From: Desulfatiglandales bacterium
GTDB taxonomy: Bacteria; Desulfobacterota; DSM-4660; Desulfatiglandales; Desulfatiglandaceae
Length of the DNA: 64,000 nt
Assembly (NCBI GenBank): GCA_963662465.1
Contig: OY759599.1
Location: 4,352,001 to 4,416,000, forward strand
Direction of reading: 5' to 3'
Below are positions 1-64,000 of the stretch, piece by piece. A model generated the notes under the pieces. The model did no database searches. It was not told the DNA's origin and saw only the letters and a program-made list of their open reading frames with translations. The translations under genes and the position numbers were made by a program. Numbering within the stretch: position 1 is the stretch's first letter; each line of letters opens with the position of its first letter.

Positions 1-319
1 TCGAAATTATCCATTTGCGAACGATCCATCCCCACTTTGAAACGCTTTTGAACGATCTTGCGGAACCCATAAAGGCCATCGAAAATGATCGGAACCTTTC
101 AACCCTCAGAGTCTACCGTCATCCGCGATTGGACACCGAAGTAATCATTCATATTCATTGGACCGGTCGTAAACCGCAAGTCCTTGAAAGCGCACTCGGA
201 TTGCGTCTTGCAAATTTATTGGATGAATACGGAACCGCAAACCACTCCATATGGATGGAATGGCTGGAAAACAAAGGAGATGGGGGCGATCTTCAAAACC
301 TATCGCACAATGATAACGG

Positions 320-1477
320 ATGCTCAAAATGAAAATCATGAACTCCACATATCAACGCGCCTCAAAATATGGCGCACTCCTTTTTTTCAACCTGCTCTTC
401 AGTTCCAACCTTTTATATGCGGGAACGCAAAGCATGCATACGCATGAAACCGCTTCCGGATCAGCATTGGCCGAAAAAACGACATGGGCGGATACTGAAT
501 CAAAACATCAAACTCACCCCGAAACCCATGAAGACGCCTTGTCGATCCTGTTCGGAAACGACTATTTTGCAGGCAACGACAGTCGGTATACCAGCGGATT
601 TGGTCTGGCTTGGACTTCGGCGGATATCAATGCCTTTGGACCGAGTCATCCATATGCAAAAATAGGAAACCTTCTCGCCTTTATTCCAACAGTCAAAAAT
701 TCAACCTATAAAAAGTATCTGCAGTTTACCCTTGGCATGGAGATCTACACGGCAGAGGACATTACCATGCCCGATCCCCCGAAAAACGACCATCCATATG
801 CCGGCATTCTGTATCTGGATAATTCAATCATATCCATCGGGCCCGGGTCGAGCCATCAATTCAATCTTCGACTCGGGGTGGTGGGCCCGGCTTCCGGGGC
901 CGAATACGTTCAAACACGCTTTCACGAAATCATCGACTCCCCGGCGCCCCGGGGGTGGGACACGCAGCTTCGGAATGAGCCCATCGTAAACCTCTTTTAT
1001 CAATACGGTCGTCGCCTGGTCCGAAATGCCCCTTTGGATCATTTCGGTTTTGATTTGACGGCAAACGGAGGCGGAGGGCTCGGTAATTACTACACGGGCG
1101 CCAACATCGGTTTGACGGCGAGAATCGGTTGCAATCTTCCGGATACCTACTCATCCATGCCGATTTTAGGAGAAGCGGCATCCCTCGCCGGACTCTCGCC
1201 CGCCGGCAACAATTTCCGCTGTTACGCATTTCTGGAACCACGGTTTTTCGGCGTCCTCAGGTGGCTCCCGACGGATGGAAATACCTTTGTCGACAGCCGA
1301 AGCGGCGACAGAGACCGCTGGTTTTCCAATCTTTCCCTCGGGTTGGTATTGGGGTACGGAAAATTCGCTCTTTCATGTATATATCACAACATCGTCGGCG
1401 CGTTCTGTTTCAAAAACACCGTTTCCGGCAATCAGGATAGTTACGGCACCGTTATTTTAACGGTTTTTCTGGGTTAA
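320..1477 (+). CDS. Lipid A deacylase LpxR-family (DUF2219) outer-membrane protein
   Basis: 385 aa; N-terminal hydrophobic signal-like segment; NDYFAGNDSRYTSG, PYAGILY and GWDTQLRNEP motifs typical of the LpxR family. Start may be 329 or 338. Confidence 0.8.
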   Translation: MLKMKIMNSTYQRASKYGALLFFNLLFSSNLLYAGTQSMHTHETASGSALAEKTTWADTESKHQTHPETHEDALSILFGNDYFAGNDSRYTSGFGLAWTSADINAFGPSHPYAKIGNLLAFIPTVKNSTYKKYLQFTLGMEIYTAEDITMPDPPKNDHPYAGILYLDNSIISIGPGSSHQFNLRLGVVGPASGAEYVQTRFHEIIDSPAPRGWDTQLRNEPIVNLFYQYGRRLVRNAPLDHFGFDLTANGGGGLGNYYTGANIGLTARIGCNLPDTYSSMPILGEAASLAGLSPAGNNFRCYAFLEPRFFGVLRWLPTDGNTFVDSRSGDRDRWFSNLSLGLVLGYGKFALSCIYHNIVGAFCFKNTVSGNQDSYGTVILTVFLG

Positions 1478-1569
1478 GCCCTTGGTCCAAAATGATTTGC
1501 GCAACAAGCCGCATGGTTTTTCCTGAAAACCCATGCGTTTAAAAGAGCCTTTAATTATCGGAGAAAAAA

Positions 1570-4224
1570 ATGAAATCCTTAAGAAACAAAATTATTGATT
1601 TTTCGATCAATCATTACAAACAGGCAACCCTGTTTATGGTACTGCTAACCCTTGCGGCGGCCATGTTTTTCCCGTGGGTGGTAATCGACACCGATCCCGA
1701 GAACATGCTCCCCATAGACGAACCCCACCGCGTATTCCACAATCAAACTAAAAAAACGTTTTCTCTCAGTGAAATCGTAGTGGTGGGCGTTGTAAACGAA
1801 CATGATCCAGACGGCGTTTACAATCCGGAGACCCTCTCCAGAATTTATGAGCTAACCGAATTCGCCAAAACCCTTCGGTGGCCCGATGAAAAAAATCCCG
1901 GGGCTTTTACGGGCGTCATCGAAGCGGATATGGTGGGGCCGTCGTTAACGGATCACATGAGCCAGGGCGGCCCCGGCGTGATCCGGTTCGAATGGCTCAT
2001 GAGCAAACCGCCCAAAACCAGGGAAGAGGCCCTGGCCATCCGGGACAAGGCCTTCAGCAATCCCCTGCTCAAGGGGAGGATGTTCTCGGAAGACGGCAAG
2101 GCCATGTGCATCTATCTGCCGCTCACCGACAAACACCTGAGTTACAGGATTTACAACGAATTACAGCAAAAAACAGCGGAACTGGGCGGCCGGGAAGCGT
2201 ATCACATCGCCGGTCTGCCGGTGGCGGAGGTGGCCATCGGCGTGGAGATGTTTTCCCAAATGGGGGTGGGAAGCGCCCTGTCCATGGCGGTCATATTCGC
2301 CCTTCTGTGGTTCTTTTTTCGTAAATTGCGGCTGATCATCCTGCCCATGATTATTGCTATGTTTTCGGTGATCACCACCATGGGGCTTTTAATCGCATCG
2401 GGTTTTCCGGTTCATATCATGAGTTCCATGATTCCCATTTTCCTCATGTGCATCGGCGTGGTGAGTTCCATCCATATTCTTTCGGAATTTTTTGATATTT
2501 ACACCCGGGAAAAGGGCCGCAAAGAGAGCATCCGGGAAGTGATGCACACCCTTTTCATTCCCATTTTGTATACCTCTCTCACGACGGCCGCCGGCTTTTT
2601 TTCGCTGACCTTCACTTCCATACCGCCGATGCGGATCTTCGGTGCGTATCTCAGCATCGGCGTCATGATCGCATGGCTTTATACGGTCGTATTCGTTCCC
2701 GCCTATATCATGATGATTCCCGAACGAAAATTAAAAAACTTCGGCATGTCCGCCCACGGAACCGAAAAAGAAAACGGGTTGACCCGATTGCTGAGGGCCA
2801 CGGGAGGGTTGACCTATCATCGCGCAAAATCGGTTCTGTTTTTATTGGCCGTTTTAATCGGCATCGCCGTATGGGGCATTACCCAAATCAGAGTCAACGA
2901 CAATTACGCCAAGCGGTTCACGGGCAGCCACCCCATCCGCAAAGCGGATGTCGCTTTCAACAAACATCTGGACGGCACCTATGCCGCCTACCTGATCCTG
3001 CAAGGAGAAAAACCGGGGGACACAACATCCCGGGACATAGAAACATTGGGGAAACGGATGGCGGAATTTGCAAATGACATCAAGGCGGAATTTACCCGTG
3101 CTCCGGATCTCGCCGGAAGCATCCGGGAAGATTTGCAGCGGTTGAATGAAGATGATTTGCCGTATGATAATTATCTCAATGCGCTCATGGGGCATATTGA
3201 CGCCCTGGCCGAAACCGCTCCGGACGACGACTATGACGCTTTTCAGGAACTTCGCGCCTTCATCGGCGTTCAAAAAGAAAGCCTAAAAGTGTTCAAACGT
3301 CCGGAAGTGCTGGCATACATGGCAGCCCTTCAAAAACATCTTGATGATTCGGGACTGGTGGGGAAAACGACCTCCATCGCCGATGTGGTTTGCAAGGTCA
3401 ATCAGGAGCTCATTGACGGAAAACCCGAAAACTTCCGCATACCGGAAACGTCCCAAGGCGTTGCGGAGTGCTTTCTGCAATTCCAGCAGGGACACCGGCC
3501 GCAGGATTTATGGCATATGACGACCCCGGACTATATGCAGGCCAATATTTGGGTCCAGATGACCACCGGCAACAGCATGGACATGAGGGCGGTCGTAAAC
3601 GAAGTGGATGCATACATGGAAGCCCATGAACCGCCCGCCCAACTGATGTATCGCTGGGCCGGACTGCACTATATCAATCACGTGATGGAGGGCATCCTCA
3701 TCTCGGGCATGATCAAGTCCCTTCTGGGCAGCTTTGTCATCGTCTTTATCATGATGGCCGTGCTGTTTCGTTCATTGCTGTGGGGGCTTTTGTGCATGGC
3801 GCCTTTGACCATCACCATTGTGGCCATTTACGGCATCGTGGGGCTCACGGGAAAAGATTACGATCTGCCCATTGCGGTGCTGGGCGCTCTGGCGCTGGGC
3901 ATGGCCGTCGATTTCGCCATTCATTTTCTCCAACGATCCCGCGTCAAATACGGGGAAAAGGGGGCCTGGAAAGACGTCATTTCCCCCATGTTCGGGGAGC
4001 CGGCCCGGGCCATCAGCCGAAACGTGCTGGTCATCGCCATCGGATTTCTGCCGCTTTTGACGGCGCCCTTGATCCCATACAAGACCATGGGCGTGATGCT
4101 CTTTACCATCATGAGTCTTTCAGGGATTATCACGTTGTTGGTCCTGCCGTCCATACTGACCCTGTGCGAAAAATGGTTCTTCAAGAAATTCAATCATCAA
4201 AACCAAGATTTTGATAAATCGTAA
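1570..4224 (+). CDS. MMPL/RND-superfamily membrane transporter
   Basis: 884 aa; two TM bundles separated by large soluble loops; DTDPENML at the N-terminus and GMAVDFAIH in the second half. Confidence 0.85.
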   Translation: MKSLRNKIIDFSINHYKQATLFMVLLTLAAAMFFPWVVIDTDPENMLPIDEPHRVFHNQTKKTFSLSEIVVVGVVNEHDPDGVYNPETLSRIYELTEFAKTLRWPDEKNPGAFTGVIEADMVGPSLTDHMSQGGPGVIRFEWLMSKPPKTREEALAIRDKAFSNPLLKGRMFSEDGKAMCIYLPLTDKHLSYRIYNELQQKTAELGGREAYHIAGLPVAEVAIGVEMFSQMGVGSALSMAVIFALLWFFFRKLRLIILPMIIAMFSVITTMGLLIASGFPVHIMSSMIPIFLMCIGVVSSIHILSEFFDIYTREKGRKESIREVMHTLFIPILYTSLTTAAGFFSLTFTSIPPMRIFGAYLSIGVMIAWLYTVVFVPAYIMMIPERKLKNFGMSAHGTEKENGLTRLLRATGGLTYHRAKSVLFLLAVLIGIAVWGITQIRVNDNYAKRFTGSHPIRKADVAFNKHLDGTYAAYLILQGEKPGDTTSRDIETLGKRMAEFANDIKAEFTRAPDLAGSIREDLQRLNEDDLPYDNYLNALMGHIDALAETAPDDDYDAFQELRAFIGVQKESLKVFKRPEVLAYMAALQKHLDDSGLVGKTTSIADVVCKVNQELIDGKPENFRIPETSQGVAECFLQFQQGHRPQDLWHMTTPDYMQANIWVQMTTGNSMDMRAVVNEVDAYMEAHEPPAQLMYRWAGLHYINHVMEGILISGMIKSLLGSFVIVFIMMAVLFRSLLWGLLCMAPLTITIVAIYGIVGLTGKDYDLPIAVLGALALGMAVDFAIHFLQRSRVKYGEKGAWKDVISPMFGEPARAISRNVLVIAIGFLPLLTAPLIPYKTMGVMLFTIMSLSGIITLLVLPSILTLCEKWFFKKFNHQNQDFDKS

Positions 4225-4249
4225 ACTTCAAAACAAACGGAGGGAAAAA

Positions 4250-5092
4250 ATGAAAAAGATCAATGGCATTTTATTCATGATGACGGTTGTGTTGTTTGCC
4301 CTGCCCCCCTGGACTTTGGCGGAAAAATCCCCTGAACCCATGTCGGCGGATGAAATCATTGGAAAAGCCAACCATGCGGCCCTGTATCAGGGGCACGACA
4401 GCAAAGGCAAGGTGAAAATGGTGATTATGGACAAACAGGGCCGCGAGCGAAAACGGGAATTGAACATGCTTCGAAAAGACGTCGGAGATGCGGACGGAGA
4501 TCAAAAATACTTCGTCTATTTTCAGGCGCCGGCGGATGTTCGAAAGATGATCTTCATGGTGCACAAACATGCGGAACCGGACAAGGAAGACGATCGCTGG
4601 CTCTACATGCCCAGCCTGGATCTGGTGAAACGGATCGCCGGGGGCGACAAACGCACCAGCTTCGCGGGATCGGATTTTCTGTATGAGGACATATCCGGCC
4701 GCAATGTGGAGGCGGACGTTCATGAATTGATTGAGACAACGGATGCGCATTATGTGGTCAAAAACACGCCGAAACAGCCCGACGACGTGGAATTCGGGCA
4801 CTACAATGCCTATCTGGACAAAAACACTTTCATTCCCATGAAAATAGAATATTTCCGGAAAGACGGTCGCCCTTATCGCGTTATCAAGTCCACCAAAATC
4901 GAAGAAATCGAAGCCGGGGAAGACGGAAAAAAAGTGGTCTACCCGACGGTGGTCGAGTCCATTGCCGAGGATATGGAAAGCGGCTCCAAAACCATCATGA
5001 CATTTTCCAATATCCGGTACAACATCGGGATAAAGGACTCTATTTTTTCCGAACGCTATCTGAGAAGGCCGCCCAGGGAGGCCATGCGATAG
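4250..5092 (+). CDS. Outer-membrane lipoprotein-sorting (LolA-like) periplasmic protein
   Basis: GGAGG RBS before ATG 4250; signal peptide; DDRWLYMPSLDLVKRIA and SFAGSDFLYEDI motifs; usual partner of MMPL proteins. Confidence 0.8.
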   Translation: MKKINGILFMMTVVLFALPPWTLAEKSPEPMSADEIIGKANHAALYQGHDSKGKVKMVIMDKQGRERKRELNMLRKDVGDADGDQKYFVYFQAPADVRKMIFMVHKHAEPDKEDDRWLYMPSLDLVKRIAGGDKRTSFAGSDFLYEDISGRNVEADVHELIETTDAHYVVKNTPKQPDDVEFGHYNAYLDKNTFIPMKIEYFRKDGRPYRVIKSTKIEEIEAGEDGKKVVYPTVVESIAEDMESGSKTIMTFSNIRYNIGIKDSIFSERYLRRPPREAMR

Positions 5093-5096
5093 GAAC

Positions 5097-6380
5097 ATGA
5101 AGACTTTTAAAAAACCTGTCCTGGCAATTTTTATATGGACCCTGATCCCGCTTTCATGGCTTCATGCCGGGGAAACGGAGGACGGCGATCTTTGGAACCA
5201 TTTTGCGCCCGTTGAATTCAACGGTTTTCTTGAACTGCGAGGGGGCATGCGCACCCAATACGACGCTTATGAAAAGGATATTTCCGTCATGGAAGCCCGG
5301 GCACAGGTGGAGCTTTTCACCTACACCGACTGGGCGGAATTCAAATACAAGGGGGACGGTTGGGCCGACGGCGTTCTTGAAAGGTTCGAGTACGATACCC
5401 GCGAGGCCTTTATCTTTTCAAGGCCCAGCGATTTCCTGGACGTAAAAATCGGCCGCCAGATCCTCACCTGGGGAACGGGGGACCTGGTCTTTTTAAACGA
5501 CCTGTTCCCCAAGGACTGGCAGTCTTTTTTTATCGGACGGGACAGTGAGTATCTCAAGGCCCCCTCGGATGCGGCCAAATTCAGCATTTTTTCGGAAAAG
5601 ATTGCCTGTATGGACTTGGTGTACACCCCCAAGTTCGACCCGGACCGCTTTGTGAACGGCGAATATCTCTCCTATTGGAGCGGCGCCCTGCACCGGATCG
5701 TGGGCCGGGATGCCATCGTGGTCACAGATACGCCCGACCGTTGGTTCAGGGACGATGAAATCGCAGTTCGCATATACCGAAACATGCACGGGTTTGAATA
5801 TGCCCTCTACGGCTATTGGGGATTCTGGAAAAACCCAGCCGGACAGACACCTGCGGGCATCGCACTTTTTCCGGGGCTAAATGTTTACGGCGCCAGTGTC
5901 CGGGGGAACGTGGGACCCGGCATCGGAAACATCGAACTGGCCTATTATGATTCAACGGATGACGCGGACGGCGACAATCCAGCTATACGAAATTCCGAAA
6001 TTCGGTATCTTGCGGGATATACCCAGGAGATCGCAAAAGATTTTAACGGAAGTCTGCAATACTATGTGGAACAGATGCTCGATTACGGCGATTACAAAAA
6101 GGGCATCCAGGGAAGTACCGCCAAGGATCATATAAGGCATGTCATCACGCTGCAGCTGACAAAACTGCTGATGAACCAGAACCTGGAACTGACCCTCAAT
6201 GCCTATTACTCCCCCAGCGATCAAGATGCCTACCTGATGCCGAAGATCCACTACAAATACACGGACCAGATCGGAATGGAGATCGGGGGGAATTTCTTCT
6301 TCGGCAGCGACGAACATACTTTTTTTTCCCAGTTCGAAAACAACAGCAATGTATATGCGGCCATCCGCTACAGTTTTTAA
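5097..6380 (+). CDS. Outer-membrane beta-barrel protein (DUF1302-like)
   Basis: Signal peptide, GRQILTWG motif, C-terminal YSF; third gene of the MMPL-LolA-OMP trio. Confidence 0.65.
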   Translation: MKTFKKPVLAIFIWTLIPLSWLHAGETEDGDLWNHFAPVEFNGFLELRGGMRTQYDAYEKDISVMEARAQVELFTYTDWAEFKYKGDGWADGVLERFEYDTREAFIFSRPSDFLDVKIGRQILTWGTGDLVFLNDLFPKDWQSFFIGRDSEYLKAPSDAAKFSIFSEKIACMDLVYTPKFDPDRFVNGEYLSYWSGALHRIVGRDAIVVTDTPDRWFRDDEIAVRIYRNMHGFEYALYGYWGFWKNPAGQTPAGIALFPGLNVYGASVRGNVGPGIGNIELAYYDSTDDADGDNPAIRNSEIRYLAGYTQEIAKDFNGSLQYYVEQMLDYGDYKKGIQGSTAKDHIRHVITLQLTKLLMNQNLELTLNAYYSPSDQDAYLMPKIHYKYTDQIGMEIGGNFFFGSDEHTFFSQFENNSNVYAAIRYSF

Positions 6381-6413
6381 GAGGTTACGGGAGTATTTTA
6401 AGGAGACGACACC

Positions 6414-9400
6414 ATGCTCAGTCTGGGATTGGATATCGGATATTCATCCATCAAATTGGCGTTGATCGACAGCGACAACAGGATAATATATCACGTCTAT
6501 AAATTGCATAGGGGCAACATCAGGGAAACCCTGGGCTCCGCCATCGAAGATCTTTTGAGACACCCTGAAGCCGGAAAGATACGGCGGGGGGCCGTTACCG
6601 GCAGCGGCGGCAGAGGCCTCTCTAAGAAAAGCAATATCACGTTTGTGAACGAGGCCACGGCCATTGTGGAAGGGGCTATTGCTGAAAACAACACCTGTAA
6701 ATCCATTATCGAAATCGGAGGGCAGAGCGCAAAATACATCAGCGATTTCGGCGCCGAAGACAAGTCGGGCATCAAGATTTCCATGAATTCCAACTGTTCC
6801 GCCGGTACCGGTTCGTTTCTGGAAGAACAGGTTTCCCGATTGAAATTGAAGTTGGAAGACTACGCTTCGTATGCGGAAAAAGCCGCAACCATCCCCCGAA
6901 TCGCAGGGAGGTGCAGCGTATTTGCCAAGACGGACATCACCCACCACCAGCAGGAAGGGGTTCCGGTTGAGGATATTTTATGGGGGTTGGCCCATGCCAT
7001 GGTCAGAAATTACCGGGGATCGGTCATGCGAAAACTCCCCATGAAAAAGCCCATCTTGTTTGTGGGGGGGGTTGCCCATAATCGGGCCATTGTCAAAGCC
7101 TTTAAACAAATACTCAAGTTGGGAGAGGAACAACTCATTGTCCCCGAACATTTTGCCGTTATCGGCGCACTGGGGGCCGCCGTCATGGCGAATCATGGAA
7201 AATTCGCCTTGAATACGGATGAATTGCTCAACGCCTTGGAACAAAATAATGTTTTCTTTGAGGAGGACCGTTCAAAGGCGCCATTGCCGAATCTGTTGCC
7301 CTTTGGCGAAGACGACGCTTCGGGAAAGCATGATTTTGAGCCCATCAATTCCGGGCCTGACGTTCTGGTATGCTGGCTGGGTATCGATGTGGGGTCAACC
7401 AGCACCAATTTGGTTCTCGTGGATCAAAAGAATCGCATGGTTTCGTTCCAATACCTGAGGACCCTGGGCAAACCCCTGGCGGCGGTGCAAAAAGGATTGA
7501 ACAATATTAACAACGAATTCGGAAACAGGATTAGAATCGCAGGGGTCGGCGCAACGGGCTCCGGCAGGTTGATGATCGGAAAGGCGGTGGGCGCCGATGT
7601 GGTCAAAGACGAAATTACGAGTCAGGCCAAAGCCGCCGTTCACCTTGACCCCGCCGTGGACACCATATTTGAAATCGGAGGACAGGATTCAAAATACATC
7701 GGCCTGAAAAACGGCGTTGTCAGGGATTTCCAAATGAACAAAATCTGTGCCGCGGGAACCGGTTCATTTATCGAAGAACAGGCCGTGAAATTCAACCTTC
7801 CAATTCAGGATTTCGGCAGGATGGCCCTTGATGGTTCCGACCCTATTGCGTTGGGAGAACGATGCACGGTTTTCATGGAAACCAGCGTTGCGGCTCATCT
7901 GGCAAGGGGCGCCCGCCTGGAGGATATGGCCTCGGGGCTTTGTTATTCTATTGTCAAGAATTACCTCAACCGGGTTGTCGGGCAAAAACGTATCGGAGAA
8001 AGGGTTTTTTTACAGGGCGGCATTGCCTACAATCAAGGAGTCGTCAACGCCTTCAGGGCCCTGACCGGAAAGTCCATTGAGGTTCCGCCCTTTTTCAGCG
8101 TTACCGGGGCCTACGGGGTTGCCATGCTGGCCCGGGAAGAGATGCATCCCGGCGGGACGCGCTTCGGGGGGTTCGATATCCAAACGGACATCCTCCGTCG
8201 TGATCAGGATGAGGATGATAGAGAAAGTAAGGACAGCGCCGAACTATTTAATGATGCCATTGCCGATCTCATTTTCGAGGGATACGACGGCGCACGGGCG
8301 CCCGAAAGAAAAACAGTGGGCATTCCGAGAGCGCTTTTCACCTATGGCATGTTCTCCATGTTCAATGCTTTCTTTCGGGAGCTCGGCTTCAATGTCTTGT
8401 TGTCCGAACCGACCCATGAAAAAACCATCCAATGGGCACAGGAATACGCGCTGGATGAAACCTGCTATCCCGTCAAATTGATCAACGGTCATGTTGCGGA
8501 ACTGATCCGAAAAAAGGTCGACTTCATTTTCTTTCCGGATCTTTTCACGGTGGAGCATCCGGGATCCCACACAAGGCAAAATTACGGATGCGCCTATATG
8601 CAGCTGGCCTTCAAAATCGTCAACCAGGCCATGGAATTAAAAACAAAAGGCATAACGCTTCTGGCCCCCACCATTGCCTTCAGTTTCGGCAAGGAATTTA
8701 TGATGAAAAGTTTTATGGGCCTGGGACGGCAGCTCGGGAAAAGCCCCGAACAGACAGCCTTCGCCCTTCAAAAGGGGATGCAGTCTTTTCATGCTTTCGA
8801 AAAAAGAATCGAGAAAAAGGGGCAGGACATTATCAGCGAAATCGATCCCAAGGAAAAAACCTTCGTCATCATATCGAAAATCTACGGAATAGCCGACCGG
8901 ATATTAAATATGAAAATACCCGGAAGGCTCATGGATATGGGATACAAGGCAGTGCCTTTCTACTATCTGCCGGAAGGCGATATCTCCAAAAGACACCCCA
9001 ATATGTACTGGCCTTTCGGCCAGCATATCCTCAATTCCGCACTGTTCATAAAAGATCACCCCAATTTCTACGGGATTCTGCTCACCCATCACGGATGCGG
9101 CCCGGATTCGGTCCTCACCCATTTCTTTAAGGAAATGATGGGAGACAAACCCTACTTGAACATAGAGGTGGATGAACATTCCTCCCATGTGGGGGTCATC
9201 ACCCGGCTGGAAGCCTTTGTCAACAGCCTGAGCAAGACCCCGCCCAAAAAAATTGACGACTCGCCGTCGTATTTAAAAAACGTTGTTCAGGAAAAAGTGA
9301 ATATCGATACCTCCCTGACCGGATTGAGACGCAACACCACGGTGTATTTACCCAACCTTTATCCCTATTCCTTTATTTTCGGAAAAATACTCGCGAACAA

Positions 9401-10406
9401 GGGCATCCCCGCCGGCGTGCTGCCGTTTACGGACGGAACTTCCATCGACGCGGGCCGGAAATTCGCTCTTACCAATGAATACTTTTCTCTCACGGGTCTT
9501 TTGGGAGACATCCTCACGTTTCTCAGCGGTCGGAAAAACCATGATGACGCCGCCATTTTGATCCCTCAAACGGAAGGCGCGGAAGTACACGGGCAATACA
9601 ATCGATATTTGAGAACAAAACTGGACGAAAACGGATACGAAAATATAAAAATCATAGCGCCTTTTTTGGAAGACGCTCTGTTCGCCTCCCATGACAACAT
9701 GAAATCAATCCGGTTGGGCCTGCTGGCGGGAGACCTGATTCGAATCGCCCCTCCGAAATTGAGAAACGGATACCTTGAAAGGGTGCTGGCGGCCATGGGC
9801 GGCGAAAGTTTTAAAATCGAAGATCTGGAAGATACGGCACAAAAAATACAAAGGGAGCTGCAAACCATAGTAAACTCAAAAAAGATATTTGCTGCGGGAG
9901 AGCCTTTTCTTCTTTACAATGATTACTTGAACAACTTTTTATTCAGGGATCTGGAAAAAAACGGGCGCCGGGTCGTCTACAGCCCCTTAAGCGAGTGCAT
10001 GTGGTTGACATGGCGCGACCATGTGGCGCGGAATCCGGGAGAAAAGGAACAGGCAGCGCGACAACGGTTGGAAGACTTCCGGCAAGAGATCAATAGGATA
10101 TCCCGTTGCCTGGGAGACGAGAGCCCCTTTGAGGAAAGCATGGATGACCTCATCGGCATTGCCGATAAAACCGTCGGTTTCTACGCCGGGGCCCAGGGAC
10201 GATACCGAGAGGCCAAAATACTCTGCGATTTGCCGAATATCCAGGGGATTGTCAACGCGACGGCCATGTATGAAAACACCGGCATCGCATTGGGCATTCT
10301 GCACAGGGGTTTTGAGAATAAAAAACCGGTTCTCAATCTGACATTCGACGGAAATAAAAACGAAAATGATCAAACCAAAATAGACGCTTTCCTCTGCTAC
10401 TTGTAG
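6414..10406 (+). CDS. Fused 2-hydroxyacyl-CoA dehydratase activase (2x BcrAD/BadFG ASKHA ATPase + DUF2229)
   Basis: GLDIGYSS and GIDVGSTSTN ATPase motifs, two C-x-AGTGSF motifs, RCSVF/RCTVF cysteines, ETCYPVK and GCGPDS motifs. Confidence 0.9.
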   Translation: MLSLGLDIGYSSIKLALIDSDNRIIYHVYKLHRGNIRETLGSAIEDLLRHPEAGKIRRGAVTGSGGRGLSKKSNITFVNEATAIVEGAIAENNTCKSIIEIGGQSAKYISDFGAEDKSGIKISMNSNCSAGTGSFLEEQVSRLKLKLEDYASYAEKAATIPRIAGRCSVFAKTDITHHQQEGVPVEDILWGLAHAMVRNYRGSVMRKLPMKKPILFVGGVAHNRAIVKAFKQILKLGEEQLIVPEHFAVIGALGAAVMANHGKFALNTDELLNALEQNNVFFEEDRSKAPLPNLLPFGEDDASGKHDFEPINSGPDVLVCWLGIDVGSTSTNLVLVDQKNRMVSFQYLRTLGKPLAAVQKGLNNINNEFGNRIRIAGVGATGSGRLMIGKAVGADVVKDEITSQAKAAVHLDPAVDTIFEIGGQDSKYIGLKNGVVRDFQMNKICAAGTGSFIEEQAVKFNLPIQDFGRMALDGSDPIALGERCTVFMETSVAAHLARGARLEDMASGLCYSIVKNYLNRVVGQKRIGERVFLQGGIAYNQGVVNAFRALTGKSIEVPPFFSVTGAYGVAMLAREEMHPGGTRFGGFDIQTDILRRDQDEDDRESKDSAELFNDAIADLIFEGYDGARAPERKTVGIPRALFTYGMFSMFNAFFRELGFNVLLSEPTHEKTIQWAQEYALDETCYPVKLINGHVAELIRKKVDFIFFPDLFTVEHPGSHTRQNYGCAYMQLAFKIVNQAMELKTKGITLLAPTIAFSFGKEFMMKSFMGLGRQLGKSPEQTAFALQKGMQSFHAFEKRIEKKGQDIISEIDPKEKTFVIISKIYGIADRILNMKIPGRLMDMGYKAVPFYYLPEGDISKRHPNMYWPFGQHILNSALFIKDHPNFYGILLTHHGCGPDSVLTHFFKEMMGDKPYLNIEVDEHSSHVGVITRLEAFVNSLSKTPPKKIDDSPSYLKNVVQEKVNIDTSLTGLRRNTTVYLPNLYPYSFIFGKILANKGIPAGVLPFTDGTSIDAGRKFALTNEYFSLTGLLGDILTFLSGRKNHDDAAILIPQTEGAEVHGQYNRYLRTKLDENGYENIKIIAPFLEDALFASHDNMKSIRLGLLAGDLIRIAPPKLRNGYLERVLAAMGGESFKIEDLEDTAQKIQRELQTIVNSKKIFAAGEPFLLYNDYLNNFLFRDLEKNGRRVVYSPLSECMWLTWRDHVARNPGEKEQAARQRLEDFRQEINRISRCLGDESPFEESMDDLIGIADKTVGFYAGAQGRYREAKILCDLPNIQGIVNATAMYENTGIALGILHRGFENKKPVLNLTFDGNKNENDQTKIDAFLCYL

Positions 10407-10450
10407 GTCGTCGGAACACGGGTTTGGTCCATAAAATAAGGAGAAAGCAT

Positions 10451-11002
10451 ATGGAAATATTGCATAACGATCCCATCGTACTCAAACCGGTGGGTTTTGT
10501 CCGAAACGAAATGGATGAACCTTTTCTCAAGGCCGGAGAAGAGGGCATAGAAATGAAGGAGCGGATGGCGGCCGTAAAGGCCCAGGTTCGTAAAATTCGA
10601 AAAATGAAATCGGACATCATCATCAACCCTGAGCTGGCCGGGACCCTGGAGGACATTGAGGCCTATTCGCATCTGGTGATCCTGTACTGGGCGCACAAGG
10701 CACCCGAAAAAAGCCGCTCGCTCACCCGGGTGCATCCCATGGGCAGAAAGGAAATACCCCTGACCGGTCTGTTTTCCACTTGCAGCCCGGCACGGCCCAA
10801 CCCGGTTCTCACCACCGTGGTTCGGTTATGCGGAAGAAAGGACAACGTTCTGGAAGTGGCCGGCATCGACGCCGTCAATGGAAGCCCCGTCATCGATATT
10901 AAACCGTACGTCAAGGAGTGGTACCCTCAAAAGGAAGTACGGATTCCGGAATGGATGCGGCGACTCATGGCGGAAATTGAAGAAGACGGCTTAGAGGCAT
11001 AA
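10451..11002 (+). CDS. TsaA/TrmO-like SAM-binding methyltransferase, copy 1
   Basis: LKPVGFV, SHLVILYWAH, GLFSTCSPARPNP and GSPVIDIKPY motifs. Confidence 0.85.
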   Translation: MEILHNDPIVLKPVGFVRNEMDEPFLKAGEEGIEMKERMAAVKAQVRKIRKMKSDIIINPELAGTLEDIEAYSHLVILYWAHKAPEKSRSLTRVHPMGRKEIPLTGLFSTCSPARPNPVLTTVVRLCGRKDNVLEVAGIDAVNGSPVIDIKPYVKEWYPQKEVRIPEWMRRLMAEIEEDGLEA

Positions 11003-11048
11003 CAAAGCCCACAAGGCAAAAATATGTTCATAAAATTAAGAGGTCATC

Positions 11049-11891
11049 ATGGAAACAACCGAAAATGAAAAGAAAAAAGCCTCGGACGATTCGCAATCCT
11101 TTGAGATAAGGAGAATCGCACGTCTGAAACAAAACCCAAGAAGCGACTTCATCCGGGCCATAGACCGCAAGGATGCCGCCCGATGTCTGGTCAAAACGGC
11201 CGAGGTCCATGGGCACTTCTGTCCGGGAAGCGCGCTGGGGGTCATGGCCTCCCTTCTGGGGCTTCAGCGGTTGGGCGGGGACGAATCGATTTCTTCCGAT
11301 GGACTGGAAAATCTGATGGCCATCGTCGAAATAAACGCCTGCTTTGCGGACGGGGTGCAGGCGGTGTCGGGATGCACCCTCGGCAACAACGCGCTGGTGT
11401 ATCGGGATCTGGGGCGCCATGCCGTCACCTTTGCCGTTCGCGGCAGGGAAACGGGGGTGCGCGTCCGGGTCCGGCCGGATTTTCGTTCACACATCGATCG
11501 GGCGGTTCCCGCGTTCTACCCCCTTTTGGAAACGGTCATTAAAAACAGGCAAGGAACTCCCGAAGAGGAAACGGCATTTAAGGAAAAAGGGCGGGAAGCG
11601 GCCTTCGCGCTCATCCAAATGCCCCTTGAGCAACTCATGATCGCCGAGACGGTCCGACCCGATCTGCCGGAATACGCCCCCATAACCGAAAGCGTTGTAT
11701 GCCCGGGTTGCGGGGAAGTGGTCATGTCCACGAAGGTAGTCGATAGCGGGGAAAAACAAGGTCTGTGTTACATGTGCGCGAACGGTCCTTACCATCAGGT
11801 GGAAGGTCGGGGAATCACAGCCGTCCGCGACGGAGAAAAATGCGATCCGTCGAAAGGCACATGGGGCGTCTTCCCGAAAAAAGGAGCTTAA
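11049..11891 (+). CDS. FmdE-family protein with C-terminal Zn finger
   Basis: HGHFCPG, CFADGVQAVSGCTLG, CPGCGE...CYMC. Confidence 0.9.
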   Translation: METTENEKKKASDDSQSFEIRRIARLKQNPRSDFIRAIDRKDAARCLVKTAEVHGHFCPGSALGVMASLLGLQRLGGDESISSDGLENLMAIVEINACFADGVQAVSGCTLGNNALVYRDLGRHAVTFAVRGRETGVRVRVRPDFRSHIDRAVPAFYPLLETVIKNRQGTPEEETAFKEKGREAAFALIQMPLEQLMIAETVRPDLPEYAPITESVVCPGCGEVVMSTKVVDSGEKQGLCYMCANGPYHQVEGRGITAVRDGEKCDPSKGTWGVFPKKGA

Positions 11892-11894
11892 CCC

Positions 11895-12497
11895 GTGAGA
11901 AAAAAAGAATGCAACCATCACCATCAGGGCAATGGAAAGATCCGACGGGGTCCCAGCAGTTTTTGGATGCACGACCCCGATGTTGTCTTTGATGTCCTTG
12001 CGTTGAAGCAGGGGGATTTTGTTCTTGATTTAGGGTGTGGACCAGGGGACTATTCAATTCAAGCCGCCGGGAAGGTTGGAGTTTCAGGCATTGTTTACGC
12101 GATGGACAAATGGGCCTACATGGTTGACGGCTTAAAAAAAGAGGCAACCGCCCGGGGGCTTGGCAACATCAGGCCCATCACCGCCGATATCACCGAACCC
12201 CTGCCCATTAATGATCAATCCATCGACGTCTGTCTCCTGTCAACAGTGCTCCATATCTTCAATCTTTCATACATTGAAAAGACCCTGTTCAGCGAAATTC
12301 ACCGCGTCCTGAAGCCCGACGGCCGTGTGGCCGTCATCGAGTGCAAAAAAGAAGACCAGCCTTTCGGTCCACCCAAACATATGCGGCTGTCGCCAGAAGA
12401 ACTGGAGGTTTCGATTTCCAAATATGGATTCGATAAGCGCGGTTTAAAGGATTTGGGATACAACTATATGATCCAATTCAAAATTCATCACGCTTAA
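11895..12497 (+). CDS. Class I SAM-dependent methyltransferase
   Basis: VLDLGCGPG, RVLKPDG, GPPKHMRL; N-terminal HHH. Confidence 0.85.
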   Translation: MRKKECNHHHQGNGKIRRGPSSFWMHDPDVVFDVLALKQGDFVLDLGCGPGDYSIQAAGKVGVSGIVYAMDKWAYMVDGLKKEATARGLGNIRPITADITEPLPINDQSIDVCLLSTVLHIFNLSYIEKTLFSEIHRVLKPDGRVAVIECKKEDQPFGPPKHMRLSPEELEVSISKYGFDKRGLKDLGYNYMIQFKIHHA

Positions 12498-12517
12498 TCC
12501 ATTTGAAGAGGAGAACA

Positions 12518-13111
12518 ATGGTCAAAAAAACAACCTCCCTCACCCTTACGTTTTCCGGTCTGATACTGTTGATTTCCAGCATCATCCTTTATATCGGACC
12601 TCCCGGCCATGTGGGCCATTTTTCCCCATGGCAACTTATGGGGCTGTCCAAACACTATTGGGGTGTTTTGCATCTGAACAGCGGCATCCTTTTCTGCCTG
12701 GCCATGACGGTCCACGTCTATTTTAACTGGAAACTCCTGGTATCCTATTTAAAAAAACGGGGTAGAGACAAGATTCCGTTCATACCCCTGGTCATTGCAC
12801 TGGTTTTGACGGGGTATGTTTGTGTGGGCGCCTGCTATGAAGCCTCTCCCATGGGGCAGATCATGGATTTTGCGCGGAATCTGAAAATGGCGACCGTAAA
12901 ACAGTACGGCTCGCCCCCCTATGGAACGTCCACGACATATCCCATTGGAACCATCGCGAGGTACATGGGTTGGAATGCGGAAACCGCATTAAAACGCCTG
13001 GCCGAGCGCAACATCATTGTCGGGTCTCAGGATGAACCCCTTGGGGACGTGGTCCGGAACAACGGGACAACCATCGGCAGCCTGTTGGATATCATGGCCG
13101 GGACCTGGTAA
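12518..13111 (+). CDS. DUF4405-domain membrane protein
   Basis: GAGGAG RBS; three TM helices with W..LH and H...NWK motifs. Confidence 0.7.
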   Translation: MVKKTTSLTLTFSGLILLISSIILYIGPPGHVGHFSPWQLMGLSKHYWGVLHLNSGILFCLAMTVHVYFNWKLLVSYLKKRGRDKIPFIPLVIALVLTGYVCVGACYEASPMGQIMDFARNLKMATVKQYGSPPYGTSTTYPIGTIARYMGWNAETALKRLAERNIIVGSQDEPLGDVVRNNGTTIGSLLDIMAGTW

Positions 13112-13148
13112 TGGTCGGCGGCAAGACTTTCTTTTTTCGAGGTTGAAA

Positions 13149-14153
13149 ATGAAACAAGTCGGATCGGGTGAAAAAAATGACGGCGCAACAATAACGGCAT
13201 CCAAATTCCTCAATTCAACTTCCCGTTCCAACGTCATTGTTGAATGTTCGAAACAAAACGGGGACTTTTTACCGGAAAATATCGCCCTCAGACCCGGACT
13301 CCGCATGATGATCTTTAATCACACCCGGCCCGGAAACTTTCGGATGGCCTATGAAATTGAGCATGCGCCCCTTGGTTTCTCTTTCAACCTCTCCCAAAAT
13401 ATCCGGTTGACCCTTAACGGCGGCGGCAAAAACCGGGAGGTGGTGGAAAGATCGCCGGGGGACGTCTTGGTGGCCTATTTGCCCCGTACAAGAGGAATTG
13501 TCGAGTCCCCGGGAGGACGGGTTGCGGGGGTATCGCTCTATTTTACCCCGCACGTCTTTCGAGACCTGTTTCGCAAAACACCCGAATGCTTGGAACTCCT
13601 GGGTATCAATTCTTGCCGGGCCTTACCGGAAAAACGGCTTTTTCGACAAAGCCCCTTTAATGGAAATATCCATCTGGTCCTGAGGCAGATTTTTGAATGC
13701 CCTTACCGGGGAGAACTCCGTAGGTTGTTTCTCGAAGCCAAAGCCCTGGAGTTGGTGGCGTTAAAATTGACGGAGATGGAAAACGGCCTGGAAACGAACG
13801 CTTCCGCATTGAGCCATCGAGAGCTGGACCGGATACGCGAGGCACGCCATACCCTTTTGGCCCGGCTGGATAATCCCCCGAGCCTCACCGTTTTGAGCCG
13901 ACTGGCGGGCATTAACCGCAACAAGCTCAACCGGGGTTTCAAACAACTCTATGGAAACACCGCATTCAACGTCCTTCGCAATGCCAGGCTCGCCAAGGCC
14001 AGATCCCTCCTTCAACAAACTGATTTAACCCTTTCCGAGGTGGCTTTTTCGGTGGGTTACAATAATCAGGCCAATCTTACAAAAGCCTTTCGCGCCCATT
14101 TCGGACAGACCCCGAAAACAATCCGTAGAGAAAAGATTATCAGGTCTTCTTAA
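13149..14153 (+). CDS. AraC-family regulator, PchR/YbtA-like
   Basis: LFLEAKALEL, PPSL..LSR.AGINRNKLNRGFK and EVAFSVGY C-terminal HTH pair; start approximate. Confidence 0.85.
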   Translation: MKQVGSGEKNDGATITASKFLNSTSRSNVIVECSKQNGDFLPENIALRPGLRMMIFNHTRPGNFRMAYEIEHAPLGFSFNLSQNIRLTLNGGGKNREVVERSPGDVLVAYLPRTRGIVESPGGRVAGVSLYFTPHVFRDLFRKTPECLELLGINSCRALPEKRLFRQSPFNGNIHLVLRQIFECPYRGELRRLFLEAKALELVALKLTEMENGLETNASALSHRELDRIREARHTLLARLDNPPSLTVLSRLAGINRNKLNRGFKQLYGNTAFNVLRNARLAKARSLLQQTDLTLSEVAFSVGYNNQANLTKAFRAHFGQTPKTIRREKIIRSS

Positions 14154-14219
14154 AAGAAAATAGTGTCGCTTGACGACATTTCCATTTGGGGGTGTTCTAA
14201 TCAAGGGATCGGTAATTCC

Positions 14220-14274
14220 GGGGACACCCTACTTAATTCCTATAGATATTGTCGAAAATAAGTAAGATGTCCCC
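14220..14274. repeat. Small intergenic inverted-repeat (REP/MITE-like) element
   Basis: GGGGACA-ccct-ACTTA ... TAAGT-aaga-TGTCCCC; a degenerate look-alike lies at about 54973-55012. Confidence 0.45.
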
Positions 14275-14617
14275 AGATCTGGAATGGCGCAAACATTTTG
14301 GGTGGAAAGGTCCGACAACAACGAAAAGGACTTCTTTATTCCTGATTCGAAACAATGCGTTTCAATCGGCTGGTGATGCAACTCCATAGGGACATCGGCA
14401 GCGCCGATGCATTTAGGACAAAAGAAAGTGCCTCCGGGAAAAGACGGTTCTCCTATTCTTCTGCTATACAGGCATGGTTACAGTTTATAATTTTAAAATT
14501 TAGAAAATAAATATTCTTCCAGGTGGGAAGATATTTTTTTGCTCATGTAGTTAGATAATTAAAATTTAAATAGCAAAATGCAACATACTATCAGTTCTCT
14601 AATTGAAAGAGGAAGGA

Positions 14618-15913
14618 ATGGATAAAGAAATCAACGGAATAGTTCAGAGCAAAAAGCACAGCATCGCATTTAAAGTAATGTTGCTGACATCCATGTACAT
14701 ATGCCAGACGATTCCTGTGGGATTCATTATCACCTGCCTTCCCGTAATCCTGCGTCACCAGGGGGTAAGTTTTCGGTCTATCGGCTTTCTTTTCCTGCTG
14801 CAGGCGCCGTGGGCGCTGAAATTCCTTTATGCCTCGTGGATCGACCGATTCCATGTAAAGAGACTGGGCAGACGCAGAACCTGGATCTTTCCCCTTCAAT
14901 GGATTGGCGCAGGCCTTTTTTTTGCCCTGTCATCGGCCCCACCGGATCATTCTTTCGGCGTTATGTTCGTGCTGCTCTTCTGTTTCAATACAGCCATGGC
15001 AACAAACGACATCGCCGTAGACGGTTATGCCACAGACATTTTGTTGCCCGAAGAAAGGCCCTGGGGAAATACCATCCAATCCGGCGCCAGGCCCGTTGGG
15101 ATGCTTCTGGGAGGGGGCCTTACACTCGTTTTGCAGAACACCCTGGGATGGGAAACCATCTGCATTTTGCTGGCGGTAACGATTTTGCTCCTGAGTTTGC
15201 CGGTTGTGCTGCATCGAGAAATCCCATCTTTGTACACCCGGGAAGCGTCTAAACCGGAAAGCAGTAACTCAAAGTCCGGCTTAACCGCTTTTTTGAAAAA
15301 ACCCCAAACAGGCTGGCAAATCCTTTTCCTGTTGTTGCCGACCCTTTTTTTCTTCAACGGTTTTCAGATGCGGATGCCGTTTTTAACAGATTTGGGACTA
15401 AGCCCCGGCGACATCGGTAAAATGCTTATTCGGGTCGGTTATCCTGCCGGATTTCTGGGGACCCTCTTGTGGGGTTGGTTTTTTCATCGGGTGGGTCCGG
15501 CGGTTTTCCTGCGAACCTTCGGTACACTATCCCTCGTTTTGACCGGATTTACCATCCAGGCGGCATGGGCGGGAGTGATTTCTCCGTGGCAGGGCGCCCT
15601 GATTCTGGCTGCCGATAACGTAATCCTGGGAGGCATCTTCGTATGGGGTTTTACACTGATGATGAAAGCCAGCGCGGGAACGCAGTCCGGAACCGGATTC
15701 GCCGTTTTGAGCAGCGTTTTCATCCTTCCGCCGCTCCTTCTAGGCCCCCTGTTCGGCGCTTTGGGCGATTGTTGCGGCACGTTTGTGCTTTATGTGTGTA
15801 TCGGCGCCCTCATGATTCTGGGGCTTATCGGCGCCGAAATTATTTTACACCTTCGATTAAAGGAGTTTGTTTCAACTCGCTTCAATGCCGCTCATTCAAT
15901 ACGCAGGTTCTAA
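14618..15913 (+). CDS. MFS transporter, AmpG/RhtX/FptX-like
   Basis: PWALKFLYASWID, RRRTWI and ATNDIAVDGY motifs; lies between an AraC gene and a TonB receptor. Confidence 0.8.
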   Translation: MDKEINGIVQSKKHSIAFKVMLLTSMYICQTIPVGFIITCLPVILRHQGVSFRSIGFLFLLQAPWALKFLYASWIDRFHVKRLGRRRTWIFPLQWIGAGLFFALSSAPPDHSFGVMFVLLFCFNTAMATNDIAVDGYATDILLPEERPWGNTIQSGARPVGMLLGGGLTLVLQNTLGWETICILLAVTILLLSLPVVLHREIPSLYTREASKPESSNSKSGLTAFLKKPQTGWQILFLLLPTLFFFNGFQMRMPFLTDLGLSPGDIGKMLIRVGYPAGFLGTLLWGWFFHRVGPAVFLRTFGTLSLVLTGFTIQAAWAGVISPWQGALILAADNVILGGIFVWGFTLMMKASAGTQSGTGFAVLSSVFILPPLLLGPLFGALGDCCGTFVLYVCIGALMILGLIGAEIILHLRLKEFVSTRFNAAHSIRRF

Positions 15914-18156
15914 AATGAAAAAAAAGCTGAAAAACTCATTTTAAACTAAAGGAGACGTTATTAATGAAAAGTAGCTGCATAAAACAAGCCGTCATATTCC
16001 TTATTGCGGTCCTGATTTCTTCGACCGCACATGGCGAGTCTACTGAAAAACAGGAGATTGAACAACTGGAAGGCATTACGGTCACCGCACAAAAAAAAGA
16101 GGAAGATGCACAGAAAGTTCCCATCAGCATGGATATTTTTTCCGAGATGGATCTGGAAAATGCAAAAATTGAGAATACCCTCGACTTGACGCGGTTTTCA
16201 CCCAATACATTCATGCAAAACCGCTACACGGAACATATCGTGGTGATCAGAGGCGTATCTTCTTTCAAGGGCTGCAATTATTCACCCGCCGGATATTATG
16301 TGGATGATGTAAGCTATCCCCTGCATTACATGCAGAATATGGAATTTTTCGACCTCGAACGCGCCGAAGTCTTAAAAGGGCCGCAGGGGACACTATACGG
16401 CAGAAACGCTGAATCCGGGGTGATTAACCTCATCACCCGGCAACCCGGCAATCATCTACGCGGCAAGGTTCTGGGCGAATATGGAAATTACGATACATTC
16501 CGTACGGTTGCGAACATCAGCGGTCCCGTGGTCAAAGACAAGCTTTTTCTGGGAGGGGCATTTCAATATAAAACTTCGGACGGATTCGTGGAAAACCAAT
16601 ATAACGGAAATGACCGCGCCGCTGATCTACGCCATACGGCCGGTCGCGCCACATTGAGATGGACTCCGGATGATCCGTGGGACATCTCCTTGATTACGGA
16701 TATTTCGGATTTTGATGATCACGGCGGCGGGTACAGACTTATTGATGGTCCCCACGCCACAGAGCCCTTCAAAGTCCGAAAAGATTTAGATGAATATCTC
16801 AAGCAAAACGGAAACAGTCAAGTTTTGCGCGTTAAATATGGCGGCAATGCGTTCAGCGTTTTGTCCATTTCCAGCGCCCTGAACCAGAAGTTCGACAAGG
16901 TCAATGACGCTGACCTATGGCATGATCCCGAAAATGAAAAATTGGAATTCGCCAAAATCAAACTGAAACAATACAGTCAGGAATTTCGCATTTCTTTTCA
17001 GTCGGGACCCCTGGAATGGCTTGCCGGCCTGTATGGATTCATTGAAAAAACGGATTTCAATTATCAGTATGATATTGCATCAAAAAAAATGACCTTTTTG
17101 AACCCCATCACGGAAACGGATTCCACAGGCTGTGCGGTTTTCGGTCAAGGCGTCTACACCCTTTTCGACAATTTTCACCTGACAGCGGGCCTGCGTTTCG
17201 ACCATCAGTCCCAGGAAGGGGATCTTAAGGATGCCGTTCGAAAGGTCGCCTGCCACGAAGATCTATCGCATAATGAAGTGTTGCCGAAATTCTCCGCGGC
17301 CTATGATGTTTCAAAAAATGCGATGGTTTATGCCTCCGCATCCAAAGGCTATCTGATAGGCGGATTTAACTGGGCCATGATGCCGACCCAAAAAAACTTT
17401 TACTATGGTCCTGAATATACCTGGAATTACGAAACGGGCGTGAAGACAACATGGTTAAACGACAAATTGTTGGCCAACCTGTCGATCTTCCATATCAGCA
17501 TTGACGACAAGCAGATAACCAGGATGGATTCGAACCGGTTGGCAACCTGCATCACCAACGCGGCAAAAGCGCACTCTGAAGGCGTCGAGCTGCAATTTCA
17601 GGCAATGCCCGTCCGGGGCCTTCGATTATCTGCGGGTTTCGGCTGTATTGATGCACAGTTCGACGATTTCAAGACCGCCGAGTGGAACGCCGCGCACACC
17701 GCACTGATCCCAAAAAACTACAAAAACAACTACCTGCCGTATGCTCCGAAGTACAACTACAATGTGAGCACGCAATACCGGAGCGCATTCGGTTTTTTTG
17801 CCCGGGCCGACCTTTTGGGAACGGGCCCCTTTTATGGAGATGCAGCCAACAAGGCCGAACAGAAGGCATACGAAATTCTGAATTTGCGTCTCGGACTTGG
17901 GCGCTAACCAAAATGGAACCAGTTTTGCTACTCCAAACGGAACCAGATATTGCGCACTGGTCTTTTCCTTTTAGAAGGGTTTTCTTGTAAATTTGTTAGA
18001 GGTTGCATGAAAGAGTATATCAGATGGTATTTTAAAAATGCTGGTGAGACACGTAGCGTTCTGGTTGAAGAATCAGTGATGAGGATACCATCAATATGGT
18101 GATGGCAGAGAAGAGGGGATTAGATTTTTCGGTTAAGGGCAATGCTTATTGAGGAA

Positions 18157-18366
18157 CTATTTGTCTATGTCATAGTCGTCCGGTAAATTCAGGAGGCCTC
18201 CCTTCGCCAATTGATCCTCAATCAAATATCCAATTTCCCCGTTTTTTTTCAGCTGTAGAATCATCCATTTGGGGAGACGAATGGTGAGCAGTTCACGTCT
18301 CAAATGTTCCGGTTTCTTTCTTCGGCCGGCGCCTACCCGTTTTCCACCTCTCATTTCAAGCTCCAA
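18157..18366 (-). CDS. Small basic protein, possible ribbon-helix-helix DNA binder (IS passenger)
   Basis: RGGKRVGAGR...LTIRLPKW; identical in both element copies. Confidence 0.5.
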   Translation of the reverse strand: MELEMRGGKRVGAGRRKKPEHLRRELLTIRLPKWMILQLKKNGEIGYLIEDQLAKGGLLNLPDDYDIDK

Positions 18367-18452
18367 GACAAGGTAATTTCTGATATTCGTGTAACGAGAT
18401 TCAAACAGACCGGTGATATTCAGACCTCAAAACCGGCCCTTTGGCGAACATC

Positions 18453-19172
18453 TCATTTTCTGAGGGAAGGACCATCAATATGAATGTTGATGCAGCGATG
18501 GTTGAGACGATCCAGCAAGGCATCGACCATGTCCTTTGGTTCAAGCAGCGAATACCATTGTTCAGGTTGAAGATTGGTCGTAATAATTGTGGACCGACCG
18601 GCTTCATAGCGATCTTTCATGAGTTTAAAAAAGGCGTTCATCTGCTCTTTTTTGAGGGTCAGGTATCCCAGTTCATCGAGCAGAAGCAGGTCATATCTGC
18701 AAAGGGCATTGAGGAGTTTCGGGGTGGACCGATCTGCCAAAGACGCATAGAGCTGATCCAGCAAATCCTGAACATTATAAAAACGCCCCCGGTACCCGGC
18801 AATAATGGCTTGACGAAGGATCCCCACGGCCAATCCCGTTTTGCCGACGCCGGTTTTTCCATGGAACACGATGTTTTCTCTTCGGCTGATAAAGTCAAGG
18901 CCGGACAACGTCATGATCCGGCTCTTCTGTATTCCCGGCTGAAGATCAAACGGAAAGGAGTTGAGGGTCCATTCCCATGGAAGCTTTGCAATCTGGACCC
19001 GATAGATCATGCTGCGCTCCTGCCGGAAACGTAATTCCTCAGCCAGGAGATTGTAGATGACCTCGTGAATGGAAAAACCGTTCTTTTCAGCCGAAGCCAA
19101 CTGTTCTTCGAGAGCCTTCAGCATGCCTTTAAACTTCAAATCAATGAGTAACTGTTCAATTTTCTTTTTCAT
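18453..19172 (-). CDS. istB: IS21 helper AAA+ ATPase
   Basis: GKTGVGKT Walker A, LLLLDELGY Walker B, IITTN, ALLDRL. Confidence 0.95.
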   Translation of the reverse strand: MKKKIEQLLIDLKFKGMLKALEEQLASAEKNGFSIHEVIYNLLAEELRFRQERSMIYRVQIAKLPWEWTLNSFPFDLQPGIQKSRIMTLSGLDFISRRENIVFHGKTGVGKTGLAVGILRQAIIAGYRGRFYNVQDLLDQLYASLADRSTPKLLNALCRYDLLLLDELGYLTLKKEQMNAFFKLMKDRYEAGRSTIITTNLQPEQWYSLLEPKDMVDALLDRLNHRCINIHIDGPSLRK

Positions 19173-20551
19173 AGATCAAAAAAGTCTCCCGCGATATAAT
19201 CGAGAATAATGTTTTCCAGACGCGACAAATCAAAAAGTCCATATTTAAGCGCCTGTGTTATGGCTTTCAAAAAAGGTTCCCCGGGATAAGTGCGTTTCAG
19301 ATGAAGCAACCGACGTAACTTGACCACACCGCGACCGTGACTTCTTTTCTTCAGTTCAGCCACATACTCATCCAGGATGGCATCCTCTCCCGTCAACAGC
19401 TGTTCTTCTTTTGAAGGGATTCGGGGATCTTTTTTTCTTCGAATGGGAACATGGTGACCGGGCAGGGTTGTTCGGGTGTTGCGTTTATCCAGTATGCGGT
19501 CATGTTCCGCCACTTTTGTGTTTTTGTCGTAAACGATGACCTTGAGCCAATGTTTCTGTACTTCCAGGGAGTTCCCAATCAGCGCTTCAGGGACTGAATA
19601 GCGGTTGGTGTCCAAGTGCACATATCCCTGAACATCGGCTACCCTGTGTTCTGCCACATAGACTGGCGGCTGGTATGCCGGTAAATCAATGAGATATGGC
19701 TTTTCAATGACATAGGCCTCATCCGGCGTCATCCCTAAAGCCCGTTTAAACTTTTTATCGCTTGTATTCCGGCACCAGTCGATTGCCTGCCGGTTCAAAT
19801 CCTGCCAGCTAACAAATGTTCTACCGGGAAGAAAATTGTTTTCCACAAAATGAAAAGGCCTTTCCACACGGGCACTTCGATTGGCGTCTCCTACAGCATG
19901 GGCCTCAAACCGGGTTCCATACATATCGCCGAAGTATTTCATTTCAGGCGCAATCAATGCATCAGGCCCGGTGCCGCCGGCCACAATAACATTGGTGTTG
20001 TCAACCATGCACCGGGAACACACCCCGTCCATAAACTCGAATGCTTTTTTTAGGAAAACCTTGCACTCAAACCGGGTAAAACAGGGGTAATACTGAATAA
20101 AAATCCTTCGGCAAAAGGCCAGGGTCAGGGACGCGCACTGGGTCGACATTTTTTTCCCATTAATGACAACCAGATGGGGTGACGTATCATGCTGCATCTC
20201 CTGACCGGGTTTAAAATGGTATTGGCCCGCCCGTCTTTTTTTACGTTCCCGGATCTCGTACTTTCTCATAATCCAGGTCAGACTCTGATAAGGGATTTTG
20301 ATCTGTTGGCGGCTTTCCAGTTCCTCGGCTACTCGCACGGCATTTCCTTTACATTCCTTGAAAAGCTCGCGGATCAACGGGACATGTTCTTCATACCGGG
20401 AGTTCCTTTGGGGTACCGCCTCTTCGTCATGATCATCTAAAACCTTCGTGACGGTATTGCGACCGGCCTTCAGGGTTTTGGCGATGTCGCGCAAACTCAT
20501 GCCGGTTTTTTTCAATTCCACAATGGCATCTTTTTTGGATTGTCGGATCAT
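19169..20551 (-). CDS. istA: IS21 DDE transposase
   Basis: N-terminal HTH, PGQEMQHD, VDN, ARVERPF, NRYSVP; overlaps istB. Confidence 0.92.
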   Translation of the reverse strand: MIRQSKKDAIVELKKTGMSLRDIAKTLKAGRNTVTKVLDDHDEEAVPQRNSRYEEHVPLIRELFKECKGNAVRVAEELESRQQIKIPYQSLTWIMRKYEIRERKKRRAGQYHFKPGQEMQHDTSPHLVVINGKKMSTQCASLTLAFCRRIFIQYYPCFTRFECKVFLKKAFEFMDGVCSRCMVDNTNVIVAGGTGPDALIAPEMKYFGDMYGTRFEAHAVGDANRSARVERPFHFVENNFLPGRTFVSWQDLNRQAIDWCRNTSDKKFKRALGMTPDEAYVIEKPYLIDLPAYQPPVYVAEHRVADVQGYVHLDTNRYSVPEALIGNSLEVQKHWLKVIVYDKNTKVAEHDRILDKRNTRTTLPGHHVPIRRKKDPRIPSKEEQLLTGEDAILDEYVAELKKRSHGRGVVKLRRLLHLKRTYPGEPFLKAITQALKYGLFDLSRLENIILDYIAGDFFDL

Positions 20552-21432
20552 AATTGGGTCGCTTTCTTGAGTTCCAGTGCTTGTTTTTCTATCTTTTTCA
20601 CCCAGGTTTTGAGCGTTTGTTTCTTCAACTGATCGCTTTTTGGGTAATGGACATGCGAAACGGTTTTCACCAGACGTTTGAGAACCGCATATGCCATTTC
20701 AATATCCTTGAACCATTTGCCTTCCGGTCCATCATGAACTTCTTTGGCTTGTTTAGACTGGGTTCTTTGTTCGAGAACTTTTATGAAAAGGGATGGATTT
20801 TCCAGCATGTGGTCTCGAACAGACCGGTTGCTTTTCTGGTAATGTGCGTAGAAACGGGCCAGTTCCCTTGTGGATAGAGGTTCTTTTTCCAGGTGGGCCA
20901 ACAGTTTTTGTGCGTCTTCACCGTTGGCGCGCGCCAACGGCGCCATGACACGGCTGGCAGCCCAGGTTGAAAGTGAGCCTGCAATCACGGTTCTCAAAAT
21001 ATTTTCCGGCAGGGCTTCAACCAGGTCCAGCCGCCGTTTTACAAAACTCTTGTCGCGCCCTATTCGGGTTGCAATATGGGAGAGGCTGCACCCAAAACGC
21101 CGATGTAATTCCTGAAGTAAAACAGACTGCTCAATGACTTCCCATTGCCGTTCATTGGCCTTGGTTAAAAGCGAAAACATGGCATTTTGTTCGTTTTCTT
21201 TTGAGAATTGGACACATATCCGGTCCTTTCCACAAGCACAAAGCGCTCGAACACGCAGGTAGCCATCAATCAGAATCAGTTTGTCTTTTTCTTCAATAGC
21301 CAGGGCCGGAACGATCTGCCCGTAAGTTTCGATGGAATCCCTCAATCGCTTTAAAGCCTGGTGATTCATTATCCGGCAATGAGCGTAACGCAACTCCAGC
21401 AAATGAATATCAACGGTTCGGATGGATTCCAT
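20548..21432 (-). CDS. ParB/Srx N-terminal domain + HTH protein (IS passenger)
   Basis: SIETYGQIVP, LIDGYLRV ParB-like motif, IATRIGRDKSFVKRRL HTH; translationally coupled to istA. Confidence 0.8.
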   Translation of the reverse strand: MESIRTVDIHLLELRYAHCRIMNHQALKRLRDSIETYGQIVPALAIEEKDKLILIDGYLRVRALCACGKDRICVQFSKENEQNAMFSLLTKANERQWEVIEQSVLLQELHRRFGCSLSHIATRIGRDKSFVKRRLDLVEALPENILRTVIAGSLSTWAASRVMAPLARANGEDAQKLLAHLEKEPLSTRELARFYAHYQKSNRSVRDHMLENPSLFIKVLEQRTQSKQAKEVHDGPEGKWFKDIEMAYAVLKRLVKTVSHVHYPKSDQLKKQTLKTWVKKIEKQALELKKATQL

Positions 21433-21829
21433 ACCCAGTCTCCCGAAAGATTTCCTCTATGGTTTCTCCAAGACTGACCCAATTTCCTTGCCGGATCTCC
21501 TTTACCTGTTTCACAATCACAGGACGTCTGGGAAGCGAAAGAACCTGAAACAGACGGCCATCAAACCCAATCAGATCCTTGTCCAACAAGCCATCGCGGG
21601 CATCGATATATTGATCCAAATGCACCTTTAAAATCCGGCAGATTCTGTCGTAACCATAATAAGAGAGCCCGTTTTTGTCAGATACCAACACCAGAAAAAT
21701 GTAGAGCAGCAGCTCATGATGATTCAGGCTCTCCCAAAAGCCGTTTCTCAAAAAACGATGCTCCAGAAAGCCGAAGCTTCCATTGATGACACGCACTCTT
21801 TCGGGAAAAAGGACTCTTTTTTTGATCAT
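21410..21829 (-). CDS. Hypothetical winged-helix-like protein (IS passenger)
   Basis: AGGAG RBS; LLLYIFLVLVSDKNGLSYY resembles replication-protein wHTH N-termini. Confidence 0.55.
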   Translation of the reverse strand: MIKKRVLFPERVRVINGSFGFLEHRFLRNGFWESLNHHELLLYIFLVLVSDKNGLSYYGYDRICRILKVHLDQYIDARDGLLDKDLIGFDGRLFQVLSLPRRPVIVKQVKEIRQGNWVSLGETIEEIFRETGYGIHPNR

Positions 21830-21841
21830 TTTTTTCTCCTG

Positions 21842-22285
21842 TCATGGATATGGGGTTTTCTCAAAGCCTGTTACATCTGAAAAAACCCTCCCTGCATAAG
21901 CACGGCGAGGAAAATGGTCCACAACAACCCCGATCGACCCGCAAAAAAGACAGCTGGGTCGGTTCCCCGACCGCTTTTTGGGTTCAATATCACAGTCTTT
22001 TTGAGGTGTTGAACTATCATCACCAGGGTTCAGTCCATTTTTTTTGGATTTTTTTGTTTTTTCGTACAAACGACGGCGCTCTTTCCCTTTTTTCGAATTG
22101 CGGTATTTCCCCTGAGCTTTCCGGTGCAGCTGTCTTTGGCGTATCCTGCGACATCGTTCCCCACAATAGGCCTGGCCACGCCAACACGACCGACAGACGT
22201 GAAAAAAGCAACCACAACATCGGCATTGAACCACTCTTAAAAGGACATCTCCCATCATTCCGGCCTTGCAATTGGCCGGAAACAC
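21842..22285 (-). CDS. Cys-rich putative Zn-finger protein (IS passenger)
   Basis: CxxC, CxxC, YCxxxC and C-terminal CxxC; Lys/Arg-rich; start uncertain. Confidence 0.6.
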   Translation of the reverse strand: MFPANCKAGMMGDVLLRVVQCRCCGCFFHVCRSCWRGQAYCGERCRRIRQRQLHRKAQGKYRNSKKGKERRRLYEKTKKSKKNGLNPGDDSSTPQKDCDIEPKKRSGNRPSCLFCGSIGVVVDHFPRRAYAGRVFSDVTGFEKTPYP

Positions 22286-22854
22286 ACTTATATAAAATTG
22301 GCGTGTGTGTGGCTTCCGGCTCTATCCGGTGGTCAAAAAAGAAGGCCCGAAGCGGCTACTTCGGGCCTTCACCATCCATTCTACAAAGTAAATCGCATTT
22401 CCACTTAACCAAGCCTCTGTCTTGGAAGAAGAAAACCAAATCCAAAGAAAATAGATTTTATAAAAATTTATTGAAAAGTAAATCTACATCAACGACTCCT
22501 TTGCCGCCACTTATGGATCCCTCATCGTCCGCTATACCTGAGGGCCGTACTCACCGGCGGTGACAGCCAATGGTTCAATTTCCATTAGCAAACTTGGTTC
22601 AGTTTTGATTAGCGTTGAAGTCTCGGATATGAGATGAGACATTTCGACGTTTACCTGTGGGTGGAAAACGTCTTTGATAAAGAGTATCTTGCCTGGTTGT
22701 CTCCTTACAACAAAAATACCGTTGGACTCGACGGTCCACCCCGAACCTTCGGCGCAACAGTGAGCTGGCGATTTTGATGTTCAGACAACTTTCGGAGAAC
22801 AATCCCGAGCAAGGCGCTAAAAAAAACCAGCGAAGACGATGGGAGGCAAAAAAA

Positions 22855-23628
22855 TTGAAAAAAATTGCATTTATCACCGTTTGGTTTGTGTGGGGGGTTT
22901 GTTTTTGTAAAGATCTGCCCGCCTTTCCCGAAAATTTTCCGGCGAAAATCAAAAAGCCGGTGAATGAATCGATTTCCATCCGCCTGAAGACACAGAAAGC
23001 CAAGGACGAATGGGCCGGGGAACGGCTCAAGCTCAAGACGGAATATGAAGCGCTGGAACTGGAAACCAAGCTGAGAACCAAAGAAAATATCGAATTGGAA
23101 AAAAAATTGCTCCTTCTTGAGGCCTCGGTTAAAGCGCTTAAACGAGAAATTAAGGAGAGCTCCCGCCTTTCAAGGGAGCTGGCGCCTTTCCTCCAACAAA
23201 CATTTGAACGACTGGAACAATTGGTAAAGGAGGATATTCCCTTTCTGAAAGATGAACGAAAACGACGTTTGGAAAACTTGCGCCGTGTTCTGTTTGATCC
23301 CATGATTACCACGGCTGAAAAATTCAGGAAGATAATGGAAGCGTTGTCCATTGAAGCCGAATACGGCAACACCATTGAAGTATATCAGGAAAACATAACA
23401 CTGAATGGCAAAAAAATGCAGGTCGACATCTTTCGACTGGGAAGAATCTCCCTGTTTTTTCAAACCCCGGATGAAAAGACCACCGGATATTTTGATCCAG
23501 CCCTTTCGATCTGGAAGGCGCTGCCTCACCAGTATAAACATGACGTAAAAGCAGCAATGGAAATGGGCGCCAAACGGCGATCTGTAGACCTGTTGAATCT
23601 GCCGCTTGGAAAGGTGGTGGCGAGATGA
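22855..23628 (+). CDS. DUF3450 periplasmic coiled-coil protein of a TonB2-type system
   Basis: DIPFL..ER..RL, EKFRKIMEAL.IEAEYG and RLGRISL motifs; GGAGG RBS before TTG 22855. Confidence 0.8.
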   Translation: MKKIAFITVWFVWGVCFCKDLPAFPENFPAKIKKPVNESISIRLKTQKAKDEWAGERLKLKTEYEALELETKLRTKENIELEKKLLLLEASVKALKREIKESSRLSRELAPFLQQTFERLEQLVKEDIPFLKDERKRRLENLRRVLFDPMITTAEKFRKIMEALSIEAEYGNTIEVYQENITLNGKKMQVDIFRLGRISLFFQTPDEKTTGYFDPALSIWKALPHQYKHDVKAAMEMGAKRRSVDLLNLPLGKVVAR

Positions 23629-25063
23629 CGGCGAAATTCGTTTCGAGCCTTGCAGCCCTTGGAATGGTCCTGATCCTGACGGCAACGGGCGGCGCTCAGG
23701 ACATGCGGGCGCGGCAAGTGGATGCAAAAGCAAAAAGAGCGATTCTTCTCGAAAAATCAATACAAGAGAAACACCGTGCGGAAAAAGAAGCCGATGAAAC
23801 AAAACAGAAGATTCTGACAAACAAGACATTGCTAAAAAAAGAGATCGCCGGTTTGAAAAAGGCACAAAAAGAACAAACAGATAAAAACCTGAACCTGAAA
23901 AATCGCATTAAAGAACTGGAGTCCGAACAAATAACGCTAAGACAACAAAAAAATGAAGCGGAAGGGGACATGCGTGAATTGTTGGGCTTTATCCGTATCA
24001 GCGCCAAGGAAATCGCCGCCCTCATCAGCCGAAGCCTTCAGAGCGCCCTCACACCAGACCGTGAGGCGCCCTTGAAGCCGATTTTGGATGAAAAGAGATT
24101 CCCGGGGATGGATGACATTTGCGCGATAGTTGAGATCCTTTTTGATGAAATCACCCGATCCGGTGAAGTCAGAATCGAAGAAGGGTCTTTCGTGAATCGA
24201 TCGGGTGAGGAAACCTCCGGCGAAATCTTGATATTGGGCAACTTTACAGCAGCCTACAGACAGGCTGAAGAAACCGGATTTCTGCTCTATTCAGATAAGG
24301 GCAGGCGTCTTCTTGCCCTCTCCAAACTCCCCAATCGAAAAACGGCAAAGGCGCTCCGCGTTTATATGGAGGGAAAATCAGAAAATGTTCCCCTTGATAT
24401 TTCAAAAGGGGCGGCACTGCGGCAATTAACCCATCGTCCGAACCTTATGGCGCGGATTGCCAAGGGCGGACCCATTGTGTGGCCGATTCTAGGCATAGCG
24501 GTACTGGCGTTGTTAATCATCCTGGAACGAAGCTTATACCTGATCCGAAAAGACATGGGCGCCGGACGCTTGGCCAACATGGTGTGCAAGAACGCCGCTT
24601 TGCGGAAATGGGACAGATGCTGCGACCTGTGCAAACGGGGCGGGAAAAAACCGATACCTGGAATGCTCCTGGCAGGGATCAACAATCGGACCACGGGGCG
24701 GGAAGAGATGGAAAACGTTTTGCACGAGGCCATATTGAACGAAATCCCAAAGTTGGAGCGGTTTCTTTCCACTCTTGGGATGCTGGCGGCCATCTCACCG
24801 CTTTTGGGCCTTCTGGGAACCGTTACCGGCATGATCAATACCTTTCACGTGATTACCTATTTCGGCGCTGGCGACCCTAAAATGATGTCGGGAGGCATAT
24901 CCGAGGCCCTTGTGACCACCATGCTCGGTCTTTCGGTCGCCATACCCATCACATGTTGAGCCATACCCTTTTATCCGGAAAGGTGGAGAAAATGATCGCG
25001 AGGATGGAAGAAAAGGCGGTTTCCTTTGTCAATATCGTTTTCAAAACGAGAGAAGAAAAATGA
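23625..25063 (+). pseudogene. Long MotA/TolQ/ExbB (TtpC-like) protein with a 3' frameshift
   Basis: PLLGLLGTVTGMI and GGISEALVTT motifs; frame stops at 24959 (AIPITC*), while another frame continues MLSHTLLSGKVEK...TREEK* to 25063. Confidence 0.7.
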
Positions 25064-25674
25064 TCCAACTGTTTCAGAATCATATTTTTCGCATCGAAAC
25101 CATGATCGAAGCCGGCGGATTTGTCATGCCCCCCCTGATAGCGTTGTCTGTGGTCATGTGGATTCTTATCATCCACCGGGTCTTTTTCTTCAGGCGGCTA
25201 TACAGAAAAAACATGACCCGAAAAAAAGCGGCAAAATACCTGAAAGAAGGCCGATACCCAAATTTTAAGACGTACCGGGGCGCAACAGCGTTGCTTCTGA
25301 CCCGGTTCCTGGATCGAAAAAGCAATAATGCCGGTCTGAACAAGTTTATTCTGGATGAAGCGGTTTTGGATCTCATATCCTCCCTGAATCGTTATCTTTC
25401 CTTGATCGGCGTCCTTGCGACGCTGGCCCCCCTGCTCGGCTTGCTGGGCACGGTGACGGGGATGATGACAACCTTTGATGTCATCTCCGTCTTCGGAACG
25501 GGAAATGCCAAAGCCATGGCGGGCGGTATAAAAGAAGCCTTGATTACCACTCAAACCGGACTGATGGTTGCGATTCCCGGTCTCTATATGAGCCATTTTC
25601 TGAACCGCAGGGCAGAAAATCTGAAACAGCGCATCTTGGCGATTGGCAGCTATCTGCGCAGGCGTTTACGATGA
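25060..25674 (+). CDS. exbB: ExbB proton-channel protein
   Basis: APLLGLLGTVTGM, GGIKEALITTQTGL. Confidence 0.85.
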   Translation: MIQLFQNHIFRIETMIEAGGFVMPPLIALSVVMWILIIHRVFFFRRLYRKNMTRKKAAKYLKEGRYPNFKTYRGATALLLTRFLDRKSNNAGLNKFILDEAVLDLISSLNRYLSLIGVLATLAPLLGLLGTVTGMMTTFDVISVFGTGNAKAMAGGIKEALITTQTGLMVAIPGLYMSHFLNRRAENLKQRILAIGSYLRRRLR

Positions 25675-25744
25675 AAACACCGGCATCCCAAGACCGTCCT
25701 CATACAACAAATACAAGATCGAGACAATTTTTTGGAGCAACCTT

Positions 25745-26167
25745 ATGTTGAATATTGCCGCGGCTCGGAAGGGAAGAAAAAGGGTCATTGAACTGAATAT
25801 TGCGCCCCTCATCGATATGGTGTTTATCCTGCTGATATTCTTTCTGGTAACCACCAGTTTCGTCAGGGAAACCGGTGTTGACATCAACAGGCCGACTGCT
25901 GCTGCGGCAATCGGTAAAAAGAAGGCGAATATTCTCATCGGCATCACGAAAGACGATAGGATTTTCATGGACAAACGGGAAATAGACCTGCGCGCGGTCA
26001 GGGCCAATGTGGAACGCATACTGGCAGAAAACCCCGAAGGCTGCGTGGTGGTTGTCGCTGATCGGGACAGTCGAACAGGGATTGCCGTCAATGTGATAGA
26101 CGAGTGCAAACTGGCCGGTTCCAAAAACATCTCCTTGGGGGCAGGTCTGCCCGAAACATCGAAATAA
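25745..26167 (+). CDS. exbD: ExbD biopolymer transport protein
   Basis: NIAPLIDMVFILLIFFLVTTSF. Confidence 0.9.
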   Translation: MLNIAAARKGRKRVIELNIAPLIDMVFILLIFFLVTTSFVRETGVDINRPTAAAAIGKKKANILIGITKDDRIFMDKREIDLRAVRANVERILAENPEGCVVVVADRDSRTGIAVNVIDECKLAGSKNISLGAGLPETSK

Positions 26168-26180
26168 CAGCGTCGTTCAT

Positions 26181-26891
26181 ATGATAACATCCGCAAAAAA
26201 AAATAATTGTACAAGACATGGGGCTCGGCTTTTTCCTTCATGGATAGGCGCGCTGATTTTTTCCCTATTGTTCAACCTTGCGCTGTTTGACCTTATGCCC
26301 CTGTTAATGGACGATAATCCGGGCAGGCCTCCGGATATTTCGCATCTTGAGGCCGTTCATGTTGTACGCATCAAGCGACCGGAGCCGCCACGCAGAAAAG
26401 AGATCAAAACAGAAAAAACGCCGGAGAAACCGCCAAAAAAGAGATCCCCCAAAAAATCAGTTTACACCAATGAACCCATGAAAACGGCTTTGGATCTTCC
26501 CTTTGAAATAAACCGGAAATTGCCTGTCGCTGCCGCATCCTTTCAAGTCCCGCCCATGCCGATGAAGCGTTTTGTTTTGAATCCGCCGGGGCTGAAAGCA
26601 TCTTACAATGTAGGTGAAATCGATCACCCCCTAACACCCCTTTCACAGGCCCCGCCCATCTATCCCTGGCAAGCCAAACGAAGGGATATCGAAGGCCGGG
26701 TCAAGATAAGATTCATCGTTGATGAAGAAGGCCGAGTAGGCCATATCGAAATTCTGGAAAGCCATCCCAGAGAGATATTTGATGACGCCGTGGTCAGGTG
26801 CGTCTCCGGCTGGCGCTTTAAACCCGGAACCGTGGAAAACATCCCGGTCAAAACACTGACTGAAACAACCATAAAATTTAAGCTCGAATAG
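26181..26891 (+). CDS. tonB: Energy transducer TonB
   Basis: N-terminal TM, Pro/Lys-rich linker, PIYP..A...IEG.V...F and WRFKPG. Confidence 0.88.
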   Translation: MITSAKKNNCTRHGARLFPSWIGALIFSLLFNLALFDLMPLLMDDNPGRPPDISHLEAVHVVRIKRPEPPRRKEIKTEKTPEKPPKKRSPKKSVYTNEPMKTALDLPFEINRKLPVAAASFQVPPMPMKRFVLNPPGLKASYNVGEIDHPLTPLSQAPPIYPWQAKRRDIEGRVKIRFIVDEEGRVGHIEILESHPREIFDDAVVRCVSGWRFKPGTVENIPVKTLTETTIKFKLE

Positions 26892-26899
26892 GAAAACAA

Positions 26900-28240
26900 A
26901 TGATATCTTTAACATCAAGAACCGTCATCTTTCTGGTTGCCGCTTCAACCCTCCTTTTGTCGCCCCCCAAACTCCGCGCTGAAAGCCAAACGGAGTCTAT
27001 TCCGCTTCATGCACGGAGAATACTCTCCAAGACCCGGGAACTGATTGAGGAATGCAAGTACAAAGAAGCGGCTGAACGACTTCAAACCTTCAAAAAAAAG
27101 GGAGGCAAACTAAAACCGAATGAAGCCGATAAAAAAGGATTCCGACACTATCTGATTCATTTCACTTTGGGAAACTGCTATTTGATGACCGAAAACCTGA
27201 AAGAGAGCCGATCCTGTTATCGGGCATCGGTCGCCGCAAATCCTCATTTCCATGCAGGCTGGATGAACTTGGCAAAATGCTGCTATGAGATGAACGATTA
27301 TTCCGGCGCCGGTCAGGCTTTTTTAAAAGGCTATCAGACCGGTCCCGTAAAAGACCCTGAAATCCTTTATCATGGCGCAGTCTGTTTTATAGCCGCCGAA
27401 AACAGCAAAAGGGCCTTGGGCTTTCTGGAAAGATTGTTCAGGGAATATCCGTTGCGCGCTACGGTCAAATGGAGGGAAGCTATTGTTCGGGTTTATTTTT
27501 CCCTCAATCAGCCCCGAAAGGCGCTCCCCTTTATTGAACACCTTTCAGAAGATGCCGAAGGAAACAAAAAGAAGCAGTGGCAAGAGATAAGACTTCAGCA
27601 GTATATTGTGTTGAACATGGAGAAAGAAGCCTTAGGATACGGAGAACAACTGACGCGAGATGATCCGCTGGAAGCCAAATGGTGGAAAGGCCTGGCGCAT
27701 CTCCATCTCAAAAAAAAACGTTATAGACCCGCTCTGGTTGCGCTTAACATAAAGGGCTTGCTAGAACCTCTTACCCGGCAAGAGCAAATAACCCTCGCCG
27801 ATTTGAATATGACCGTCGGCATTCCCGTACAGGCGATTCGATGTTTAACAAAGATTGCCAAAGATAATTTAACGCATGATATTGCATGCCGGATTATTGA
27901 GGGATATAGCCGTCTGCACAAACCCGAAAAGGCCCTCAAATGGGTGGATATGGGTCTCCAAAAAGGGAACAACCCAAGAATTTTGATGCTGAAAGGAAAC
28001 CTCCTTTATGAACAGGGAAAATTCCAAAAGGCCAGCGCCGCTTTTGAATTGGCGGCGTTATCCAAAAAGGAAGGCCCCGGAAAGGCCTGGCTCATGGCGG
28101 GATATGCCGCATGGGAAGCTAAAGATCTGCAAAAAGCGCATAATTTCTTCAAAAATGCTGCTCGTTGCGGCAAGCAGAAGGCAGCCGCACAAAAAGCCCT
28201 GCGGCAACTGAACCGGAATATTGCTCCAATCACCAAATGA
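26900..28240 (+). CDS. Secreted TPR protein of a TonB2-type operon
   Basis: Signal peptide; helical TPR-like repeats; follows tonB. Confidence 0.7.
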   Translation: MISLTSRTVIFLVAASTLLLSPPKLRAESQTESIPLHARRILSKTRELIEECKYKEAAERLQTFKKKGGKLKPNEADKKGFRHYLIHFTLGNCYLMTENLKESRSCYRASVAANPHFHAGWMNLAKCCYEMNDYSGAGQAFLKGYQTGPVKDPEILYHGAVCFIAAENSKRALGFLERLFREYPLRATVKWREAIVRVYFSLNQPRKALPFIEHLSEDAEGNKKKQWQEIRLQQYIVLNMEKEALGYGEQLTRDDPLEAKWWKGLAHLHLKKKRYRPALVALNIKGLLEPLTRQEQITLADLNMTVGIPVQAIRCLTKIAKDNLTHDIACRIIEGYSRLHKPEKALKWVDMGLQKGNNPRILMLKGNLLYEQGKFQKASAAFELAALSKKEGPGKAWLMAGYAAWEAKDLQKAHNFFKNAARCGKQKAAAQKALRQLNRNIAPITK

Positions 28241-28527
28241 GGGAATGGGAACATTGTTGACTTTGATGCGTTAACATGTTGCCGTCAGAAAAAAAGTGAG
28301 GATAACTGATGCCGAGGGCATGTTTTGAACGATTGTGCGCGTTTCATAAAAGATCGTGCATTGCGGAAAAGACAACCCTGTCCCAACCGTTCTATTTTAC
28401 CACGCATTGCGATGGTGAAGCCTTTTTATATAGCGCACCGCATTTCGGCGCGCCTTAGACCGTCCTCCGGCATGTTTAATAGCATCAAGAAGATGTTGTA
28501 ATACACCAAAGCAAGCCAAGACACCAT

Positions 28528-28584
28528 AAAAAAGCCATGAAGGCGTACAGGTTGAAATCTGTGCTTTCTTCATGGCTTTTTTTT
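28528..28584. terminator. Intrinsic terminator-like hairpin, T-tracts on both strands
   Basis: AAAAAAGCCATGAAG...CTTCATGGCTTTTTTT, about 50 bp before ATG 28634. Confidence 0.7.
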
Positions 28585-28633
28585 GTTTTTGGATGATAAA
28601 ACCGTAAAAGTAAAAATCAGAAAGGCGGAAAAC

Positions 28634-30715
28634 ATGAAAAAGAAAGCAGTTAAAGTGATAACGGGGCTCATAATTATCCTCATGTTCTGTTCCAATTCAT
28701 ACGGCGAATCCAGTGAAAAAGACAAAATGGAGCAGTTGGAAGTCATTACCGTTACCGCCCAAAAAAAGGAAGAAAACGTTCAGAAGGTACCCATCAGCAT
28801 GGATGTTTTTTCAGAGACGGAGATGGAAGATGCAAGGATCCTGGATGTACCTGAGATGGTGCGCTTTTCCCCCAACGTGAGCATGATGGAGCGGTCCTGC
28901 GAACATATTGTCGTCATCAGAGGCATCTCGCCTTTTCGGGGAACAACCTATTCAAACGCAGGATTTTACGTGGATGATGTGAGTTATCCGTTGCATTACG
29001 GCCAAAACATTGACTTTTTCGATCTTGAACGGGCGGAAGTCCTCAAAGGCCCTCAGGGCACGCTGTATGGAAGAAACGCTGAAAGCGGCGTCATCAACAT
29101 CATTACCAAACAACCCGGAAATCAATTCAGTGGGAAGTTATTGGCCGAATACGGGAACTACAATTCATTCAGGTCCGTTGCCAATGTCAGTGGACCCGTC
29201 GTGGACGATACGCTGTACCTGGGAGGCGCGTTTCAGTTCCGGTCTTCGGACGGATATGTGGAAAACCAATCCAACGGCGACGATCGGGCCGATGATTTGA
29301 AACATTTGGCCGGACGCGCCACCTTGCGATGGACCCCATCTGATTTGTGGGACATATCTCTGATGGCGAACATCATGAATGCCGACGATCATGGCGCCGA
29401 AACCCGTTTTCTGACCGGCCCCCACGAAACAGCGCCCCATAAGGTCCGAAGGGATACCGATGCCTTCTTGAAACAGAACTGGAACAGCCAGATTATACGC
29501 GTGAAATATAACTCGGACGCCTTCGATTTTCTATCGGTTACCGGCTTGCTGTATCAGGATCTCGATAAGGTCAATGACTGCAATTTATGGGATAACCCCA
29601 AGGACAAAAGGATAAATCCCACGCAGATGAAAGAGCGGCAATACAGCCAGGAGTTCCGGATATCTTCACAGGCAGGACCCGTTGAATGGCTTGCGGGTTT
29701 ATACGGATTTATTGAGGACTCGCGCTTTAATTACAAATATGAAATTGTTTCGGCGAAAAAGATCTATATGAACCCAATTACCGATGTAGATGCCAGGGGA
29801 TGCGCCGCTTTCGGAGAGGGAACCTATACGTTTTTTGAAAAATTACACCTGACGGCGGGCCTGCGCCTGGATCATGAGGAAATGGAGGGCGATCTCAAAG
29901 ATCCGGTTCAACGTAAGGCCTACAACAAAGACCTGCGCTTTAATGAGGTCTTGCCGAAGTTTTCCCTTTCCTATGATGCTTCAAGGGAGATTATGGCCTA
30001 TGCCTCCGTATCCAAAGGCTATTTGGTGGGCGGATACAATTGGGGAATGACCGGAAGCCTGGAAACCTTTTCCTACGACCCTGAATACACCTGGAACTAT
30101 GAAACAGGCATAAAATCCACCTGGCTGAATGGCAAACTGATGGCCAACCTGTCGATTTTTTATATCTCCATTGACGACAAACAGGTTTCGGAATTACATC
30201 CAACCATTGCCATGACAACCATCACCAATGCGGCAAAAGCCCATTCCCAGGGCCTTGAGTTGGAAATTCAGGCAAAACCGATCAGAGGCTTAAACCTGTC
30301 CGCGGGATTCGGCTGCAACGAAGCCAAATTTGACAGTTTTATGGCAAACGTGTGGAACGACGCCGGCACGGCTTTGATCCAAAGGAACTATGAAGGCAAC
30401 TATCTGGCCTACGCTCCCCAATACACTTATAATGTGAGCGCCCAATATCGGACTGTCAGCGGGGTTTTCGCCCGTGCCGATTTTTTGGGAACCGGCCCCT
30501 TTTACGGAGATGCGGCAAACAAGGCCGAACAGAAGGCATACGAAACCGTAAATATGCGTCTCGGATATGAGTGGGAAGGCTTTGATTTTTCCTTTTGGGT
30601 CGAAAATATCTTCGACAAGCAGTATTGCACCTTCCTGAGCCCCTTTCAGCAATCCCTTGTGGGCATTGACGGGCCGCCTAGGACCTTCGGCGCGACGGCG
30701 GTCTGGCGATTTTGA
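28634..30715 (+). CDS. FyuA-like TonB-dependent receptor, intact paralogue
   Basis: Signal peptide, ITVTAQKKEE, LKGPQGTLYGRN, C-terminal WRF. Confidence 0.92.
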   Translation: MKKKAVKVITGLIIILMFCSNSYGESSEKDKMEQLEVITVTAQKKEENVQKVPISMDVFSETEMEDARILDVPEMVRFSPNVSMMERSCEHIVVIRGISPFRGTTYSNAGFYVDDVSYPLHYGQNIDFFDLERAEVLKGPQGTLYGRNAESGVINIITKQPGNQFSGKLLAEYGNYNSFRSVANVSGPVVDDTLYLGGAFQFRSSDGYVENQSNGDDRADDLKHLAGRATLRWTPSDLWDISLMANIMNADDHGAETRFLTGPHETAPHKVRRDTDAFLKQNWNSQIIRVKYNSDAFDFLSVTGLLYQDLDKVNDCNLWDNPKDKRINPTQMKERQYSQEFRISSQAGPVEWLAGLYGFIEDSRFNYKYEIVSAKKIYMNPITDVDARGCAAFGEGTYTFFEKLHLTAGLRLDHEEMEGDLKDPVQRKAYNKDLRFNEVLPKFSLSYDASREIMAYASVSKGYLVGGYNWGMTGSLETFSYDPEYTWNYETGIKSTWLNGKLMANLSIFYISIDDKQVSELHPTIAMTTITNAAKAHSQGLELEIQAKPIRGLNLSAGFGCNEAKFDSFMANVWNDAGTALIQRNYEGNYLAYAPQYTYNVSAQYRTVSGVFARADFLGTGPFYGDAANKAEQKAYETVNMRLGYEWEGFDFSFWVENIFDKQYCTFLSPFQQSLVGIDGPPRTFGATAVWRF

Positions 30716-30748
30716 AGGAACATGGAAACGTTGAGAATAACTTAACTG

Positions 30749-30940
30749 ATGCCGAGACATGCAAGGCTTCAAGGCTTGACACCCCGGGGGGCTTTGCATC
30801 ATGTCATTATCCGGGGAATAGAATAGAGAAGAATTGAATCCGTTTCAGGCAGGCCTCGTAAAGAAGATGCCGGAATTGGATCGATATCTGTGGTTTGGAC
30901 ATGCCGTCATTATGGGCAAAGCCAAGAACGACTGGCAAAC
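30749..30940 (+). pseudogene. Remnant of a REP-associated (Y1 HUH) tyrosine transposase
   Basis: Fragments MPRHARL-DTPG.LHHVIIRGIE and NP..AGLVK...LDRY.W.GHAVIMG, with a stop, an 8-bp duplication (CAAGGCTT x2) and an internal deletion. Confidence 0.65.
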
Positions 30941-31062
30941 GACCATACTTTTTTCTCGCAATTCGAGAATAACACAAATGTCTATATGGCGGCCAGATAT
31001 AGCTTTTAATACCGAGCATTCGGTGTTAGGTTGTGAAAAACAACAAAATAAGGAAAAATCAT

Positions 31063-31641
31063 ATGAAAACATCCCACAAAATCTTCGATGCCCCAGATAA
31101 AACTTTTGATCCTATTATGCTCAGACCAGTGGGTTTCATCCGAAACGAAATTGATGAGCCTTTTCTCAAGGCCGGAGAAGAGGGCATTGAAATGAACGAG
31201 CGGATGGCGACCGTAAAGGCCCAAGTTCGCAAAATTCGAAAAATGAAATCAGAAATCATCATCAACCCTGAGTTAGCGGGGATTCTGGAAGACATCGAAG
31301 CCTATTCCCATCTGGTAATCCTGTACTGGGCGCACAAGACGCCCGAAAAAAGCCGTTCCCTCACCCGGGTGCACCCCATGGGCAGAAAGGAAATACCCCT
31401 GACCGGTCTTTTTTCAACTTGCAGCCCGGCACGGCCCAACCCGATTCTCACAACCGTGGTTCGCTTATGCGGAAGAAAAGACAACGTCCTGGAAGTGGCC
31501 GGCATTGACGCCGTCAATGGAAGCCCCGTCATCGATATCAAACCGTATGCCAAGGAATGGTATCCTCAAAAAGAGGTTCGGACTCCGGAATGGATGCGGC
31601 GAATCATCGAAGAAGTTGGCGAAACCGACGAGGGTGCGTAA
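31063..31641 (+). CDS. TsaA/TrmO-like methyltransferase, copy 2
   Basis: Same motifs as, and visibly near-identical to, 10451-11002. Confidence 0.85.
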   Translation: MKTSHKIFDAPDKTFDPIMLRPVGFIRNEIDEPFLKAGEEGIEMNERMATVKAQVRKIRKMKSEIIINPELAGILEDIEAYSHLVILYWAHKTPEKSRSLTRVHPMGRKEIPLTGLFSTCSPARPNPILTTVVRLCGRKDNVLEVAGIDAVNGSPVIDIKPYAKEWYPQKEVRTPEWMRRIIEEVGETDEGA

Positions 31642-31752
31642 AAAGCCGAATAAAGAGTCTGGAACCGTGAACAAAACCGGAACGGACACCAGAAGAATAA
31701 AAGTGGTTTTTCCGATACTGGGGTTTATTCTGGGTTTTGCCTGGATACTCAT

Positions 31753-33135
31753 TTAGTCTTCAAGGCCATAACCCGCGTTCCGCCAGGCAGTAAGCCCTCC
31801 TGCCAGGCTGTGAACATGGCTGAATCCATCCTGTTTGAGGTGGCTGGCCACAATGTTTGACCGATATCCGATGCCGCAAACCAAAATGACTTCCTCGTCT
31901 TTCGGAATGTTCAGACTCTTTTCCAGGATATCGGTCATGGGGACGTGGCGTGAATTCGGAATATGACCCTGGGCCCTTTCTTCGGGGGTCCGAACATCCA
32001 CGATTTGGCCGAAATCTTTCTTGTCCAATTGCTGTTTGAGACTGTGGGCGGAGATGGGCGATAAGCTGTCAATGGGCATGCCGCTTGAAATCCAAGCTGC
32101 CATGCCACCGGAAAGATAACCATATATATTATCATAACCGATTCTGTGGAGCTGGGTCGTCATCTGGTCATACTTATCCCGGTCATCCACCACCAGCAGA
32201 AGATTGTCCGAAGGATCAACAACCATGCCGATCCAGTTGGCCATCTGCTTTTCAAATCCGATATTGATGGCGCCGGGGATATGAAATCCGCCGAAAGCAG
32301 CAGTGTCCCGGGTATCGATAATGGTTGCGCCTTGTTGGCGGATCTGTTCAAACTGATCCGGATTCAGCGTTTGCTCCAGTGGGCAGCGCTCCAGAAGCGG
32401 GGCGCCATGGGCATTGGTACTGATAATGTGCGTAAAACTTTTGGGCCTGACGGGAAAATCACCCGCAATCAGATCATGGAACGCATCAAACCCGGATAAC
32501 TGAAGCACGGGCTGGGTCAGACGTTCATAGCCCAAGGTACTGCTGGCCTTGGCGCTTAACCCTTTGCCGCACAGAGAACCCTGCCCATGGGCAGGGAAAA
32601 CCTCCAAATAATCCGGCAGGCGGTGCAGTTTTTCATAAAGAGAATTATACAGGTTTTTCACCTGTTCCTCTAAGACTTCCGCCCCGGCCAGATCCGGCCG
32701 GCCGATGGAGCCCACGAAAAGAAGGTCTCCGGTAAGAATTAGCTCGGGGATGTCCGATCGAGCCTTATCCGTCACCAGAATCGATATGGAGTTCGGCGTA
32801 TGGCCCGGGGTATTCAAAATTTCAAGCTTGACCATTCCGAACTCAATCACATCGCCTTCTTTCAGTTCTTTATGATCAAAGGTCACAGGCGTGCCTTCAC
32901 CGTAATAAATAGCCGCTCCCGTGCGTGATTTTAATTCCTGGTTGCCGCTGACATGATCGGCATGCAAATGGGTTTCAACGATATGGGTGATCTTCATCCC
33001 CTCATCCCTGGATATGTCCATGTAATCCTGCACATCGCGCTTGGGATCCACAATCACAGCCTGCCTTGCGCCTGGACAGCCGATAACATAGGAATTACAA
33101 CCCAATCCCGGCACGGTAATCTGTTTAAAATACAT
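31753..33135 (-). CDS. MBL-fold hydrolase fused to two rhodanese domains (persulfide dioxygenase/CstB-like)
   Basis: THLHADH, TPGHTP, TGDLLFVGSIGRPDL, GFHIPGA, GHIP, CGIGYRS. Confidence 0.9.
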   Translation of the reverse strand: MYFKQITVPGLGCNSYVIGCPGARQAVIVDPKRDVQDYMDISRDEGMKITHIVETHLHADHVSGNQELKSRTGAAIYYGEGTPVTFDHKELKEGDVIEFGMVKLEILNTPGHTPNSISILVTDKARSDIPELILTGDLLFVGSIGRPDLAGAEVLEEQVKNLYNSLYEKLHRLPDYLEVFPAHGQGSLCGKGLSAKASSTLGYERLTQPVLQLSGFDAFHDLIAGDFPVRPKSFTHIISTNAHGAPLLERCPLEQTLNPDQFEQIRQQGATIIDTRDTAAFGGFHIPGAINIGFEKQMANWIGMVVDPSDNLLLVVDDRDKYDQMTTQLHRIGYDNIYGYLSGGMAAWISSGMPIDSLSPISAHSLKQQLDKKDFGQIVDVRTPEERAQGHIPNSRHVPMTDILEKSLNIPKDEEVILVCGIGYRSNIVASHLKQDGFSHVHSLAGGLTAWRNAGYGLED

Positions 33136-33296
33136 TTTTCAAATCCTTTCCCTGGTTGATTTTATAGAACGCGGAACCTTAATTTGGATAGACCAGGTTC
33201 CAGTTTGCAACGGAAATACAATAAGTTAAAAAAAAAATTAAGTTAAAAAGTTAAGGGCGTACCATTTTTCCTTACGATCTCCTTAGCGTACTGACA

Positions 33297-33401
33297 TTGA
33301 TGCACTCGTAAAAAGTCCGATTTCCGCTGTTTTAGGTAGCATAACCCGTTGATATTATTAGTGGCGATTTCATCGTTTTTGATTTTTTACGGGGCCATCA
33401 A
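33297..33401. mobile_element. MITE-like element, 105 bp
   Basis: IRs TTGATGcactCGTAAAAAgTC / GAtTTTTTACGgggcCATCAA; no ORF. Confidence 0.6.
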
Positions 33402-33456
33402 CGAAAAGCTACGCGGCGCGGTTTTTTTTTGCGTCCGCTTGAGCGACAGGTTCGCC
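33396..33456 (-). other. attC site, distal end of the array
   Basis: Minus strand GGCGAAC-ctgt-CGCTcaaGCGGACGC...GCGCCGCgtAGC-tttc-GTTGATG, downstream of a TA pair. Confidence 0.65.
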
Positions 33457-33538
33457 AGCTCCGACTTTCGCTTGTCAATAAGACGTTTTTCTTCCGCCAA
33501 AACATCCTGGTCAATGTGCAACGGCTTTGCCGAGTGAA

Positions 33539-33739
33539 TTACTCCATAGCCTCAGAGATGATCATGTCACCACGAAGGAGGTTATTTACAACGGAATTTA
33601 TGTCAGTTCTTTTCCTCTGTGCTATTTTCTCCACAAATTCTTTTACTTCTCCCACAAGGTAAATTGGCAGGTTCAGTTTTAGATCTGTACGATAGAATTT
33701 GCCCCTTTCTCCCTTTGAAAAATCATACTCTTTTCTCAT
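33539..33739 (-). CDS. BrnA-like antitoxin
   Basis: MRKEYDFSKGERGKFY N-terminus; coupled to the BrnT gene. Confidence 0.75.
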   Translation of the reverse strand: MRKEYDFSKGERGKFYRTDLKLNLPIYLVGEVKEFVEKIAQRKRTDINSVVNNLLRGDMIISEAME

Positions 33740-34029
33740 TATTGCTCTCCATATGAATGGACTTCCCTTTTGGATGCCTTGCGGCTTGAAAAAATACGTA
33801 TTGTCGCAGAGGCTGGATTTTTACGAAATGTATGGAATACAAGCAAGAGCCTGGCATTCTTTAATATACCTAATGTGACCCACCTATCCTCATTCCCGCT
33901 ATGATCTGGATCATATATTGTAACGGCCATTAGATCAAGAAATACGGTTGCCGCTTCTTCAAAATTGACCCCATGTTTTCTCTTGTTCAATTGTGCTTTT
34001 TGGGGATCCCATTCGAAGTCATAATCCAT
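33739..34029 (-). CDS. BrnT-family toxin
   Basis: FEWDPQKAQLNKRKHGVNFEEA, EDRW, IRIFSSRKA. Confidence 0.85.
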   Translation of the reverse strand: MDYDFEWDPQKAQLNKRKHGVNFEEAATVFLDLMAVTIYDPDHSGNEDRWVTLGILKNARLLLVFHTFRKNPASATIRIFSSRKASKREVHSYGEQ

Positions 34030-34030
34030 A

Positions 34031-34239
34031 ATATCCGCGCTCAAAATCCAGTTTATATTCAAACCGGCACACTTTTCACGAAATTCTTTCAGCGCCGGGT
34101 AAGGAAACTTTTGGCTCTCCCAGGTAAGCGAAGACTCCGGGTTCCCGAGCTATCCATTTGAATCCATGCCCTGGTCTCAGACCCCGGTGGTGACCTCATT
34201 TACGCGGGTTCCCAAGGTTTCGGGCTTACCTCGGCGCGA
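34031..34239 (-). mobile_element. Collapsed group II intron relic (about 210 bp)
   Basis: Mosaic of blocks matching the intron at 50524-54706: 5' end TCGCGCCGAGGTAAG, GAGCTATCCATTTGAATCCATGCCCTGGTC, and RT piece LKEFREKCAGLNINWILSADI. Confidence 0.8.
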
Positions 34240-34256
34240 GCAGCGTTGGGTTGGGT
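34240..34256 (-). other. Half attC (R''-L''), 5' exon of the intron relic
   Basis: Minus strand ACCCAAC (perfect RYYYAAC)-ccaa-CGCTGC, just after the stop at 34282. Confidence 0.7.
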
Positions 34257-34281
34257 GATCTCCACAACACTTGATGAAACA

Positions 34282-34630
34282 TCATGCCGCATTCAGGGCT
34301 GGCTGTGATTCCACATAAGTAGCCGGAATTTGCTCTGTTGGTGACGCCTGAAAATGGGTAAGTTTCAAAAACTGGCGTACCGGCATTGTATTTACCACGT
34401 GTAAAACTAACTCACGTAAGTCTTCAGGTACCTCATTCAGTTTGTCTAACGCATAGCTACGGGGTCCATATTCAGTGTGTTCCGTCAAAATCGAAAAATG
34501 AAGTACAGTGATGCTAATCGCCCGACGTGTTTGTAAATTTACTCGTAAAAGAATGTGATCGGTTAATTCCACCCCCGTGACCGGTTCATTTTGCCGAAAG
34601 AAGATTTCCAGAATATCAGCTTCTCGGTCT
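34282..34630 (-). pseudogene. 5'-truncated DUF2283-like cassette gene
   Basis: Frame reads DREADILEIFF...GVELTDHILLR...SITVLHFS up to a hairpin element at 34631; no start codon before it. Confidence 0.5.
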
Positions 34631-34699
34631 CAGATTGAATCTGAGCGGGGGGACTCTGTGCTTTAAATCAAATCAATCCGCCCCGCTCAGTTCAATCTG
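34631..34699. repeat. 69-bp inverted-repeat mini-element
   Basis: CAGATTGAA(t)CTGAGCGGGG ... CCCCGCTCAGTTCAATCTG. Confidence 0.65.
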
Positions 34700-34717
34700 T
34701 AGGGGTTCGACCTGGCG

Positions 34718-35146
34718 TCAATCCATCAAATACACTGCCGAAGTGTCGAATGCCTCCTCCGGCGTACCGTGCCAAGACCCGTTATCGAAAAAAGATGGCT
34801 CGTACTTCATATGGCTGTACGTATAGAAAGCCATCGACCATTTATCTTCGTTACCAAAGAATCGAAGGCGGCACAGATGCGTCGGGACATCACGCAATTG
34901 TGCAACACGCTCTTCACGTGATTTCCCTCCAAAAAGCTCTGGATTGTAGTCTGAGGGAACAAAAGGTTCTTTGTAGGCATCGATATAACAAAACTTCCCT
35001 TTGAACCTGACTTCGATCCGGTTATACTTTCCAGCATAGTATTTCTGCGCATGCGCAAGGATGCGTTGACGAATACGAGGTTTCTTGGCATCCGGAATTT
35101 TCGTACCCCCAGAGTGAGGGTCATAAATCCAAGTTTTTCTTTGCAT
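34718..35146 (-). CDS. Hypothetical cassette protein, 142 aa
   Basis: Bounded by complementary core sites: minus-strand GTTCGAC (35169-35175) and GTCGAAC (34705-34711). Confidence 0.7.
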   Translation of the reverse strand: MQRKTWIYDPHSGGTKIPDAKKPRIRQRILAHAQKYYAGKYNRIEVRFKGKFCYIDAYKEPFVPSDYNPELFGGKSREERVAQLRDVPTHLCRLRFFGNEDKWSMAFYTYSHMKYEPSFFDNGSWHGTPEEAFDTSAVYLMD

Positions 35147-35168
35147 TTCAGTATACCTATTTATGCGA

Positions 35169-35303
35169 GTCGAACGACCGGGGTAAGTTACCGCCAACAT
35201 TGAGAACTAAGCAACTTACGGGTCCCTCTCCTGGCTTTCTTCGAGGAAGTAGCCGTGAAAAATCGCCATGTTGTTGGCGGTCTCCTTGACCCCATGGTTA
35301 CGT
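35169..35303 (-). other. attC site
   Basis: + strand GTCGAAC-gacc-GGGGTAAG..ACCGCCAACA ... TGTTGGCGGT..CTT(G)ACCCC-atg-GTTACGT, with an extrahelical G. Confidence 0.8.
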
Positions 35304-35427
35304 CAATATGGGGGCGTGAAAGGCAAAAGGGAGCTTAAGGTGAATCAAATTATTTGACTTTTTTCATGACATCCTTTAATCTTCCTAATATCCTAAGCTT
35401 ATTAATTAAATTGAAAAAGGTATATCA

Positions 35428-36653
35428 TTGGCGAAGTTACCATCTTATGTTCGTGAAGTAAATGTTGCATTTGAATATCTGTTAGAAGAGTACTGTAATG
35501 AAAGCTATGATATCACCGAATCCATAGCTGAAATAAATAATTACACCAATATAGACCCGGAATTCAACATTAATGATGAGGAAAAAATTGTTGCTTCTTT
35601 TTTAAAAAAGCCATGTCCATGTTCACGGAACTGTCAAAAACAACTAAATCAGGATGAAGTAATCAGCAACCGAGCATTTTTCCGATCTTTGGAAGAAGGA
35701 AAGGAACTACATTCTTCTGGTACAACTGAGGTCTTTGCTTTCCCACTCAGAATATTCGATTTCAGCTCGTTCAAAGAAAAACAGAGAGAGGAAAAGATTT
35801 GATTACCGCATTAGCATTGATCGTCCGGTGTGCAAGGCTGTTTTTCTGTTTTACTATGGAGAAACTTCAAAGAGATTAGACCGACTTAAGAACTATGTTA
35901 CTGGAAAAGCTATATCTATGCCGATTCACGGCAATTCTGGTCGCACACCTGCAAATGCATACGACATGTATGACAAAGAAAAAGTAAAATTATTTCTAAC
36001 AAATTTTCTGGCTATCCACGGATTGCCCGATCCTGGTCGAGATGTCAGAAAGGGAAAAGGTAAATTGCGAGTCCTTCTACCTTCGATTATGAACTTCAAC
36101 TCGGTACATCGGCAATATGCAATAAGTATTAAAGCTTCCGGCAAATCTCCCATTGCCTATCGAACTTTTATAAAGATTTGGAAGGAAGAGTTTCCACATG
36201 CCAAATTTAACGATCCTAGAAGCGATCTTTGCATGACATGTGAAGACTTTAAAAAGCGCTTAAATCAAGTTGCAGCGGTATTAGATGAAGAAAAGGAAAA
36301 AAAACAAGCGCAAATACATAAGGAAGCTCTTGACCATTTAAAACAAGTCAAGAAGGAACGGCTTTTCTATAAAGCAAATACAAAAATTGCAAATAGCTAT
36401 TGTCAAAAACTTGGCTCAGAAGCTCTCCATTCCAAACCCAGCAAACCGAATTCAAAAAACATTATGTCTCATTATTCATGGGACTTCGCCCAACAACTGC
36501 ATTACCCTTTTGAAGATCAGCAAGTTGGTCCTATTTTTTTTAAAACACCCCGAAGAACACAACTTTTTGGGGTATGTAACGAAGGAGTTCCGTGCCAATA
36601 TAACTACCTGATCGACGAAGAACACTTTCTCGGAAAAAATGCTAATACAGTTA
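35428..36653 (+). pseudogene. Eukaryote-type Sola-like transposase, frameshifted near 35692 and truncated by an IS
   Basis: CPC..NC, VCKAVFLF, HGNSGRTP.NA, PRSDLCMTC and HYSWDFAQQLHYP...QVGPIFFKTPRR...FGVC.E...NYLIDE...GK.ANTV. Confidence 0.7.
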
Positions 36654-37960
36654 CGCATAAGTCTAAATGTTGTGGGGTTGTATAACCCATCAAAATTAAA
36701 AGGCGTTTTCGGTAAACAAGAATGCATTATGAACATTCATAACTTGAATCCAAGGTAAGTCAAATGTTTGGCCGTTGGCTAATTCAAAGGGACTTTTATG
36801 AGCATTTTTTGCGCCAGGTAAAAATGGGACAAAATTCCTGATAGTCGCATGTGCTCGAAAGAAAAGACTTGCCCATTTCTTATCTCGAAAACTCTCAATT
36901 TGTTTTAGTTTACGTTTGATTCCTTTTAAATAATTGTCAACAATGGAGGTTGTTTGTTTTATCCCATTTCTATTTTTATGAGAGGTATAATGAGTGGCAT
37001 TTTCTTTTAATTCTACTACCCTCTTTTTTAGTAATGGATGAGAAAATGCATCGTCATCTAATGCCTTAATCTTTACTTCCAAGTTAACTTTAGATGTGGA
37101 TGTTTTCAAAACTTTCTTAAATTTTTTATAAAGCTTGTCCACTTCTTGGTCGGTACATTTTGATTCTTTTTGATATTTTGATAGTGCATCGTAGAAGTTT
37201 TTCAAACAATGACGATGGCAATATCCGACCCAAATGTTATGGAATACGGTCTTGATAGCATTGGTTGAGGCTTTCCACTTATCTTTTGTTACACCAAGGA
37301 TTTTGAAGTCGATTTTTTGCAAAAAATCCTCAAATGAACCGCACAGGTTTTCTTCATCAACATGATCAACATAATCGGAGTGCCATACTAATAAATTTTC
37401 AGGATCGACCATAACTACAGAATAAGTTCTTAAATTTGGTTCTTTTTCAAAGCCCTCATCTTCCTGTAGATATCCTGAGCCTTTCACTCCTGCTCTTGTT
37501 AGTATTGTTGCAGGATGAAGTGTTCCTGCCCATCGATTCCAGTTCAAGATGGTCTGTTTGCTTTTGACACTTTTTTTGCCAATAATTTTAAGGCTTTCGA
37601 TGGCTCCTTGAATGCTCGCATTAAAACGGTACATATTCCGAAATACGTGCCCAATAATCTCTATACCAAAATTCTTTTCCCTTGGGAGAAAGCTGGGAAC
37701 AAGAGAGAACTTTTGTTTGCACTTCCGGCATTGTATCATGCGGATTGGGAATGTCTGTTGTTCTCCTCCATTCATTATTGTTTTTCGAGGATTCCCGCGG
37801 AAACCAGATAAAATATATTCTTTAGGTCCAGAACATGTTGAATTATGGCCTGTGTGGTGATCATATTTATCGAGTTTATCTAATACTTCAATGCGAAACT
37901 TCTTACTATCTTTTACGAGAGCATGATAGCTTTCGGTGTTATTATAAGGAAAGATATATG
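36654..37960 (-). mobile_element. Partial copy of the 2006-bp IS (one IR plus the 3' part of the transposase)
   Basis: Begins CGCATAAGTCTAAATGTTGTGGGGTT; near-identical to 37961-39267; abuts the full copy. Confidence 0.9.
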
Positions 37961-39966
37961 CGCATAAGTCTAAATGTTGTGGGGTTGTATAACCCATCAA
38001 AATTAAAAGGCGTTTTCGGTAAACAAGAATGCATTATGAACATTCATAACTTGAATCCAAGGTAAGTCAAATGTTTGGCCGTTGGCTAATTCAAAGGGAC
38101 TTTTATGAGCATTTTTTGCGCCAGGTAAAAATGGGACAAAATTCCTGATAGTCGCATGTGCTCGAAAGAAAAGACTTGCCCATTTCTTATCTCGAAAACT
38201 CTCAATTTGTTTTAGTTTACGTTTGATTCCTTTTAAATAATTGTCAACAATGGAGGTTGTTTGTTTTATCCCATTTCTATTTTTATGAGAGGTATAATGA
38301 GTGGCATTTTCTTTTAATTCTACTACCCTCTTTTTTAGTAATGGATGAGAAAATGCATCGTCATCTAATGCCTTAATCTTTACTTCCAAGTTAACTTTAG
38401 ATGTGGATGTTTTCAAAACTTTCTTAAATTTTTTATAAAGCTTGTCCACTTCTTGGTCGGTACATTTTGATTCTTTTTGATATTTTGATAGTGCATCGTA
38501 GAAGTTTTTCAAACAATGACGATGGCAATATCCGACCCAAATGTTATGGAATACGGTCTTGATAGCATTGGTTGAGGCTTTCCACTTATCTTTTGTTACA
38601 CCAAGGATTTTGAAGTCGATTTTTTGCAAAAAATCCTCAAATGAACCGCACAGGTTTTCTTCATCAACATGATCAACATAATCGGAGTGCCATACTAATA
38701 AATTTTCAGGATCGACCATAACTACAGAATAAGTTCTTAAATTTGGTTCTTTTTCAAAGCCCTCATCTTCCTGTAGATATCCTGAGCCTTTCACTCCTGC
38801 TCTTGTTAGTATTGTTGCAGGATGAAGTGTTCCTGCCCATCGATTCCAGTTCAAGATGGTTTGTTTGCTTTTGACACTTTTTTTGCCAATAATTTTAAGG
38901 CTTTCGATGGCTCCTTGAATGCTCGCATTAAAACGGTACATATTCCGAAATACGTGCCCAATAATCTCTATACCAAAATTCTTTTCCCTTGGGAGAAAGC
39001 TGGGAACAAGAGAGAACTTTTGTTTGCACTTCCGGCATTGTATCATGCGGATTGGGAATGTCTGTTGTTCTCCTCCATTCATTATTGTTTTTCGAGGATT
39101 CCCGCGGAAACCAGATAAAATATATTCTTTAGGTCCAGAACATGTTGAATTATGGCCTGTGTGGTGATCATATTTATCGAGTTTATCTAATACTTCAATG
39201 CGAAACTTCTTACTATCTTTTACGAGAGCATGATAGCTTTCGGTGTTATTATAAGGAAAGATATATGTTTGATTTCCTCGTTTAGAAACAAGGTCTTCCA
39301 TTTTCTTTTTTACATTTTCGATTATGGATTTATCAAAAGATTTTAACATCCCTATCTCAAATGCAATACTTATTGTACTATCACGACTTTTTACATTATT
39401 CAATTTTTTAGTAATATTACTTATCATTGAACGAATTGAATAAAAGATTCTAATTTTCTGTCGATCCCGTTGTGTTTTTGGAATGCTTTTTTTCCCTTTT
39501 ATTGGCTTACAAATATCCCATAATTGACTTATTAACCTACCAAGTTCATCAATAAGAGCAGACAATGTTACATAAAAATATTGCAATGATTGAAACATCT
39601 CCCTTTCATTGATCCATGATCTGATGGCATTAATGCATTTCTCAATTTCAAAGAAAATCTCAGGATACTGTTTTGGATCGTAATAACATTGTCTTGCAAG
39701 TCTGTTTTGAGCTTTGTCCAACATTGTCAAAGCTCTCTTAATATTATTAATCATGTGCAACCTCTCTAATTTAACATAGACTGTTGCACTATGATTATGC
39801 ACACTTATCAAAAAAAGTCCCTAACTTTTTTCCGCTAAGGCGAATTCAGGAAAAAATGTTTGGCCTCACGAAATGCGCTTTGATTAGGATATTGATTCGG
39901 AACCGTTTAACAGATGAAATAATTTCAATATGTTAGAGTAAACCCCACAACATTTAGACTTATGCG
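37961..39966 (-). mobile_element. Unclassified IS, 2006 bp, perfect 26-bp IRs
   Basis: CGCATAAGTCTAAATGTTGTGGGGTT / AACCCCACAACATTTAGACTTATGCG; no TSD at this copy. Confidence 0.9.
38003..39811 (-). CDS. Putative Mutator-like (IS256/ISH6-related) transposase
   Basis: CRKC Zn knuckle, LQEDEG, VTKD, CHRH (CxxH), TTSIVDNY; sole long ORF between the IRs. Confidence 0.7.
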   Translation of the reverse strand: MISVHNHSATVYVKLERLHMINNIKRALTMLDKAQNRLARQCYYDPKQYPEIFFEIEKCINAIRSWINEREMFQSLQYFYVTLSALIDELGRLISQLWDICKPIKGKKSIPKTQRDRQKIRIFYSIRSMISNITKKLNNVKSRDSTISIAFEIGMLKSFDKSIIENVKKKMEDLVSKRGNQTYIFPYNNTESYHALVKDSKKFRIEVLDKLDKYDHHTGHNSTCSGPKEYILSGFRGNPRKTIMNGGEQQTFPIRMIQCRKCKQKFSLVPSFLPREKNFGIEIIGHVFRNMYRFNASIQGAIESLKIIGKKSVKSKQTILNWNRWAGTLHPATILTRAGVKGSGYLQEDEGFEKEPNLRTYSVVMVDPENLLVWHSDYVDHVDEENLCGSFEDFLQKIDFKILGVTKDKWKASTNAIKTVFHNIWVGYCHRHCLKNFYDALSKYQKESKCTDQEVDKLYKKFKKVLKTSTSKVNLEVKIKALDDDAFSHPLLKKRVVELKENATHYTSHKNRNGIKQTTSIVDNYLKGIKRKLKQIESFRDKKWASLFFRAHATIRNFVPFLPGAKNAHKSPFELANGQTFDLPWIQVMNVHNAFLFTENAF

Positions 39967-41625
39967 CAAAAAACACACTGATGCGAAAATGAACACATGC
40001 GTCACATGTCGGTTCATATAGTTCCCCTGTTATTTCAAGTGGTTGTAATGTTGGGAAACTAATATAATACAAACAGCTGTGAATGTCCATCGTTATTCCA
40101 GCATGTTATCGTATTGTTTTTGAATCCATTAAAAAATAATAATAGCTATGAATTACGACAATTTCGAATCAATCTATCAAGGCGCTCGTTCCTGTTCCCC
40201 TTATGGGCCTGTATCCTTACCGGGGATGTACTACCAATGCCTCTGATATCGTATTTTATCGTGGAGATGTTGTTCCGCCAAGTAAGTGCTGCCTGCCTCC
40301 TCGGCAAAATTTGCAGAACTTATTTTTAAAACGCGAACGATAAGTAAAGTGTTTAATGATCCGGAAGATGACGCCGATTCCGAAGACGGCGATAATCCGG
40401 AAGATGATCCCGGTCCAAAAGGCGGCAACCCCCCACCGAAAGGCCATGGTCGAAACGGTGCTTCGGCTTTTACCGGCGCCGAAAGAAAGTTCATAAGCCA
40501 CGAGAGTCTCAAACATGGTGACCCCTGTCCGGAATGTCCCAGGGGAAAAGTGTATCGGTTAAAAGTTCCCGAAAAGTTAATCCGGATTAAGGGTTCGCCG
40601 CCTTTAACGGGAACGATTTATGAACTGGAAAAGCTTCGCTGCAACCTGTGCGGCCAAATTTTTACCGCAACGCCTCCTGAAGATATGGGAACTCAGAAAC
40701 ATGATGAAACGGTTGCGGTTTCCATTGCCCTTCTAAAATACGCCAACGGCGTTCCTTTCTATCGGTTGCAGCAGTTTCAAGCCATGATGGGTGTTCCGGT
40801 TCCCGCATCAACCCAGTGGGGTATCGTTGAGCCATTGGGTTTGGAGGCCAAAGGGCCGTATATCGAACTACTGAAACAATCCGCACAGGGGGAGTTGTTC
40901 CACATTGACGATACGACGGGAAAAGTTCTGAGCCTCATGAAGGAAGGTGAAACCAAAAACGGTCGAAAAGGGATTTTTACCACCGGCGTTATATCCAAAA
41001 TGGATGACCGCCAGGCGGTTCTTTATTTTACCGGCAGAAATCACGCGGGTGAAAATCTGAAGGCGCTTCTTGAAAATCGCCTGACCGGTCTCAGTCCACC
41101 TCAGCTTATGTGCGATGCCTTGTCTCGAAATTCATCGGAGGATCTGGATGTCATTATGGCAAACTGCCTGACCCATGCCCGCCGATACTTCGTGGATGTC
41201 GCCCCGAGCTTTCCAGAAGAGTGCCGGTTTGTGATCGATACCCTTGCCAAAGTGTATCACAATGATCAGATTGCCAGGGACGAAAACATGTCACCCGAAG
41301 AGCGTCTGGCCTTCCATCAGGCTGAAAGCAAACCCTTGATGGATAAATTGTATTGCTGGCTCAACAAGCAATTGGACGAAAAACTCGTGGAACCGAATTC
41401 CGGTTTGGGAAAGGCAATTCAGTATATGCTGAATCACTGGAAGGCGTTAACCCGGTTCCTGGAAGTTCCTGGAGCGCCCCTTGACAACAACATCTGTTAT
41501 GCCGCGAGCGGCATAACAGATGTAATGCCGACTCCCGGATTATGCCGTATTGCCAATTTTATCCGTTTTAACTGGTCGAAACTGCGTTGGACCCCTTATT
41601 CTCATGGCTCTTTCAATCGGCATAA

Positions 41626-42621
41626 TCAAAGGCTCTCAAGGAATGTTAGCAAAGGGTCTTCAGGAAGATACCGATCAGGTATGGAACCACTTGCAGTGGT
41701 ATGGGCAAGGGCTTGCTCCTTAATTCCCATATCAGCATGCAAGTAGATTTGTGTTGTCTCATTTGATTCGTGCCCGAGCCAGAGAGCAATCACGGTCAGA
41801 TCAACACCACGTCGGAGCAGGCTCATGGCCGCCGAATGCCGCAAGGTGTGGGGTGTAACTGTTTTCCCTTTTAGGGATGGACATGTATGACTCGCCATGG
41901 CTGCATGTTTGGCAACGAGTCGCTGGAGAGCATCTGCACTGAGACGTAAACCGCGTGAGCTTGGGAAGAGAGGATCTTGTGGATGGCCATCTTGCTCCTT
42001 TAACCATTTCTTCAGCACTGCGACGACATCAGGGCGCAAAGGGGTACATCGCATCTTTCGACCCTTTCCGAGGCAACGGACGTGAGCACCGGTGCCGAGT
42101 TCCACATCCTTGCACTGAAGCGATGTGATTTCGCTATTTCGCAATCCTGTCTGTAAGGCGAGCAACAGGAGCGCTCGGTCACGCCTGCCGATCCATTTTT
42201 TTGAATCGGGAACTGCAACAAGAGCGGCAGTTTCTTCATCCGACAGGAACTCAACCGGACGGCGCTCGTACCGTTTGGCAGGGATCGCCAGAACCCTCTG
42301 ACAGTGCAATGACAGTGCGGGTTCACTGAAGGACACATACCGAAAGAAACCCTGCAGGGCGGAAAGGCGGTTATTCCGTGTCCGGATGCAATTACAGCGA
42401 TCAAATTCAAGGTGTTGAATAAACTTGCACAGGAAAGAAACATCGAGCTCTTCTATGCGCAGTTCAGAAGGCGAACGCCCGAAGTGTTTCGCGGCGAAGC
42501 GAAGCAACAGACGGAAGGTATCCCGGTATGCGGCAACAGTGTGCGGACTGGCGCCAAGCTGTGCGAGCAATCTGTCCGTAAAGAAACGCTGGAGAAGTGA
42601 TGAAAAGCTGGAGGCTTTCAT
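41626..42621 (-). CDS. Tyrosine recombinase (RitC-like)
   Basis: TGLRNSE, GKGRK, HTLRHS, LWLGH, TTQIY. Confidence 0.9.
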   Translation of the reverse strand: MKASSFSSLLQRFFTDRLLAQLGASPHTVAAYRDTFRLLLRFAAKHFGRSPSELRIEELDVSFLCKFIQHLEFDRCNCIRTRNNRLSALQGFFRYVSFSEPALSLHCQRVLAIPAKRYERRPVEFLSDEETAALVAVPDSKKWIGRRDRALLLLALQTGLRNSEITSLQCKDVELGTGAHVRCLGKGRKMRCTPLRPDVVAVLKKWLKEQDGHPQDPLFPSSRGLRLSADALQRLVAKHAAMASHTCPSLKGKTVTPHTLRHSAAMSLLRRGVDLTVIALWLGHESNETTQIYLHADMGIKEQALAHTTASGSIPDRYLPEDPLLTFLESL

Positions 42622-43559
42622 TGTGCACCTCCTTGCCGGCCCATGTGCTCGGAAGCGAGCTGGAGGAGCTCCGGGACCGCCTCAATATACCAATAAGTAT
42701 GACTGACGTTTGAGTGGCCGAGATAGGAAGTGAGCTTTGGCAACTCTCTGTTCACGTCCAATCCGGCCTGATACCATTTGATAATTCTTCTTGTTGCAAA
42801 CGTATGCCTAAAATCCTGAAGCCTTGGTCCGCGACCGATTCGGCAGCCATCTTTTGCAGTTCGAAGACCGACAGCACATGATACTTTGGCGAATGTACGT
42901 CGGGCGGATCCAAGACTTAGTCTTGTGCCTCGTTCGGAGACAAAAAAACTGTTGGTCTGAAAACGTGTGTAAAAGTTATTGCGTCGATTTGCATAATCCA
43001 AAAGGGCGGAACATGTCGAATCGTCAATCGGAACAAAACGGGACTTTCCAAATTTCGTCTGCCGAATTACAAGAATACCGTTCTTTAGATCCACATCAGA
43101 CAGATTCAAAGCTACCACTTCACCTGGCCGAATACCCGTAACGGCAAGAAGACCTATGAGCGTCACATAGGTTAATGCGCGCAATCCCATCGGTGACGGG
43201 AGCAAAGCGGCCTCGATCATGAGATGTTCTATTTCCTGTTCGGTATAGATGTAGGGCTTACTGCGCCGATGACGGGCATTGAGGAGCCGTTTTGGCGGTA
43301 CTTCCGTTCGCGGGTCGAATGCACTCAGCCAAGCACCAAACTGCCTGACCATAGTAAGCCGGCGTGCCCATGTCGCTCTTTGCACATGCTTTGGCTGGCA
43401 CGCCCAACGAAGGGCGAGATCAGTGGTGATGAATTTTGCTCCCTGAAGGTCAAGGAAATCTACAAAATAGCCAAGTGTCGTGGCTGGCTCTTGTAGACGA
43501 GTACCGAGGGCACGGCGGACTGTTAAATACCGTGCAAGTGCGTCACGGATTGCAGTCAT
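42618..43559 (-). CDS. Tyrosine recombinase (RitB-like)
   Basis: TGIRPGE, TKFGKSR, QDFRHTFA, YLGH, TYWY. Confidence 0.9.
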   Translation of the reverse strand: MTAIRDALARYLTVRRALGTRLQEPATTLGYFVDFLDLQGAKFITTDLALRWACQPKHVQRATWARRLTMVRQFGAWLSAFDPRTEVPPKRLLNARHRRSKPYIYTEQEIEHLMIEAALLPSPMGLRALTYVTLIGLLAVTGIRPGEVVALNLSDVDLKNGILVIRQTKFGKSRFVPIDDSTCSALLDYANRRNNFYTRFQTNSFFVSERGTRLSLGSARRTFAKVSCAVGLRTAKDGCRIGRGPRLQDFRHTFATRRIIKWYQAGLDVNRELPKLTSYLGHSNVSHTYWYIEAVPELLQLASEHMGRQGGAQ

Positions 43560-44152
43560 CGCACACCTCCTTGACCCGGCCAAGGCGGAGCAATCCTTGG
43601 GCGCTAACCAAAATGGAACCAGTTTTGCTACTCCAAACGGAACCAGATATTGCGCACTGGTCTTTTCCTTTTAGAAGGGTTTTCTTGTAAATTTGTTAGA
43701 GGTTGCATGAAAGAGTATATCAGATGGTATTTTAAAAATGCTGGTGAGACACGTAGCGTTCTGGTTGAAGAATCAGTGATGAGGATACCATCAATATGGT
43801 GATGGCAGAGAAGAGGGGATTAGATTTTTCGGTTAAGGGCAATGCTTATTGAGGAACTATTTGTCTATGTCATAGTCGTCCGGTAAATTCAGGAGGCCTC
43901 CCTTCGCCAATTGATCCTCAATCAAATATCCAATTTCCCCGTTTTTTTTCAGCTGTAGAATCATCCATTTGGGGAGACGAATGGTGAGCAGTTCACGTCT
44001 CAAATGTTCCGGTTTCTTTCTTCGGCCGGCGCCTACCCGTTTTCCACCTCTCATTTCAAGCTCCAAGACAAGGTAATTTCTGATATTCGTGTAACGAGAT
44101 TCAAACAGACCGGTGATATTCAGACCTCAAAACCGGCCCTTTGGCGAACATC

Positions 44153-44872
44153 TCATTTTCTGAGGGAAGGACCATCAATATGAATGTTGATGCAGCGATG
44201 GTTGAGACGATCCAGCAAGGCATCGACCATGTCCTTTGGTTCAAGCAGCGAATACCATTGTTCAGGTTGAAGATTGGTCGTAATAATTGTGGACCGACCG
44301 GCTTCATAGCGATCTTTCATGAGTTTAAAAAAGGCGTTCATCTGCTCTTTTTTGAGGGTCAGGTATCCCAGTTCATCGAGCAGAAGCAGGTCATATCTGC
44401 AAAGGGCATTGAGGAGTTTCGGGGTGGACCGATCTGCCAAAGACGCATAGAGCTGATCCAGCAAATCCTGAACATTATAAAAACGCCCCCGGTACCCGGC
44501 AATAATGGCTTGACGAAGGATCCCCACGGCCAATCCCGTTTTGCCGACGCCGGTTTTTCCATGGAACACGATGTTTTCTCTTCGGCTGATAAAGTCAAGG
44601 CCGGACAACGTCATGATCCGGCTCTTCTGTATTCCCGGCTGAAGATCAAACGGAAAGGAGTTGAGGGTCCATTCCCATGGAAGCTTTGCAATCTGGACCC
44701 GATAGATCATGCTGCGCTCCTGCCGGAAACGTAATTCCTCAGCCAGGAGATTGTAGATGACCTCGTGAATGGAAAAACCGTTCTTTTCAGCCGAAGCCAA
44801 CTGTTCTTCGAGAGCCTTCAGCATGCCTTTAAACTTCAAATCAATGAGTAACTGTTCAATTTTCTTTTTCAT
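44153..44872 (-). CDS. istB: IS21 helper ATPase
   Basis: Identical protein to 18453-19172. Confidence 0.95.
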   Translation of the reverse strand: MKKKIEQLLIDLKFKGMLKALEEQLASAEKNGFSIHEVIYNLLAEELRFRQERSMIYRVQIAKLPWEWTLNSFPFDLQPGIQKSRIMTLSGLDFISRRENIVFHGKTGVGKTGLAVGILRQAIIAGYRGRFYNVQDLLDQLYASLADRSTPKLLNALCRYDLLLLDELGYLTLKKEQMNAFFKLMKDRYEAGRSTIITTNLQPEQWYSLLEPKDMVDALLDRLNHRCINIHIDGPSLRK

Positions 44873-46251
44873 AGATCAAAAAAGTCTCCCGCGATATAAT
44901 CGAGAATAATGTTTTCCAGACGCGACAAATCAAAAAGTCCATATTTAAGCGCCTGTGTTATGGCTTTCAAAAAAGGTTCCCCGGGATAAGTGCGTTTCAG
45001 ATGAAGCAACCGACGTAACTTGACCACACCGCGACCGTGACTTCTTTTCTTCAGTTCAGCCACATACTCATCCAGGATGGCATCCTCTCCCGTCAACAGC
45101 TGTTCTTCTTTTGAAGGGATTCGGGGATCTTTTTTTCTTCGAATGGGAACATGGTGACCGGGCAGGGTTGTTCGGGTGTTGCGTTTATCCAGTATGCGGT
45201 CATGTTCCGCCACTTTTGTGTTTTTGTCGTAAACGATGACCTTGAGCCAATGTTTCTGTACTTCCAGGGAGTTCCCAATCAGCGCTTCAGGGACTGAATA
45301 GCGGTTGGTGTCCAAGTGCACATATCCCTGAACATCGGCTACCCTGTGTTCTGCCACATAGACTGGCGGCTGGTATGCCGGTAAATCAATGAGATATGGC
45401 TTTTCAATGACATAGGCCTCATCCGGCGTCATCCCTAAAGCCCGTTTAAACTTTTTATCGCTTGTATTCCGGCACCAGTCGATTGCCTGCCGGTTCAAAT
45501 CCTGCCAGCTAACAAATGTTCTACCGGGAAGAAAATTGTTTTCCACAAAATGAAAAGGCCTTTCCACACGGGCACTTCGATTGGCGTCTCCTACAGCATG
45601 GGCCTCAAACCGGGTTCCATACATATCGCCGAAGTATTTCATTTCAGGCGCAATCAATGCATCAGGCCCGGTGCCGCCGGCCACAATAACATTGGTGTTG
45701 TCAACCATGCACCGGGAACACACCCCGTCCATAAACTCGAATGCTTTTTTTAGGAAAACCTTGCACTCAAACCGGGTAAAACAGGGGTAATACTGAATAA
45801 AAATCCTTCGGCAAAAGGCCAGGGTCAGGGACGCGCACTGGGTCGACATTTTTTTCCCATTAATGACAACCAGATGGGGTGACGTATCATGCTGCATCTC
45901 CTGACCGGGTTTAAAATGGTATTGGCCCGCCCGTCTTTTTTTACGTTCCCGGATCTCGTACTTTCTCATAATCCAGGTCAGACTCTGATAAGGGATTTTG
46001 ATCTGTTGGCGGCTTTCCAGTTCCTCGGCTACTCGCACGGCATTTCCTTTACATTCCTTGAAAAGCTCGCGGATCAACGGGACATGTTCTTCATACCGGG
46101 AGTTCCTTTGGGGTACCGCCTCTTCGTCATGATCATCTAAAACCTTCGTGACGGTATTGCGACCGGCCTTCAGGGTTTTGGCGATGTCGCGCAAACTCAT
46201 GCCGGTTTTTTTCAATTCCACAATGGCATCTTTTTTGGATTGTCGGATCAT
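44869..46251 (-). CDS. istA: IS21 transposase
   Basis: Identical protein to 19169-20551. Confidence 0.92.
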   Translation of the reverse strand: MIRQSKKDAIVELKKTGMSLRDIAKTLKAGRNTVTKVLDDHDEEAVPQRNSRYEEHVPLIRELFKECKGNAVRVAEELESRQQIKIPYQSLTWIMRKYEIRERKKRRAGQYHFKPGQEMQHDTSPHLVVINGKKMSTQCASLTLAFCRRIFIQYYPCFTRFECKVFLKKAFEFMDGVCSRCMVDNTNVIVAGGTGPDALIAPEMKYFGDMYGTRFEAHAVGDANRSARVERPFHFVENNFLPGRTFVSWQDLNRQAIDWCRNTSDKKFKRALGMTPDEAYVIEKPYLIDLPAYQPPVYVAEHRVADVQGYVHLDTNRYSVPEALIGNSLEVQKHWLKVIVYDKNTKVAEHDRILDKRNTRTTLPGHHVPIRRKKDPRIPSKEEQLLTGEDAILDEYVAELKKRSHGRGVVKLRRLLHLKRTYPGEPFLKAITQALKYGLFDLSRLENIILDYIAGDFFDL

Positions 46252-47132
46252 AATTGGGTCGCTTTCTTGAGTTCCAGTGCTTGTTTTTCTATCTTTTTCA
46301 CCCAGGTTTTGAGCGTTTGTTTCTTCAACTGATCGCTTTTTGGGTAATGGACATGCGAAACGGTTTTCACCAGACGTTTGAGAACCGCATATACCATTTC
46401 AATATCCTTGAACCATTTGCCTTCCGGTCCATCATGAACTTCTTTGGCTTGTTTAGACTGGGTTCTTTGTTCGAGAACTTTTATGAAAAGGGATGGATTT
46501 TCCAGCATGTGGTCTCGAACAGACCGGTTGCTTTTCTGGTAATGTGCGTAGAAACGGGCCAGTTCCCTTGTGGATAGAGGTTCTTTTTCCAGGTGGGCCA
46601 ACAGTTTTTGTGCGTCTTCACCGTTGGCGCGCGCCAACGGCGCCATGACACGGCTGGCAGCCCAGGTTGAAAGTGAGCCTGCAATCACGGTTCTCAAAAT
46701 ATTTTCCGGCAGGGCTTCAACCAGGTCCAGCCGCCGTTTTACAAAACTCTTGTCGCGCCCTATTCGGGTTGCAATATGGGAGAGGCTGCACCCAAAACGC
46801 CGATGTAATTCCTGAAGTAAAACAGACTGCTCAATGACTTCCCATTGCCGTTCATTGGCCTTGGTTAAAAGCGAAAACATGGCATTTTGTTCGTTTTCTT
46901 TTGAGAATTGGACACATATCCGGTCCTTTCCACAAGCACAAAGCGCTCGAACACGCAGGTAGCCATCAATCAGAATCAGTTTGTCTTTTTCTTCAATAGC
47001 CAGGGCCGGAACGATCTGCCCGTAAGTTTCGATGGAATCCCTCAATCGCTTTAAAGCCTGGTGATTCATTATCCGGCAATGAGCGTAACGCAACTCCAGC
47101 AAATGAATATCAACGGTTCGGATGGATTCCAT
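46248..47132 (-). CDS. ParB-like passenger protein
   Basis: One A/V difference from 20548-21432. Confidence 0.8.
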   Translation of the reverse strand: MESIRTVDIHLLELRYAHCRIMNHQALKRLRDSIETYGQIVPALAIEEKDKLILIDGYLRVRALCACGKDRICVQFSKENEQNAMFSLLTKANERQWEVIEQSVLLQELHRRFGCSLSHIATRIGRDKSFVKRRLDLVEALPENILRTVIAGSLSTWAASRVMAPLARANGEDAQKLLAHLEKEPLSTRELARFYAHYQKSNRSVRDHMLENPSLFIKVLEQRTQSKQAKEVHDGPEGKWFKDIEMVYAVLKRLVKTVSHVHYPKSDQLKKQTLKTWVKKIEKQALELKKATQL

Positions 47133-47529
47133 ACCCAGTCTCCCGAAAGATTTCCTCTATGGTTTCTCCAAGACTGACCCAATTTCCTTGCCGGATCTCC
47201 TTTACCTGTTTCACAATCACAGGACGTCTGGGAAGCGAAAGAACCTGAAACAGACGGCCATCAAACCCAATCAGATCCTTGTCCAACAAGCCATCGCGGG
47301 CATCGATATATTGATCCAAATGCACCTTTAAAATCCGGCAGATTCTGTCGTAACCATAATAAGAGAGCCCGTTTTTGTCAGATACCAACACCAGAAAAAT
47401 GTAGAGCAGCAGCTCATGATGATTCAGGCTCTCCCAAAAGCCGTTTCTCAAAAAACGATGCTCCAGAAAGCCGAAGCTTCCATTGATGACACGCACTCTT
47501 TCGGGAAAAAGGACTCTTTTTTTGATCAT
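47110..47529 (-). CDS. Hypothetical wHTH-like passenger protein
   Basis: Identical to 21410-21829. Confidence 0.55.
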   Translation of the reverse strand: MIKKRVLFPERVRVINGSFGFLEHRFLRNGFWESLNHHELLLYIFLVLVSDKNGLSYYGYDRICRILKVHLDQYIDARDGLLDKDLIGFDGRLFQVLSLPRRPVIVKQVKEIRQGNWVSLGETIEEIFRETGYGIHPNR

Positions 47530-47541
47530 TTTTTTCTCCTG

Positions 47542-47985
47542 TCATGGATATGGGGTTTTCTCAAAGCCTGTTACATCTGAAAAAACCCTCCCTGCATAAG
47601 CACGGCGAGGAAAATGGTCCACAACAACCCCGATCGACCCGCAAAAAAGACAGCTGGGTCGGTTCCCCGACCGCTTTTTGGGTTCAATATCACAGTCTTT
47701 TTGAGGTGTTGAACTATCATCACCAGGGTTCAGTCCATTTTTTTTGGATTTTTTTGTTTTTTCGTACAAACGACGGCGCTCTTTCCCTTTTTTCGAATTG
47801 CGGTATTTCCCCTGAGCTTTCCGGTGCAGCTGTCTTTGGCGTATCCTGCGACATCGTTCCCCACAATAGGCCTGGCCACGCCAACACGACCGACAGACGT
47901 GAAAAAAGCAACCACAACATCGGCATTGAACCACTCTTAAAAGGACATCTCCCATCATTCCGGCCTTGCAATTGGCCGGAAACAC
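47542..47985 (-). CDS. Cys-rich passenger protein
   Basis: Identical to 21842-22285. Confidence 0.6.
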   Translation of the reverse strand: MFPANCKAGMMGDVLLRVVQCRCCGCFFHVCRSCWRGQAYCGERCRRIRQRQLHRKAQGKYRNSKKGKERRRLYEKTKKSKKNGLNPGDDSSTPQKDCDIEPKKRSGNRPSCLFCGSIGVVVDHFPRRAYAGRVFSDVTGFEKTPYP

Positions 47986-48308
47986 ACTTATATAAAATTG
48001 GCGTGTGTGTGGCTTCCGGCTCTATCCGGTGGTCAAAAAAGAAGGCCCGAAGCGGCTACTTCGGGCCTTCACCATCCATTCTACAAAGTAAATCGCATTT
48101 CCACTTAACCAAGCCTCTGTCTTGGAAGAAGAAAACCAAATCCAAAGAAAATAGATTTTATAAAAATTTATTGAAAAGTAAATCTACATCAACGACTCCT
48201 TTGCCGCCACTTATGGATCCCTCATCGTCCGCTATACCTGAGGGCCGTACTCACTGGCGGTGACAGCCAATGGTTCAATTTCCATTAGCAAACTTGGTTC
48301 AGTTTTGA

Positions 48309-49532
48309 TTAGCGTTGAAGAGCAATCTCACGGAGTGTCTCGAAATCGACCTTCGCGTAAATGGCTGTGGAACTCTGGGATTGATGACGGAGAACCTCAG
48401 AGATCTCAGCGATGGAGGCACCCTGGCGGATCATTCTGGTGGCCAGACCGTGGCGGAAGAGATGGGCTGCGCCACGGCTCGGAGCACATATGCCGGCTCG
48501 GGCAAATGCAAGGCGTACAATATGGCCAATCGCCCCTGGGCCGGCCAAGCCAACGCGTGGAGCAATCATTCGCAGAAAAACCCGTCGCGATACGCTATCT
48601 CCTCTGTCTTGACGTAGATAAACCGCTAAAGCATCTCCGACATCTGAGACCAATGGTAGTCGGTCCTGTACTTGGCCCTTGCCGCGAATAACGATCTCCC
48701 CGATCCGCCAGAGGATGTCACCGAGTTCTATCGTGATTATCTCTCCCGCACGCAGACCGAGTCGTGCAAGAAGAAGCAAAATGGCATAATCGCGTCTTCC
48801 ACGTGGCGTCGACAGATCGGTTGACGAAAGGATCCTTTCTACCTGGTCGGGGGTTAGAAAGCCAATTACCTCGGACTGATGCCATTTACGGACTCTGGGA
48901 ATCGATAGGGAAAAATCAATTGTTATTTCTTTGCGAAGGTAAAGAAACCGCAAGAATGATCGGAGGGCGGCGGCCAGAAGCCTCGAGTATTCTCTCGACC
49001 GGTTTTGAATGCGATCGAGGAGGAAATTTTGGATTGTCAGGGCATCCAATGCATGGAAAGAGATGCAACCGGTTTGGGCTAACCGATCATTGAGAAAATC
49101 ACTGATGAAAGGCGAATAAACAAGAATTGAGTTTTCGGCGAGTCCTCGCTCCTTTCGCAGGTATTCTATGTAGGTCCGCTTAAAATCATCCACGGGTGAA
49201 GCATCAAGTATTGGAGGATTTGGAACCACACCTTCTTGGCGCAGATAGCTGAGAAAAAGCCGCAGGGCAGCCATTTCGAATTTTATCCGGGCTTTTTGCC
49301 TTTTGTGCAAACGCTCCACGAATTCGGTCAGATGGGATTCGTTTAGATCGTTTACAGTAAGCCGCTTCCCCACTGTCCATCGGGCAAAAGAGGCAGCAAC
49401 TGGACGCTTTTTCCGTAGCGTCCGTTCTGCATACCCCAGAGTGCGAAGGTGTGATAGGAAGGAGTTGACATGGGTTTGACATAGGTTCGAATGCGGGTTG
49501 TTTTTCGATACGAAATTACTGAATGTTTTCAT
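48309..49532 (-). CDS. Tyrosine recombinase (RitA-like); last 10 codons displaced by IS21
   Basis: LGLRAGE, GKG, HLFRHG, VLRH, TAIY; native tail PPWPGQGGVR* lies at 43556-43588. Confidence 0.88.
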   Translation of the reverse strand: MKTFSNFVSKNNPHSNLCQTHVNSFLSHLRTLGYAERTLRKKRPVAASFARWTVGKRLTVNDLNESHLTEFVERLHKRQKARIKFEMAALRLFLSYLRQEGVVPNPPILDASPVDDFKRTYIEYLRKERGLAENSILVYSPFISDFLNDRLAQTGCISFHALDALTIQNFLLDRIQNRSREYSRLLAAALRSFLRFLYLRKEITIDFSLSIPRVRKWHQSEVIGFLTPDQVERILSSTDLSTPRGRRDYAILLLLARLGLRAGEIITIELGDILWRIGEIVIRGKGQVQDRLPLVSDVGDALAVYLRQDRGDSVSRRVFLRMIAPRVGLAGPGAIGHIVRLAFARAGICAPSRGAAHLFRHGLATRMIRQGASIAEISEVLRHQSQSSTAIYAKVDFETLREIALQR

Positions 49533-50029
49533 GTGGTCTCTCCTTTCGTTTGGCGGGATTGCCAAACCGAAGATCCCACAAAAATTATGCCGCGTCAGCA
49601 ACTACTTCAAGGCACGAATAATCCCACAAAATTCTTGTAATGCGGCATAATCCGGGAGTCGGCATTACATCTGCGAAAGGGCTTTGAAAAAGGCCATTCT
49701 TCACAGAAAAAACTCCCTGTTTTACAAAACAGAGCATGGCGCCCTCATTGGAGACATCTTTATGAGCCTTATTCAGACCTGTGCCATGAACGGAGAAAAT
49801 CCGTACGAATATCTCCTGGCCATTCACAAAAATCCCGAGCTGGTAAAAGTAAACCCCGAAAACTGGCTTCCCTGGAATTACAGGCAAAATCTAAATTCCC
49901 AGCCTTAGTAACTCACAGATAATCAGATCGACAGAAGACGCCGGATAACGGAGCTCGCCACCTAGCGTCTTCCGGCCACCCAAAAAAAAATGAAAAAATT
50001 TGCCCTATGCAGGCTTGCAGAAAGGACAC

Positions 50030-50098
50030 GATCAACGGCACAAACAGGCGGGTCCATGTTCCTCTGTTTGTGCAGCACCGTAGACCAGTTTGTTCGAA
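50030..50098 (-). other. Truncated attC abutting the probable IS66 end
   Basis: Minus-strand TTCGAAC just after the stop at 50108, then a GCACAAACAG/CTGTTTGTGC stem; distal boxes missing. Confidence 0.5.
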
Positions 50099-50107
50099 TC
50101 GATTTCA

Positions 50108-50335
50108 TTAAGCTTGGGCTTTATTTATGCGCTCTGCAATCCAGCTTTTGATTACGGATTGCGTCGCGATTCCAAGCCGCTTCGCTTCGCGATCGAGCAA
50201 TTCGATCATCCAGACCGGGAAGTCTACATTGATCCGCTTGTACTCGTGACCCGGACGGGTAGCCTTGGAGAAGTCGAGGTATTTGTCGACGTCTTCTCCA
50301 TCGTCAAACTTTTTGTCAAACTCCTTAGTCTTCAT
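50108..50335 (-). CDS. CopG/BrnA-type antitoxin
   Basis: EFDKKFDDGEDV, RINVDFPVWM, SVIKSWIAER. Confidence 0.8.
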   Translation of the reverse strand: MKTKEFDKKFDDGEDVDKYLDFSKATRPGHEYKRINVDFPVWMIELLDREAKRLGIATQSVIKSWIAERINKAQA

Positions 50336-51089
50336 ATCGTTCTATCTCCTTCGTACGTGAACGCCGGACGGAGATGATCCTTATTCTATCGCCGCGCGGT
50401 GTGAAAATCGCCGACCAATGCCTACTTCCGATTCGTCCGATCAACATGTAACGCGGTTCGCCTTGCGTGCGGGCAGGGACTTGCAGACGTTCTGGGTCCT
50501 CCCAGAGGGCTTGGGCCTCAACGAAGTTTATGTTCAAACCAGCACACTTTTCACGAAGTTCTTTCAGCGCCAGGTGTTGACTGTGACCCTCCCGAAATCC
50601 ATGGGAAACGTCATAAAACAAGGGCTCGTAAACCAGCCCCAGCAAAGCCGCCACCGCCTTCTGGACAATCTTGTCTTCCAGCGCCGGAATCCCTATCGGT
50701 CTCTTTTTACCGCCTTCCTTGTCCACCCATATGCGCTTGACCGGTGATGCAACGTACTGCCCTCTTCGCAGCCGTTCGTACAGTTTATAGAGGTTTTCAT
50801 TAAGATCGGCGGCATAGGTCTTCGCCGTTATCTTGTCAACTCCGGTCGACTCATTCTTACTCAAGCCCTTGAATGACTTTTTCAATAAATCAAAGTCTAT
50901 CCAATGCGCAAGTGATGTGAACACCGTTTGTGGATCGGCCATCCCCCGTATTGCTACCCGGGCAAGACTTGATTCACCGACCAGTACGGGGAGACCATGT
51001 GTACTCGGTTCTTCGGACTTCTGAGCAACCTGCTCCGCAATTTCCTGATTTTCCATTGATATGGGTTGTGACCTCTGAGTGTCTTCCAT
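50325..51089 (-). pseudogene. Chimeric ORF: N-terminal part of a group II intron RT fused in frame to the C-terminus of a BrnT toxin
   Basis: FTSLAHWID...GVD...RPIGIPALEDKIVQ...SHGFR...LNIN, then FVEAQALWEDP...RIRIISVRRSR; no YADD. Confidence 0.85.
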
Positions 51090-52137
51090 AGTTCCTATCA
51101 GAAAAACGTTATACCCTGCTTCACCTTCCCTACAGTGGGTCGCCTGGGCGTAACTTCCCCACCTTCCCGGCACCATCCTCGGCGCCATCGGTACTATGTT
51201 CCGCTAAGACTGCCAAAAGTCCCTCTCAAGCGCGTTCGCTTTTCGCTGTCCACACCTGATACCCTGTCTGCTTTCTTTCTTTGTGTTTCTTGCGACTCGT
51301 TTGCGGGTGAAAGCCTCCCGCTAACACCGGGGCTCTTGATCTCCCGGTACCCCTTGTCTTCCGGGTGTTTACACAAGGAGACTTTTGGCTCTCCCGAGTT
51401 CCCGAGCTATCCATTTGAATCCATGCCCTGGTCGTCGGGTAGAAATACGGCGCGCTCACCCTTAGGCAGAGAGTTTCCGTCTTGCACCCTTTCGGTTGTG
51501 CAGCGGGTTCCTAGTTCCGCCATAGCCAACGTTTCCGCAAGCCCCCCTCTCATCCCGGACGGTCGGATTTCCCGAGTCCGGTTGGCGGCCAGTGGTCTTC
51601 ATGTATTATCTCCGATACGCCTTCCCATATTACCGGAGGCTTAAGTACACGCCCACATACACCCCTCACTAATATGGTTTACTTATCGGATAGCCCGAGG
51701 CTCCGTTGACCAACTTTTACGGGCTCTGCGTCCCTTGTTTGGTGTCTTCCTTCCGGGCGACCACTGTACCGAGAGCCCCTTTGCCTTATCAGGGTATTAC
51801 CCCTCAAAGCGTCGCATTTACTGCGACATAGGCTGACATTACTCAACTCTCTTCGCTCATACGGGCTCATGCGCCGGACCAAACCCCTCTTGCTGCCTCG
51901 GCTTGTCACCTTGTGCAACACGTCTTCGCAGGTTGCTGCGTGCCCCTGCTGGGAGATGGCCCTTCCCGACGTTATCTCCTTAATCTTTATATGGGTGCCT
52001 GGACCCGTACCCCGCCGCGCTTCTCCGGTGCATTTGCTCGTTTCTTCCCGGAAAACATCGGCCTCACCTCAGTCTTAACAGGTTCGGCGCGCTGAAACCC
52101 CCACCGCATAGCAACTTCTACGATGGCCACCTTTTTC

Positions 52138-54143
52138 CGCATAAGTCTAAATGTTGTGGGGTTGTATAACCCATCAAAATTAAAAGGCGTTTTCGGTAAA
52201 CAAGAATGCATTATGAACATTCATAACTTGAATCCAAGGTAAGTCAAATGTTTGGCCGTTGGCTAATTCAAAGGGACTTTTATGAGCATTTTTTGCGCCA
52301 GGTAAAAATGGGACAAAATTCCTGATAGTCGCATGTGCTCGAAAGAAAAGACTTGCCCATTTCTTATCTCGAAAACTCTCAATTTGTTTTAGTTTACGTT
52401 TGATTCCTTTTAAATAATTGTCAACAATGGAGGTTGTTTGTTTTATCCCATTTCTATTTTTATGAGAGGTATAATGAGTGGCATTTTCTTTTAATTCTAC
52501 TACCCTCTTTTTTAGTAATGGATGAGAAAATGCATCGTCATCTAATGCCTTAATCTTTACTTCCAAGTTAACTTTAGATGTGGATGTTTTCAAAACTTTC
52601 TTAAATTTTTTATAAAGCTTGTCCACTTCTTGGTCGGTACATTTTGATTCTTTTTGATATTTTGATAGTGCATCGTAGAAGTTTTTCAAACAATGACGAT
52701 GGCAATATCCGACCCAAATGTTATGGAATACGGTCTTGATAGCATTGGTTGAGGCTTTCCACTTATCTTTTGTTACACCAAGGATTTTGAAGTCGATTTT
52801 TTGCAAAAAATCCTCAAATGAACCGCACAGGTTTTCTTCATCAACATGATCAACATAATCGGAGTGCCATACTAATAAATTTTCAGGATCGACCATAACT
52901 ACAGAATAAGTTCTTAAATTTGGTTCTTTTTCAAAGCCCTCATCTTCCTGTAGATATCCTGAGCCTTTCACTCCTGCTCTTGTTAGTATTGTTGCAGGAT
53001 GAAGTGTTCCTGCCCATCGATTCCAGTTCAAGATGGTCTGTTTGCTTTTGACACTTTTTTTGCCAATAATTTTAAGGCTTTCGATGGCTCCTTGAATGCT
53101 CGCATTAAAACGGTACATATTCCGAAATACGTGCCCAATAATCTCTATACCAAAATTCTTTTCCCTTGGGAGAAAGCTGGGAACAAGAGAGAACTTTTGT
53201 TTGCACTTCCGGCATTGTATCATGCGGATTGGGAATGTCTGTTGTTCTCCTCCATTCATTATTGTTTTTCGAGGATTCCCGCGGAAACCAGATAAAATAT
53301 ATTCTTTAGGTCCAGAACATGTTGAATTATGGCCTGTGTGGTGATCATATTTATCGAGTTTATCTAATACTTCAATGCGAAACTTCTTACTATCTTTTAC
53401 GAGAGCATGATAGCTTTCGGTGTTATTATAAGGAAAGATATATGTTTGATTTCCTCGTTTAGAAACAAGGTCTTCCATTTTCTTTTTTACATTTTCGATT
53501 ATGGATTTATCAAAAGATTTTAACATCCCTATCTCAAATGCAATACTGATTGTACTATCACGACTTTTTACATTATTCAATTTTTTAGTAATATTACTTA
53601 TCATTGAACGAATTGAATAAAAGATTCTAATTTTCTGTCGATCCCGTTGTGTTTTTGGAATGCTTTTTTTCCCTTTTATTGGCTTACAAATATCCCATAA
53701 TTGACTTATTAACCTACCAAGTTCATCAATAAGAGCAGACAATGTTACATAAAAATATTGCAATGATTGAAACATCTCCCTTTCATTGATCCATGATCTG
53801 ATGGCATTAATGCATTTCTCAATTTCAAAGAAAATCTCAGGATACTGTTTTGGATCGTAATAACATTGTCTTGCAAGTCTGTTTTGAGCTTTGTCCAACA
53901 TTGTCAAAGCTCTCTTAATATTATTAATCATGTGCAACCTCTCTAATTTAACATAGACTGTTGCACTATGATTATGCACACTTATCAAAAAAAGTCCCTA
54001 ACTTTTTTCCGCTAAGGCGAATTCAGGAAAAAATGTTTGGCCTCACGAAATGCGCTTTGATTAGGATATTGATTCTGAACCGTTTAACAGATGAAATAAT
54101 TTCAATATGTTAGAGTAAACCCCACAACATTTAGACTTATGCG
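52138..54143 (-). mobile_element. 2006-bp IS, copy with TSD
   Basis: Same 26-bp IRs; 8-bp TSD CCTTTTTC at 52130-52137 and 54144-54151. Confidence 0.93.
52180..53988 (-). CDS. Putative Mutator-like transposase
   Basis: Same protein as 38003-39811. Confidence 0.7.
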   Translation of the reverse strand: MISVHNHSATVYVKLERLHMINNIKRALTMLDKAQNRLARQCYYDPKQYPEIFFEIEKCINAIRSWINEREMFQSLQYFYVTLSALIDELGRLISQLWDICKPIKGKKSIPKTQRDRQKIRIFYSIRSMISNITKKLNNVKSRDSTISIAFEIGMLKSFDKSIIENVKKKMEDLVSKRGNQTYIFPYNNTESYHALVKDSKKFRIEVLDKLDKYDHHTGHNSTCSGPKEYILSGFRGNPRKTIMNGGEQQTFPIRMIQCRKCKQKFSLVPSFLPREKNFGIEIIGHVFRNMYRFNASIQGAIESLKIIGKKSVKSKQTILNWNRWAGTLHPATILTRAGVKGSGYLQEDEGFEKEPNLRTYSVVMVDPENLLVWHSDYVDHVDEENLCGSFEDFLQKIDFKILGVTKDKWKASTNAIKTVFHNIWVGYCHRHCLKNFYDALSKYQKESKCTDQEVDKLYKKFKKVLKTSTSKVNLEVKIKALDDDAFSHPLLKKRVVELKENATHYTSHKNRNGIKQTTSIVDNYLKGIKRKLKQIESFRDKKWASLFFRAHATIRNFVPFLPGAKNAHKSPFELANGQTFDLPWIQVMNVHNAFLFTENAF

Positions 54144-54706
54144 CCTTTTTCGAGGCTGCAGTCATTCCTTTATGTTCAAGCTCCCATACTTGCTAGGCCC
54201 CCAGGTTGCACCCACCGCTGGAGATCAACTTCTCCAGGGCGGCCGGGCCGTTTACACCACGCAATGGACATGAGGTTACCCTTCATGAACTGTGGTATCG
54301 CTACACACTCGAATCGAGCAATTAGTATGACGGAACTTTCACCCGCTAGATTAAGGCCTTGTCGGCCGCTACCTAAGACCCCGGTGGCAACCTCAACACT
54401 CGCCATGGCGCATCAAGGTTTGCTGCCTTCCGCTTGCTCCAAAGCGTCGGCTTTCTCCCACATTTGTAGGATTATCCAATGACCACAACTATACATTTTT
54501 CGGGGCTCAATACACGTCCTGGATTCTCGTTCCGTCCAGCTCCATACGCCGGTTACCCGGTTTGCACGTGGACTTCACTACCGAACTGGTGGCTAACCTT
54601 TGCTCGGGTGGGACTTTCGCTTTCCGCGATCACCCACTGGATAACAATAACCAATTTCATCCCGATTTACGCGGGTTCCCAAGGTTTCGGGCTTACCTCG
54701 GCGCGA

Positions 54707-54723
54707 GCAGCGTTTGCTTCGCC
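54707..54723 (-). other. Half attC, 5' exon of the class E-like intron
   Basis: + strand GCAGCGTTTGCTTCGCC versus intact attC arm GCAGCGTTTGGTTCGCA at 58145-58161. Confidence 0.65.
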
Positions 54724-55089
54724 ACTGTGGACGATCCTAAGTATACGGAATTTCGGCGAAAACAACTGCACCTTTCCAGATTGATAATGCCTTATTTTCT
54801 TTGGGAACTCGGTTTGATTTTCGTGTTTCCACGAAATGCCTTAGGATCATATCAATTTCGAATTCCCACCATTAAATGAAAAAAACTTCCTTTTTGATTC
54901 TCCCCCGCACTTCAGGTTGCTTTTATGTTTTTGTCATTCCTTTCTTAGATGCTGGGTACATTCTTACCTACTGGGGACATCCTTTTCTTTGTAAATGGGT
55001 TAGATTATGTCCTAAATTTTGACCGTCCTTATAAGGCAATCGACTGAAATTTCAGTGAAAGATGTCGTCGCAAAAGAGTTGCGCCCATT

Positions 55090-55464
55090 TCAAATAACAG
55101 CTTTAAACTCTATTTTTTCATCTCCAAATGTCGATTCAACCACTTTATGCATCCCATGTCCGGGATTTCGCTCTTTGAAGGTTTTAATCAACTGGTATTT
55201 AGACAATAATTTCAAATCATTATTGAGACTTACAGGTGTACGCTGCATTACCGACATAAGTTCAGAGAATATGACTTTTTTCTTTTTCCTCAAATATTGG
55301 ATCAGCTTGGTTCTCTCTGGTTTTAGTATGGCCATTAAGTCTGAAGGAGCAACCCATATTATATTTTTTGGAGTTAATTTACGGCCCTCATCAATTTCTT
55401 TTGCTGTTTCTTTTGCTGAAACAAAAAAATCAGAAAGATCCCCTGTCTTTATCTCGAGCGTCAT
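55090..55464 (-). CDS. HTH antitoxin-like protein (HVO_A0114-like)
   Basis: DLMAILKPERTKLI...SEL...R...SLNNDLKLL, NPGHG; coupled to the upstream gene. Confidence 0.65.
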   Translation of the reverse strand: MTLEIKTGDLSDFFVSAKETAKEIDEGRKLTPKNIIWVAPSDLMAILKPERTKLIQYLRKKKKVIFSELMSVMQRTPVSLNNDLKLLSKYQLIKTFKERNPGHGMHKVVESTFGDEKIEFKAVI

Positions 55465-55778
55465 TTTATGAACTCCCTTACTTCTTTTTCAAATCTTTCT
55501 ACAAGTTCCCGATAACTTATAAATTTTTCAACCTCAGATATTTCTCCAAAGTAGTGCTTATGGTGGAAATTATGAGTATTGTCATAGCCTAAAACCCTGC
55601 CATTATCTCCAGAGAAAATAAGATGATTGATATAGGCCATGCTGTATTTTACTATTTCGCCCTGTTCATTCTCCCATGCATCAATTTTGACAAGTCCTCC
55701 CCCTCTTTTGGGATTTATGGAGAATTGTTCAGATACAACTTTTTTGAACTTGGTTTTGCCCGTTCGTTTGGATTTCAT
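55461..55778 (-). CDS. DUF6516/TumE-like putative toxin
   Basis: KYSMAY, RVLGYDNTH..HHKH. Confidence 0.65.
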   Translation of the reverse strand: MKSKRTGKTKFKKVVSEQFSINPKRGGGLVKIDAWENEQGEIVKYSMAYINHLIFSGDNGRVLGYDNTHNFHHKHYFGEISEVEKFISYRELVERFEKEVREFIK

Positions 55779-55849
55779 TTAATCATACTATCAGACATCA
55801 AAGTAGTTGTAAATCTGCACTTACGACTATTCTTGAGGTATTCATTGGG

Positions 55850-58075
55850 GTCGAGTAGCCAGGGGATGTTGCCATCCCCCAGCCCTCTAAGAACCGTGCG
55901 TGCGCCGTTAAACGCACACGGCTCAAGCATTCCAAAGGCAAGCCCTTTCGGGGCTACCCGGTTGTGACGTTTTATGCTCTTTACGCCTGTCTGCCTTCTG
56001 CTGACTGCGTTGGGCATATCGTTTCCTGAAATAGTGTTCATATTTCGGATCGAAGGGGTTCGCATCCCCTCGAATTTTGACATGGCGTTTTATCTTGACG
56101 TCGTAAGCTTTCTCAAGTTCAATTCTAGCGGATTTCGCATAGCCGTCCTTGATCACCGCTGAAAAGGACCACGGACGAGATCCTTTTGACCAGTATTTAT
56201 CCACCAGCCAACTCTTACTCTTGCCCGAATGTTTCCTCCTCATCCATTGCCAAATATAGCTGTAGATACGGTGATCTACAAGCCCGAAAGTTCTACCGGA
56301 AACCACATGCCTGTGGTAATTGGCCCATCCCCTGATTTTGGGATTGAGCACTTTAATCAGGGTGTCGGCTCTTGATGCCGCATGCTTTCGGATCGTTTGC
56401 CGGATATTGCCTAAGAAGGCTTTCACGTTTTTACGAGAGGGCTTTATCAAGAGCTTCCCCTGGTATTTGCGTGGATTCTGTCCGAGAAAATCAAATCCTT
56501 CTTCTATCCTTGTGATCAACGTCTTTTCCGCTGAAAGCGAAAGTCCTCTTCGCTCCATAAATGCTTCAATTTCCAGCTTGATCTCATTTAGCATCTCTCT
56601 GGAATTCCCGGTGATGATGAAATCATCAGCGTAACGGATTACGTTTATCTTGGACCGTATATTGCCCTGGATTCTTATCGGGGCGGTACTTTTGGCTGCC
56701 GCTTCCAGACCATCCAGGACCATATTAGCCAATGTTGGAGAGATAATCCCGCCTTGCGGGGTTCCTCTGTAAGTCGGATAGAGCTTGCCTCCTTCCACAT
56801 AACCGGATTTCAGCCATTTCTGAAGCGTCCGTTTATCCATGGGGATATTTTCGAGCATCCATTGATGGCTGATTTCGTCAAAACAGGCCTTTATGTCTCC
56901 CTCCAAAATCCATGCGGGTGAGTAGCTCTTGGCCAGAGAAATAAAACAATGACCGATGGCATCCGCACATCCTCGATAGGCTCTGAACCCATAAGAGTTC
57001 GGATCGGCGGTGGTTTCCGCCACCGGATCAAGGGCCAGTTTGTGCAACGCCTGCATGGCTCTGTCTTTCATGGTGGGAATGCCCAATGGGCGTTTCTTGC
57101 CGTTTTTCTTGGGTATGTAAATTCGGCGCAGCGGTTTGGGTCGGTAAGTTCTTCGGTGCAGGTCTTTTGCCGCCTGCATTTTGTCAATGTGGGTGGACCA
57201 TATAACTTTATCCACTCCCGGCGTGCGTTTACCTCGGTTGGAAGTAACGCGCTTGATGGCCAACAACTTGGCATAAAACGAATGGGTCAAAAGCCATTGT
57301 ATTGCCTTAACCTTTCCCCATCGCTTTTCCTTCACAGCCTTTGCGATACGCACCTGCAGTCTTCTAACGTGCTCGCCGGCGGTTCTCCAGTTTATGGATT
57401 TCCACCAGTTTGTTCCGTCCAAAGGTGCACCAGTCGCCAAAATGGCCACCGTCATTTGCTTTCCCCTGTTTGAAGATTCTACAAATTATCTCGCAATGGA
57501 ACACCGGTCAGAAGTCTGCTCTCTTTCGAGCCGGATCATGTAGGTGATTACACCGTCAATCCGTATCCCCATCATTACAACGGGGCATTTGCTTTTTTCT
57601 GACATCCTTTACCCGCAACCCCATGGGCTCACCTTGCGGTTCGCTTTCCCCGTGGGGAGGATTACGGGCTTACCATGTTCCGCGTAAGTACCCGAGCAGG
57701 TTAGGTTCCGCCCGTACGCCGGTGGCACGACATCCGCGATGGAGGAGTTCGCAGCCCCCATACCTGGCCACATACCGTTTGGTCCAAGCCTTTCAGCATC
57801 TTAGGCTTGTTCTCGTGACGACGCTGCAGCGATTCACATGTGTTAACCATACTGCTCAATTCTAGCTCCCTTACCGCATGATGCTTGCAGAGTTGAGGTC
57901 TCCTCACGGTTCCCTCTCCCGGAAGATTCCGCGGGCTTCATTGTCCCGAGAGCTTCACACCCCCGGATTACTCCGGACGCATGTCCCGGTAGAATACCTG
58001 TTGCAGAAAACAGGGTTTTGTTATATGGTTTATATCAATATACAAAACAGCTACTTACGCGACATCACGTCGCAC
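55850..58075 (-). mobile_element. Complete group II intron (CL-like), 2226 nt
   Basis: 5' GTGCGACG; DV GAGCCGTGTGCGTTTAACGGCGCACGCACGGTTC; DVI ending CTACTCGAC. Confidence 0.92.
55923..57455 (-). CDS. ltrA: Group II intron reverse transcriptase/maturase, no HNH domain evident
   Basis: WKSINW N-terminal domain, RPLGIPT, GDIKACFD, GTPQGG, RYADD, GFDFLG, IRGWANY. Confidence 0.93.
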   Translation of the reverse strand: MTVAILATGAPLDGTNWWKSINWRTAGEHVRRLQVRIAKAVKEKRWGKVKAIQWLLTHSFYAKLLAIKRVTSNRGKRTPGVDKVIWSTHIDKMQAAKDLHRRTYRPKPLRRIYIPKKNGKKRPLGIPTMKDRAMQALHKLALDPVAETTADPNSYGFRAYRGCADAIGHCFISLAKSYSPAWILEGDIKACFDEISHQWMLENIPMDKRTLQKWLKSGYVEGGKLYPTYRGTPQGGIISPTLANMVLDGLEAAAKSTAPIRIQGNIRSKINVIRYADDFIITGNSREMLNEIKLEIEAFMERRGLSLSAEKTLITRIEEGFDFLGQNPRKYQGKLLIKPSRKNVKAFLGNIRQTIRKHAASRADTLIKVLNPKIRGWANYHRHVVSGRTFGLVDHRIYSYIWQWMRRKHSGKSKSWLVDKYWSKGSRPWSFSAVIKDGYAKSARIELEKAYDVKIKRHVKIRGDANPFDPKYEHYFRKRYAQRSQQKADRRKEHKTSQPGSPERACLWNA

Positions 58076-58161
58076 GCGAACGACAAGCTCACCAGCGCCT
58101 CCTCCGGGCCCCCGCCGGAACCGCCCAAGTATCAGGCGTCTGGTGCAGCGTTTGGTTCGCA
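58076..58161 (-). other. attC site; R' box split by the intron
   Basis: + strand GCGAAC-gaca-AGCTCACCAG-CGCC ... GGCG-t-CTGGTG(C)AGCG-tttg-GTTCGCA. Confidence 0.8.
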
Positions 58162-58582
58162 ATTCCAACGGCATATATGAGTAGTGCGGGCTTTATTCAA
58201 AGCCAACAATCGATTTATGAAGGCATAAAAACGCTTATGGCTTCTTCACTGGCGTGCCTTCAGTGTGGTCCCCTTAGTTTCTACGATTACTTAAAAGCAT
58301 GTTTTTGGCTTCAAAAAGGTGCTTCTAAGAATTAAAAACACCGTTTTTTTTAAGTCAAACTAATGAATTCATGTCTATCTTCTTGGTCCGACCCCAGATC
58401 TCAATTTCCGTTCCCTTTTGTCGCAAATGTCTTTTCCATCCCTATCCGGTTCCTGCACACAATGGGCCGTTGTACCAGCGAGATCTCAACTATCGTCAGT
58501 GATTTAAATCTCAACCTATGACAACACCTGTTTTTCACGCCGATGCTTTCGAAATGTCGCGAAAAAGACGTATAATGCTGAA

Positions 58583-59992
58583 TTATCGGGGAACCACAGT
58601 TACACTCGGCTGTAATTTTATGGACCCACCACCTGTGGATACAGGACTGTAAATCTGGCTCGTTCCGTTGTGATCTGCGAAAGAATTTTTCCATCCGCCG
58701 CTGATGGTAACCATTCCAGCCTTTTTCCAATCAGGAGCTTCTGAATAAGTACCATCTGCGACCTTGATAAGTGAACCATCTTCAGCCGCTTCTAGAGCAA
58801 GATTAATCGTTTGATAGCAAGGTTCTTGACCACATTGTCCATGGTTATCGACATACAATAATGTTCCGGATTGTTTAGTACGAACTGGCCACACGTAGTA
58901 GTCATCGGACTTATCGTGGTCGTTCACGATGCCGTAGTCCATGATCACGACCCACGCGGCGTCGGTATGGTGCGCATTGGTAGTGGACGACCAGTAGTCT
59001 CCAGACTGAACATTTGCAAAGGGATGGCCCGCCGGTAGCGCAAGGGAATATTGAGAGAAATCCGTCAGGCTGAGAAGCTCCTTCCGGTTTGGCAATCGCC
59101 AGTCCGTGTAGCCGGCCGCATAGTCCCCGCATGTATAGCTCCCCGGATTGACGTTCAAGTCTGCCACCTTGGCCAAGGCGGTCTGCCAGGACATAGACCC
59201 AAAACAGTTGGCATCCTTGAGCCACATCAGTCCCGTCAGGTTGTCCGTCACCGTACCGTCCCCATTGTCGGCAAGCCGGGGGTCGGGCCAGCCCACGCCT
59301 CTTTGCAAAGCGCCGTCATCTCCGACTCCATAGCTCTGGGTCTGCCCGGTTTTCCACACGGCTGCCAGCGGGATTTTTGCGGCGCGAACCGCCCATACAT
59401 AGCTGCTGATGGACTTATTGTAGCCCTCCATGAACCCGTTGGCCATGTATATGCCCCACGCGTACCCGGTATCGTTTGCGTAGGTAGTTGATGACCAGTA
59501 ACTGAAAGACTGAACGTCCGAAAAACCGCTCAAATTCAACCAACTTCCCGAATCGTCAACTGCCGCGTTGTATAGGCTTTGCAATTCATTGACATTGGGA
59601 AGTGCCCAGTCTGAATAAGTCCCTGTGTAGCCGCCGCATGTATAACTCCCCGGATTGGCGTTCAAGTCTGTCACTTTGTCCAGGGCGGCCTGCCAGGTCA
59701 GAGACCCAAGACAATCGGCGTCTTTGAGCCACATCAATCCACTCAAATTATCGGTAATCGTCCCATCGCCATTGTCCGTGAAGCGAGGATTGGGCCAGGC
59801 CGCACCTGCTTGAATATCTCCATCTTGGCCGGTTCCGGCGCAAGGAATTACGTTGCCCCCCTCATCGTAGCATGTGATTTGGCCTGTTTTCGGAAGATCT
59901 ACCGTGCCTGCAAATAAAGTGTTCGCAGTCAGAAACAATGAACCCATGGCTAACATCACCAACACAAAAAACCTTAACTCTTTTCTCATCAC
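58583..59992 (-). CDS. Secreted protein with tandem DUF1566 (Lcl-type C-lectin fold) domains
   Basis: GGAGG RBS, signal peptide, two copies of KTGQ...DNGDGTxTDNLxGLMW...W.LPN..EL...YWSSTT...VW.VR. Confidence 0.88.
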   Translation of the reverse strand: MMRKELRFFVLVMLAMGSLFLTANTLFAGTVDLPKTGQITCYDEGGNVIPCAGTGQDGDIQAGAAWPNPRFTDNGDGTITDNLSGLMWLKDADCLGSLTWQAALDKVTDLNANPGSYTCGGYTGTYSDWALPNVNELQSLYNAAVDDSGSWLNLSGFSDVQSFSYWSSTTYANDTGYAWGIYMANGFMEGYNKSISSYVWAVRAAKIPLAAVWKTGQTQSYGVGDDGALQRGVGWPDPRLADNGDGTVTDNLTGLMWLKDANCFGSMSWQTALAKVADLNVNPGSYTCGDYAAGYTDWRLPNRKELLSLTDFSQYSLALPAGHPFANVQSGDYWSSTTNAHHTDAAWVVIMDYGIVNDHDKSDDYYVWPVRTKQSGTLLYVDNHGQCGQEPCYQTINLALEAAEDGSLIKVADGTYSEAPDWKKAGMVTISGGWKNSFADHNGTSQIYSPVSTGGGSIKLQPSVTVVPR

Positions 59993-60350
59993 ATTAGTAC
60001 CTCCTTGTCAAAATTTGAACGGATTATCAAAAAAATAGAAATCGTATATGTGCACTGGCGCAAGAAAAAACGGACAAAAAAAAATCCTAATTCCCCTACA
60101 CCTCCTGAAGGTGAACATCAGCAGGGGTGACCCCACCCAGTGTCGGCCGGGGAAACTGGAAATTACTCAAGTGAACCGTTTCCCCTAATGCCAGGTGGAC
60201 GCGTTCAACATATGCCTTATGGGAAGCTGCATATATTAGAGCATCAAAACCTTATCATTTGCCTATGGTGCCAAACATGTGAGCCTGCCATTTTGTTTCC
60301 TCTTGTCTCCTAAGAAGACAGCATAAAACCTGACGCAATGTCCTCTTGCA

Positions 60351-60481
60351 CGCGAACGTTTAGTTAACTGGAAAACGGGTTCAAAAAAATATATTATCAT
60401 TCCAGCTGGTGACTTCGTAGGAACCAACGCATTTCGGTTTATCTCCCAATACCAGTTTTCCAGTTCAACGGGGTGTTGGAC
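60351..60481 (-). other. attC site of IS91-like cassette copy 1
   Basis: Minus strand GTCCAAC ... GTT(G)AACTGGAAAAC ... GTTTTCCAGTTAAC ... GTTCGCG. Confidence 0.8.
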
Positions 60482-60722
60482 AGAGCCGCGGGTCATCAGC
60501 ACATACTTTGCCGGAAGCAGGAGATCGGCTATGGAGATTAAGGGAGCTTCTCAGCTGTCGCGTGACCTCTTTTTAACCCGTCATGGCCGGTTAAGGATGA
60601 TAAAATTCCTGCTTTCAATTGCATGATCCGTCAAAAACCCTGAAATATCGCGTTATTTATCCCTTTACCAAACGCCTCGCCATTCAAGTGCCTTTTTGAA
60701 TATGCTCATGTTTATTATCGTT

Positions 60723-61922
60723 TTACGCTGCCTGTGCATATACCGTATCCGGGTCCTTATTGAACCTCGGAAGACTTTTTGACTTTCTTACCGGTGCAAC
60801 TATTTTCAACGTAATAAGACGTTTCCCGCAAACTGGGCAACAATCCGGTTGCTCGTCGCTTCGCTGCTGCCACAGACTCTGCCAGTCCAGAAATTCCGTA
60901 TCTTCAAGTGCCGGTTGTCCCAGTATTTCCCGGCAGCGTGCCAGTTCTTTTTTTGCGTTGTGATGGTAAAGGCCGTATGAACGCACCATCATGGAATTCG
61001 CCAGGGGAACGTGTTGCAGGTAGCGGCCGATAAAGGTTTGAATCGGCAAGGTAATGAGTCTTACCCGCTCACGACCGTAATTGAAGGTGACGTTTCCGTT
61101 TTCAATGCGGAAGATGCGTTTATTTGAGATCGGTCCGCCTCTCAGATACCGGGCCAGGTAAATTAAGACCCCTTCTCCGTATGAATAGGTCTCCTTGAGT
61201 TTAACGTTCCACTTCTTACGGCGCCCCAACTTATTAAACAGGTTTCGCGCCTGCTGCGGTCCCATGCCTTCGGGCAGAATCAGTTCTTCACGGGCAAGGG
61301 CTTTTCTCAAATAGTGGAGATATTTTCCTCGAAAAACCGCCCGGACAATGCCAAACGGCAGAAGAAACGTTTTTGATGAAGCAATCCACTCGCCGGCGGA
61401 CAGACCACCGGCCGTCACCAAACAATGCAAATGGGGATGAAAATCCAATTTTCGGCTCCAGGTATGCAACGAGGCAATGATGCCGACTTTGGCCCCCAAA
61501 TGCTTCGGGTCTCCAAGGAGTTCGGAAAGGGTCTCGGTCGCGCTTTTGAACAGCAGATTAGCCATGACTTTACGGTTCAGCCGCCATAAGTCATGCAATT
61601 CATCGGAGATGGTGAAAATAACGTGGAAATGCTCGGCACTCAGGAGTCGGGCCTTTTGTTTCGCCAGCCACCGCTCAACCTGGGTGAAGGCGCAGAGTGG
61701 GCACATACGGTGTTTACACGAGTTATACCAGACCCTCTGGAAGTGACCATCCGGACATGCCTGGACGTGCCCCCCCAGAATGGACGTGCGGCAGGACATC
61801 AGACGATGAGCCGCCTCACGAATATGTTCCGGAAGACAATGCGTCTGATTATAGAGGGCATAGCCAAGAAGAAAGATGCCCTGAATCGTCGTTTCCACTG
61901 CGATTTCACCTATTTCTACCAA
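60723..61922 (-). CDS. IS91-family (Y2 HUH) transposase with N-terminal Zn-binding domain
   Basis: CRT..LGG, YNSCKHRMCPLC, HVIFT, LHTW...FHPHLHCLVTAGG, YLARYLRGGPIS. Confidence 0.9.
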   Translation of the reverse strand: MVEIGEIAVETTIQGIFLLGYALYNQTHCLPEHIREAAHRLMSCRTSILGGHVQACPDGHFQRVWYNSCKHRMCPLCAFTQVERWLAKQKARLLSAEHFHVIFTISDELHDLWRLNRKVMANLLFKSATETLSELLGDPKHLGAKVGIIASLHTWSRKLDFHPHLHCLVTAGGLSAGEWIASSKTFLLPFGIVRAVFRGKYLHYLRKALAREELILPEGMGPQQARNLFNKLGRRKKWNVKLKETYSYGEGVLIYLARYLRGGPISNKRIFRIENGNVTFNYGRERVRLITLPIQTFIGRYLQHVPLANSMMVRSYGLYHHNAKKELARCREILGQPALEDTEFLDWQSLWQQRSDEQPDCCPVCGKRLITLKIVAPVRKSKSLPRFNKDPDTVYAQAA

Positions 61923-61959
61923 TTTTCGACGTTAAGTTCCCCCGCTGTCCAGCGGGTCT

Positions 61960-62090
61960 GTCCAACGTTTAGTTAACTGGAAAACGGGTTCAAAAAAATA
62001 TATTATCATTCCAGCTGGTGACTTCGTAGGAACCAACGCATTTCGGTTTATCTCCCAATACCAGTTTTCCAGTTCAACGGGGTGTTGGAC
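61960..62090 (-). other. attC site of IS91-like cassette copy 2
   Basis: Perfect GTCCAAC (RYYYAAC) / GTTGGAC (GTTRRRY) pair. Confidence 0.85.
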
Positions 62091-62331
62091 AGAGCCGCGG
62101 GTCATCAGCACATACTTTGCCGGAAGCAGGAGATCGGCTATGGAGATTAAGGGAGCTTCTCAGCTGTCGCGTGACCTCTTTTTAACCCGTCATGGCCGGT
62201 TAAGGATGATAAAATTCCTGCTTTCAATTGCATGATCCGTCAAAAACCCTGAAATATCGCGTTATTTATCCCTTTACCAAACGCCTCGCCATTCAAGTGC
62301 CTTTTTGAATATGCTCATGTTTATTATCGTT

Positions 62332-63531
62332 TTACGCTGCCTGTGCATATACCGTATCCGGGTCCTTATTGAACCTCGGAAGACTTTTTGACTTTCTTAC
62401 CGGTGCAACTATTTTCAACGTAATAAGACGTTTCCCGCAAACTGGGCAACAATCCGGTTGCTCGTCGCTTCGCTGCTGCCACAGACTCTGCCAGTCCAGA
62501 AATTCCGTATCTTCAAGTGCCGGTTGTCCCAGTATTTCCCGGCAGCGTGCCAGTTCTTTTTTTGCGTTGTGATGGTAAAGGCCGTATGAACGCACCATCA
62601 TGGAATTCGCCAGGGGAACGTGTTGCAGGTAGCGGCCGATAAAGGTTTGAATCGGCAAGGTAATGAGTCTTACCCGCTCACGACCGTAATTGAAGGTGAC
62701 GTTTCCGTTTTCAATGCGGAAGATGCGTTTATTTGAGATCGGTCCGCCTCTCAGATACCGGGCCAGGTAAATTAAGACCCCTTCTCCGTATGAATAGGTC
62801 TCCTTGAGTTTAACGTTCCACTTCTTACGGCGCCCCAACTTATTAAACAGGTTTCGCGCCTGCTGCGGTCCCATGCCTTCGGGCAGAATCAGTTCTTCAC
62901 GGGCAAGGGCTTTTCTCAAATAGTGGAGATATTTTCCTCGAAAAACCGCCCGGACAATGCCAAACGGCAGAAGAAACGTTTTTGATGAAGCAATCCACTC
63001 GCCGGCGGACAGACCACCGGCCGTCACCAAACAATGCAAATGGGGATGAAAATCCAATTTTCGGCTCCAGGTATGCAACGAGGCAATGATGCCGACTTTG
63101 GCCCCCAAATGCTTCGGGTCTCCAAGGAGTTCGGAAAGGGTCTCGGTCGCGCTTTTGAACAGCAGATTAGCCATGACTTTACGGTTCAGCCGCCATAAGT
63201 CATGCAATTCATCGGAGATGGTGAAAATAACGTGGAAATGCTCGGCACTCAGGAGTCGGGCCTTTTGTTTCGCCAGCCACCGCTCAACCTGGGTGAAGGC
63301 GCAGAGTGGGCACATACGGTGTTTACACGAGTTATACCAGACCCTCTGGAAGTGACCATCCGGACATGCCTGGACGTGCCCCCCCAGAATGGACGTGCGG
63401 CAGGACATCAGACGATGAGCCGCCTCACGAATATGTTCCGGAAGACAATGCGTCTGATTATAGAGGGCATAGCCAAGAAGAAAGATGCCCTGAATCGTCG
63501 TTTCCACTGCGATTTCACCTATTTCTACCAA
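62332..63531 (-). CDS. IS91-family transposase, copy 2
   Basis: Identical to 60723-61922. Confidence 0.9.
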   Translation of the reverse strand: MVEIGEIAVETTIQGIFLLGYALYNQTHCLPEHIREAAHRLMSCRTSILGGHVQACPDGHFQRVWYNSCKHRMCPLCAFTQVERWLAKQKARLLSAEHFHVIFTISDELHDLWRLNRKVMANLLFKSATETLSELLGDPKHLGAKVGIIASLHTWSRKLDFHPHLHCLVTAGGLSAGEWIASSKTFLLPFGIVRAVFRGKYLHYLRKALAREELILPEGMGPQQARNLFNKLGRRKKWNVKLKETYSYGEGVLIYLARYLRGGPISNKRIFRIENGNVTFNYGRERVRLITLPIQTFIGRYLQHVPLANSMMVRSYGLYHHNAKKELARCREILGQPALEDTEFLDWQSLWQQRSDEQPDCCPVCGKRLITLKIVAPVRKSKSLPRFNKDPDTVYAQAA

Positions 63532-63568
63532 TTTTCGACGTTAAGTTCCCCCGCTGTCCAGCGGGTCT

Positions 63569-63699
63569 GTCCAACGTTTAGTTAACTGGAAAACGGGTTC
63601 AAAAAAATATATTATCATTCCAGCTGGTGACTTCGTAGGAACCAACGCATTTCGGTTTATCTCCCAATACCAGTTTTCCAGTTCAACGGGGTGTTGGAC
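63569..63699 (-). other. attC site of IS91-like cassette copy 3
   Basis: Same sequence as 61960-62090; the gene's 3' end begins at 63941. Confidence 0.85.
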
Positions 63700-64000
63700 A
63701 GAGCCGCGGGTCATCAGCACATACTTTGCCGGAAGCAGGAGATCGGCTATGGAGATTAAGGGAGCTTCTCAGCTGTCGCGTGACCTCTTTTTAACCCGTC
63801 ATGGCCGGTTAAGGATGATAAAATTCCTGCTTTCAATTGCATGATCCGTCAAAAACCCTGAAATATCGCGTTATTTATCCCTTTACCAAACGCCTCGCCA
63901 TTCAAGTGCCTTTTTGAATATGCTCATGTTTATTATCGTTTTACGCTGCCTGTGCATATACCGTATCCGGGTCCTTATTGAACCTCGGAAGACTTTTTGA

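Follow-up and report, generated by a model that had tools for sequence, protein, structure and literature searches.

The window analyzed here, a 64,000-nt stretch of the genome of a Desulfatiglandales bacterium (GCA_963662465.1, contig OY759599.1, positions 4,352,001-4,416,000 of the forward strand; genome G000), carries on its minus strand a complete group II intron of 2226 nt (55850..58075), recognized by matches to Rfam D1-D4-7 (57866-58015, 122 bits) and D5/D6 (55850-55926). Its limits are set by the ends GTGCGA (5', at 58075) and CTCGAC (3', at 55850), which are common to copies with different flanks and bear out the preliminary description, where an intron had been placed in the top strand at the junction GCTTGT-C-GTTCGC/C. 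The intron encodes a protein of 510 aa (55923..57455, minus strand) with an RVT_N domain, a reverse transcriptase (RT) domain with the YADD motif and a GIIM maturase domain; a domain search recovered no endonuclease domain in it. Domain V (55891..55924, minus strand; Rfam D5/D6 match and fold) is 34 nt long with an AGC triad, and domain VI (55850..55885, minus strand) folds with a bulged A seven bases from the 3' end, the fold of the two domains together having a z score of -6.5.

Together with the GUGYG 5' end and the AXXXRAY 3' end, these are features of IIB/CL1 introns, as are 6-bp EBS1-IBS1 and EBS2-IBS2 pairings, represented here by 6/6 pairs for EBS1 and by four pairs plus one G-U for the EBS2 revised below. 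Among solved structures, the best relative of the protein is the 6ME0 maturase (568 bits, E 1.7e-169), which we take to come from a CL1/IIB intron; the others follow at E 5e-41 to 3e-25, with bit scores of 92-144 for LtrA and the class C enzymes. The hallmarks of class C are lacking, the triad being AGC rather than CGC and the class C structures scoring 92-114 bits versus 568. Judged by its domain content (RVT_N, RVT_1, GIIM) and best structure match, with 6ME0 ahead by more than 400 bits, the intron is a member of CL1/IIB. No alignment column stood out as the partner of IBS3 among 14 full-length rows (9 with C), and a scan for promoters and terminators gave matches at chance level. A second group II intron in the window (50325-54781, minus strand; Rfam D1-D4-6 match at 54369-54617) is not at an attC and is broken: a 602-aa ORF splits it, and the reading frame of its RT N terminus continues into a BrnT toxin gene, behind which comes a gene for a CopG-type antitoxin.

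Target site and integron setting

The intron directly follows an attC site (58076..58161; the top strand is the minus strand of the window), in which R'' (58155-58161), L'' (58142-58149), L' (58087-58093) and R' (58076-58081) fit the R''-L''-L'-R' arrangement with 5-nt spacers, one extra base in L'' and 7/7 L-box pairs. This and all other attC calls come from our own rule-based caller (AAC, 5-nt spacer, L boxes, GTT and folding energy), with no curated attC model behind them. The 86-nt site folds with a z score of -2.4 in the top strand and -3.7 in the bottom strand. The junction reads GCTTGT-C-GTTCGC, intron, C, so that the insertion lies after the sixth base of R', in the top strand and in cassette orientation. 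IBS1 (GTTCGC, 58076..58081, minus strand) consists of the first six bases of R', IBS2 (GCTTGT, 58083..58088, minus strand) of the end of L' and the L'-R' spacer, and the first 3' exon base (C, 55849..55849, minus strand), the expected IBS3, is the seventh base of R'. The earlier idea that EBS1 and EBS2 both read the R' box thus applies to EBS1 but not to EBS2. The IntI crossover, G/TT, falls within IBS1; with the intron inserted 5 nt downstream of it, the attC arms and GTT are left whole and the intron forms part of the next cassette's head.

An intI gene (G000 4425408-4426355, plus strand; 444 bits against an NCBIfam cut-off of 265) is located ~15 kb from the intron and divergent from the array, with eight further attC sites in between. 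The same attC family is found again in arrays beside intI genes of this genome, which holds five intI matches scoring above the cut-off, along with several others that are broken. Downstream of the intron, a TumE-type toxin-antitoxin toxin gene (55461-55778, minus strand) is paired with an HVO_A0114-like gene that scores below the cut-off (55090-55464, minus strand), the pair spanning 55090..55778; our caller found no attC behind this pair, and the genome contains no intron-free allele of the 3' exon. The upstream cassette extends from R' at 60352-60357 to the invaded attC and carries a gene with an Lcl_C domain (58583..59992, minus strand). Between attI and the Lcl_C cassette lie eight tandem 1609-bp cassettes (window 60352-64000 and G000:C1:4412351-4425230), each comprising a gene for an IS91-like (Y2) transposase and an attC of its own; two full ORFs fall within the window (60723-61922 and 62332-63531), and the array may be either a genuine amplification or an assembly artefact.

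Assignment of EBS1 and EBS2

CL1 5' ends were gathered by motif from 401 genomes of the phylum and at least 121 metagenome loci, yielding 138 distinct matches of at least 300 nt, of which 67 have a full domain I and many others are chance matches or truncated. Covariation with the exon was assessed on 27 CL1 rows away from attC, including five kin of one family and two of another, with one duplicate and three stacked rows omitted. GCGAAC (57747..57752, minus strand) stands in the loop of a hairpin (57739-57761) and, as previously noticed, complements IBS1 GTTCGC. In the 27 rows, the bases of this column pair with the six exon bases in front of the respective intron at a mean of 4.74/6 versus 2.19 after shuffling, which confirms GCGAAC as EBS1.

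The assignment of EBS2 had to be changed. ACAAGC (57805-57810), the original candidate, does complement GCTTGT, but it is held in the 5' strand of a domain I stem-loop (57785..57809, minus strand) with compensatory pairs in 46 rows: between 57803-57809 and 57785-57791, the five central pairs are kept in 43-46 of the 46 rows, with changes on both sides and several pair types, the first pair being present in 38 and the last in 19. This stem forms in both whole-domain folds and is absent from the short-fragment fold; whole-domain folding shows GCGAAC in a loop and leaves ACAAGC paired. The ACAAGC position showed no covariation with the exon in the 27 rows (z -0.3), and in sister introns with an identical ACAAGC it matches the site at 1.5-3 of 6 positions, while their linker matches at 3.5-5. 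Covariation points instead to a window 7-8 bases upstream (z about 11), four bases after a conserved CGT and eight ahead of the stem. We therefore reject ACAAGC as EBS2 and assign this role to ACGAGA (57811..57816, minus strand), six bases upstream of it and the positional homologue of this window in the linker before the stem, which forms four Watson-Crick pairs and one G-U with GCTTGT. In this one family, ACAAGC may still provide an alternative pairing with IBS2.

Copies and other introns at integron sites of the genome

BLAST searches recovered 12 copies of the family in the genome, 85-100% identical over domain I and all at integron sites: 10 at attC R'+6, one at an attI-like core beside intI and one directly behind a sister copy, following the last base of that sister, which is itself sited at an attC. 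Nine different non-intron 3' exons are represented, and IBS1 contains a mismatch in 5 of the 10 copies at attC. Three copies at different sites are identical, which suggests recent movement. In one copy, the 5' exon ends with GTTGGC, while the 13 intron-free occurrences of its cassette follow GTTGGA, a switch suggestive of recombination between copies. A supposed further intron behind the copy at G000:6782939 proved to be the start of an Lcl_C cassette. A motif search for all CL1 5' ends of the genome returned 27 (one additional match was dropped as apparent chance), 18 of them at called attC sites and 2 at attC sites recognized by eye, 4 at attI-like cores, where EBS2 pairs poorly, and 3 stacked.

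Several other introns share this habitat. Two further CL1 families occupy R' or attI cores (G000:C1 289760, 450963, 622945, 2371487, 3314683, 3322313, 3333982, 3353258, 5886487, 6379417, 6734663, 6752326; 440621, 3306435, 4983327), most starting with TTGCG and many being ~0.8 kb long without an ORF; the one full protein (450963) is 54% identical. A family with Rfam D1-D4-6 domains (G000:C1 3214560, 6745351, 6787916, 6375430 (L243)) is found at R'+6 of the top strand in three copies and behind another intron in one, and its protein resembles, by eye, the class E proteins presented in the accessible text of PMC7923331. Rfam D1-D4-3 introns (G000:C1 294985, 445380, 644318, 3342346, 3352351, 6766181 (L245, L246)) follow TGTT or GGTT of R'' in the bottom strand, several being ~0.83 kb long without an ORF, and some attC sites are occupied by introns at either end. 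A small element of 310 bp, bounded by terminal inverted repeats, interrupts the codons of the conserved GTPQGG motif in the RT genes of six copies of the family, as well as in two introns from other families (G000:C1 3338480-3338789; similar at 292493, 2365498, 3346644, 3350328, 6842540, 3215920 and 4989425) and seems to target intron RT genes.

Relatives in other genomes

Loci of relatives were added through protein, DNA and pattern searches, with most genome-derived flanks coming from one phylum; 120 protein relatives among the matches listed (58-94% identity), which come without DNA context, were left out. Outside the genome, an attC was called at 26 of the 34 junctions in the R'-side domain I groups, and GTT occurs within the final 8 nt at 32 of the 34; in the 55 other rows, this caller returned no attC. 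Among the eight uncalled junctions, one is cut short, several are attC-like by eye and two (L228 and L170) have no attC; in L228, EBS1 CATTAC stands opposite GTAATG. Since most sampled CL1 introns lie away from attC, the attC habit is confined to a subclade. In the RT phylogeny, which had been called for at the outset, the 12 rows inserted at R'+5 to +8 form one clade (97/94), in which the family of the window intron is sister to a family at ~70% identity. The tree comprises 36 rows (9 of 45 were omitted as short or near-duplicate), broken genes were read through, and the rows had been labelled by eye before the first tree was built. In domain I trees, the R'-side clade falls into two parts with weak deep nodes, and the window family is not joined to the second family. 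The full-length clade proteins of other genomes (five and one duplicate) extend 227-228 aa beyond YADD, whereas seven non-attC rows have 278-289 aa there; CL1/IIB homing introns sampled outside the attC clade thus retain a longer, endonuclease-like C terminus.

In other genomes, relatives whose proteins are 52-80% identical occupy unrelated attC families in the same register and with re-matched EBS. EBS1 has the form nnnAAC where the insertion is at R'+6 and nnAACG where it is at R'+5. EBS2 varies with the spacer of the local attC family, and the EBS2/site combinations include ACGAGA/GCTTGT here, GGGAGA/GCTCCC in the sister family, ACAAGC/GCTTGT in the second family of the genome and also TAGAAT/GTTCTG, with several relatives' EBS2 pairing poorly (2-3 of 6). 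In two other samples, contigs with a near-identical intron reach past its 5' end and match the exon for another 17 and 21 bases; three sequencing runs contained GCTAAC as a variant of EBS1, and no contig showed spliced exons joined together. No relatives were found in viral contigs, and plasmids gave only domain I matches of 60-80% identity. Collectively, these sequence comparisons support a separate non-IIC lineage specialized on the attC top strand.

Other CL1 introns are associated with attC-like sequences in different registers. Divergent ones (L003-L006, L187-L192) have a matching EBS1 and, as far as the 5' halves of the sites tell, follow an L''-like box in the top strand at a distance of about two bases (AAC, 5 nt, 8 nt, 2 nt), and others (L039, L052, L057, L059 of G261, L003:6012) lie at R'+2 of attC with EBS1 GCGTTT or GCGCTT and a long open frame, 592 aa in G261. 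In L186, L024, L040 and L155, the 5' exon resembles the domain VI end of another group II intron. A single clade of all attC-associated CL1 rows was rejected (p-AU 2e-5, with the L''-side sites judged from their 5' half only), and adding only the R'+2 row to the R'-side clade was not (p 0.24).

Specificity and proposed mechanism

We propose, with a probability of about 0.78, that the intron belongs to an endonuclease-less CL1/IIB lineage specialized on the integron core. From the observed position, orientation, class, complementarity, covariation and clade, we infer that the intron RNA, together with its reverse transcriptase, would reverse-splice into the attC top strand behind the sixth base of R', with EBS1 pairing with the GTTnnn core and EBS2 with the L' end and spacer during homing. 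In known IIB introns, reverse splicing is guided by EBS1, EBS2 and EBS3 and by upstream protein contacts, according to the accessible text of PMC3898094.

Pairing is not the whole account. In the genome, 447 sites equal or exceed typical occupied ones in pairing; 13 are attC and 434 are not, none of the latter kind is occupied, and four well-matching attC sites are still empty. As the 434 equally pairing non-attC sites are empty, the protein or the hairpin must add to specificity. Thus, from the initial suggestion of a separate lineage homing to attC by base pairing, the lineage is retained (RT clade 97/94, 12/12 copies, EBS shifts), while pairing turns out to be insufficient by itself (434/447). 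Requiring A at -14 leaves 147 decoys, GA leaves 46 and TGA (-16 to -14, in L') leaves 17, with all 13 attC sites kept throughout; a few protein contacts in L' would therefore be nearly sufficient. In all likelihood, the protein recognizes a few additional conserved bases of L', or the hairpin.

The unused sites are also what would be expected if structure came first, as in IIC-attC introns, with the ribonucleoprotein recognizing the folded attC top strand and EBS1 only setting the register at the invariant GTT. Mismatches at IBS1 positions 4-6 and in EBS2 are indeed tolerated, the top strand does fold (z -2.4), and a role for the hairpin has been speculated upon in the accessible part of PMC7923331. 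However, EBS1 and EBS2 co-vary with the local site across families, which would be needless under a structure-only rule, folding of the top strand pairs IBS1 with R'' and would hide it, and three L' bases already clear most decoys, so that we consider such targeting unlikely. More improbable still is the absence of any real specialization, with one insertion in a repeated attC family multiplied by cassette duplication or recombination and insertions elsewhere purged: the attC family is homogeneous in this genome, the GTTGGC copy set against 13 GTTGGA occurrences points to recombination and three copies are identical, but the nine non-intron 3' exons, the re-matched EBS of 52-80% identical relatives in unrelated attC families at the same register and the disuse of intergenic decoys that are equally neutral all speak against it.

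For the proposed EBS-guided homing to the attC top strand, the lack of an endonuclease means that the primer must come from replication, and cDNA priming would take place at the replication fork. From RmInt1, a lagging-strand template is expected. Judged by GC skew, the top strand is the leading-strand template in 11 of the 12 copies, which mirrors the arrays: the bottom strand is on the lagging-strand template at 56 of the 77 candidate attC sites of the genome. The notion that the top strand is chosen as the lagging-strand template is therefore rejected, both counts being opposite to it. An IntI nick as cDNA primer was likewise rejected on geometry, since, as we understand the chemistry, the crossover lies on the 5'-exon side. 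Most sedentary integrons have the arrangement opposite to that of the 56/77 sites, as stated in the accessible text of PMC5371416.

A co-oriented intron could be transcribed with the array and splice out. Carriage with the next cassette would account for copies at attI-like cores and in a foreign attC family, where EBS2 pairs at 1.5-2.5 of 6 positions, without direct homing. These elements can be joined into a tentative scenario that, taken as a whole, has somewhat poorer than even odds: a two-step life cycle would couple two mobile systems, in which EBS-guided homing to the cassette head leaves attC functional, and IntI then carries the intron with its cassette to attI near the array promoter, leading to transcription, splicing and renewed homing. 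In the same scenario, EBS2 would track the host's own attC family, the many intron copies would allow IntI-independent reshuffling of cassettes, and the attC target would have been adopted repeatedly among CL1 introns, on the R' side and on the L'' side, and also in a lineage resembling class E.

Relation to known introns and implications

Targeting of attC has been treated as a trait of class IIC introns that depends on the DNA hairpin (PMC4424553 and PMC3001079, in their accessible parts), and attC goes unmentioned in the accessible text of PMC8919778. The corresponding statement of the preliminary description, that the attC introns usually described are class IIC and recognize the bottom-strand hairpin, is incomplete, as one CL1 intron inserted in the top strand after an attC has already been published. 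Like the window intron, the group IIC-attC introns (for example, S.ma.I2) are endonuclease-less and specialized on the attC sites of cassette arrays; they belong, however, to class C, insert into the bottom strand at TTGT/T in R'' against the cassette orientation, have no EBS2 and impede transcription from Pc (accessible parts of PMC3001079 and PMC4424553), whereas the window intron belongs to CL1, lies in the top strand at R'+6, is co-oriented with the cassettes and has an EBS2. With T.el4h (6ME0), TeI3c/4c and EcI5, it shares the protein class and the read-out of the 5' exon by EBS1, EBS2 and protein (accessible text of PMC3898094); unlike it, these introns home to gene or intron sequences.

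The closest published case is UHB.I2 (Sonbol and Siam 2021, PMC7923331, accessible text), known from one metagenome copy and reported along with two class E fragments. It is a IIB1 intron with a CL1 protein without endonuclease, is positioned right behind an attC in cassette orientation and has toxin-antitoxin genes nearby; in its printed sequence, we read by eye AGAACG at the EBS1 position, the shape seen in R'+5 introns. It differs in being a single copy, and in the part of that paper accessible to us EBS1 is not tied to R' and no lineage is described; the same text cites one class C intron in the top strand and reports no exon conservation. CL1 and class E introns have also been noted in two Shewanella integrons, as has one class C-attC intron in cassette orientation (PMC9229058), with target site, register and mechanism absent from the accessible account. 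In the literature covered, non-IIC introns at integrons are thus isolated cases (PMC7923331, PMC9229058) with no link between EBS and R'; most subscription papers lay outside this coverage, and an earlier description may exist.

A IIB lineage that reaches attC by EBS pairing, from the other strand and leaving the site unbroken, would represent a second solution to the same niche. Its relatives offer a natural series of EBS/IBS swaps, and the starts of cassettes in environmental integrons can hold introns of 0.8-2.5 kb. With a programmable class of introns at hand, the way in which retroelements shape cassette arrays would become testable.

Follow-up and report, generated by a model that had tools for sequence, protein, structure and literature searches.

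The minus strand of the window, the whole 64,000-nt stretch analysed here, enters a tandem array of a single gene cassette near its upper end. A 1609-bp period is perfect over positions 60355-73229 (4412355-4425229 of the genome under study, G000), yielding 8.00 identical head-to-tail copies. The array runs past the window edge, and its first copy lies directly after the attI of a chromosomal integron with an intact intI. A unit is counted from the first G in GTTGGAC up to the base preceding the next GTT. The features are given below as window positions unless marked G000.

58082..60357, minus: ordinary next cassette encoding an Lcl_C/DUF1566-type protein (58583-59992), with its attC at 58075-58161
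60351..60481, 61960..62090 and 63569..63699, minus: 131-nt palindromes
60351..60481, minus: attC of the last unit (R'' GTCCAAC, L'' GTT-G-AACTGG, L' 60363-60376)
60358..61966, minus: the eighth of the eight copies, numbered from attI; 1609 bp, beside the older array
60475..60489, plus: R''-side arm of a 15-nt inverted repeat, 14/15 complementary to the unit start
60529..60539, minus: oriIS-like core AATCTCCATAG, with copies at 62138-62148 and 63747-63757
60723..61898, minus: IS91-family HUH (Y2) transposase gene, 391 aa from GTG or 399 aa from a TTG at 61922
61941..61966, plus: terIS-type end on the bottom strand, with a second copy at 63550-63575
61960..62090, minus, and likewise 63569-63699: tandem-junction attC, whose R' is the GTTGGAC of the next copy
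61967..63575, minus: copy 7 of 8, an identical unit
62332..63507, minus: second copy of the transposase gene
63576..64000, minus: copy 6 of 8, of which the window holds the 3' portion only
G000 4425408-4426355, plus: intI, divergent from the array, beyond attI, which follows window-equivalent position 73229

The tandem repeat is confirmed, in agreement with the amplification claimed in the initial annotation. We used the single-copy Lcl_C/DUF1566-type cassette as a depth control and obtained contig-level array/control ratios of 350.7/33.6 = 10.4 (run X1) and 424.4/43.9 = 9.7 (run X2), where the two runs represent one sample, possibly that of the assembly itself, and contig depth gives copy number only approximately. 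This roughly tenfold depth agrees with the 10 assembled near-identical copies. The perfect identity of the copies, and the fact that no one contig compared spans the array, might suggest that the tandem arose as an artefact in assembling a multi-copy repeat, but a single copy at this site predicts a ratio of ~3, and the measured ratios make an artefact scarcely credible. The contig depth ratio of 9.7-10.4 against 10 copies shows no surplus of free circles.

The single gene of the unit encodes an IS91-family transposase with a Zn-binding domain, the HUH motif (H164/H166) and two catalytic tyrosines (Y255/Y259, 399-aa numbering). It matches PF04986 (E 5e-49), PF14319 (E 2e-24) and NF033538 (357 bits, cut-off 125), and the best hit among solved structures was unrelated (E 0.12). 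The GTG start is likelier than the TTG, with AGGTGA located 7 nt upstream of the GTG. Both histidines and both tyrosines are retained in 27/27 proteins; judging by a dN/dS of ~0.1 (0.095-0.13 versus 10 relatives 74-87% alike), the gene is under purifying selection. There is no recombinase gene upstream of the transposase gene, as only 44-68 nt separate the unit start from the start codon, and a sigma-70 scan of the cassette and junction found no convincing promoter, just 9-of-12 matches (5 versus 2.4 expected). The transposase tree contains two sister clades and a long-branched outgroup, and the element belongs to the recombinase-less clade (45 tree rows), sister to recombinase-bearing IS91 elements.

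Each palindrome has the geometry of an attC site: a 5-nt spacer, 3 bp, an extrahelical G, an 11-bp stem, a 5-nt spacer and GTT. In the attC of the last unit the extrahelical G is at 60466 and the R' box GTTCGCG is contributed by the next cassette. A covariance model made from 15 ordinary attC sites, with the palindrome itself left out, scored the window sites at 28.4-28.8 bits (E 4-6e-6) on the correct strand. The folding stability of the isolated 139-nt stretch was not above that of shuffled sequences (z -0.1 to -0.9) and was therefore not used as attC evidence; the sites are identified by their canonical geometry and the covariance model. With this model and a home-made scan, we found the R''-L''-L'-R' order, the extrahelical base and a foldable bottom strand that characterize gene cassettes, together with G|TT boundaries, orientation with the array and an attI or attC upstream. 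The palindrome that the initial annotation had called attC-shaped passes both the model and the geometry scan, and the unit ends at the G|TT breakpoints it had proposed, with variable flanks. Variant 5' junctions differ in the first base (three ATT, one CTT) and variant 3' junctions differ after the G (two GAT, one GCT), as expected from a G|TT crossover. Three kin integrons confirm the crossover, as their homologous attI is followed by other cassettes from that same GTT onward.

Beyond this locus, the covariance model hit the element's own attC at 6/7 additional recombinase-less loci and at 0/12 recombinase-bearing loci. Canonical geometry occurs in 32/44 loci of the recombinase-less clade, compared to 0/27 recombinase-bearing sisters and 16/1299 random AAC sites, locus counts that take in redundant and related loci. 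Counting against the reading favoured below, the other 12/44 fail the strict geometry, in most cases because the spacer is longer or the GTT is changed, and three 132-nt sister attCs in G000 reach just 12.6-15.3 bits.

The minus-strand start GTTGGAC (61966-61960), the hairpin and the single HUH ORF noted in the initial annotation are all present. On the bottom strand, the start reads as a terIS-type end, in the order hairpin CCCGCTG-TC-CAGCGGG (61941-61956), TCT, GTCC (61960-61963) and AAC, and the HUH cut is predicted just after the GTCC. The subterminal palindrome thus lies beside a tetranucleotide of the GTTC/GTCC/CTCG cleavage type (61941-61963), and these terminal bases read in gene sense are the R' box. 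The geometry matches that of the genome's own target-using IS91 (hairpin-TAA-GTTC-A) and is retained in relatives: a strict terIS pattern was found in 41 of the 59 clade loci having at least 250 nt upstream, in a scan that gave one misplaced match (L196) and false matches in 2/7 outgroup loci. Downstream of the gene, the oriIS-like core is present in similar form in 47/57 loci (clade consensus CAATCTCCATAG; the IS1294 oriIS has CAATTTCCTATAC). Unlike an oriIS, it is not terminal; it lies 54 nt ahead of the R'' AAC and ~185 nt from the predicted cut, compared to 2-3 nt in IS1294/IS801-like elements, which counts against the reading that we favour below. As a cassette, the unit has a canonical attC and sits at G|TT, at attI or behind attC sites; it also keeps an intact, selected HUH gene and terIS- and oriIS-like signals, and the proposed hybrid of IS91 and integron designs holds in this sense.

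The complementarity between R'' and the unit start, given as 7 nt in the initial annotation, extends to 14 of 15 nt and lengthens the R stem of the attC in circles and tandems. Repeat positions 8-15 match at 6.97/8 in 34 elements versus 2.25 in eight ordinary cassettes. The junction of a free circle and a tandem junction have the same sequence. The predicted R-box pairing probability is 0.99 in circles and tandems versus 0.00-0.19 at seven integrated single junctions. Ordinary integrated attC sites also pair poorly in the same test (≤0.13 in 6/8), therefore only the circle side of this contrast is special. The terIS hairpin has a predicted probability of 0 at the tandem or circle junction.

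IS91 enzymes target CTTG/GTTC/GTCC, and the bottom-strand single-stranded circle is the functional IS91 intermediate (PMC13181058). The last unit does abut GTTC in gene sense, as had been observed, but we rejected this GTTC as an IS91 target: it consists of GTT followed by the initial base of the next cassette, it is on the wrong strand since targets of IS1294- and IS801-like elements read GAAC/CAAG in gene sense, and the 3' flanks are variable. The bases after the 3' GTT at the seven complete non-tandem G000 junctions are GGCG, ATGT, GTGG, CTCG (twice) and CGCG (twice). Among 32 sites in relatives these four bases take 24 forms, and GAAC appears solely at two tandem junctions. No IS91 target tetranucleotide (CTTG/GTTC/GTCC, bottom strand) is fixed at the insertion flanks, which vary freely; the genome's other IS91 family has CTTG/GTTC-type targets at most copies. 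With the tetranucleotide found within the R' box at the opposite end and the ori-like core placed internally, it appears unlikely that the HUH enzyme by itself inserts the element at IS91-type targets. This arrangement also speaks against the suggestion that the attC end doubles as an oriIS end. The initial annotation allowed movement by IntI, by the HUH enzyme or by both; the data point rather to a division of labour between the two, and its interpretation is partly supported overall.

G000 contains a total of 17 copies at 10 loci, every locus in an integron context and every copy oriented with the array direction. Three loci are at attI sites that accompany a full-length intI, one is at an attI-like site, four are behind an attC, and in the remaining two a group II intron separates the element from its start. 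Among 54 stretches upstream of ordinary attC sites in the same genome, 44 are single, four are double and six derive from one repeat, which reads as an intron end; ordinary cassettes reach at most two copies. An intI lies within 600 nt upstream in 7/34 clade loci (5 distinct), with several more attI-like by eye, and tandems occur in just 2-3 other loci. Two of the five intI matches above the cut-off in G000 have no nearby copy of the element. Position-1 enrichment as a general rule is unsupported, with 0/13 kin integrons carrying the element there, and this too weighs against the reading favoured below. No relatives were found in viral contigs.

The usual view of cassettes is of passive cargo that does not replicate and is moved by IntI, which needs a single-stranded substrate. 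We propose that this element is instead a selfish cassette with its own replication initiator, in which IntI would integrate and the HUH enzyme would copy the bottom strand starting at junctions in circles or tandems, a reading to which we assign a probability of about 0.6. Host IntI would excise the bottom strand as a circle; joining the attC to the unit's own start would produce, next to the ori core, the sole HUH cut site that is complete (GTCC|AAC). The HUH enzyme would then nick this junction and drive rolling-circle replication of the bottom strand, which IS91 and IntI alike use. The 15-nt end repeat would fold the junction into a strong attC for insertion by IntI at attI, where position 1 would give the best expression of a cassette without a clear promoter of its own. 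Tandems could supply ready-made junctions, so that further circles are released without excision. IS91 enzymes run past terIS into upstream DNA, and displacement of the terIS hairpin by the junction fold may favour such read-through and multimers. Such feedback would account for the eight copies at attI and for the element's presence at 10 loci, with IntI-only duplication and RecA perhaps contributing to the copy count.

The tandem and its spread could also result from IntI copy-and-paste and homologous recombination alone, with the long R stem helping and a functional, selected HUH enzyme serving another step, such as releasing an initial circle from an integrated copy, or acting in trans on related ends. 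IntI by itself has been shown experimentally to duplicate cassettes into position 1 (PMC8024014), a result that counts against our model, and the identity of all eight copies, the depth without a free-circle surplus and the strongly attC-favouring junction fold all fit. Ordinary cassettes here never exceed two copies, however, and the conservation of terIS- and ori-like signals down to ~37-55% protein identity needs an enzyme acting on the ends; we give this explanation perhaps one chance in a handful. Less probable again is an attI/attC-targeting IS91 element whose enzyme both copies and inserts at folded or GTT sites, its attC being a mimic that IntI need not use. A GTCC|AAC cut and a G|TT crossover yield the same sequence if the target has GTT, and IS91 enzymes insert bottom-strand circles unaided (PMC13181058). 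Against this are the 3' flank without a target tetranucleotide, the 3' triad that varies after the G, the restriction of canonical IntI geometry to the recombinase-less clade, and the array orientation and integron context of all G000 copies.

It is very doubtful that the IS91 gene was simply captured once and no longer acts on a passive cassette. The gene cargo of cassettes is diverse and the role of the enzyme is here read from sequence, but a dN/dS of ~0.1 with invariant catalytic residues, a single clade with shared ends, and recombinase-bearing sisters with the same end plan and precise multi-copy ends weigh against it. If our preferred reading, HUH copying with IntI integration, is correct, a widespread cassette family carries its own replication initiator, occupies the expression site of chromosomal integrons as a parasite of the integron itself, and is a natural source of single-stranded IntI substrate.

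The sisters' recombinase has no IntI-specific insertion, and in a recombinase tree of 40 rows IntI is placed among these recombinases (support 91/79 and 94/94), with small sampling and an uncertain root. Because their recombinase groups with IntI yet lacks its insertion, the HUH-recombinase-hairpin module could predate IntI/attC. We raise, tentatively, the possibility of a new mobile-element class that would be to integrons what the integrative mobile elements exploiting Xer (IMEX) are to Xer: self-replicating cassettes whose HUH enzyme produces bottom-strand circles that the host IntI inserts, with gene-less derivatives and a clinical class 1 member, together with a module possibly ancestral to IntI/attC; the sister relation opens this origin to experiment. 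A literature search found no account of this architecture or mechanism; most subscription papers, supplements and the ISfinder, TnPedia and INTEGRALL pages lay outside its scope and may bear on novelty.

Among known systems, IS91, IS801, IS1294, IS1294b and ISCR share the HUH/Y2 transposase (NF033538), and the IS91 family and ISCR also share a terIS hairpin and tetranucleotide upstream of the gene, an ori-like core downstream, the absence of target duplication and a mobile bottom strand (PMC13181058). The canonical members show 22-28% identity and fall outside the clade. The present element differs in inserting at G|TT in integrons without a target tetranucleotide at its 3' end, in its internal ori core followed by an attC, and in its 15-nt end repeat. 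The closest clinical counterpart is gcISKpn22, the last cassette of the class 1 integron In722, an INTEGRALL name that the examined text of PMC6262049 cites without a mechanism. In In722 it stands behind blaIMP-6 and aadA2. It belongs to the same clade, also has no recombinase, and shares the end plan (GTTGAAC and a GC-rich hairpin, an ori-like stretch, GTTCAAC and an attC of 28.4 bits). It differs in its 37% protein identity, its shorter end repeat and its one copy per plasmid, and is identical in 11 plasmids. Our reading gives a testable account of this little-noticed cassette.

We take ISShvi3 and ISWz1 (ISfinder) to be the IS91-family type with an upstream tyrosine recombinase. These recombinase-bearing sisters share the GTT-tetranucleotide-hairpin start, the CCCATAG core, GTYCAAC and the end repeat, with precise GTT-bounded ends in multi-copy cases, and ISShvi3 adjoining an attC has been described as 'a new gene cassette structure' (PMC9229058). 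They differ in having their own recombinase and end hairpins with non-canonical spacers (0/27 canonical), and neither intI nor a strict attC lies upstream in the 11 loci with enough flank. With ordinary gene cassettes the element shares an attC with an extrahelical base, the G|TT crossover, position 1 at attI and a short leader without a clear promoter; unlike them, it has a cargo gene that appears to work on the ends of its own cassette, an end complementarity twice as long and a far higher copy number. CTXphi and other IMEX are a mechanistic analogue only. All 10 loci are at integron sites and none at dif, and the element has no phage genes and would use host IntI with attI/attC in place of XerCD with dif. 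The likeness lies in the pairing of an own HUH replication initiator (RstA) with a host tyrosine recombinase (Xer) for integration, and CTXphi is found as multiple tandem insertions from which new copies arise by rolling-circle-like replication between tandem copies (PMC4439123).

We found that the 1609-bp unit, 2.3 copies of which lie inside the window, repeats perfectly over 8.00 copies at 4412355–4425229 of the host genome (G000, one contig of 8.16 Mb), and that two further near-identical copies (100% and 99.3%) occur elsewhere in that genome. The array runs up to a site behind which an intI lies in divergent orientation (4425408–4426355; TIGR02249, 445.6 bits). In three kin integrons (L253–L255) a homologous attI leads, from this GTT onwards, into different cassettes; the crossover at the array attI is thereby fixed, in agreement with the G|TT breakpoints read in the initial annotation. 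In sequencing runs X1 and X2, both from one sample, the ratio of contig depth between the unit and the next ordinary, single-copy cassette was 10.4 and 9.7, as expected for 10 copies, contig depth not being a strict copy number; together with the perfect repeat these ratios uphold the tandem amplification proposed earlier. The eight-unit array is spanned by no single contig in runs X1–X4; the stretch is in pieces in X3, and X4 contains the single-copy neighbour and lacks the element.

A total of 17 element copies, in four variants 76–100% alike, occupy 10 loci of the host genome:

Next to a full-length intI, at its attI: 3 of 10 loci (3 of the 5 TIGR02249 matches above cut-off)
At an attI-like site, no intI found nearby: 1 of 10 loci
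Behind an attC site: 4 of 10 loci
Cut off from its own start by a group II intron: 2 of 10 loci (3339700 and 3354083)

Two more IntI-like genes with longer frames lie at 4981289–4982224 (−) and 6133965–6134666 (+) (490 and 407 aa), and no element copy was found near either. An attC survey of the genome, in which 150 of 1621 candidates were scored with a covariance model, gave at least 69 other matches; of 54 stretches upstream of such other attC sites, 44 occur once and 4 twice, and the remaining 6 come from a single 7–9-copy repeat whose sequence reads as an intron end in reverse. Cassettes only about 203 and 277 bp long are present at 2362639 (+), 4723456 (+), 3208415 (+) and 3355706 (+), with a further one at locus L230 (1549–1340, −). 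They have no recognisable gene, a terIS-like start and a degenerate ori core; the attC sites of the four host copies are weak (13.5–16.8 bits) and the long end repeat is absent from them. Of 209 genomes from the order, 2 have the 203-bp form, the host being one of them. Two 203-bp cassettes are preceded by non-attC sequence, one of them directly after an intI fragment, and the short cassette at 3355706 is inserted at the L″ GTT of a full element's attC.

A group II intron (window 55850–58075, −; RT 55923–57455), oriented like the cassettes, has entered the attC of 58075–58161 within its R′ core, some 6 nt in. The older array at window 40286–55778 is dense with nested elements, among them IS66 pieces, an IS21-like unit interrupting a three-integrase element and an inverted-repeat IS at 52138–54143, and it also holds TumE-type and BrnT/CopG toxin-antitoxin genes.

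The palindrome at the 3′ end of the element shows attC geometry, as the initial annotation had proposed; alone, it folds no better than shuffles. A covariance model trained on 15 ordinary attC sites, none from the element's family, accepts it on the correct strand with 28.4–28.8 bits (E 4–6e-6); two class 1 attC sites that it was not trained on reach 19.1 and 21.2 bits. Read along the bottom strand, the 5′ end is hairpin-TCT-GTCC-AAC, and the end of the other, target-using IS91 family of the genome reads hairpin-TAA-GTTC-A. IS91 targets are CTTG, GTTC and GTCC, a single palindrome adjoins the terIS cleavage site, and the functional intermediate is a bottom-strand single-stranded circle (PMC13181058). 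Since the complement of the tetranucleotide sits within the R′ box (GTT-GGAC or GTT-GAAC), terIS and R′ overlap. The GTTC abutting the last unit had been taken for an IS91 target. It lies on the gene-sense strand, where IS1294- and IS801-like elements read GAAC or CAAG, and the bases following the 3′ GTT vary among junctions, both of which argue against that reading. An attC end that doubles as an oriIS-like end is not supported either, the ori-like core being internal, 54 nt before R″ (clade consensus CAATCTCCATAG, IS1294 counterpart CAATTTCCTATAC). The second IS91 family lies at 380865–382435 and about 12 other places of the host genome with CTTG/GTTC-type targets; its ori-type end precedes the transposase gene when the coding strand is read, the opposite of IS91.

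The unit start and R″ are complementary at 14 of 15 nt, a longer match than the 7 nt first noted. Mean matches at repeat positions 8–15 are 6.97/8 in 34 elements of the element's own, recombinase-less clade, 6.08/8 in 25 recombinase-bearing elements (sister IS91 elements with an upstream tyrosine recombinase) and 2.25/8 in 8 ordinary cassettes, and the end repeat covaries across lineages. In the predicted fold of the circle or tandem junction the full attC and a long R stem form (p 0.97–1.0 at the 14 matched pairs), and the terIS hairpin has p 0. Predicted R pairing is 0.99 in all element circles as compared to 0.00–0.19 at 7 integrated single junctions; for ordinary cassettes it is at most 0.13 in 6 of 8 when integrated and 0.07–0.99 as circles. 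Recombinase-bearing copies of another genome, G229 (L186–L189), carry a compensated 4-nt insertion in both end-repeat arms and have AT-type boundaries, not GTT.

The element ORF matches PF04986, PF14319 and NF033538 (IS91 family transposase), and 27/27 clade proteins picked to span the tree retain the two histidines of the HUH motif as well as the two tyrosines. Against 10 relatives 74–87% alike, dN/dS is 0.095–0.13; six other transposase pairs gave 0.10–0.31, the 99% copy gave 0.43 on 7 changes only, and 8 comparisons were saturated. Relatives were gathered from genome contigs (31), metagenomes (best 80 of 256) and plasmids; 31 of 301 genomes of the phylum have a match, and the closest named records carry the names Deltaproteobacteria and Thermodesulfobacteriota. 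A tree of 112 of the 164 loci, the other 52 being duplicate, partial or broken-frame, separates the recombinase-less clade (45 rows, SH-aLRT 94, or 95 without its longest row) from a sister clade of 60 rows, mostly with a tyrosine recombinase (SH-aLRT 98), and 7 canonical IS91 rows lie outside. End features were counted over 83 recombinase-less loci, redundant ones included, and 64 recombinase-bearing loci: the 5′ pattern in 41/59 versus 29/41, GTYCAAC in 49/57 versus 31/46, the ori core in 47/57 versus 21/46, and canonical attC geometry in 32/44 versus 0/27 (random AAC, 16/1299). Among the misses are loci with a passenger ORF upstream, with an inserted intron, with a broken frame or with an attC variant of longer spacer. 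The covariance model finds the element's own site in 6/7 recombinase-less and 0/12 recombinase-bearing loci, some of the latter ending near the locus edge.

Recombinase-bearing copies in genome G220 share an identical 5′ end (5 copies) or 3′ end (5 copies) and their flanks differ; these elements likewise move with GTT-bounded ends. Their recombinases lack the IntI insertion, yet a tree of 40 rows places them together with IntI (support 91/79). In the host genome, an approximately 400-bp stretch with ends of this type (139292, −) is inserted backwards at an attC R″ (model match 139286–139345, +). Tandem or neighbouring copies occur in relatives L045, L103 and L075; in L045 (2270–5460) a recombinase-less tandem lies immediately after the hairpin that ends a recombinase-bearing element, on a contig whose binning would make it archaeal. 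Five clade members (L085, L086, L088–L090) have a small extra ORF immediately upstream of the transposase, and some may hold a passenger gene.

In 11 plasmids an identical 37% relative closes the cassette array of a class 1 integron; in the one record looked at closely it comes after aacA4, blaIMP-6 and aadA2. It has the element's end plan and an attC of 28.4 bits, and falls inside the clade on a long branch. In722 is described as intI1, aacA4′-3, blaIMP-6, aadA2, gcISKpn22 (PMC6262049), and forms with and without gcISKpn22 are reported (PMC12772345); nothing further on it was found in PMC13207610. In the main texts of openly available articles, earlier notice is limited to this database name and one sentence placing ISShvi3 next to an attC (PMC9229058), and no description of such an architecture was found there (background: PMC5737581, PMC13393415).

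The element is built as a cassette, is placed only in integrons, is bounded at G|TT, encodes an enzyme under selection and carries conserved IS91 signals. An integrated single copy lacks the 3′ tetranucleotide and therefore, by the IS91 rule, should be unable to begin rolling-circle copying. A circle or tandem junction would supply it, on the strand used by IntI (PMC8024014, PMC8876359). The simplest scheme is a division of labour in which IntI would excise and integrate the cassette and the HUH enzyme would amplify it, to which we give a probability of roughly 0.62. Against it stand the long distance of the ori core from the predicted cut, contig depth with no sign of excess circles, and the element's absence from position 1 in all 13 kin integrons (0/13). 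Copy-and-paste by IntI into position 1, a process demonstrated experimentally (PMC8024014), could build the tandem with HUH not acting at that step, and is a distinctly weaker candidate.

Three further explanations fit less well than either division of labour or IntI copy-and-paste. Insertion by the HUH enzyme alone, against which the variable bases at the 3′ junctions speak, is unlikely; a passive cassette, against which the low dN/dS among relatives speaks, is quite improbable; and an artefactual array, against which the depth ratios speak, is the least credible.

The element is predicted to work like an IS91 replication module within an integron cassette. As the IS91/integron hybrid originally suggested, it retains the cassette features, the HUH gene and the IS91 signals; the terminal ori and the target tetranucleotide fall away. 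It shares all tested features of integron gene cassettes and differs from IS91 in those two defining features. A split of tasks like that proposed here for the HUH enzyme and IntI is seen in CTXphi, between RstA and Xer, where replicative forms nearly always yield multiple tandem insertions (PMC4439123).
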